The notes beneath the pieces were generated by a model. The model made no database searches, was not told where the DNA came from, and saw nothing but the letters and a program-made list of their open reading frames with translations. Positions 1 to 32,000 of a DNA stretch of 32,000 nt are shown here, piece by piece. Each line of letters opens with the position of its first letter. Positions within the stretch are counted from its first letter, which is position 1. The DNA is from Microcystis aeruginosa NIES-843 (lineage in GTDB: Bacteria; Cyanobacteriota; Cyanobacteriia; Cyanobacteriales; Microcystaceae). The stretch covers positions 930,001 to 962,000 of the forward strand of contig NC_010296.1 of NCBI RefSeq assembly GCF_000010625.1. The letters run 5' to 3'. The position numbers and the translations under genes were made by a program.

Positions 1-202
1 TGTCTTAAATCGCAAGGTTTTGGATTTAATTGAGGGAGATGCGACGACTTTTGAAGCACAGCCCCTAAGAACCCTGGCTGCTTTGGGAGAACTCGCCGTC
101 TATAAGCATGAAGGGTTTTGGCAGTGCATGGATACTTACCGAGAAATGGAAATGCTCAATCACCTTTATGACACTGGACAAGCTAGATGGAAAATATGGT
201 AG
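1..202 (+). CDS. rfbF: glucose-1-phosphate cytidylyltransferase, C-terminal part (5' end outside window)
   Basis: The frame is open from base 2 to TAG at 200-202. The translation ...LDLIEGDATTFEAQPLRTLAALGELAVYKHEGFWQCMDTYREMEMLNHLYDTGQARWKIW shows the GFWQCMDT motif typical of the RfbF/DdhA C-terminus. An rfbG-type start overlaps its 3' end. Confidence 0.8.
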   Translation, partial: VLNRKVLDLIEGDATTFEAQPLRTLAALGELAVYKHEGFWQCMDTYREMEMLNHLYDTGQARWKIW

Positions 203-408
203 AGGAAGCATTTTAGCCTGGCAAAAAGGTCTTTATCACGGGTCATACTGGCTTTAAGGGGTCTTGGCTGGCGTTTTGGTTACTCCATCTGGGGGCAGAG
301 GTAAAAGGCCTCAGTTTAGCCCCCAATACCACCCCCGCCTTAGCTGAGTTAGTGGCTCGTTTAATCGCCTCATGGCAACCGAATGTAATCTTTCATTTAG
401 CGGCGCAA
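113..408 (+). repeat. direct repeat copy A (rfbF-3'/rfbG-5' junction)
   Basis: Aligns base for base with 4894-5246: about 17 mismatches over 296 aligned bases plus one 57-bp gap, hand-counted. Confidence 0.9.
187..408 (+). pseudogene. CDP-glucose 4,6-dehydratase 5' fragment (dead duplicate of 4968-5246)
   Basis: ATGGAAAATATGGTAGAGGAAGCATTTTAG hits a stop after 9 codons. The rest aligns to the start of intact rfbG at 4968 with about 17 hand-counted mismatches and a 57-bp internal deletion. Homology ends at 408. Confidence 0.8.
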
Positions 409-513
409 TGATCGTCTTATACTGAACTCAGGTCATGGACAGATAGTCAATCCTTGAATAGCAGGAGGCACAAAGTGGACATAGTAAATTCAATACATCT
501 CCAGATTAGGAAA

Positions 514-1806
514 ATGCTCAAAAAGCAATCAAAAATTGATGGCAGATTTTTGGTAGTTGCTGCACTTTTAGGATATTTTGGGTTATTGTATCTAGCTAAT
601 TTTTTTGTTCCCTATCACAAGTTTTGGAGGAAACTAGGGGTTCCTGCGGTTAAAAGCCCTTTTATCGATCTTGCAGCCGTATTAGGGGCTTTTGATTGTG
701 ATCGATTGACAGGCGAAGTTTCCCTAACAAATAATTCCTGCTTCACTCAAATAGCTTATCCTAGTAGTTGGTCTTCATTAACTTGGCTGGGGTTAGAGCA
801 GCGTGATACTATATTTTGGGGAGTTTTCTTTGCTTTAATCTTTTATGTTATAACTTTAATCATCATTGGCCGATTAAATTATCAAGAAGCTGTAGTTTAT
901 GCCCTAATTTTATGCTCACCACCGGTAATGCTTTTAGTGGAACGTGGCAACGTAGATATTGTTATCTATTCTTGGCTGGGTGTCGCACTAATGATAATTA
1001 AGAATAGCCGAGCATTAATTTTTAGGTTGTGCGCCTATTTATTAATATTTTTTTGGGGGGTTGTTAAACTATTTCCAATTTTTGGACTGGCGGTAATTCT
1101 TAAAGAAAAAAGAAATCTATTTCTGTTCTTGTCGGCTATTTTTACCACTGCTTTTATTACTTATTTTCTCGCTAGTATAGGGGAGATTAAAACTATCTCA
1201 CAAGCATTTGATGTTGAGCGTGTTTGGTTTCGTTTTGGCCATCAAGCCCTCTTTTTGAAAGTCAAACCTTTTCTATCAAATCTTTCTCTATTTACTGGCG
1301 GCGAAACTGATATTAAAAAGACGATCAGATATATAATTTATATAATTATGAGTTTATTAACGCTATTAATCTTGACCAGAGTTTTATTGTCGAAATTTAA
1401 GATTTTTCAAGAATGGCTTAGTTCCGATTTTGTCTCAACGGATTCGGTTCAATCTTTAGATAAAAGTCAATATATTGATTATTTCCGTCTTGCAGCAGGC
1501 ATTTATTTAGGAAATTATCTGGTTATTGGCCTTGTTATGGATTATAAATTAACTTTTCTAATCTTTGCCCTTCCTCAAATCTTGGATTGGATTAAGCAAG
1601 AAAATCAGTTAAGCTTGTCTTCCAGTATGGCTTTAGTCGCTATAGTGGTAACCTTTTACGCGAGTCCATTCTTACATCCTTGGGCAATTGATGAAATTAT
1701 CAATTTGCTCTTATTTGTCAATCTATTATACATTTCACTTTTCTCTATACCTGAATGGCTAAAATTTTTAGTCCATAAGAGATTATCTGGCAAATTTTCT
1801 GGATAA
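514..1806 (+). CDS. polytopic integral membrane protein, function unknown (possibly glycan polymerase or GT-C-like)
   Basis: Long ORF. ATG at 514 (MLKKQSKIDGRF...) is preferred over the TTG at 454 in the ORF track. The protein has many hydrophobic segments of 20 or more residues (e.g. FLVVAALLGYFGLLYLANFFV, IFWGVFFALIFYVITLIIIG). It sits in a glycan-island context. I recognise no diagnostic motif. Confidence 0.6.
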   Translation: MLKKQSKIDGRFLVVAALLGYFGLLYLANFFVPYHKFWRKLGVPAVKSPFIDLAAVLGAFDCDRLTGEVSLTNNSCFTQIAYPSSWSSLTWLGLEQRDTIFWGVFFALIFYVITLIIIGRLNYQEAVVYALILCSPPVMLLVERGNVDIVIYSWLGVALMIIKNSRALIFRLCAYLLIFFWGVVKLFPIFGLAVILKEKRNLFLFLSAIFTTAFITYFLASIGEIKTISQAFDVERVWFRFGHQALFLKVKPFLSNLSLFTGGETDIKKTIRYIIYIIMSLLTLLILTRVLLSKFKIFQEWLSSDFVSTDSVQSLDKSQYIDYFRLAAGIYLGNYLVIGLVMDYKLTFLIFALPQILDWIKQENQLSLSSSMALVAIVVTFYASPFLHPWAIDEIINLLLFVNLLYISLFSIPEWLKFLVHKRLSGKFSG

Positions 1807-1867
1807 AAGTTTAACCACAGCCTAATATCATTTTTCAAAAGTGATGACAGACTTAGTTGATTATTCC

Positions 1868-1906
1868 AAAGCGCAATTCCGCTCTCGGAAAGGAATTGCG
1901 CTTTTA
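1868..1906. terminator. putative bidirectional intrinsic terminator between convergent genes
   Basis: Perfect 10-bp stem GCGCAATTCC (1871-1880) / GGAATTGCGC (1892-1901) with an 11-nt loop. It is flanked by AAA upstream and TTTT downstream. It lies between the + strand gene ending at 1806 and the - strand gene ending at 2103. Confidence 0.5.
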
Positions 1907-2102
1907 GATGTTAGTCACGACTATTGAAAATTGGTATAATATATAGCAAAACCAAATGAATTGTAAAAGCTCCTCATCCCTAACCCCTCTCTCACTCTGG
2001 AGAGCGGAGAAGAATTGTGTTTAAGAATTATTTAGACTGGCTCCGTTAAATACTTCCTGAGACTTTTGGCTGACTAATAAAATGCCTTTCTGTCAAGTGG
2101 AA

Positions 2103-3005
2103 TTAATATTTATATTCCCCTGTCAGTTTTCTGACCAGTTTCCACAGAAAACGATTCCAGGGTTTTCTGTACAAGTACCGACTACTCGCAGTAGGTTGTC
2201 TAATTTTAAAATCAGTGTTGCTGATATCATAGACCTTTGCTAGGTCTTTCAGAGTGAACTCAATAGGGGTTTTATCAACTAGCCGCTCAAAAACTTCAAC
2301 ATTATTTTTAAGAATATCATCCTTTTTTTTCAATAATGGATATGGCTTCTTGGCGTGTCGATTAAACAAAAACAATGCTTCTGTTGGCTCATAATGCTGC
2401 GGCTTTTGAATTTTACTATGGCCACCGCTGCGGGCATTCTTAACTCGAATGTCAGTAAAACACATTTGCTTCAGGGGAAAGGTTTGATAACAAACCCACT
2501 GAAGATACCAATCAGTCCGATGTGCCCCATGATAAATCGCCGGTAAGATAACATCAGCATAGCTTTGGGAGAGGATTTGAGATTCTGCATCATATCCACT
2601 AATGGGAAAGCATTTTCTGGAGATGAACTCTTCATAAGAAGCTTTAATCGGTAGAAATGCCCACTGTTTAGGATCATAAAAAGTTCCAGCAATGGGATGA
2701 TATTCATCGAGCAATTCTTTTATCTTTTTGGGAATATCTACTCCTTCATCAGCAACAAAGGTAACATCATCATCGATAAAAATGTAGTATTCATAATCTT
2801 TAGGAACTTCCCTATATAGCAAGCTCCTGCCCTCACTCCAAGTCACTCCTTTTGCAGTAATGAAAGCATTGGGTTCATCTTCCGTTGCCCAATTAAGGCG
2901 ATAAAAGTCACTAAATTCAGTAGTAAATAGTTCTCGTTTTTCTATAGTGCAAGGCTCATTAATTAGTTTGCCCTGTTCCAAAATACAGAAGGTTTTTTTA
3001 CTCAT
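2103..3005 (-). CDS. hypothetical protein with a DxD-type motif (possible glycosyltransferase)
   Basis: 300-aa ORF with an ATG start. YYIFIDDDVTFV resembles the acidic DxD motif of GT-A-fold glycosyltransferases. Location in the glycan island supports this. No family recognised. Confidence 0.5.
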   Translation of the reverse strand: MSKKTFCILEQGKLINEPCTIEKRELFTTEFSDFYRLNWATEDEPNAFITAKGVTWSEGRSLLYREVPKDYEYYIFIDDDVTFVADEGVDIPKKIKELLDEYHPIAGTFYDPKQWAFLPIKASYEEFISRKCFPISGYDAESQILSQSYADVILPAIYHGAHRTDWYLQWVCYQTFPLKQMCFTDIRVKNARSGGHSKIQKPQHYEPTEALFLFNRHAKKPYPLLKKKDDILKNNVEVFERLVDKTPIEFTLKDLAKVYDISNTDFKIRQPTASSRYLYRKPWNRFLWKLVRKLTGEYKY

Positions 3006-3290
3006 TTACAAATTAGATAAAGTTCGGTACGAGTTCAAGTTTTAGCTTAATATATAGCCAGTCTAAACGATTTGCCAACACCACGAGCATCATATCTCCG
3101 GAGTGGGAGAGGAGATGGGGGTGAACCGGTCCCCACGACCCACCTAGGTAGGCCACAGCACCCTTCATGTCACCCTCAGTATATAGCCCTAAGTTTGAAG
3201 CAGCCATGGGGTGGACAGGAGTAAATGAATAAATTGTGCTTCCGGCGAGTTAAAACCGCTACATAACAATTTTGAGTCCAGAATAATATT

Positions 3291-4508
3291 AGAACTCTTG
3301 CAAATTAATTATATGTTATAATGATGGGTTAACTAATTTTCCCCAAAAAATTAGTTAATCAGTACATTCGTCCTGAATGAAAACTTGAAGTTTAACTTTT
3401 AACTCAAAACTCTTTAGAGCTGCTTTAATTTGGTTATCAAAACCTCTTTATTTAAGCGGCACAAACTATCTCAATTTTTATAATTGAGAATAAATTCTCC
3501 TTGACTTGATTAATCTTTAGGCAACTTTTAAGAAGCTGCTATACCTATCCCTAACTCACAGTTATAAATAGCCGCCAACAAGTTAACTCTTAAACTATAT
3601 CTTCGACGACGATTCCGATATTTACAGGATAAGATTTTAAAGATTTTGAGTTTCCTATTTATATGTTCAATGATAATCCTTTCTTTAGCTAAAGCCTTGT
3701 TATACTCTTTTTCTAACTCTGTTAATTTTCTATTTTTCGATTTCTTTTTCGGTGTATAACTATTACTATGGTATGCAGCTATTCCCTGATAACCACTGTC
3801 TTCTATGCTGGTAGTTAAAGGATGAAAACGAACTCGACTTTTTTTAAATAAACTAAAATCATGACCTCTACCTTTCCCACAGAAGACACAGATAATTTCC
3901 TCTGTATTTTGATCAGCTACTAATTGGGATTTTAAAGTATGATAACCTCTTTTACCCGAAAAAAAATCTTTCTGTTTCTTTTGGGGGCGTTCAATGGGAG
4001 TTTCCGTTACATCCATTACCGTTATGACCGGTATCTCTGCTTGATTGAGTAAAGCTTTTTTTCCTTTTAAACGGAAGTTTCCCGATTGTAAAAGCATTTT
4101 TTCCGTCTTATTTACAATCCGACATATAGTTGATTCTGATAGTTCCCAGCTTGTACCAATGTGAAAATATGTTCTATATTCTCGCCAATATTCTAACGTT
4201 ACTAAAACTTGTTCTTCTATAGATAGTTTAGGTTTCGGTCCCCTTTTAGATGGTGAATTAGAGTCGGCTTCAACACTTTTTACTGATTCTACCATCTTTC
4301 TATATGTTTGTTTGTACACACCGAAACGGCGTTTGAATTGTTCATCTGATAAGTTTTGATAATCCATAATTTTGCTAATAAACATAGCAAAATTATAGAT
4401 GATTTCCTGACCTAAGATCACATTTTATTCTTTTTTCCACTTCAATCTAAGAATTGAGAAAAAAGCAAAACCTTATATTATACCATAAAAAAATTATGCA
4501 AGAGGTCT
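3291..4508 (-). mobile_element. insertion sequence, ~1.2 kb, single DDE transposase (IS5 / Harbinger-like type)
   Basis: Imperfect terminal inverted repeats: AGAACTCTTGCA at 3291-3302 versus the reverse complement of TGCAAGAGGTCT at 4497-4508 (11/12 match). With these ends, ATT flanks both sides (3288-3290 and 4509-4511), a possible 3-bp target duplication. The element encloses the transposase ORF. Confidence 0.65.
3528..4367 (-). CDS. DDE transposase (HTH plus DDE_Tnp_4-like, IS5 superfamily)
   Basis: MDYQNLSDEQFKRRFGVYKQTYRKMVESV...LSIEEQVLVTLEYWREYRTYFHIG...MDVTETPIERP...FFSGKRGYHTLKSQ...GRGHDFSLFK...IEDSGYQGI...ERIIIEHINRKLKIFKIL is the typical layout of this transposase type. The start is set at ATG 4367; the ORF track extends to 4421. 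Confidence 0.85.
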   Translation of the reverse strand: MDYQNLSDEQFKRRFGVYKQTYRKMVESVKSVEADSNSPSKRGPKPKLSIEEQVLVTLEYWREYRTYFHIGTSWELSESTICRIVNKTEKMLLQSGNFRLKGKKALLNQAEIPVITVMDVTETPIERPQKKQKDFFSGKRGYHTLKSQLVADQNTEEIICVFCGKGRGHDFSLFKKSRVRFHPLTTSIEDSGYQGIAAYHSNSYTPKKKSKNRKLTELEKEYNKALAKERIIIEHINRKLKIFKILSCKYRNRRRRYSLRVNLLAAIYNCELGIGIAAS

Positions 4509-4893
4509 ATTAAAATCCCTGCCACTTGGGCATAGCTGTATGTTTACACCAAATTCAAGTCATATACAATAAGTATAAATACTTAATTGATTTTCCCTTG
4601 AATCACGAGGCATCGAAAATCAAGAACGACTCTCCCCGCTCAGAAGTTCCCTGCGCTCCTTTTGTCTCAGCTAACCATTCTAGATACCTAACAGCTTAAC
4701 CAATTGACATCCTCGGTCAAGTTCATGTATAGTGACTCCCAAAGATTTAGGGTGATGGCTTTAAGCCTTCTCAAAAATTCTTTTCAGCGATTACTGGCAG
4801 AAAGCCGTTGAAATTAACTGAAAACCCGGTACAGCAAGTCTATTTGACTTGTGAACAATAATAGCTCCCCTCTCCCCCTGGGATGAGCCTGAT

Positions 4894-4983
4894 GGGTTTT
4901 GGCAGTGTATGGATACTTACCGAGAAATGGAAATGCTCAATCACCTTTATGACAGTGGACAAGCTAGATGGAAAATATGGTAA
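4894..4983 (+). pseudogene. rfbF 3'-terminal stump (duplicate of 113-202)
   Basis: GFWQCMDTYREMEMLNHLYDSGQARWKIW* is encoded with no upstream rfbF body. Homology to copy A begins abruptly at GGGTTTTGGCAG (4894). Confidence 0.8.
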
Positions 4984-5246
4984 AGAAAGCATTTTGGCCG
5001 GGCAAAAAGGTCTTTATTACTGGTCATACTGGCTTTAAGGGGTCTTGGCTGGGGTTTTGGTTACTCCATCTAGGAGCAGAGGTAAAAGGCCTCAGTTTAG
5101 CTCCCAATACCACCCCCGCCTTATTTGAGCAATTAGACTTAGCTCAAAACCTGAGTCATCATATAGGAGATATTCGAGAGGCTGAGTTAGTGACTCGTTT
5201 AATCGCTTCATGGCAACCGGATGTAGTCTTTCATTTAGCGGCACAA
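4894..5246 (+). repeat. direct repeat copy B (rfbF-3'/rfbG-5' junction)
   Basis: Partner of 113-408. Contains the 57 bp (TTTGAGCAATTAG...ATTCGAGAG) that copy A lacks. Confidence 0.9.
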
Positions 5247-6113
5247 CCCCTAGTGCGGCTTTCTTATCTGGAGTCGGTGGAAACGTGGAACACAAATGTT
5301 ATGGGGACTATTCACGTTTTAGAGGCCCTGAAAAGCCTGACTCATCCCTGTGCCGCCGTGTTTATTACTAGCGATAAGTGCTATGAGAATCGGGAATGGG
5401 TCTATGGTTATCGGGAAAATGACCCCTTGGGGGGTTACGATCCCTATAGTTCTAGCAAAGCGGGGGCGGAATTGGCGATCGCATCTTGGCGAAATTCCTT
5501 CTTTAAAACCCCTCAAACCCCCATCGGTATTGCCAGCGCTAGGGCCGGAAATGTCATTGGTGGGGGAGATTGGTCCCTAGACCGGATTGTACCCGATGCG
5601 ATGCGGGCCTTGATCAAATCCGAACCGATTCCGGTGCGGAACCCTCTAGCGACTCGTCCTTGGCAGCACGTTTTAGAGCCTTTAGGGGGCTATTTACGTT
5701 TAGCTGAGTCGATTTATGAGCAGTTGATGACAGCCAATTGGCAGCAAGACAGCCGGGGGTTATATGGGGCGTTTAATTTCGGTCCGTCTCTGACTTCTAA
5801 TCGTCCGGTTAAAGAGTTAGTTGAGTCTATCCTACAACTTTGGCCAGGGACTTGGCTCGATCAAAGTGATCCGAAGGCTGTTCATGAGGCTAAATTGCTT
5901 AATCTAGTCACAGATAAGGCTTTCCATACCCTAAAATGGCAACCCGTCTGGGATTTTCGGCAAACCCTCAAGGAAACGGTGACATGGTATTATCAAGCTA
6001 ATCAAATTGCACCTAGCAATAATCAAGGGTTTCAAAACTTAACCCGATCACAAATCGATCTATACCAAGCCGATGTCTTCAGTGAAAAAGTAGGTAGCTT
6101 TTGTGTTCCATAA
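4968..6113 (+). CDS. rfbG: CDP-glucose 4,6-dehydratase
   Basis: The N-terminus KKVFITGHTGFKGSWLGFWLLHLGAEVKGLSL is the characteristic Rossmann start of RfbG/DdhB. YSSSK (YxxxK) is present. 381 aa. Its start overlaps the rfbF-type stop, as in known rfbF-rfbG pairs. Confidence 0.9.
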   Translation: MENMVKKAFWPGKKVFITGHTGFKGSWLGFWLLHLGAEVKGLSLAPNTTPALFEQLDLAQNLSHHIGDIREAELVTRLIASWQPDVVFHLAAQPLVRLSYLESVETWNTNVMGTIHVLEALKSLTHPCAAVFITSDKCYENREWVYGYRENDPLGGYDPYSSSKAGAELAIASWRNSFFKTPQTPIGIASARAGNVIGGGDWSLDRIVPDAMRALIKSEPIPVRNPLATRPWQHVLEPLGGYLRLAESIYEQLMTANWQQDSRGLYGAFNFGPSLTSNRPVKELVESILQLWPGTWLDQSDPKAVHEAKLLNLVTDKAFHTLKWQPVWDFRQTLKETVTWYYQANQIAPSNNQGFQNLTRSQIDLYQADVFSEKVGSFCVP

Positions 6114-6187
6114 TATTTATTGCTACATTCCGGCGTTCCCCAAAACCAGAGACTTCGTACATCACCATTAGGATAAATTCTACAAAT

Positions 6188-7234
6188 ATGACCAAAGTTT
6201 ACTTCTACGCAACAAGTGAAAAGGAGATGCGGTTACTTAATAGACAAGATCCCGACTCTTTCCTCGGTATTCATGATCATTTTTCAGGGGAAATTGCGAC
6301 GAGTTATATCTATCTTAAAAAGGCGGGTTTAGATTGTGAAGTTATTAACACAATTCCTGAGGAAGGAATTGTGTTCGCAGATAAAAAGAGTTTTGATAAA
6401 ACCTTGCTAGAGATCAAAAAATATCTTGGCCGACCTACCCGTTTTTACAAATATCCAGGAGGAAATGCTATGTTAATCGCAATGAAATCTGATTTCCAGT
6501 TTTATCCACCTGCTCATATAAATATTGTTCATAATGCCGTGGATTTCCAGAAAAACCGTAATTCTATTTGGAATCCTTACTATATTATTTCTCCTTGGCC
6601 TCAGCCTGGATTGATCCCTCGATTGAAAGAGCGTGGCTGTCTGGTTGAAAATGTGGCTTATCTTGGTGATCAATCTCAATTAGCAGAAGAACTGAAATCA
6701 GATAAATGGCGTGATGCCTTATCTTCTCTAGGATGCAAGTGGTGGCCAATTCTTGAGCCTAAAAAGTGGAACGACTATAGTAATATAGATGTGGTTATTG
6801 CTGCTAGAAGTTTCGATGGCAACCCATACATCAACAAACCCGCTAATAAATTAATCAATTGTTGGCGAACTGGTGTTCCAGCAATCATGACTCCAGAGTC
6901 CTCAATCTTGGCAGAAAAGAAAAGCGACTTAGACTTTCTTTTGGTTAATTCTCTGGACGAAGCTATCTCAGCAGTTAGTAAGTTAAAGAGTAGTCCCAAC
7001 CTTTATGCTAACATGGTCAGTAATGCCCAGGAAAGGGCTAAGGATTTTACTGTAGAAAAAGGTTGTGAAAGATTTATGAAATTTTTTGAGGAATTTGCGT
7101 TTCCTACCTATAATGAATGGATTAAATTAACGGAAAGTCAGAAAAAAACTCTTTTCTGGAGACGTTGTTCTAAATTGAGATTAGACAATTTTAAGGACAG
7201 AACAATTAATAGTTTTATCGAGCGGTTTTTCTAA
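6188..7234 (+). CDS. hypothetical protein inserted between rfbG and rfbH (possible glycosyltransferase-like)
   Basis: 349 aa from ATG 6188 ([13 protein letters not shown]...). The track ORF from 6101 overlaps the rfbG end and looks over-extended. C-terminal [16 protein letters not shown] faintly resembles GT-B C-terminal domains. No firm family. Confidence 0.5.
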
Positions 7235-7254
7235 CGAATATTATTGCACAAATC

Positions 7255-8601
7255 ATGACACAACCTATCCATCGTCCGACTGGTACATCTGAGCAAGAAC
7301 AAGACCTGCGATCGCAAGTCTTTCAAGCCGTACAAGAATACTACAAGCACAAATTTCAACCCCGGGCTTTTGTGGCGGGACAAACCTATATCCCAGCATC
7401 GGGTAAGGTATTTGATGAGCAAGAATTAGTCAAATTAGTGGATTCTTCCCTAGATTTCTGGTTAACGACGGGCAGATATGCGGCGGAATTTGAGGAACGT
7501 TTTGCCCAGTGGATGGCGGTAAAACATTGTTTATTAGTCAATTCCGGCTCTTCGGCCAATTTAGTGGCTTTAAGTGCCTTAACTTCCCCTAAACTAGGGG
7601 AAAAACAACTTAAACCGGGGGATGAAGTCATTACCGTCGCCGCAGGTTTCCCGACTACAGTTAATCCCATCTTTCAAAATCAGCTAATTCCCGTCTTTTT
7701 AGACGTTAAATTACCCGGTTATGACCTTGATATTGATCAAATGGAATCGGCCTTGTCAGAGAAGACTAAAGCGATTATGATCGCTCATACCCTGGGAAAT
7801 CCCTTTAATTTAGAAGCGGTGATGGCTTTTGCCGAAAAACATGACCTCTGGGTAGTTGAGGATAACTGTGACGCGGTGGGAAGTCTCTATAAAGGGCAAA
7901 AAACCGGCACCTTTGGGCATTTAGCAACGGTTAGCTTTTATCCTGCCCATCACATGACCATGGGAGAAGGGGGTGCGGTTTTAACCAGTGATACCCGCTT
8001 GAAAAAGATTGTCGAGTCATTCCGTGACTGGGGGAGAGATTGTTGGTGTCCTCCGGGGGTAGATAATACCTGTAATAAGCGCTTCGGTTGGCAGTTAGGA
8101 GATTTGCCCTTTGGCTATGACCATAAGTACACCTATTCTCATGTGGGTTATAACCTAAAGATGACCGATATGCAAGCCGCCGTCGGGGTAGCGCAACTGG
8201 ATAAATTGCCCGGATTTATCAAAAAGCGTCGGGAAAATTTCGACTTTTTGCATCAAAAGTTACAGGAGCTTCAAGATGTTTTAATTCTGCCTGAAGCCAG
8301 CCCGGATTCTGAACCGAGTTGGTTCGGGTTTCCGATTTTTGTTAAGGAAAATGCTCCTTTTAGCCGCAATGATTTAGTTAAGCATTTGGAGGAAAAGCGC
8401 ATCGGCACAAGGCTATTATTTGGGGGAAATTTACTGCGCCAGCCTCTTTATAAGGGGTTAAATTATCGAGTTGTTGGGGATTTAAGCAATGCCGATAAAA
8501 TCATGAGTAGTGTTTTTTGGCTGGGCATTTATCCCGGATTAACCGAGGAGATGTTAACCTATGTAGCGGCGACCATCAGAAAATTTTGTCATGGCCAATA
8601 A
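7255..8601 (+). CDS. rfbH: CDP-6-deoxy-L-threo-D-glycero-4-hexulose-3-dehydrase (E1), DegT/RfbH family
   Basis: DegT-type fold ([17 protein letters not shown]). [14 protein letters not shown] carries His where aminotransferases have the PLP lysine. Cys205, Cys263, Cys265 and Cys273 give exactly C-X57-C-X1-C-X7-C, the unusual [2Fe-2S] motif described for E1. 448 aa. Confidence 0.9.
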
Positions 8602-8687
8602 AATTACCGAACTTTTGGGACAAAATTTCCGAGCATGGGGGATCAACCTTAATCCACTGTCAATCCACTTAAAATCTTGAAAAACTG

Positions 8688-9230
8688 ATGAAAATCACTG
8701 AGACAAGGATTCCTAAGTGCTACGAAATTGTCCCCACTATTTTAGAAGACAAGCGTGGTCGTTTTGTTAAAACTCTACATCAGGACATCTATAAAAGTCA
8801 CCAGTTAATTATTAACTTTGCTGAAGAATATTACTCGGTGTCCAAGAAAAATGTTTTGAGAGGACTACATTTCCAAGTTCCTCCGCAAGATTGCACAAAA
8901 ATTGTGTATTGTCTCGAAGGGTCGGTAATGGATGTAGTGGTAGATTTGCGTAAAGGCTCGCCAACCTATGGCGAGTTTGAGTTGTTTAATCTGAGTTCTG
9001 AAAATGGTAAGATAATCTATATCCCTTCTGGCCTAGCGCATGGTTTTTATGTTACCAGCGAAACGGCAATTATGTGCTATAAAGTATCAACAGTATATTC
9101 TCCCAAAGAAGATACAGGAATTCTTTGGAATTCCGTAGTAATACCTTGGCCAAATCTACATCCTATCTTATCTGAACGAGATCAGAGTTTTCTTCCTTTT
9201 TCAGAATTTCGGAGTCCGTTGGTTTATTGA
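8688..9230 (+). CDS. RmlC-family cupin sugar-nucleotide 3,5- (or 5-) epimerase
   Basis: 180 aa. The LRGLHFQ motif, FVKT..DxRG and GLAHGF are typical of dTDP-4-dehydrorhamnose 3,5-epimerase-like enzymes. Substrate is probably a CDP-4-keto sugar, given the context. Confidence 0.8.
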   Translation: MKITETRIPKCYEIVPTILEDKRGRFVKTLHQDIYKSHQLIINFAEEYYSVSKKNVLRGLHFQVPPQDCTKIVYCLEGSVMDVVVDLRKGSPTYGEFELFNLSSENGKIIYIPSGLAHGFYVTSETAIMCYKVSTVYSPKEDTGILWNSVVIPWPNLHPILSERDQSFLPFSEFRSPLVY

Positions 9231-9254
9231 GAATCAAAACAATTTAAAGAAAGC

Positions 9255-10190
9255 ATGAAAGTATTAATTACTGGTGCGAGTGGTTTTGTTGGTTCCCATG
9301 TAGCAAGGCTTTTAGTAGCCGAAGGGTGTGAGGTACACGTGCTTGTGCGAGAAAGCAGCAACCGATGGCGAATTCAAGATATTCTGCCATCAATGTATTT
9401 ATGGCAATCTGACTTAGTAGCATTTGAAAACGTGAATACTTATTTGCAGGAAATCAAACCTGAATTGTGCATTCACTTAGCTTGGTATGCAGTGCCGGGT
9501 AAATACCTAAATTCTCAAGAAAACCTTGATTCAATTCAGGCGAGCATCAATCTTCTCTCTCAATTAGCCGAACTGGGTTGTAAGCGGTTTGTGGGTATAG
9601 GGACTTGTTTTGAGTATGATTTAAGTCTGGGATATTTATCTGAATCCAGTTTGACAAAACCCATAACCTTATATGCAGCCACCAAGGTCGCACTTTCCAC
9701 TATTTTGCAGCAATTTGCCCAGATAACCGAAATGGAGGTAGCTTGGATTCGCCTATTTTATCAGTATGGACCAATGGAGGATGAGCGACGATTAATCCCT
9801 GGGATTATTTCTTCACTGCTGCGGGATGAAGTGGTGAAAACAACTAAAGGTGAGCAAATTCGAGATTTTCTTCATATTGAGGATGTAGCCTCGGCAATTT
9901 GGGCAGTTGCTAAGAGCAACGTTTCAGGTGTAGTTAATGTTGGTTCTGGTCAACCTGTAACCGTTGGACAAATAGCACTTGAACTTGGTAATTTATTAGG
10001 TAAACCTGATTTAATTCATCTGGGTGCTTTACCTTACCGTCCCAATGATCCCATGTTTATTTGTGCTAATAATGAGTTGCTGAGAAAAAAGACTGATTGG
10101 ACACAAAAATATAATTTAACGACGGGATTAAAAAATACAATTAAATGGTATAAAGACCATTTAAACATAAATAAAATTGAGGAAATTTAA
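9255..10190 (+). CDS. NAD(P)-dependent epimerase/dehydratase-family SDR (likely 4-ketoreductase)
   Basis: MKVLITGASGFVGSHVARLL (GxxGxxG) and YAATK (YxxxK). 311 aa. Follows the epimerase by 24 nt. Confidence 0.8.
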   Translation: MKVLITGASGFVGSHVARLLVAEGCEVHVLVRESSNRWRIQDILPSMYLWQSDLVAFENVNTYLQEIKPELCIHLAWYAVPGKYLNSQENLDSIQASINLLSQLAELGCKRFVGIGTCFEYDLSLGYLSESSLTKPITLYAATKVALSTILQQFAQITEMEVAWIRLFYQYGPMEDERRLIPGIISSLLRDEVVKTTKGEQIRDFLHIEDVASAIWAVAKSNVSGVVNVGSGQPVTVGQIALELGNLLGKPDLIHLGALPYRPNDPMFICANNELLRKKTDWTQKYNLTTGLKNTIKWYKDHLNINKIEEI

Positions 10191-10191
10191 G

Positions 10192-11133
10192 ATGATTAAA
10201 AAATTAATTAGTGTTGTTACTCCTTGCTACAATGAACAAGATAATGTTGAGTTTTTATATACTGAGGTCAAAGATATTTTTGCAAGATTAGGAAAATATG
10301 AATACGAGCATATTTTTATCGATAATGACTCTCAAGATAAAACAGTCAGTATATTAGAGAAAATCTCTCAAAGCGACTCTAGAGTCAAAATTATCATTAA
10401 CGCTAGGAATTTTGGCTTTGTTCGTTCTACCTATTACGGACTCTTACAAGGAACTGGAGATGCGGTTATTTTAGTCTTCGCCGATTGTCAAGATCCTCCC
10501 GAACTAATCGTCGATTTTTTAGAAAAATGGGAGGAAGGCTATCAAGTTGTTAAAGGAATTAAAAGCTCGAGTCAAGAGAATTCTTTGGTCTATAGTATAA
10601 GAAGATTTTATTATTTTTTAGTTAGGACTCTATCAGAAGAGATTGACTTAACTGCTAATTTTACGGGCTTCGGTTTATATGATCACAAAGTGATAGAAGC
10701 ATTGCGTTTGATCGATGATCCTTATCCCTACTTAAAGGGTCTTATTTCAGAAGTCGGTTTTAAGAGTGCTAAAATCGAGTATGATCAGAAAGTCCGAAAA
10801 CGAGGTAAGAGTAGTTTCAATTTTTATCGAATGTACGATCTGGCAATGCTGGGTATCACTACCTATTCTAATTTTCCGCTAAGATTGGCGACAATGATCG
10901 GGTTTGCTCTATCTCTAGTGAGTTTTCTGGTCGGTCTGGGGACTTTGATTTTGAAGCTTCTGTTTTGGAACCTTTTCCCTATAGGGATAGCGGCAATCAT
11001 TATCGGATTGTTTCTTTTTTCTTCTGTACAATTATTTTTTATAGGTATTTTAGGAGAATATATTGGTTTGATAAATAGACGAAGCTTAAAAAGACCTCTA
11101 GTGGTAGAGAGAGCGCGAGTCAACTTTGATTAA
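10192..11133 (+). CDS. GT2 polyprenyl-phosphate glycosyltransferase (GtrB / ArnC / DPM1-like)
   Basis: ISVVTPCYNE, FIDNDSQDKT, ADCQDPPE and two C-terminal TM helices followed by IGILGEYIG. Start taken at ATG 10192, preceded by GAGGA. Paralog of 21801-22733. Confidence 0.85.
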   Translation: MIKKLISVVTPCYNEQDNVEFLYTEVKDIFARLGKYEYEHIFIDNDSQDKTVSILEKISQSDSRVKIIINARNFGFVRSTYYGLLQGTGDAVILVFADCQDPPELIVDFLEKWEEGYQVVKGIKSSSQENSLVYSIRRFYYFLVRTLSEEIDLTANFTGFGLYDHKVIEALRLIDDPYPYLKGLISEVGFKSAKIEYDQKVRKRGKSSFNFYRMYDLAMLGITTYSNFPLRLATMIGFALSLVSFLVGLGTLILKLLFWNLFPIGIAAIIIGLFLFSSVQLFFIGILGEYIGLINRRSLKRPLVVERARVNFD

Positions 11134-11196
11134 GAGTTACCTAGCGATGTTCTTTAATCTAAATTGTAAAAGACAATAAATAAAGAGGAAAATAAA

Positions 11197-13344
11197 ATGT
11201 ATCAAATGAATAAAACTGCGATTGATCAATGGTTCAAAGGAGTAGGGGCGTTCCTACTTATTATTATTGATGTAGATTATCTTCTTACCACAAGATTTGG
11301 CAGATTGAAAGGAAATGAAAGGTATGAAGCAATGTGGTATCTATTCGTTTTAATTTCTATTATTGTCTTACCTACTATTTTTGGTAAAGTTTTGAACTAT
11401 TTTAGTTCTATTTTATCAAAAATAATCAATAATTGGCAAGTGACAAATCAAAGTCGTAATCTTGAGTTTTTAATTTCGTGGGGACTTGGTCTTGTTTTCA
11501 ACACGATAGCAATTCAAAAGCTCTTTACCCAAGGAACTGCTGAAAGTCTCAGATTATTATATGTGGAACCTGAGATGTCATACAATTACGATAAACTGAC
11601 AACTTATTTATCAAGCTTGAATTTTTTGGTGCTAATTCCAGCCGCATTAATTTTAACAGTTATTTTATTTTTTCTCTTATACTTATTTTCCCTTCGTAAA
11701 TTTTTGAGAACATTATTGATTGAGAATATAGTTTTTATTGGCGTTTTAGTAACGGTGACATCAGTTGCTTGGAGTCTGGTTTATACTAATCCATCGAACT
11801 TCCATTTTAATGTGGTTCTCTTTCCATTGGCGGCCATTAATAGTGATTCCCCTTTTATTCCCCTTGTTGATGATGGGTTTAAAAGTTTATATGGCGGATA
11901 TTATCTTTGGCTTGGCCTACTATCACGATTAATGGGAAATAATCTATTGTCTATCAAAATTGTTGTATGTAGTTTGATTGCTCTTCAGATTCTTCTTTAC
12001 TATTTAATAACTAAGGCTATCTACAAAAATCCGTTGCTCAGAATTTTGGTATTTATTAGCTGCCTGTTTTGGAGTTATCTTTATGGTAGGGTAGTACGCC
12101 AAGATTTATACTTTCAATATTTTCCTTTAAGAACTTTATTTCCTTGTCTTTTGCTGGTTACTTTGTTGTATATATCTGAAAGAAAATTTCTCGATAAAGC
12201 TACTCTTTCCATTGGATTTTTAACAATTAACTTACAAGATGTGCTTCTAGATTTTATAGTGGCAATGGCTCTATTAAGTAATTTTGATTCTGGTGTAGTT
12301 GTCTTGATTATGTATTTCTTTATCTACATTTGGAATGAGTTTAAAATAGATGGGTTTAGCGCAAAAAACATGATTAAAAAATTAACGGTATTTAGTATAA
12401 ATCTTATCATGATCATTTTCATAATTATTTTTGGCTTTAGAATTATTGCTGGAGAATTTATAAATTTTTCCAATTATACGGGTTCTACTCTTAAATTTGG
12501 CTCTGGCTTTTATGGTTTGCCTTTTACAGATAATATATGGATGATATTTATGGTTGTTTACGGTTTTAACATCATACAATCTTTTCAGAGTCCTATCGAG
12601 GATAAAAGTGCTAAGTATCGTTTTGTAATTGCCATCTGGGGAATAGTTAGCCTCTTTTATTTTGTCAATAGAAGTCATCCTTGGAATTTGTTAGGTGTAT
12701 CACTTCCCTTCTTTCTTTCCTATGGTTGTTTGATTGATTATGCCTTTAGTTCTTATCGAAAAAAAATGTCTGAATCTGAACCAGAATTGATGCAGAATAA
12801 AATGACATTTAGGGAGTTTTTGCCAATCCTATTGCCCAATTCGTTTGATTTATTAAGACTCTCCCTGGTCAGTGTATTAGTCATGCCCTTTATTATTATG
12901 TCCCTAATCGCTTGTGTAAAATTTATTCCCTTAACGATATCCCATTTTCAAAGCCCTAAAAGCTATTCGCAAATGTCTGCTTTAGCGAGCTTGTCTGAGA
13001 GAGTGGCTACATTAGAAAAGCAATTAAACCGTCCATCAATTCTAATTTCTGATCGGGTTGAATCCTATTATTATCTTCACAAAAACAGAAAAGTATTGTT
13101 TTATCCCGAGATAGCTTCTATTTTCCCTGGGGACAATTCTTTTCAGCCCCGTTTTCTTGATACTCTCAATAAATTCAATCCAATTGTCACCCTATGTCCC
13201 ATGAGACATCCAGGTCTCATAAAAGCAAATTATCATGGCACTTTTTTACAATTACTCTATGAGAATAATTACAAACTTGTAGAGTCAGGGAAAAACATAG
13301 ATGACCGTATCCTGAAAAATTGTAAGATTTACATAAAAGATTAG
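11197..13344 (+). CDS. large polytopic membrane protein, unknown function (candidate GT-C-type glycosyltransferase)
   Basis: 715-aa ORF preceded by AGAGGA. At least a dozen hydrophobic segments. A DVD triplet follows the first TM (LLIIIDVDYLL). Very AT-rich: for example, the 60-nt line at 12361 has 13 G+C, versus 26 in the line at 7561. It lies directly downstream of a GtrB-like gene. The family assignment is inference only. Confidence 0.55.
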   Translation: MYQMNKTAIDQWFKGVGAFLLIIIDVDYLLTTRFGRLKGNERYEAMWYLFVLISIIVLPTIFGKVLNYFSSILSKIINNWQVTNQSRNLEFLISWGLGLVFNTIAIQKLFTQGTAESLRLLYVEPEMSYNYDKLTTYLSSLNFLVLIPAALILTVILFFLLYLFSLRKFLRTLLIENIVFIGVLVTVTSVAWSLVYTNPSNFHFNVVLFPLAAINSDSPFIPLVDDGFKSLYGGYYLWLGLLSRLMGNNLLSIKIVVCSLIALQILLYYLITKAIYKNPLLRILVFISCLFWSYLYGRVVRQDLYFQYFPLRTLFPCLLLVTLLYISERKFLDKATLSIGFLTINLQDVLLDFIVAMALLSNFDSGVVVLIMYFFIYIWNEFKIDGFSAKNMIKKLTVFSINLIMIIFIIIFGFRIIAGEFINFSNYTGSTLKFGSGFYGLPFTDNIWMIFMVVYGFNIIQSFQSPIEDKSAKYRFVIAIWGIVSLFYFVNRSHPWNLLGVSLPFFLSYGCLIDYAFSSYRKKMSESEPELMQNKMTFREFLPILLPNSFDLLRLSLVSVLVMPFIIMSLIACVKFIPLTISHFQSPKSYSQMSALASLSERVATLEKQLNRPSILISDRVESYYYLHKNRKVLFYPEIASIFPGDNSFQPRFLDTLNKFNPIVTLCPMRHPGLIKANYHGTFLQLLYENNYKLVESGKNIDDRILKNCKIYIKD

Positions 13345-13385
13345 AACTGTAATAGAGTCAGAGAATCTTGACAAAATCCCATAAC

Positions 13386-13436
13386 CTAAAACGAGCCGAG
13401 CGCTTGGCAACACAATTGCGATCGCAATTGTGTTGA
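13386..13436 (+). pseudogene. stump of a Uma2-type C-terminal tail (...KRAERLATQLRSQLC*)
   Basis: CGAGCCGAGCGCTTGGCA matches the alpha-tail coding sequence CGAGCCGAACGCTTGGCA of the downstream paralogs at 17/18 bases. No gene body lies upstream. Confidence 0.45.
13408..13435. repeat. perfect 28-bp palindrome centred on HIP1
   Basis: CAACACAATTGCGATCGCAATTGTGTTG equals its own reverse complement. It sits at the left edge of the Uma2 array. Confidence 0.95.
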
Positions 13437-13492
13437 CATTAATGATAGTTTATGATAAGAAAGTGGCATCAGTTGTTCACCCCAACCAACCA

Positions 13493-14233
13493 ATGGCTCA
13501 AGAAACCCTCCTAATTGCAGCTAACCCACTGGGGATCAAGCTACCACCGACCCAAGATGAACTACCTTCTGATGATGGTATTCCCATGGAAACCCAGCGA
13601 CACGGACTGCAAATGCAGTTATTAGTCAGACCTCTCTCCCAGTGGTTAAAAACCCAAGGACGGGAAGCGTTTGTCGGAGGCAATATGTTTGTTTACTTTA
13701 GCCCCAATCAAGTGCGTAACGAGGATTATCGCGGGCCTGATGTATTTGTCGTTGTGGACGTGCCTCGAAAAGAACGGAAAAGCTGGGTCGTCTGGGAAGA
13801 AGAAAAAGCTCCTGATGTGGTGATTGAGTTGCTCTCTGAGAGTACAGCCAAAAAAGATAAAGAAGAGAAAAAGCTTATCTATCAGAATCGTTTGCGGGTG
13901 ACAGAATACTTTTGGTATGATCCCTTTGACCCAGAAGATTTAGCGGGACATCGCTTAGAAGGGGGTGTTTATAAATCTTTAAAACCAGATGCTCAAGGCA
14001 GGTTCAGCAGCGAAATATTAGGGCTAGTGTTAGTGCGGTGGCAGGGAATTTATGGGGATGAACAAGAGCCGATTACTTGGCTGCGTTGGGCAACAGCAGA
14101 GGGGCAATTGCTCCCCACCATAGAGGAGTTGGCCGAGCAGGAAAAGCAACGGGCTGAACAGGAAAAGCAACGGGCTGAACGCTTGGCAGCAAAATTAAGA
14201 GCGCTAGGAGTTGAAGTTGATGATAGTGTATGA
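13493..14233 (+). CDS. Uma2 (DUF820) family putative endonuclease, divergent member G1
   Basis: LPSDDGIPMETQRH...GGNMFVYF...RGPDVFVVVDVP...APDVVIELLSEST...K...EYFWYDP is the typical Uma2 PD-(D/E)xK layout. The tail is EQEKQRA x2 plus RLAAKLRALGVEVDDSV. ATG 13493 is preferred over the TTG at 13430, which lies inside the palindrome. Confidence 0.8.
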   Translation: MAQETLLIAANPLGIKLPPTQDELPSDDGIPMETQRHGLQMQLLVRPLSQWLKTQGREAFVGGNMFVYFSPNQVRNEDYRGPDVFVVVDVPRKERKSWVVWEEEKAPDVVIELLSESTAKKDKEEKKLIYQNRLRVTEYFWYDPFDPEDLAGHRLEGGVYKSLKPDAQGRFSSEILGLVLVRWQGIYGDEQEPITWLRWATAEGQLLPTIEELAEQEKQRAEQEKQRAERLAAKLRALGVEVDDSV

Positions 14234-14247
14234 ACTAATTGCAGGCA

Positions 14248-14275
14248 TTGTCCACCTAGATGTCTATTTTATAAT
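14248..14275 (+). promoter_or_regulatory. candidate sigma70-type promoter in long spacer (copy 1)
   Basis: TTGTCC (14248-14253), 16-nt spacer, TATAAT (14270-14275), about 75 nt upstream of the G2 ATG. The same elements recur in the two other long spacers. Confidence 0.4.
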
Positions 14276-14348
14276 TAATTTAATGCACCTACTTAGTTGC
14301 GGGCAGTTTATGAGAGCTTATTAAATATAGGAAGGACTGTTTACGACA

Positions 14349-15077
14349 ATGACACCATCTGCTATTAATTTGTTCAAAAAATCACCGCCAATCACCTGGG
14401 AAAAACTGCCAGATGATTTTATTCTACCTGACGAACCTGTGGACAACAACTTGCAACCCCTATTAGCAGCAGCTTTACGGGAATCCCTAGAATTAGCAGG
14501 ACTAATTCTAGAATCGATGCTAATTGCCTCTAATTTTGGCTTGTGTGCTACCGTTAAAACTCAAACTGTTGTCAAAGCACCTGATTGGGTTTATATTCCC
14601 TCAGTAAAACCCATTGCTAGTGGAGAAATTCGGCGCAGTTATACTCCCCATCTTGAAGGAGAAATTCCTACCATCGTCCTAGAGTTTATCTCGGAAACCG
14701 AAGGGGGTGAATATTCCATCAACCCTCACTATCCCTATGGAAAATGGTATTTTTATGAGCAAATCTTACAAGTACCTGTCTATGGAATTTTTCAGCCAAA
14801 AACTGGAGAATTAGATGTTTATTGTTTAGTTGCAGGAAAGTATGAGCAGCAGTTGCCAGATGAGAATAATCGTTACTGGATAAAAGAACTTAACTTGTTT
14901 ATCGGTATCTGGCAGGGAACCAAAGCTGAATTTACTACTAATTGGTTGCGCTGGTGGGATAAGTCGGGAAATTTGCTATTATGGGGGAGTGAGTTAGTAG
15001 AGCAAGAAAGGCAACGAGCCGAACGCTTGGCAGCAAAATTAAGAGCGCTAGGAGTTGAAGTTGATGATAGTGTATGA
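14349..15077 (+). CDS. Uma2-family paralog G2 (N-term A, core X, 1 heptad, tail alpha)
   Basis: ITWEKLPDDFILPDEP...KAPDWVYIPSV...IRRSYTPHLEGEIPTIVLEFISETEGGEY...GKWYFYEQILQVPVYGIFQP...WLRWWDKSGNLLLWGSE is the cyanobacterial Uma2-subfamily pattern. 242 aa. Confidence 0.8.
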   Translation: MTPSAINLFKKSPPITWEKLPDDFILPDEPVDNNLQPLLAAALRESLELAGLILESMLIASNFGLCATVKTQTVVKAPDWVYIPSVKPIASGEIRRSYTPHLEGEIPTIVLEFISETEGGEYSINPHYPYGKWYFYEQILQVPVYGIFQPKTGELDVYCLVAGKYEQQLPDENNRYWIKELNLFIGIWQGTKAEFTTNWLRWWDKSGNLLLWGSELVEQERQRAERLAAKLRALGVEVDDSV

Positions 15078-15091
15078 ACTAATTGCAGGCA

Positions 15092-15119
15092 TTGTCCACC
15101 TAGATGTCTATTTTATAAT
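15092..15119 (+). promoter_or_regulatory. candidate sigma70-type promoter in long spacer (copy 2)
   Basis: TTGTCC (15092-15097), 16-nt spacer, TATAAT (15114-15119). Confidence 0.4.
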
Positions 15120-15193
15120 TAATTTAATGCACCTACTTAGTTGCGGGCAGTTTATGAGAGCTTATTAAATATTAGGAAGGACTGTTTACGACA

Positions 15194-16045
15194 ATGACAC
15201 CATCTGCTATTGATTTACCGACAAAATCAACGATAATCACCTGGGAAAAACTGCCCGATGATTTTATTCTACCTGACGAACCTGTGGACAACAACTTGCA
15301 ACCCCTATTAGCAGCAGCTTTACGAGAATCTCTAGAATTAGCAGGACTAATTCTAGAATCGATGCTAATTGCCTCTAATTTTGGCTTGTGTGCTACCGTT
15401 AAAACTCAAACTGTTGTCAAAGCACCTGATTGGGTTTATATTCCCTCAGTAAAACCGATTGCTAGTGGAGAAATTCGGCGCAGTTACACTCCCCACCTCC
15501 AAGGAGAAATTCCTACCATCGTCCTAGAGTTTATCTCGGAAACCGAAGGGGGTGAGTATTCCATCAATCCTCACTATCCCTATGGAAAATGGTATTTTTA
15601 CGAGCAAATCTTACAAGTACCTGTCTATGGAATATTTCAGCCAAAAACCGGAGAATTAGAAATTTATTGTTTAGTGGCAGGAAAGTATGAGCAGCAGTTG
15701 CCAGATGAGAATAATCGTTACTGGATAAAAGAACTTAACTTGTTTATCGGTATCTGGCAAGGAACCAAAGCTGAATTTACTACTAATTGGTTGCGCTGGT
15801 GGGATAAGTCGGGAAATTTGCTATTATGGGGGAGTGAGTTAGTAGAGCAGGAAAAGCAACGAGCCGAGCAAGAGCGTCAACGAGCCGAACAGGAAAAGCA
15901 ACGAGCCGAGCAAGAGCGGCAACGAACCGAGCAAGAGCGTCAACGAGCCGAACAAGCTGAGTTAGAACTTGAGCAAGAACGAATTTCTCGCCAACGTTTG
16001 GTGCAAAAGTTAAAAGAGTTGGGAGTTAATCCTGAAAATCTATAG
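15194..16045 (+). CDS. Uma2-family paralog G3 (N-term A, core X, 5 heptads, tail beta)
   Basis: Core is near-identical to G2. The tail is EQEKQRA EQERQRA EQEKQRA EQERQRT EQERQRA followed by AELELEQERISRQRLVQKLKELGVNPENL. 283 aa. Confidence 0.8.
   Translation: MTPSAIDLPTKSTIITWEKLPDDFILPDEPVDNNLQPLLAAALRESLELAGLILESMLIASNFGLCATVKTQTVVKAPDWVYIPSVKPIASGEIRRSYTPHLQGEIPTIVLEFISETEGGEYSINPHYPYGKWYFYEQILQVPVYGIFQPKTGELEIYCLVAGKYEQQLPDENNRYWIKELNLFIGIWQGTKAEFTTNWLRWWDKSGNLLLWGSELVEQEKQRAEQERQRAEQEKQRAEQERQRTEQERQRAEQAELELEQERISRQRLVQKLKELGVNPENL
15845..15949 (+). repeat. five tandem 21-bp coding repeats (EQE[KR]QR[AT] heptads)
   Basis: GAGCAGGAAAAGCAACGAGCC and GAGCAAGAGCGTCAACGAGCC units alternate. 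Copy number differs among paralogs: 14135-14176 x2, 15000-15020 x1, 16731-16793 x3, 17618-17659 x2, none in G6. Confidence 0.9.
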
Positions 16046-16079
16046 CCCATTTTAGATATTTGAATTAGTGAAATTACTT

Positions 16080-16850
16080 ATGACAGCCATGCAACTACTT
16101 CAGTCAAACCCCTTACCAACTATTACCTGGGAAAAACTGCCAGATGATTTTATTCTACCTGACGAACCTGTGGACAACAACCTGCAACCCCTATTAGCAG
16201 CCGCTTTACGAGAATCGTTAGAATTAGCAGGACTAATTCTGGAATCGATGCTAATTGCCTCTAATTTTGGCTTGTGTGCTACCGTTAAAACTCAAACAGT
16301 TGTCAAAGCACCTGATTGGGTTTATATTCCCTCGGTAAAACCGATTCCTAGCGGAAAAATTCGGCGCAGTTATACTCCCCATCTTGAAGGAGAAATTCCT
16401 ACCATCGTCCTAGAGTTTATCTCGGAAACCGAAGGGGGTGAGTATTCCATCAATCCTCACTATCCCTATGGAAAATGGTATTTTTACGAGCAAATCTTAC
16501 AAGTACCTGTCTATGGAATATTTCAGCCAAAAACCGGAGAATTAGAAATTTATTGTTTAGTGGCAGGAAAGTATGAGCAGCAGTTGCCAGATGAGAATAA
16601 TCGTTACTGGATAAAAGAACTTAACTTGTTTATCGGTATCTGGCAAGGAACCAAAGCTGAATTTACTACTAATTGGTTGCGCTGGTGGGATAAGTCGGGA
16701 AATTTGCTATTATGGGGGAGTGAGTTAGTAGAGCAGGAAAAGCAACGAGCCGAGCAAGAGCGTCAACGAGCCGAACAGGAAAAGCAACGAGCCGAACGCT
16801 TGGCAGCAAAATTAAGAGCGCTAGGAGTTGAAGTTGATGATAGTGTATGA
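16080..16850 (+). CDS. Uma2-family paralog G4 (N-term B, core X, 3 heptads, tail alpha)
   Basis: MTAMQLLQSNPLPTITWEKLP... followed by the shared core. The track ORF starts at GTG 16068; ATG 16080 is used here and the start is uncertain. Only 34 nt separate it from the G3 stop. Confidence 0.75.
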   Translation: MTAMQLLQSNPLPTITWEKLPDDFILPDEPVDNNLQPLLAAALRESLELAGLILESMLIASNFGLCATVKTQTVVKAPDWVYIPSVKPIPSGKIRRSYTPHLEGEIPTIVLEFISETEGGEYSINPHYPYGKWYFYEQILQVPVYGIFQPKTGELEIYCLVAGKYEQQLPDENNRYWIKELNLFIGIWQGTKAEFTTNWLRWWDKSGNLLLWGSELVEQEKQRAEQERQRAEQEKQRAERLAAKLRALGVEVDDSV

Positions 16851-16864
16851 ACTAATTGCAGGCA

Positions 16865-16892
16865 TTGTCCACCTACAGGTCTATTTTATAAT
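16865..16892 (+). promoter_or_regulatory. candidate sigma70-type promoter in long spacer (copy 3)
   Basis: TTGTCC (16865-16870), 16-nt spacer, TATAAT (16887-16892). Confidence 0.4.
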
Positions 16893-16966
16893 TAATTTAA
16901 TGCACCTACTTAGTTGCGGGCAGTTTATGAGAGCTTATTAAATATTAGGAAGGACTGTTGACGACA

Positions 16967-17755
16967 ATGACACCATCTGCTATTGATTTACCAACAAAAT
17001 CAACGATAATCACCTGGGAAAAACTGCCCGATGATTTTATTCTACCTGACGAACCTGTGGACAATAACCTGCAACCCCTATTAGCAGCCGCTTTACGGGA
17101 ATCCCTAGAATTAGCAGGACTAATTCTAGAATCGATGCTAATTGCTTCTAATTTTGGCTTATGTGCTACCGTTAAAACTCAAACTGTTGTCAAAGCACCT
17201 GATTGGGTTTATATTCCCTCGGTAAAACCGATTCCTGGCGGAAAAATTCGGCGCAGTTATACTCCCCATCTTGAAGGAGAAATTCCTACCATCGTCCTAG
17301 AGTTTATCTCGGAAACCGAAGGGGGTGAATATTCCATCAATCCTCACTATCCCTATGGAAAATGGTATTTTTACGAGCAAATCTTACAAGTACCTATCTA
17401 TGGAATATTTCAGCCAAAAACCGGAGAATTAGAAATTTATCGATTGAATCAAGGAAGATATGAACAACAAAAACCTAATGAAAACAATCGTTATTGGATA
17501 GCAGAGATTAACTTATTTTTGGGAGTCTGGCAGGGAAAAAAAGCGGAAGTAACAGCCTATTGGTTACGTTGGTGGGATAAGTCGGGCAATCTGTTATTAT
17601 GGGGGAGTGAGTTAGTAGAGCAAGAAAGGCAACGAGCCGAGCAGGAGCGTCAACGGGCCGAACAAGCTGAGTTAGAACTTGAGCAAGAACAAATTGCTCG
17701 CCAACGTTTGGTGCAAAAGTTAAAAGAGTTGGGAGTTAATCCTGAAAATCTATAG
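16967..17755 (+). CDS. Uma2-family paralog G5 (N-term A, core Y, 2 heptads, tail beta)
   Basis: Shares the G3 N-terminus and beta tail but carries the YRLNQGRYEQQKPNENNRYWIAEINLFLGVWQGKKAEVTAYW patch. ATG 16967 is homologous to the G2 and G3 starts; the track uses TTG 16958. Confidence 0.8.
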   Translation: MTPSAIDLPTKSTIITWEKLPDDFILPDEPVDNNLQPLLAAALRESLELAGLILESMLIASNFGLCATVKTQTVVKAPDWVYIPSVKPIPGGKIRRSYTPHLEGEIPTIVLEFISETEGGEYSINPHYPYGKWYFYEQILQVPIYGIFQPKTGELEIYRLNQGRYEQQKPNENNRYWIAEINLFLGVWQGKKAEVTAYWLRWWDKSGNLLLWGSELVEQERQRAEQERQRAEQAELELEQEQIARQRLVQKLKELGVNPENL

Positions 17756-17789
17756 CCCATTTTAGATATTTGAATTAGTGAAATTACTT

Positions 17790-18536
17790 ATGACAGCCAT
17801 GCAACTACTTCAGTCAAACCCCTTACCAACTATTACCTGGGAAAAACTGCCAGATGATTTTATTCTACCTGACGAACCTGTGGACAACAACTTGCAACCC
17901 CTATTAGCAGCCGCTTTACGAGAATCGTTAGAATTAGCAGGACTAATTCTGGAATCGATGCTAATTGCCTCTAATTTTGGCTTGTGTGCTACCGTTAAAA
18001 CTCAAACAGTTGTCAAAGCACCTGATTGGGTTTATATTCCCTCGGTAAAACCGATTCCTGGCGGAAAAATTCGGCGCAGTTATACTCCCCATCTTGAAGG
18101 AGAAATTCCTACCATCGTCCTAGAGTTTATCTCGGAAACCGAAGGGGGTGAATATTCCATCAATCCTCACTATCCCTATGGAAAATGGTATTTTTACGAG
18201 CAAATCTTACAAGTACCTATCTATGGAATATTTCAGCCAAAAACCGGAGAATTAGAAATTTATCGATTGAATCAAGGAAGATATGAACAACAAAAACCTG
18301 ATGAAAACAATCGTTATTGGATAGCAGAGATTAACTTATTTTTGGGAGTCTGGCAGGGAAAAAAAGCGGAAGTAACAGCCTATTGGTTGCGCTGGTGGGA
18401 TAAGTCGGGCAATCTGTTATTATGGGGGAGTGAACGAGTCGCACAAACTGAATATCAACTCGAACAGGAGCGAATGTTACGGCACAAATTAGCTGAAAAA
18501 TTAAGAGAAATAGGCGTTGAACCAGAAACCTTGTAG
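17790..18536 (+). CDS. Uma2-family paralog G6 (N-term B, core Y, 0 heptads, tail gamma)
   Basis: Shares the G4 N-terminus and the G5 core. It has a unique tail, RVAQTEYQLEQERMLRHKLAEKLREIGVEPETL. Start uncertain, as for G4. Confidence 0.75.
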   Translation: MTAMQLLQSNPLPTITWEKLPDDFILPDEPVDNNLQPLLAAALRESLELAGLILESMLIASNFGLCATVKTQTVVKAPDWVYIPSVKPIPGGKIRRSYTPHLEGEIPTIVLEFISETEGGEYSINPHYPYGKWYFYEQILQVPIYGIFQPKTGELEIYRLNQGRYEQQKPDENNRYWIAEINLFLGVWQGKKAEVTAYWLRWWDKSGNLLLWGSERVAQTEYQLEQERMLRHKLAEKLREIGVEPETL

Positions 18537-18595
18537 GAGACTTGTCAAATGCTGATAAAATCATGGAAGGAATCTTGGTAATGATTCGGGGCTGA
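18536..18595 (+). pseudogene. C-terminal stump of a DegT/RfbH-like gene
   Basis: Encodes [19 protein letters not shown]. The first 10 residues are identical to rfb[11 protein letters not shown] (about 8473-8502), and the six codons that differ are all synonymous (GGG/GGA, GAT/GAC, TTA/TTG, AGC/TCA, GCC/GCT...). The stop at 18593-18595 lies 2 nt before the SDR ATG, like an old operon junction. Confidence 0.55.
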
Positions 18596-18597
18596 AG

Positions 18598-19656
18598 ATG
18601 CAACCTAACCTAACAAATGACTTAAATCACATTCTTGCCCATACTAAAACCCTGTGGGAGGAATTGCGGGGACAACGGATATTTATTACCGGAGGTACAG
18701 GCTTTTTTGGCTGTTGGTTATTAGAAAGTTTTATTTGGGCTAATGATCAGCTAGACTTAAAAGCATCGGCAGTGGTTTTAACCAGAAATCCTGATAGTTT
18801 CAGGCAAAAAGCTCCTCATTTAGCCAATCATCCCGCTATTCAATTCCCTAGCGGTGATGTTAGGTCATTTCAGTTTCCTAAAGGGGAGTTTTCTTATATT
18901 ATTCATGCGGCAACGGATGCAAGTTCTCTAGTACATCAAGAGGATCGTCTTTTTGTCCTAGATACTACAGTACAAGGGACTCGGCGAGTGCTAGATTTTG
19001 CTAAAAATTGTGGCACAAAAAAATTATTACTAACTAGCTCAGGAGCAATTTATGGTCAACAACCCTCAGATATAAGTCATATTCCGGAAAGTTATCAAGG
19101 GGCGCCGGATGTGAGTTCTCCTAACTCCGTTTATGGAGAGGGAAAACGACTCGCAGAACTCTTGAGTGTCTTGTATGCTCAGGAGTATAATATAGAGGTA
19201 AAAATCGCCAGGTGTTTTGCCTTTGTCGGTCCCTATTTACCTTTAGATGGATCTTTTGCCATTGGCAACTTTATCAAGGACAGTTTAGAGGGAAAAACGA
19301 TTCATATTAAAGGAGATGGAACCCCCTATCGTTCCTATTTATATGCTTCGGATTTGATGATTTGGTTATGGACTATATTATTTAAGGGTGAGTCTTGTCG
19401 TCCTTATAATGTGGGTTCAAATGTGGAAATCAACATCAAAGATACCGCCTTAGCAGTGGCGGAAATTGCTGGACACCCTAATTCTATCACTGTTGCTCAA
19501 GAACCAGTTGTAGGTCAACGGATTGCCAGATATGTACCCGCTACTGACAGAGCATTAAAAGAATTAGGACTCAAGGCAACCGTTGATTTATCTACAGGGA
19601 TTAAAAAAACCCTTGCATGGTATCAACAAAGACTAACACAAACTGATAATCATTGA
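18598..19656 (+). CDS. NAD-dependent epimerase/dehydratase-family SDR
   Basis: RIFITGGTGFFGCWLLE (GxxGxxG) and YGEGKR (YxxxK). 352 aa. Confidence 0.8.
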   Translation: MQPNLTNDLNHILAHTKTLWEELRGQRIFITGGTGFFGCWLLESFIWANDQLDLKASAVVLTRNPDSFRQKAPHLANHPAIQFPSGDVRSFQFPKGEFSYIIHAATDASSLVHQEDRLFVLDTTVQGTRRVLDFAKNCGTKKLLLTSSGAIYGQQPSDISHIPESYQGAPDVSSPNSVYGEGKRLAELLSVLYAQEYNIEVKIARCFAFVGPYLPLDGSFAIGNFIKDSLEGKTIHIKGDGTPYRSYLYASDLMIWLWTILFKGESCRPYNVGSNVEINIKDTALAVAEIAGHPNSITVAQEPVVGQRIARYVPATDRALKELGLKATVDLSTGIKKTLAWYQQRLTQTDNH

Positions 19657-19668
19657 GGAGTTTAACTC

Positions 19669-20493
19669 ATGAAATTTGCGGCGAATCAACTCCGTCAAAC
19701 TGTTCTGAGGATGGCCTTTGCTGGTTCGACCGTGCATATTGGCTGTGCCTTTTCTATTATCGAGATTCTCGCAGTTCTCTATCGTTCTTACCTAAATCTA
19801 GGGAATGGTCAACCGGAGTCCCCCGGCAGAGATTATTTAATTCTCAGTAAAGGTCATGGAGTAATGGCTCAATATGCTTGTATGTATGAGTTAGGCTGGC
19901 TAACGGATAAGGATATTGATAATTACTTTGGGGATGGTACAATTCTTAAAGGGTTATCTGATGCTCATGTGCCTGGTTTAGAAGTAAGTTCAGGGTCTTT
20001 AGGGCATGGTTTATCTGTGGGTGTTGGCATAGCGTTAGCTAGTAAAATTAAAGGAACCGGACAGCGTTGTTTTGCCCTTGTGGGGGATGGAGAAATTAAT
20101 GAGGGGTCGATTTGGGAAGCCCTACTTTTTGCCTCTCATTTTCAACTATCTAACTTGTTAGTCATTGTAGATGCTAATGGTTATCAAGCGATGGGTACTA
20201 CTCAAGAAGTGATGAATTTAGGTCAAATTGCTGATAAGTTCCGGGCTTTTGGTTTTGACTGTCGAGAAGTAGATGGTCATGATGAAAAGGCATTATATCA
20301 GGTCTTTCAAGAATTATTAGAACTGTCTTCTTCTTGTCCTAAAGCTGTTATCGCTCACACGGTTAAAGGGAAAGGTGTTTCTTTCATGGAAGATAATAAT
20401 GTTTGGCATTATAGCCGCTTAAATCGAGAAATTTATGCACAAGCTAAAGCCGAATTAGAACCTCAAGTTTACAAGGATAAATTAAGTTTATGA
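19669..20493 (+). CDS. transketolase, N-terminal (ThDP-binding) subunit
   Basis: SKGHG, GSLGHGLSVGVGIALA, and GDGEINEGSIWEALLFASHFQLSNLLVIVDANG (the GDG...N ThDP motif). 274 aa. The stop overlaps the next start (ATGA at 20490). Confidence 0.85.
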   Translation: MKFAANQLRQTVLRMAFAGSTVHIGCAFSIIEILAVLYRSYLNLGNGQPESPGRDYLILSKGHGVMAQYACMYELGWLTDKDIDNYFGDGTILKGLSDAHVPGLEVSSGSLGHGLSVGVGIALASKIKGTGQRCFALVGDGEINEGSIWEALLFASHFQLSNLLVIVDANGYQAMGTTQEVMNLGQIADKFRAFGFDCREVDGHDEKALYQVFQELLELSSSCPKAVIAHTVKGKGVSFMEDNNVWHYSRLNREIYAQAKAELEPQVYKDKLSL

Positions 20494-21401
20494 GAAACGC
20501 TTTTTCAGATGCTTTAGTCAAATTTGCTTTAGGGGATGAGCGAGTTCTGTTATTAACCGGGGACCATGGTTATGCTTTATTCGATGATTTTCGTCAGGCT
20601 TGCCCTAAACAATATATCAATGCGGGGGTAGCAGAACAAAATATGGTAGGTGTGGCGGCAGGACTCGCTAAATCGGGGTTTTTTCCAGTAGTTTATGGTT
20701 TAAGTTCTTTTCTGCCGATAAGAGTTCTAGAACAAATTAAGTTAGATATTTGTTATGAACAATTAAAGGTTTTATTGATTGGAGATGGTGCTGGAGTGGT
20801 CTATAGTAGTCTGGGTTCTAGTCATCAGTCTACCGAAGATATTGCCGCTTTAAGGGCTTTACCTAATATCTCGATTCTCTCCCCGGCAGATGCCTCCGAA
20901 ATGACTCAATGCCTGAATTGGGCTTTTAACAGTGATAGACCAGTTTATTTACGCATGGGTAAGGCAGATTTAGGGGTAATTCATGAGACTTTACCTAACC
21001 TTGAGCCGGGTAAACTTTACCCCGTTAAACCAGGCACCGGCAACCTTGGATTTTTGGCAACAGGTTCGATGGTTAAAACGGCTCTAGAAGTGGCTCAAGA
21101 ATGGGATAATAGTGGGGTGTGGAGTGTTCCTTTTATTAAGCCTCTTGATGTCCAACAAGTGAGAGAAATTTGTCAGCAATATCAAGCTATTGTGGTGATA
21201 GAAGAACATTCTATCTATGGGGGTTTGGGTGCTGCTATTTCTGAAATTGCCAGCACCTATCATCCCAGTTGGATTTGTCGCATTGGTATTGAAGATAGAT
21301 TTTCTCAATTTTGCGGAACTTATCAATATTTGATGCAAGAACATCGGCTAGATGTTACCTCAGTCAAGGAAAAAGTTAGAAATTTTATGTCACGATTGTA
21401 G
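20490..21401 (+). CDS. transketolase, C-terminal (pyrimidine-binding) subunit
   Basis: INAGVAEQNMVGVAAGLAKSG and GSSHQSTEDIAALRALPN are typical of the transketolase Pyr and C-terminal domains. 303 aa. Confidence 0.85.
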   Translation: MRNAFSDALVKFALGDERVLLLTGDHGYALFDDFRQACPKQYINAGVAEQNMVGVAAGLAKSGFFPVVYGLSSFLPIRVLEQIKLDICYEQLKVLLIGDGAGVVYSSLGSSHQSTEDIAALRALPNISILSPADASEMTQCLNWAFNSDRPVYLRMGKADLGVIHETLPNLEPGKLYPVKPGTGNLGFLATGSMVKTALEVAQEWDNSGVWSVPFIKPLDVQQVREICQQYQAIVVIEEHSIYGGLGAAISEIASTYHPSWICRIGIEDRFSQFCGTYQYLMQEHRLDVTSVKEKVRNFMSRL

Positions 21402-21405
21402 AAAA

Positions 21406-21804
21406 ATGTATCTGTTCCAAAAAAGCAAATTTGCCAGATTTTTGTTAGTTGGCGTACTGAATACCTTATTTGGTTATTTTTTATACGGTAGTCTTATACT
21501 GATAGGACTAAATTACAAGTACGCTGTCTTGCTGGCTACTATTATCGGAGTCTTATTTAACTTTCAAACCACGGGAAGACTGGTTTTTGGTAGCAAAAAC
21601 AACAAATTGATTTTTCGTTTTGTCTTAGTTTATGTGGCGACTTTTCTCTTGAACGTTGAGGCTCTGAGATTTGTCGATGGGATGAATATAAATATCGAAC
21701 AGAAAACCAAAATGCTTATTGCTGGAGCCATCTTGGTTCTTCCCATGGCTGTCATCTCTTTTGTTTTAATGAAACTATTTGTTTTTAGAGAAGGCTCACA
21801 ATGA
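21406..21804 (+). CDS. GtrA-family small membrane protein (polyprenyl-P-sugar translocase-like)
   Basis: The FARFLLVGVLNTLFGYFLY opening and four TM segments in about 130 aa match the GtrA-like pattern. Start taken at ATG 21406, just after the upstream stop. The stop overlaps the next start (ATGA at 21801). Confidence 0.75.
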   Translation: MYLFQKSKFARFLLVGVLNTLFGYFLYGSLILIGLNYKYAVLLATIIGVLFNFQTTGRLVFGSKNNKLIFRFVLVYVATFLLNVEALRFVDGMNINIEQKTKMLIAGAILVLPMAVISFVLMKLFVFREGSQ

Positions 21805-22733
21805 AAAAAATTACGATTATGACTCCTTGTTATAATGAAGAAGGGAATGTTGAAGACCTTTACCTGCGAGTTAAAGAAGTCTTTAATCAGTTACCTAACT
21901 ATGAGTATGAACATCTTTTTATCGATAACGCTTCCCAAGATAAAACTGTAGATGAATTAAAAAAAATTGCTCAAAAAGACCCCGGGATAAAAGTCATCGT
22001 TAATGCTAGAAATTTCGGTCCCGTTCGTTCTGGTTACTATGGTATTCTTCAGTGTTACGGAGATGCGGTTATTTTTATGGTAGCAGATCTGCAAGATCCT
22101 CCCGAATTAATCCTAGAATTTGTCAAGAAGTGGGAAGAAGGCTATAAAGTTGTTAAGGCGTTTAAAACGCCGATGAAAGAAGGATCTTTTTTCTATTTTG
22201 CTAGACAAATTTTTTATTATTTAATGGACAATCTTTCGGATATAAAAGTTACTAGAAACTTTACAGGTTTCGGTTTATACGATCAGAAAGTCATTAATGT
22301 TCTACGAGAGATTAACGATCCCTATCCCTATTTTAGGGGACTCATTGAAGAGTTGGGTTTTGAAAGTTTCTCTTTTGAGTATCAACAACAACGGCGAAAA
22401 CGGGGTATTAGTAGTTACAATTTCTATCGATACTATAGCGAGGCGATGCTGGGTATTACCAGTCACTCCCAAGTTCCCCTCAGACTGGCCACCATGTTAG
22501 GCTTTGCTTTGTCCCTCTTGAGTTTGCTAGTGGCGTTAGGTTATTTAATCGCCAAATTGTTGTTCTGGGATTATTTTCCTTTGGGAACCGTACCAATCAT
22601 GGTCGGACTATTTTTAATCGCTTCGGTGCAACTATTTTTTATCGGCATTATTGGGGAATACATTGGCTTAATGCACATGAGAATTTTAAAAAGGCCTTTA
22701 GTTGTCGAACGAGAACGGATTAACTTTGAGTGA
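21801..22733 (+). CDS. GT2 polyprenyl-phosphate glycosyltransferase (GtrB / ArnC-like), second copy
   Basis: ITIMTPCYNEEGN, FIDNASQDKT, ADLQDPPE and two C-terminal TM helices plus IGIIGEYIG. Collinear paralog of 10192-11133. Confidence 0.85.
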   Translation: MKKITIMTPCYNEEGNVEDLYLRVKEVFNQLPNYEYEHLFIDNASQDKTVDELKKIAQKDPGIKVIVNARNFGPVRSGYYGILQCYGDAVIFMVADLQDPPELILEFVKKWEEGYKVVKAFKTPMKEGSFFYFARQIFYYLMDNLSDIKVTRNFTGFGLYDQKVINVLREINDPYPYFRGLIEELGFESFSFEYQQQRRKRGISSYNFYRYYSEAMLGITSHSQVPLRLATMLGFALSLLSLLVALGYLIAKLLFWDYFPLGTVPIMVGLFLIASVQLFFIGIIGEYIGLMHMRILKRPLVVERERINFE

Positions 22734-22788
22734 AGACTGTATTTGTTATACTAACTTAATCTTGGAGGACAAATGGTAATGGTTAGGC

Positions 22789-22813
22789 GTTGGGTTTCAT
22801 GCTTCAACCCAAC
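22789..22813. repeat. GTTGGGTT / AACCCAAC hairpin element
   Basis: 8-bp perfect stem (22789-22796 / 22806-22813) with a 9-nt loop, 55 nt after the GT2 stop. No clear T-run, so terminator function is uncertain. Confidence 0.35.
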
Positions 22814-23084
22814 CTATGTTCATCTTATATTTAATTCCACCTACCTACTTAAATACAATAGAAAACCTATCTGGATTAGCTAATCTATATATAGCGTTTT
22901 TCAGTCTAATGAGGTATAGTAAATCCATCGATAGATAATAGATAGGCGTTTCAGCGTTTCAATCGGGACTCACCGCTATAGTAAAATGTAGATTCTGTGT
23001 ACCCCCCCACTTTTCTATATCGATTTAGCCTGATTGACGATTCGATCGTAAAATAGCAACAGATCAAGAGAGTACAGGTCAAAT

Positions 23085-23354
23085 ATGCCGAAATTTGTTA
23101 TCTGGGGTAGTTATTGTGAAAACGTGCTGGAAAAACGCGCACCCTATCGTCAAGCGCATCTAGAGGGATTAAATCAACAGAAAGAACGGGGAATTCTCAT
23201 TACTATCGGACCAACGGCAGATTTAAGCCAAGTTTTCGGAATTTATCAGGCAGCCAGCGAGTCAGAAGTGCGAGAATTAATCGAAGCGGACCCCTACTGG
23301 CAAAATGGTATCTGGACAGAGTACCAAGTCAAAGAATGGATTCAAGCTATCTAA
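23085..23354 (+). CDS. YciI-family protein
   Basis: 89 aa. The APYRQAHLEGL...G...GP......IY.A.SE.EVRELIEADPY pattern is typical of YciI-like proteins. Confidence 0.7.
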   Translation: MPKFVIWGSYCENVLEKRAPYRQAHLEGLNQQKERGILITIGPTADLSQVFGIYQAASESEVRELIEADPYWQNGIWTEYQVKEWIQAI

Positions 23355-23493
23355 GGGGGCTATCAGCTATATTTTTCTATAAGGGTGTTGTCATCTCCGG
23401 TCAAGTCTGAGGATATTTTCAAGGATAAACCGAAGTTATCCCTTATAGATTAAAGCTGACAGCTGACAGCTTTCCTACTTTTTGCTTATCGCC

Positions 23494-26400
23494 ATGGTTT
23501 ACATCAAAAAGGTCGAACTCTCACACTTCAAATCCTTCGGGGGAACGACTCCCATCCCCTTTTTACCGGGGTTTACGGTGGTTTCTGGTCCAAATGGTTC
23601 GGGAAAGTCGAATATCCTCGACGCATTGCTATTTTGCTTGGGATTAGCTACTTCCAAGGGAATGCGGGCCGAAAGATTACCGGATTTAGTCAATCACAGC
23701 TATAACAGTCAACGTCATAGTACCGAAGCGAGTGTCTCGGTGACTTTTGATATTGCCGATATTCCTGACGCAACCGATAGGGATTGGACGGTTTCCCGAC
23801 GCTTAAAAGTGGCTAAGGGTGGCAGCTATACTTCTACCTACTATATCAATGGGGAAACCTGTACGGTTAGCGAACTTCACGACCAATTAAACCGTTTACG
23901 CATCTATCCCGAAGGGTACAACGTGGTGTTACAGGGAGACGTAACCCGAATTATCAGCATGAATGCTAAGGAAAGACGGGAAATTATCGACGAATTGGCA
24001 GGAGTAGCCGAATTTGACCGCAAAATTGAGAAAACTAAGGAGAATATCGATTCGGTTAAAGAAAGGGAAGAACGCTGCCAAATTATTGCCACAGAATTGC
24101 AAAAATCTCTGGAGAAATTAGCACTCGATCGCATTAAAGCCGAAAAATACCAAAAACTCAAGGCCCAAGTCCAAGAAAAACAACAATGGGAAATTGTCCT
24201 GCATTGGCAAAATCTCCAGCAGCGCTGCCAGCAAGTAAAAGAACAAATTCAAGCTGGGGAAAAGGAAAAACAGGTTTTAACTGAGACTATCGCCAATTTA
24301 TCCGAACAAATCGCCCAAAATAGTCAAGAATTAGAGAAACTCAATCAACAGGTCAAAGCTTTTGGGGAAGATGAACACCTGTCCCTAACTTCCCGATTAG
24401 CGAGTCAACAGGCCAAACGACAACAACAGCAACAACGGCAAAAAGAGTTAGAAAACCTCGAAAAAGAATCTCAGGCACAGAAAACAAGACTTTTAGAGGA
24501 AATTAATCGCTATAATCTCGAATTAAATCAGATTACTGCCCAAAAAAGCCGTTTAGAAACTGAAATTTTACCCAATCTCCTACTGACAACCCAAACCGCA
24601 AGGGAAACCCTAGAAAACCATCGTCTGCAAGCAAGTAGTCTCGCAGAAGCGTCAGAAGCTTGGGTAAAAGAACAAAGTGACCTTTCCCGCAATATTACCC
24701 GTCTTCAGGAACAATTAAACCCCTACCGTAGCCAACGGGCCCAATTGACCGAAAGATGCGATCGATTGCAAACTAATATAGTAGAAGCTGGTCAACGTCT
24801 GCAAGAATTAGAGCAAGTTATTAGCACAAAAACGGAAGAAAGTCAAGAAATATTACAAAAAATTAATCAATCGGATCCCGATATCCAAAATTTAGCCCAA
24901 AAACTCACCATTGCCGAACAAAATCGCGTCATCAGTCAGGACACCCAAAAACGTCTGCTCAAGGAACAACGGGACAAACAGAGGGAATTAGATAAACTGG
25001 AAGCGACCAAGCAAGCGCAACAGGAGGCCCAGGGAACCTATGCTACTCAAATATTATTACAGTCAGATTTGCCCGGAATCTGCGGATTAGTGGCACAATT
25101 GGGGGAAGTAGAGGAACGTTATCAAATTGCTCTGGAAATCGCCGCCGGAGGTCGTTTAGGTCATGTAGTCGTCCAAGATGATAGCGTTGCGGCCGCCGGA
25201 ATTGCCTTGCTAAAACAGCGTCGCATCGGTCGCGCCACTTTTTTACCCCTGAATAAAATTCGTCCTCCCCGTCCCCAGGATATTTCCTCCCTGCGTCACG
25301 CGCGGGGTTATCTGGATTTAGCGGTGAATTTAGTTAAGTTTCAATCCCAGTATCGGGAGGTTTTTAACTATATTTTTGGCAGTACCGTGGTTTTCGAGGA
25401 TATAGATTCTGCCCGTTATTATATCAATCAATATCGCATCGTTACTTTGGATGGCGAGTTATTAGAGATGACTGGCGCTATGACCGGAGGCAGCCAACCG
25501 ACGCGATCGGGGCTGCGTTTTGGTAAAATTTCTCCGAAGGAGTCTAGTGAAGCGGAATCTCTACGGGAAAGATTAGCAGAAATCGATCGCATTCTTACCC
25601 GCAACGAAGAAAAAATTACTCAAGTTAATAATCTTATCAGTCAGTTAACCCAACAGTTAACCGAAACCCGTCAAAGTCATCGGGAAAATCAATTATCTCT
25701 ACAACAATTAAGCAAGGATTTAGAACGTTTAACCACAGAAAAAGAGGATTTAACCCGTCAATTATCGGGCCAGCAAGAGGAAATGACTATTTCTCGTCAA
25801 CGGTTAGAAATATTAACCGGAGAAATTCCTGAGTTAGAGTTATCCTTACAGCAAGAACAGGAAAAATTAACTGCTTTAGAGGCCAATCATACCCATAGCG
25901 AATGGCAACAGGTACAGGGAATAATTCGCAGTCAAGAATTGCAGTTAAAAACCCAAGAAAATCACCTCGCTACAGTCCGCGAACAGTTAAAAGACCTGCA
26001 AAGTCAACAAATCAGACTAGAGGAAAAAAGTCAAGAGTCTGCGGATAGAATTATTGAGATTGAGAAAATAATCACCGATGCAGTTAATCAGAGAAATATC
26101 GGTAATCTGGAGATAGAAAAACTTGATCAGCATATTTTAGAAATCAATCAAGCTTTACAGCAATTATCCCGACAACTAGGGGAAACCAAGCAAAAAAGAG
26201 ACCAATTAGAGACAGTTTTGCGACAACAACAAAACCAGCAACAACAGGCTATCTGGCAATCGGAAAAGTTAGTCAACAATCAAGAGGAAAGACAAGCATT
26301 ACTAACCACTTTACAGACAGAAATTAGTCAACTAGAAAGCGACTTACCTAATCCCTTGCCAGAAATTCCCGAAAGCGATCGAGATTTCGAGAAAATTCAA

Positions 26401-27024
26401 AGCGATATTCGGCAGTTACAAAAGAAATTAGCAGCTTTAGAACCTGTCAATATGTTAGCTTTAGAAGAACACCAAAAAACTAAAGAGAGATTAGATGAAC
26501 TATCAGAAAAACTGCAAACTCTAGAAGGTGAAAGAACCGAACTACTTTTACGGATAGAAAACTTTACCACCCTCAGATTTAATGCTTTTCAGGAAGCATT
26601 TACTGCTGTTAACGAAAACTTTAAGAATATATTTGCCACCCTGTCCGATGGTGATGGTTACTTACAACTAGAAGACGAAAATGACCCCTTTAATGGTGGC
26701 TTAAATCTGGTGGCACATCCCAAAGGAAAACCAGTACAGCGATTAAGTTCCATGTCTGGAGGTGAAAAATCTTTAACCGCTTTAAGCTTTATTTTTTCCC
26801 TACAAAGATATCGTCCTTCTCCCTTTTATGCGTTTGATGAAGTGGATATGTTTTTAGATGGGGCCAATGTAGAGAAATTGGCCAAAATGATTCAAAAACA
26901 AGCCCAACAAGCGCAGTTTATTGTTGTTAGTTTGCGTCGGCCGATGATTGAAGCTTCCGAAAGAACCATCGGTGTCACCCAAGCGCGGGGAACCCATACA
27001 CAGGTACTAGGAATTAAAGTTTAA
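23494..27024 (+). CDS. smc: chromosome segregation protein SMC
   Basis: MVYIKKVELSHFKSFGG...FTVVSGPNGSGKSNILDAL (Walker A), long Q/E-rich coiled coils, a hinge (GLVAQLGEV...ALEIAAGGRLGHVVV), LSGGEKSLTALSFIF (signature motif) and FYAFDEVDMFLD (Walker B). Start taken at ATG 23494. Confidence 0.95.
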   Translation: MVYIKKVELSHFKSFGGTTPIPFLPGFTVVSGPNGSGKSNILDALLFCLGLATSKGMRAERLPDLVNHSYNSQRHSTEASVSVTFDIADIPDATDRDWTVSRRLKVAKGGSYTSTYYINGETCTVSELHDQLNRLRIYPEGYNVVLQGDVTRIISMNAKERREIIDELAGVAEFDRKIEKTKENIDSVKEREERCQIIATELQKSLEKLALDRIKAEKYQKLKAQVQEKQQWEIVLHWQNLQQRCQQVKEQIQAGEKEKQVLTETIANLSEQIAQNSQELEKLNQQVKAFGEDEHLSLTSRLASQQAKRQQQQQRQKELENLEKESQAQKTRLLEEINRYNLELNQITAQKSRLETEILPNLLLTTQTARETLENHRLQASSLAEASEAWVKEQSDLSRNITRLQEQLNPYRSQRAQLTERCDRLQTNIVEAGQRLQELEQVISTKTEESQEILQKINQSDPDIQNLAQKLTIAEQNRVISQDTQKRLLKEQRDKQRELDKLEATKQAQQEAQGTYATQILLQSDLPGICGLVAQLGEVEERYQIALEIAAGGRLGHVVVQDDSVAAAGIALLKQRRIGRATFLPLNKIRPPRPQDISSLRHARGYLDLAVNLVKFQSQYREVFNYIFGSTVVFEDIDSARYYINQYRIVTLDGELLEMTGAMTGGSQPTRSGLRFGKISPKESSEAESLRERLAEIDRILTRNEEKITQVNNLISQLTQQLTETRQSHRENQLSLQQLSKDLERLTTEKEDLTRQLSGQQEEMTISRQRLEILTGEIPELELSLQQEQEKLTALEANHTHSEWQQVQGIIRSQELQLKTQENHLATVREQLKDLQSQQIRLEEKSQESADRIIEIEKIITDAVNQRNIGNLEIEKLDQHILEINQALQQLSRQLGETKQKRDQLETVLRQQQNQQQQAIWQSEKLVNNQEERQALLTTLQTEISQLESDLPNPLPEIPESDRDFEKIQSDIRQLQKKLAALEPVNMLALEEHQKTKERLDELSEKLQTLEGERTELLLRIENFTTLRFNAFQEAFTAVNENFKNIFATLSDGDGYLQLEDENDPFNGGLNLVAHPKGKPVQRLSSMSGGEKSLTALSFIFSLQRYRPSPFYAFDEVDMFLDGANVEKLAKMIQKQAQQAQFIVVSLRRPMIEASERTIGVTQARGTHTQVLGIKV

Positions 27025-27035
27025 CCTTAGACGCA

Positions 27036-27102
27036 AGTGGGGTGTGGGGAAGTGGGGAAGTGGGAAGTGGGGTGTGGGGTGTGGGGTGTGGGAAGTGGGA
27101 AG
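27036..27102 (+). repeat. G-rich micro-repeat tract, about nine GTGGG(G)(T/AA) units
   Basis: The tract reads GTGGGGT GTGGGGAA GTGGGGAA GTGGGAA GTGGGGT GTGGGGT GTGGGGT GTGGGAA GTGGGAA. It begins about 12 nt after the smc stop. Confidence 0.9.
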
Positions 27103-27107
27103 CTTTT

Positions 27108-27173
27108 CAGTAAACAGTAAACAGTGAACTGAAAACTCACATCTGATAACTGATAACTGATAACTGATAACTG
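27108..27173 (+). repeat. heptamer-register repeats (CAGTAAA x2 ... CTGATAA x4)
   Basis: CAGTAAA CAGTAAA CAGTGAA CTGAAAA CTCACAT CTGATAA x4 CTG. The 7-nt register is kept throughout. Confidence 0.9.
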
Positions 27174-27245
27174 CCAGACAAGCCGGACAAAGTTAAGTTA
27201 TATTAAGATTACTCAGAATGCGTCCCCGTCCCATTCAGAAATCTC

Positions 27246-28826
27246 ATGACTCAACCGCAAGCGCAACGCATCCTCTACGTTAGACTCCCCTGTAACCCCA
27301 TTTTCCCCATCGGTGTCGTTTACCTTTCCGACCACGTTCATAAACTCTTCCCCGACATCGAACAAAGGATTTTTGACCTTGGTACAGTCCCCCCCTTAGA
27401 CTTTAACCAGGCACTCGATCGCTGTGTTGACGAATTTCGGCCGACCCTGCTAGTATTCTCCTGGCGGGATATTCAAATATATGCTCCCGTCGGTGGTCGC
27501 GGTGGCAATCCCCTGCAAAACGCCTTTGAATTTTACTACGCTAAAAACCCCCTAATCAAGCTGCGAGGTGCTTTAGGAGGTTTAAAGGTGACGACAGCCT
27601 ACTACGGCGAATTATGGCGCAATCAGGGACTAATTCGCCGCGGGTTGCAGCAGGCCAGAAAATACCATCCCGAAGCGCGAGTTATCGTCGGGGGTGGTGC
27701 CGTCAGTGTTTTCTACGAACAACTAAAAACCAAACTGCCCACAGGAACAATTGTATCAGTGGGAGAAGGGGAAACCCTGCTAGAAAAATTCCTCTCCGGC
27801 CGGAACTTTAGCGATGAACGTTGTTATGTCGTCGGAGAAACCACACCCCGGCCGCGTTTAATCCACGAATCCCCCACCCCTTTAGAAAAATCCGCTTGTA
27901 ACTACGACTACATCGCCAGTATTTGGCCGGAATTTTCCTACTATTTCCAAGAAAACGACTTTTATATCGGGGTACAAACCAAGCGCGGCTGTCCCCATAA
28001 CTGCTGCTACTGCATCTATACCGTCGTTGAGGGCAAACAAGTACGCATTAATCCCGCGGATGAAGTAGTTAAGGAAATGCGCCAATTATACGACCGCGGC
28101 ATTCGCAATTTCTGGTTTACCGATGCCCAATTTATCCCCACCAGAAAATTTATCAACGACGTGGAAGAACTATTAGAAAAAATTCTCGCTTCTGGGATGA
28201 AAGATATACGTTGGGCTGCCTATATTCGTGCCGATAATCTCACTCCGAAACTGTGCGATTTAATGGTAAAAACAGGCATGAACTACTTTGAAATTGGTAT
28301 CACCAGTGGTTCTCAGGAATTAGTCCGTAAAATGCGCATGGGCTATAATTTGCGGACAGTTCTGCAAAATTGTCGGGACTTAAAAGCGGCCGGTTTTAAT
28401 GATCTGGTTTCGGTAAATTATTCCTTTAATGTTATTGATGAAACCCTGGAAACTATTCGTCAAACCATCGCCTATCATCGGGAATTAGAAAACATTTTTG
28501 GAGTCGATAAAGTGGAACCAGCCATCTTTTTTATCGGACTACAACCCCACACCCATCTAGAAGAATACGCCCTCAAAAAAGAAATTATTAAACCCGACTA
28601 CGATCCCATGAGTTTAATGCCCTGGACAGCCAAAAAACTGCTCTGGAATCCTGAACCTTTGGGGTCATTTTTTGGCGAAGTTTGTCTGCAAGCATGGCAA
28701 CAAAATCCCGATGATTTTGGACGGGAAGTGCTGAAAATTTTGGAAGCAAGACTAGGGAAGGCCGATTTAGAATCCGCTTTAACCGCACCGATAGAAACTA
28801 AGAAAAAAGTCTTAACTCCTGCTTAA
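27246..28826 (+). CDS. B12-binding-domain radical SAM protein (conserved cyanobacterial type)
   Basis: An N-terminal Rossmann-like domain (RILYVRLPCNPIFPIGVVYL) is followed by RGCPHNCCYCIY (CxxxCxxC). 526 aa. The substrate cannot be assigned from sequence. Confidence 0.8.
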   Translation: MTQPQAQRILYVRLPCNPIFPIGVVYLSDHVHKLFPDIEQRIFDLGTVPPLDFNQALDRCVDEFRPTLLVFSWRDIQIYAPVGGRGGNPLQNAFEFYYAKNPLIKLRGALGGLKVTTAYYGELWRNQGLIRRGLQQARKYHPEARVIVGGGAVSVFYEQLKTKLPTGTIVSVGEGETLLEKFLSGRNFSDERCYVVGETTPRPRLIHESPTPLEKSACNYDYIASIWPEFSYYFQENDFYIGVQTKRGCPHNCCYCIYTVVEGKQVRINPADEVVKEMRQLYDRGIRNFWFTDAQFIPTRKFINDVEELLEKILASGMKDIRWAAYIRADNLTPKLCDLMVKTGMNYFEIGITSGSQELVRKMRMGYNLRTVLQNCRDLKAAGFNDLVSVNYSFNVIDETLETIRQTIAYHRELENIFGVDKVEPAIFFIGLQPHTHLEEYALKKEIIKPDYDPMSLMPWTAKKLLWNPEPLGSFFGEVCLQAWQQNPDDFGREVLKILEARLGKADLESALTAPIETKKKVLTPA

Positions 28827-28868
28827 AAATTAATTTTAGTCAATCCCAAGGCAGCAATTAGCGTTACC

Positions 28869-30380
28869 ATGAGTCTGAAATCAGGAGATGATCAAAATCC
28901 CTTTACCGGTAACTGCAAAATGACCGACCATCGCCCCCATTGGCTAGAATTAGCGGAATATATCGCCCTAGGATTAACCCTGCTTACCCTTATCGCCATG
29001 GGTGCGGGGTTTTTGCCTTTGTTCCTCCTGGTAGTGACTTTCGGGTTGAATATTCTCAATCGTCTCCGAGAAAGAACCCTGCAACGTCAACGCTTAACTG
29101 AGATGACTGGTCATTTACAGGATCAGTGGGAAGAAGAAAAAGAAGCTTTATCGGCCCAAATACAGTCCCTGAGTCCCGCAGTGGCCAGGGATAACGCCAG
29201 TGCCATCGCAGAATTAGAGGAGAATATTCTCGCCCTCGAACAGTCCTACAATCAAATTATTCAATACATCAACCGTAACGCGCTGCTGGAACGCATCGAA
29301 CATCTGGAAAAATCCTACGGTCGCTTACACAGAGAGATTTTGCCGATTAACGAAGAATCGGCGGATATTCCCGCCACAAAAGCGGAAAATGAGCCACAAA
29401 TCACCCTACCCGCCCTTAATTTAACTCCCACTTCCCCCCCCGTCGATATACCCCATTGGCACTATTATCGCCGTCTGACCGCCCATCGGGAAATGATCAC
29501 GGCGATCGCAATTACCGAGGATCAACGGTTTTTAATTAGCGTTAGTTGGGATCGTACCCTAAAAATCTGGGATTTTGCGAGAGGAACCCTGATTAATACG
29601 GTGGAAGCTCATGATCAGGGCATTTTAGCCCTAGCAGTCACCGGAAACGGCGATTATCATCTAGCAACGGGAGGATTCGATCAAACCGTTAAATTATGGA
29701 CTTTAGCCAGCGATGCCAGTAATCTGGAATTAAATCAAATTTTCCTCGGTCATCTCGGTTCGATTCACGGCCTGGATTTTGCCCCCCGTTGGCATTTTTT
29801 GGTTAGTGGTAGTTACGATCAAACCCTAAAACAGTGGAATTTAGAGCAGGAAACCGAAGAATTTAGTTCCTATGACAGTCTGGGGGCAATTTATGCCCTA
29901 GCAGTGGCTCCTAATCAAGATTTTATCGCCGCAGCTGGAGGTGATGGCACTGTCACCCTCTGGCAATTGGGATCGGGAGAAAAAATCGCCGTCTTATCAG
30001 GTAACATTTCTTCGGTGCAGAGTCTTGCGATCGCTGCCGATGGTCAGATTATTGCCGCCGGTTGTGTGGATGGTACGGTGAAAATCTGGCAATACGATCG
30101 AGAGAAAAGCGGTCATTTTGCGCCAATTCGGGTGATCAATGCCCATAATGGTCAGGTGACAAGCTTGGTATTCGGAGGGGAGGGTCAATGGTTATTGACG
30201 GGGGGAACCGACGGAGAGGTTAAAATCTGGTTAGCCAATTATCAACAGGCGATCGCAACTCTCAGCGCCACCAATGGGCGATCGTCGCCAATTTCCAGTT
30301 TAGTTCTCAGCCCCGATTATTGCCACCTAGCGGCGGCGGCGGCCGACGGCAGCATCACCATCTGGGAAAATATCACTTAA
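28869..30380 (+). CDS. membrane-anchored coiled-coil WD40-repeat protein
   Basis: The N-terminal hydrophobic pair is YIALGLTLLTLIAMGAGFLPLFLLVVTFGL. A coiled-coil segment follows. Repeated WD-type units then follow: LKIWDF, VKLWTL, LKQWNL, VTLWQL, VKIWQY, VKIWLA, ITIWEN. The start could be 28869 or 28920. Confidence 0.8.
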   Translation: MSLKSGDDQNPFTGNCKMTDHRPHWLELAEYIALGLTLLTLIAMGAGFLPLFLLVVTFGLNILNRLRERTLQRQRLTEMTGHLQDQWEEEKEALSAQIQSLSPAVARDNASAIAELEENILALEQSYNQIIQYINRNALLERIEHLEKSYGRLHREILPINEESADIPATKAENEPQITLPALNLTPTSPPVDIPHWHYYRRLTAHREMITAIAITEDQRFLISVSWDRTLKIWDFARGTLINTVEAHDQGILALAVTGNGDYHLATGGFDQTVKLWTLASDASNLELNQIFLGHLGSIHGLDFAPRWHFLVSGSYDQTLKQWNLEQETEEFSSYDSLGAIYALAVAPNQDFIAAAGGDGTVTLWQLGSGEKIAVLSGNISSVQSLAIAADGQIIAAGCVDGTVKIWQYDREKSGHFAPIRVINAHNGQVTSLVFGGEGQWLLTGGTDGEVKIWLANYQQAIATLSATNGRSSPISSLVLSPDYCHLAAAAADGSITIWENIT

Positions 30381-30404
30381 TGGTCGATCGAACTAGAAAA
30401 ATTG

Positions 30405-30410
30405 TATAAT
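30405..30410 (+). promoter_or_regulatory. candidate -10 box upstream of rpoC1
   Basis: Perfect TATAAT preceded by TTG, about 117 nt upstream of the rpoC1 ATG. No convincing -35 element. Confidence 0.25.
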
Positions 30411-30526
30411 GTAATGTCCCGGACTCGGTCGGGCCAGTTTGACCCGAAGAAAAAGTGACTGAGTTAACTGTCGTTTCTGCCCAATAGTTGTCAACCCAGA
30501 TCATTACCCATAGTAAAAAATTCAGA

Positions 30527-32000
30527 ATGAAGACTCCAACAGATCAAAGATTTGATTACGTCAAAATCGGTTTAGCGTCCCCCGAGAGAATTCGGCAATG
30601 GGGAGAAAGAACCCTACCTAACGGTCAAGTCGTCGGAGAAGTAACCAAACCAGAAACGATCAACTATCGGACTCTTAAACCGGAAATGGATGGGTTATTC
30701 TGCGAGAAAATTTTTGGCCCCTCCAAAGACTGGGAATGTTGGTGCGGTAAATACAAGCGCGTCCGTCACCGGGGAATTGTCTGTGAACGTTGCGGGGTGG
30801 AAGTCACCGAGTCGCGGGTACGTCGTCATCGCATGGGTTTTATCAAATTAGCCGCCCCCGTCACCCACGTTTGGTATCTTAAAGGTATTCCCAGTTATCT
30901 CAGTATCCTGCTCGATATGCCCCTGCGGGACGTGGAGCAGATCGTCTATTTTAATGCCTATGTGGTTCTCGATCCGGGTAATGCCGGCAATCTTAGTTAT
31001 AAACAACTCCTCAGCGAAGATCAATGGTTAGAGATCGAAGAAGAAATCTACGCGGAGGATTCGGAATTAGTCGGTATTGAAGTGGGTATCGGGGCCGAGG
31101 CTATCCAAAGACTCTTACAGGAAATTAACCTGGAAGAAGAAGCGGAAAGACTGCGGACGGAAATTGTCGAAAGTAAAGGGCAAAAACGGGCAAAATTAAT
31201 TAAACGTCTCCGGGTAATCGATAACTTTATCGCCACGGGTTCTCAGGCAGAATGGATGGTTTTAAGCGTAATTCCCGTGATTCCACCCGATTTACGCCCC
31301 ATGGTGCAGTTGGACGGCGGCCGTTTTGCCACCTCTGACCTGAACGATCTCTACCGTCGGGTGATTAACCGCAATAACCGTTTATCCCGTCTGCAAGAAA
31401 TTCTCGCCCCGGAAATTATCGTCCGCAACGAAAAACGGATGTTACAGGAGGCCGTCGATGCTTTAATTGATAACGGTCGTCGCGGTCGCACGGTGGTGGG
31501 GGCCAATAATCGCGCCCTGAAGTCTTTATCGGATATTATCGAGGGTAAACAGGGGCGTTTCCGTCAAAATCTCCTCGGTAAACGGGTTGACTATTCGGGA
31601 CGTTCGGTTATCGTTGTCGGTCCGAAATTGAAGATCTATCAATGCGGTTTACCCAGGGAAATGGCGATCGAATTGTTCCAACCCTTCGTTATCCATCGTT
31701 TAATTAAATTAGGCATCGTCAATAATATCAAGGCAGCCAAGAAAATGATCCAACGGGGGGATGCCAATGTTTGGCACGTCTTGGATGAAGTGATCACGGG
31801 ACACCCGGTGATGTTAAACCGCGCCCCTACCCTGCACCGTTTGGGCATTCAAGCGTTTGAACCGATCTTAGTGGAGGGCCGGGCGATTCAGTTACATCCC
31901 CTCGTCTGTCCCGCTTTTAATGCTGACTTTGACGGGGACCAAATGGCCGTACATATTCCCCTCTCCCTGGAGGCACAATCGGAAGCGCGCTTATTGATGT
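30527..32000 (+). CDS. rpoC1: DNA-directed RNA polymerase subunit gamma (N-terminal half of beta-prime), 3' end outside window
   Basis: Hand translation from ATG 30527 gives [93 protein letters not shown]... The frame stays open to the window end and includes [12 protein letters not shown] at about 31920-31955. It is absent from the ORF track because there is no stop in the window. Confidence 0.95.

What the first reader, a model, noticed from the sequence alone, without database searches (positions are those of the whole stretch)
13386..18597. Head-to-tail array of six Uma2/DUF820 nuclease-family genes built from shuffled modules
Six complete Uma2 (PD-(D/E)xK-type putative restriction endonuclease) genes lie consecutively on the + strand, inside a surface-glycan island. 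G1 is divergent. G2-G6 are near-identical over most of the core, but each is a different combination of a few discrete modules.

The modules are:
- N-terminus: A (MTPSAI[ND]L...; G2, G3, G5) or B (MTAMQLLQSNPLPT; G4, G6).
- A short site: PIASGE (G2, G3), PIPSGK (G4) or PIPGGK (G5, G6).
- Core patch: X (YCLVAGKYEQQLPDENNRYWIKELNLFIGIWQGTKAEFTTNW; G2-G4) or Y (YRLNQGRYEQQKP[ND]ENNRYWIAEINLFLGVWQGKKAEVTAYW; G5, G6).
- Copies of an EQE[KR]QRA heptad: 1, 5, 3, 2 and 0 in G2-G6.
- Tail: alpha (RLAAKLRALGVEVDDSV; G1, G2, G4), beta (AELELEQE.I.RQRLVQKLKELGVNPENL; G3, G5) or gamma (G6).

No two genes share the same combination. That pattern fits ongoing unequal crossover and gene conversion generating a combinatorial paralog set, not a simple recent duplication.

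To my knowledge Uma2 proteins have no experimentally defined role. A recombining array of nuclease-fold proteins with variable-length coiled-coil tails, placed next to phage-receptor-type glycan genes, is a plausible uncharacterised defence or hetero-oligomeric nuclease system. That functional idea is inference.
Basis: partly seen in the sequence, partly recalled or inferred. Interest (0 to 1): 0.78.

Follow-up and report, generated by a model that had tools for sequence, protein, structure and literature searches.

The report
Recombining Uma2 nuclease-gene array in Microcystis
Six tandem genes for an uncharacterised nuclease-fold family sit inside a Microcystis surface-sugar gene cluster and are reshuffled by recombination among themselves; this is a well-documented example of a gene cassette type known since 2005, and its function remains unknown.

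Summary
Six intact + strand Uma2 (PF05685) genes lie at 13430-18536, plus a seventh 3' relic at 13389-13455. The organism is Microcystis.

G2-G6 form a true nucleotide mosaic (PHI p<=0.0005; at least 4 recombination events in 603 nt). The syntenic locus holds 1 to 7 copies in other Microcystis genomes, so it is not invariant.

Three corrections apply:
- Each tail travels with the following spacer and the next gene's N-terminus as one block.
- The X/Y core patch is two ancient haplotypes (synonymous sites saturated), not local diversification. Hybrids occur in other strains.
- The EQE[KR]QRA repeat has no hydrophobic seam. It reads as a charged single helix whose length scales with repeat number, not a classical coiled coil.

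All copies keep the PD-EXX-K residues and are under strong purifying selection (omega 0.05-0.2).

A defence or hetero-oligomer role is unsupported. G2-G6 match no PADLOC model, no partner genes or viral relatives were found, and related genera carry single copies. Cassettes of paralogous COG4636 genes were described in 2005 and 2009.

One new lead: this Uma2 subfamily lies beside polysaccharide genes in several cyanobacterial lineages.

The parts
13389..13455 (+). Degenerate, frameshifted 3' relic of a seventh Uma2 gene (alpha-variant tail ending ...DSL*). It lies directly after the membrane-protein gene and carries a HIP1 site at 13418-13425.
   Evidence: It aligns to the tail of the second Uma2 gene of locus L002. 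Pattern search gave 4 matches against 0 expected. The same relic precedes the G1 orthologues in L002, L080 and L082.
13430..14233 (+). G1, a Uma2 gene of a different subfamily (31-38% identical to G2-G6). Likely true start is ATG 13442. PD-EXX-K residues are D100, E129 and K144, and the helix-1 His is present. It has 2 heptads and an alpha tail.
   Evidence: (81 bits).
14349..15077 (+). G2: N-terminus A variant (INLFKKSPP), PIASGE, patch X, 1 heptad, alpha tail. Catalytic residues D79, E112, K132.
15194..16045 (+). G3: N-terminus A, PIASGE, patch X, 5 heptads, beta tail. The predicted C-terminal helix spans residues 213-275.
16068..16850 (+). G4 (probable ATG 16080): N-terminus B, PIPSGK, patch X, 3 heptads, alpha tail. 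It is a chimera. Its 5' half is nearly identical to G6 (dS 0.02) and its 3' half is G2/G3-like, with the breakpoint between about 16356 and 16509.
16958..17755 (+). G5 (probable ATG 16967): N-terminus A, PIPGGK, patch Y, 2 heptads, beta tail.
17778..18536 (+). G6 (probable ATG 17790): N-terminus B, PIPGGK, patch Y, 0 heptads, gamma tail. This is the conserved terminal copy. A gamma-tail gene lies directly before the epimerase in every Microcystis array whose 3' end was read, except NIES-4325 (L002), where the last gene has an alpha-variant tail.
   Evidence: 98.7% identity to L085 across G6 and its downstream genes.
14177..14390 (+). Alpha-A junction block 1: alpha tail, 115-nt spacer and N-terminus A. 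Blocks 2 and 3 lie at 15021-15235 and 16794-17008 and are almost identical, including the copy that follows the divergent G1.
15950..16121 (+). Beta-B junction block 1: beta tail, 22-nt spacer and N-terminus B. Block 2 lies at 17660-17831 and is 99% identical over 300 nt.
14248..14275 (+). Promoter-like site TTGTCC-16-TATAAT in the alpha-A spacer, repeated at 15092-15119 and 16865-16892. The 22-nt beta-B spacer has none, so A-then-B pairs look bicistronic. This is a consensus match only.
15848..15956 (+). In-frame 21-nt (and 42-nt) tandem repeat encoding EQE[KR]QRA in G3. Shorter tracts lie at 14131-14180 (G1), 16737-16797 (G4) and about 17609-17660 (G5).
14820..14942 (+). Core patch, haplotype X, in G2. 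X also lies at 15665-15787 (G3) and 16551-16673 (G4). Haplotype Y lies at 17438-17560 (G5) and 18261-18383 (G6). The patch encodes the C-terminal beta-sheet subdomain (residues 159-198) that follows the nuclease core.
11197..13344 (+). Left flank: a 715-aa multi-pass membrane protein with low GC (0.32) and no family match, probably a glycan polymerase or transferase. It is the variable cassette bordered by Uma2 sequences.
18598..19656 (+). Right flank: NAD-dependent sugar epimerase/dehydratase. A Uma2 gene or fragment lies directly upstream of it in all 9 Microcystis loci retrieved by searching with this epimerase.

Best explanation
**What it is.** This is a tandem cassette of paralogous Uma2/COG4636 genes in a Microcystis genome. 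It has one G1-type gene, five G2-type genes and one 3' relic. It sits between a variable glycan cassette and a conserved epimerase gene.

**How the mosaic arises.** The roughly 0.83-kb units recombine with one another.
- Unequal crossover inside the conserved cores changes copy number and creates chimeras. G4 is one: a G6-like 5' half joined to a G2-like 3' half.
- Gene conversion spreads tracts between copies. G3 carries a G2-like middle between G5-like ends.
- Exchange or slippage in the in-frame 21-nt repeat changes the heptad number.
- Crossovers fall inside cores, so each tail, its spacer and the next N-terminus are inherited as one junction block.
- The X and Y patches are two old haplotypes that are reassorted, not newly diversified.

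**What the genes encode.** The genes are kept functional. Each encodes a PD-EXX-K nuclease-fold core, a small C-terminal beta subdomain, and a rigid charged helix of variable length that ends in a short amphipathic helix.

**Inferred, not shown.**
- The proteins are Mg-dependent DNA nucleases.
- A-type genes have their own promoter, and B-type genes are co-transcribed with them.
- The family persists as a resident of flexible glycan islands (selfish or solo-toxin-like, as proposed in 2005 and 2009). It does not look like a dedicated multi-subunit defence machine.
For: **Array and family**
- establish the six ORFs and their Pfam matches.

**Recombination**
- Blockwise incompatible partitions appear.
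- PHI p<=0.0005 for the window genes and p<=0.002 for 24 copies.
- Rmin is 4 for the window and 29 for 24 copies.

**Junction blocks**
- Searches show them in the window.
- The same rule holds in all other arrays.

**Copy-number turnover (1-7 copies)**
- Complete genomes CP011339, CP020664, CP191407 and CP191408, plus other assemblies.
- Strain-specific substitutions shared by paralogues (both L077 genes) indicate conversion.

**Selection**
- Pre-patch omega is 0.05-0.13 with dS 0.12-0.18.
- In the patch, pS is 0.77-0.83 with dN 0.23-0.25.

**Active site**
- P78, D79, E112, S115 and K132 are invariant across 110 sequences of both subfamilies.
- This matches the published motif.

**Structure**
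- AlphaFold2 pLDDT is 85.7 and 86.2.
- The best PDB matches are the Uma2-type structures 6okh and 9y1l.
- The C-terminal helix is 35 residues with 3 heptads and 63 residues with 5.

**Prior descriptions of such cassettes**
-.
Against: - No biochemical activity is known for any Uma2 protein.
- G2-G6 have Asn where the family's conserved helix-1 His sits, so catalytic competence is not certain.
- No expression data exist for this array. The promoter calls are consensus matches only.
- The sequence tests cannot separate unequal crossover from gene conversion, nor date the events.
- A purely selfish role fits poorly with strong purifying selection, with single-copy orthologues in stable synteny, and with a 4-nt overlap with a glycosyltransferase gene in Crocosphaera.
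Confidence: 0.65

Rival explanations
1. One reading: an anti-phage defence array. The paralogues are a diversified set of restriction-like nucleases, and their variable patch and tail give different target specificities.
For: - The fold is a nuclease fold.
- G1 weakly matches the PADLOC candidate PDC-S03 at 1.8e-10.
- The locus is a strain-variable island next to likely phage-receptor glycan genes.
- In other lineages the neighbours include HepT-like, DUF29 and PDDEXK_10 genes.
- Uma2 genes sit inside type III-B cmr operons in M. aeruginosa FACHB-524.
Against: - G2-G6 match no PADLOC model.
- PDC-S03 is unvalidated and does not appear in the searched literature.
- No methyltransferase, sensor or other partner lies nearby.
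- Patch divergence is ancient with low pN/pS, and only two haplotypes recur across strains. That is not the pattern of an arms race.
- Many genomes have one copy.
- No phage relatives were found.
Confidence: 0.2
2. An obligate hetero-oligomeric nuclease. A-type and B-type (or X and Y) subunits pair through their tails, so two or more different paralogues are needed.
For: - A-beta genes are followed after 22 nt by B genes with no promoter-like site, which looks bicistronic.
- COG4636-COG4636 neighbour pairs are frequent: 114 in PMC2701414.
- The tail ends in an amphipathic helix.
Against: - A and B proteins differ only in their first 14 residues.
- Single-copy loci exist in Microcystis (L088, L001, L075) and in Aphanothece and Crocosphaera.
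- L077 has only X and L002 has only Y.
- No multimer prediction could be run.
Confidence: 0.1
3. A recombination-junction role. The repeated Uma2 genes, and perhaps breaks made by their own products, serve as the homology and break sites through which glycan cassettes are swapped, diversifying the cell surface.
For: - A Uma2 relic lies exactly at the right edge of the low-GC membrane-protein cassette.
- A full Uma2 gene lies on the other side of that cassette in L080 and L082.
- Synteny with other strains breaks at Uma2 genes.
- In L086 a 2.6-kb unit ending inside G1 is present in three tandem copies.
- All 9 Microcystis epimerase loci have Uma2 directly upstream.
- About a quarter of immediate neighbours of this subfamily in 79 metagenome loci are polysaccharide genes. 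GT4 lies directly upstream in six distinct lineages.
- Feder and Bujnicki proposed recombinogenic activity.
Against: - Flexible islands accumulate selfish genes anyway, so co-location does not show cause.
- No matched control was available for the neighbour census, and the sample is partly redundant (65 clusters from 92 neighbours).
- Nuclease activity and self-targeting are unproven.
Confidence: 0.15
4. Neutral junk: a recent amplification of decaying selfish genes with no maintained function.
For: - Relics and truncated copies exist: window 13389-13455, plus L081 and L074.
- Copy number is unstable.
Against: - All six window copies and 24 of the 26 G2-type copies typed in the eight loci compared are intact.
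- Omega is 0.05-0.2 at dS 0.12-0.35.
- The catalytic residues are invariant.
Confidence: 0.05

Closest known systems
Cassettes and tandem duplications of COG4636/Uma2 (DUF820) genes in cyanobacteria (Feder & Bujnicki 2005, PMC551604; Makarova, Wolf & Koonin 2009, PMC2701414)
   Same: Same protein family, same PD-EXX-K motif and same-strand paralogue runs. [quoted passage not shown] Function is still unknown. The family has been proposed as a selfish element or solo toxin.
   Different: - This array is longer (6-7 genes) and has been dissected at nucleotide level.
- Junction-block inheritance, two ancient haplotypes, and helix length varying with a 21-nt repeat had not been described.
- Copy number of 1-7 among strains and the position inside a glycan operon are also new. 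I found none of these in those papers.
Rpn (YhgA-like) recombination-promoting PD-(D/E)xK nucleases, which form arrays of 11, 3 and 3 genes in Thermosynechococcus TA-1 (PMC9403480)
   Same: Paralogous nuclease-fold genes that expand in tandem in cyanobacterial genomes and are linked to recombination.
   Different: This is a different Pfam family. No Rpn domain was found in the window genes. Recombination-promoting activity has been shown for E. coli Rpn proteins (my own knowledge of Kingston et al. 2017, not checked here) but not for Uma2.
Gene-conversion cassette systems for surface variation (Neisseria pilE/pilS, Borrelia vlsE; from my own knowledge)
   Same: Tandem homologous cassettes are reshuffled by gene conversion, giving combinatorial variants.
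   Different: Here every copy is a complete ORF with its own start codon, and several have promoter-like sites. The products are cytoplasmic nuclease-fold proteins. There is no single expression site with silent partial cassettes.
ER/K-type single alpha-helix spacers and in-frame tandem-repeat length polymorphism (from my own knowledge)
   Same: The E/Q/K/R-rich heptads have no hydrophobic seam and are predicted as one long, confident helix. Its length tracks repeat number.
   Different: This has not been shown experimentally. The repeat is Q-rich and its last 12 residues are amphipathic, so a short dimerising end cannot be excluded.
PADLOC candidate system PDC-S03
   Same: G1 matches three PDC-S03 profiles (E 1.8e-10 to 2.5e-8) over the nuclease core.
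   Different: The matches are partial. G2-G6 do not match. The candidate has no experimental support that I could find.

Membership tests
Uma2 / COG4636 / DUF820 (PF05685) | Profile match above Pfam's gathering score (27 bits) | tested here: met
   G1 scores 80.9 bits and G2-G6 score 39.9-44.2 bits.
Uma2 / COG4636 / DUF820 (PF05685) | PD-EXX-K active-site variant: Asp of PD, Glu in the next core strand, and Lys moved to the following helix (PMC551604) | tested here: met
   D79, E112 and K132 in G2-G6; D100, E129 and K144 in G1. P78, D79, E112, S115 and K132 are invariant in a 110-sequence alignment.
Uma2 / COG4636 / DUF820 (PF05685) | Conserved His in the first helix (H43 of all3650), present in most members | tested here: not met
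   G1 has it (ETQRHGLQ). G2-G6 have Asn at that position (VDNNLQ). Published lineages with Gln, Thr or Ser there are still counted in the family, so this is a subfamily trait and not an exclusion.
Uma2 / COG4636 / DUF820 (PF05685) | Fold like the solved Uma2-type structures | tested here: met
   The AlphaFold2 model has pLDDT 85.7. The top PDB matches are 6okh and 9y1l (E about 1e-4, probability 1.00, target TM 0.57-0.61). The next match, NucC, is not significant.
Uma2 / COG4636 / DUF820 (PF05685) | Nuclease activity | not testable with these tools
   No biochemical study was found for any member.
Restriction-modification system | Cognate DNA methyltransferase encoded next to the nuclease | tested here: not met
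   None of the 24 ORFs of at least 100 aa in the window has a DNA methyltransferase domain.
Known or candidate anti-phage defence systems (PADLOC-DB 2.0) | Match to a system's protein models together with its partner genes | tested here: not met
   Only G1 matches the single-gene candidate PDC-S03. G2-G6 have no hits. The neighbouring SMC gene's hits are generic ATPase-head matches to a housekeeping SMC that has a hinge domain.
Canonical coiled coil | Hydrophobic residues at heptad positions a and d | tested here: not met
   The heptad runs score 0.00 strong-hydrophobic a/d in the best register, against 0.80 for the GCN4 control. Only the last 12 or so residues are amphipathic.
Silent-cassette antigenic-variation system | One expression locus plus promoterless partial cassettes | tested here: not met
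   All six copies are full-length ORFs with start codons. Three promoter-like sites lie within the array.
Type II toxin-antitoxin pair | Small adjacent antitoxin gene | tested here: not met
   The spacers are 22 or 107-116 nt with no ORF. The only ORFs of at least 60 aa that overlap the array genes are two antisense reading frames with no family match.

The most novel reading that the evidence does not exclude
This Uma2 subfamily may be a built-in junction module of cyanobacterial surface-glycan islands. Its repeated genes would mark cassette borders, and its nucleases would make breaks at or near their own repeats. Those breaks would drive unequal crossover, gene conversion and cassette swapping, and so diversify the cell surface that phages and grazers see. 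The variable-length rigid helix would set the reach of the catalytic core from a tethered or dimerised end.
Probability: 0.1. Interest if true: 0.75.

Novelty: new member of a known kind. Interest (0 to 1): 0.4.

Why it matters
Uma2/COG4636 is one of the largest uncharacterised gene families in cyanobacteria. It makes up over 2% of Gloeobacter genes (PMC551604) and has had no assigned function for 20 years.

This locus is a clean natural example of how such cassettes evolve. It offers matched variants differing in patch haplotype, helix length and tail, ready for biochemical comparison.

It also explains a practical problem. Short-read Microcystis assemblies break inside these genes: several contigs end 500-650 nt upstream of the epimerase.

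The recurring placement of this subfamily beside polysaccharide genes is a testable lead. It links a nuclease-fold family to surface-glycan island plasticity in a bloom-forming toxic cyanobacterium.

Tried and rejected
- **Exact-sequence look-up of G2.** It found nothing. The organism was identified through the flanking epimerase instead.
- **NCBIfam.** No family for any Uma2 copy or for the unannotated flanks.
- **Rfam.** No RNA family in the window.
- **The 115-nt spacer.** It has no significant fold (z = +0.87), so a structured RNA there was rejected.
- **Terminators.** None on the + strand within the array.
- **PDB sequence search.**
  - Only weak matches to 9y1l and 6okh.
  - The ETV6 hits are chance matches to a WLRW-like stretch.
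- **Phage origin.** Rejected. There are no relatives in IMG/VR contigs and no significant BFVD fold match.
- **Diversifying selection on patch X/Y.** Rejected.
  - Synonymous sites are saturated.
  - The same two haplotypes recur across strains.
- **Assembly artefact.** Rejected. The same architecture occurs in four complete Microcystis chromosomes.
- **Uma2-epimerase adjacency outside Microcystis.** Absent in the 70 other loci.
- **Not done.**
  - No multimer prediction tool was available.

Full report
**1. The observation**

The window holds six consecutive + strand ORFs at 13430-14233 (G1), 14349-15077 (G2), 15194-16045 (G3), 16068-16850 (G4), 16958-17755 (G5) and 17778-18536 (G6). All six pass Pfam's gathering score for Uma2 PF05685: G1 at 81 bits and G2-G6 at 40-44 bits. 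G1 is only 31-38% identical to the others.

- N-terminus A in G2, G3, G5 and B in G4, G6.
- Short site PIASGE, PIPSGK or PIPGGK.
- Patch X in G2-G4 and Y in G5-G6.
- Heptad counts of 1, 5, 3, 2 and 0.
- Tails alpha, beta and gamma.

The flanks are a same-strand sugar operon:
- Upstream: sugar dehydratase, DegT aminotransferase, an RmlC-like epimerase, an epimerase, a GT2 and a 715-aa membrane protein.
- Downstream: an epimerase, a split transketolase, GtrA and a GT2, followed by the housekeeping SMC.

**2. The mosaic is real at nucleotide level**

In an alignment of G2-G6, variable sites fall in blocks that support incompatible groupings:
- {G2,G3,G5} versus {G4,G6} at the 5' end.
- {G2,G3} versus {G4,G5,G6} in the middle.
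- {G2,G3,G4} versus {G5,G6} in the patch.
- {G2,G4} versus {G3,G5} versus G6 in the tail.

A pairwise-homoplasy permutation test gives p<=0.0005 for the five window genes and p<=0.002 for 24 copies from eight loci. The four-gamete minimum number of recombination events in the 603-nt core is 4 for the window and 29 for the 24 copies.

**3.

*Tail and next N-terminus are linked.* An alpha tail is always followed by a 107-116-nt spacer and N-terminus A. A beta tail is always followed by a 22-nt spacer and N-terminus B.
- The three alpha-A blocks are almost identical, including the one that follows the divergent G1.
- The two beta-B blocks are 99% identical over 300 nt.
- The same rule holds in every other Microcystis array translated.
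- This is what crossovers inside the conserved cores would produce.

*The patch is not a discrete unit.* Other strains carry hybrids:
- Y then X in L080 (gene at 10001).
- X then Y in L081 (gene at 10001).

*X and Y are ancient.* The proportion of synonymous differences is 0.77-0.83, which is saturated, and dN is 0.23-0.25. Elsewhere in the core dS is 0.12-0.18 with omega 0.05-0.13. So the protein identity of the cores reflects purifying selection as well as homogenisation. The patch reflects reassortment of two old haplotypes, not local diversification.

*There is a seventh Uma2 fragment.* Window 13389-13455 is a frameshifted 3' relic of another Uma2 gene. The listed GTG start of G1 lies inside it.

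*The tail is not a classical coiled coil.* The EQE[KR]QRA runs have no hydrophobic residue at a/d in any register, against 0.8 for GCN4. AlphaFold2 predicts one confident helix. It spans residues 213-247 in G4 (3 heptads) and 213-275 in G3 (5 heptads). Only the last 12 or so residues are amphipathic.

**4. Organism and comparison with relatives**

The flanking epimerase is 94-97% identical to Microcystis proteins. The table shows what lies at the site immediately upstream of that epimerase in different genomes.

| Genome / locus | Arrangement |
|---|---|
| This window | G1 + 5 G2-type copies |
| M. panniformis FACHB-1757 (L080) | One copy upstream of the membrane-protein gene, then G1 + 5 |
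| Microcystis sp. MC19 (L084) | 6 copies |
| GCA_977017135 (L082) | At least 7; the contig ends inside the array |
| EAWAG127a (L085) | 3 copies |
| FBCC-A270 (L083) | 3 copies |
| L081 | 3 copies + 1 cut by an IS |
| FBCC-A1114 (L077) | 2 copies |
| NIES-4325 (L002) | 2 copies |
| TW10-like (L086/L087) | 2 copies |
| L088 | 1 copy |

- A gamma-tail gene is the last copy before the epimerase wherever the 3' end of the array was read, except in NIES-4325 (L002). There the last gene carries an alpha-variant tail.
- G6 and its downstream genes are 98.7% identical to L085.
- Paralogues in one genome share strain-specific substitutions. Both L077 genes carry PIPSGT, HIEGE, TEEGEY and QGSKAEF, which indicates conversion.

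A parsimonious history for the window (inference):
- The ancestor was G1-[A,X,alpha]-[A,Y,beta]-[B,Y,gamma].
- One unequal crossover joined a G6-like 5' half to a G2-like 3' half, with the breakpoint at about 16356-16509. This gave the chimera G4 and duplicated the block.
- A conversion tract of about 500 bp made G3 X-type.
- Repeat number then changed in the heptad tracts.

**5. What the proteins are**

- The published family signature is PD-EXX-K with the Lys moved to the next helix. It is intact in all six copies.
- P78, D79, E112, S115 and K132 are invariant across 110 sequences of both subfamilies.
- G2-G6 carry Asn where most members have a helix-1 His. G1 keeps the His.
- The model's best structural matches are the uncharacterised Uma2-type entries 6okh and 9y1l.
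- The X/Y patch maps to a C-terminal beta-sheet subdomain (residues 154-203) outside the catalytic core.
- I found no experimental study of any Uma2 protein.
- Uma2 genes in Microcystis are transcribed in blooms, but nothing is specific to this array.

**6. Function**

The defence idea has little direct support:
- Only G1 weakly matches an unvalidated PADLOC candidate.
- No methyltransferase or partner gene is nearby.
- No phage relatives were found.
- There is no sign of diversifying selection.

An obligate hetero-oligomer is unlikely, because single-copy loci exist and A and B differ only in 14 N-terminal residues. Pure junk is excluded by the selection data.

What remains is the older view of a self-propagating, possibly recombinogenic, solo nuclease family that forms paralogue cassettes.

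**7. A lead that goes beyond the finding**

Relatives of the G2-type subfamily sit next to polysaccharide genes in several lineages.

| Lineage / locus | Arrangement |
|---|---|
| Aphanothece (L089) | GT2-GtrA fusion, then Uma2 |
| Crocosphaera (L090) | GT2-GtrA fusion, then Uma2, with a 4-nt overlap |
| Pseudanabaena (L091/L092) | Wzz-kinase, Uma2, epimerase, MurJ, GT4, GT4 |
| Metagenome contig L093 | Wza, WecG, epimerase, Uma2, Uma2 |

A census of immediate neighbours gave further support:
- The census covered 92 immediate neighbours in 79 metagenome loci, of which 27 are Microcystis.
- About a quarter have glycan-pathway domains (Epimerase 7, GT4 7, Wzz 4, DegT 3).
- GT4 lies directly upstream in six distinct lineages.
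- All 9 Microcystis loci found through the epimerase have Uma2 directly upstream; none of the other 70 loci do.

In the window and in L080/L082, Uma2 sequences flank the low-GC membrane-protein cassette, and synteny with other strains breaks at Uma2 genes. I had no matched control for this census. Flexible islands also collect selfish genes, so this remains a hypothesis.

**8. Verdict**

- The recombination reading is supported and refined.
- The functional reading is unsupported.
- The kind of object, a cassette of paralogous COG4636 genes, has been known since 2005-2009. This is therefore a well-resolved new member of a known kind, with moderate interest.

Noticed in passing
window 13389-13455: A frameshifted relic of a Uma2 3' end, carrying a HIP1 site, lies between the membrane-protein gene and G1. 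It is conserved in L002, L080 and L082. It suggests that the membrane-protein cassette was inserted or replaced by recombination inside a Uma2 tail.
   Followed up: partly
L090 4805-6768; L089 4723-6789; L112, L120, L126, L160, L166, L170: Single-copy relatives of the G2-type gene lie directly after a GT2-GtrA fusion gene in Crocosphaera and Aphanothece, with a 4-nt overlap in Crocosphaera. They lie next to a GT4 glycosyltransferase in six other lineages. This may be a conserved link between the Uma2 subfamily and glycan genes.
   Followed up: partly
L086 1-6701: In a M. wesenbergii-like genome, a 2.6-kb unit is present in three tandem copies. The unit comprises the membrane-protein gene, the relic and the first third of G1, and its junction falls inside G1.
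   Followed up: partly
window 6101-7234: A 377-aa ORF with no Pfam, NCBIfam or PADLOC match lies between the sugar dehydratase and DegT. Homology to L080, L082 and L085 is interrupted from about 5998 to 7298, so it looks like a strain-specific insertion in the glycan operon.
   Followed up: no
window 3528-4421 (-), 454-1806 (+), 2103-3005 (-): An IS-type transposase (DDE_Tnp_4 with an HTH domain) and two ORFs with no family match lie at the upstream edge of the glycan locus.
   Followed up: no
window 11197-13344: A 715-aa multi-pass membrane protein has the lowest GC in the window (0.32) and no family match. It varies in length among strains (674-715 aa) and is probably a glycan polymerase or ligase-like enzyme.
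   Followed up: no
L003, L004, L005, L037 (first 500-650 nt): Several short-read Microcystis contigs end inside the Uma2 gene just upstream of the epimerase. The array is probably an assembly-breaking repeat, so copy numbers from draft genomes (for example NIES-4325, which also has an N-run and a duplicated block) may be underestimates.
   Followed up: partly
window, whole: The cyanobacterial HIP1 palindrome GCGATCGC occurs 6 times, against 0.22 expected by chance.
   Followed up: no
L095 2127-3887: One long ORF upstream of a Uma2 gene combines a PemK/MazF-like toxin domain with a DegT aminotransferase. It may be two adjacent genes read in frame by my crude ORF caller.
   Followed up: no
L093 4881-12612: A metagenome contig carries four Uma2 genes and a PDDEXK_10/DUF3782 gene interleaved downstream of Wza, WecG and an epimerase. 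This is another glycan-linked cluster of nuclease-fold genes.
   Followed up: no
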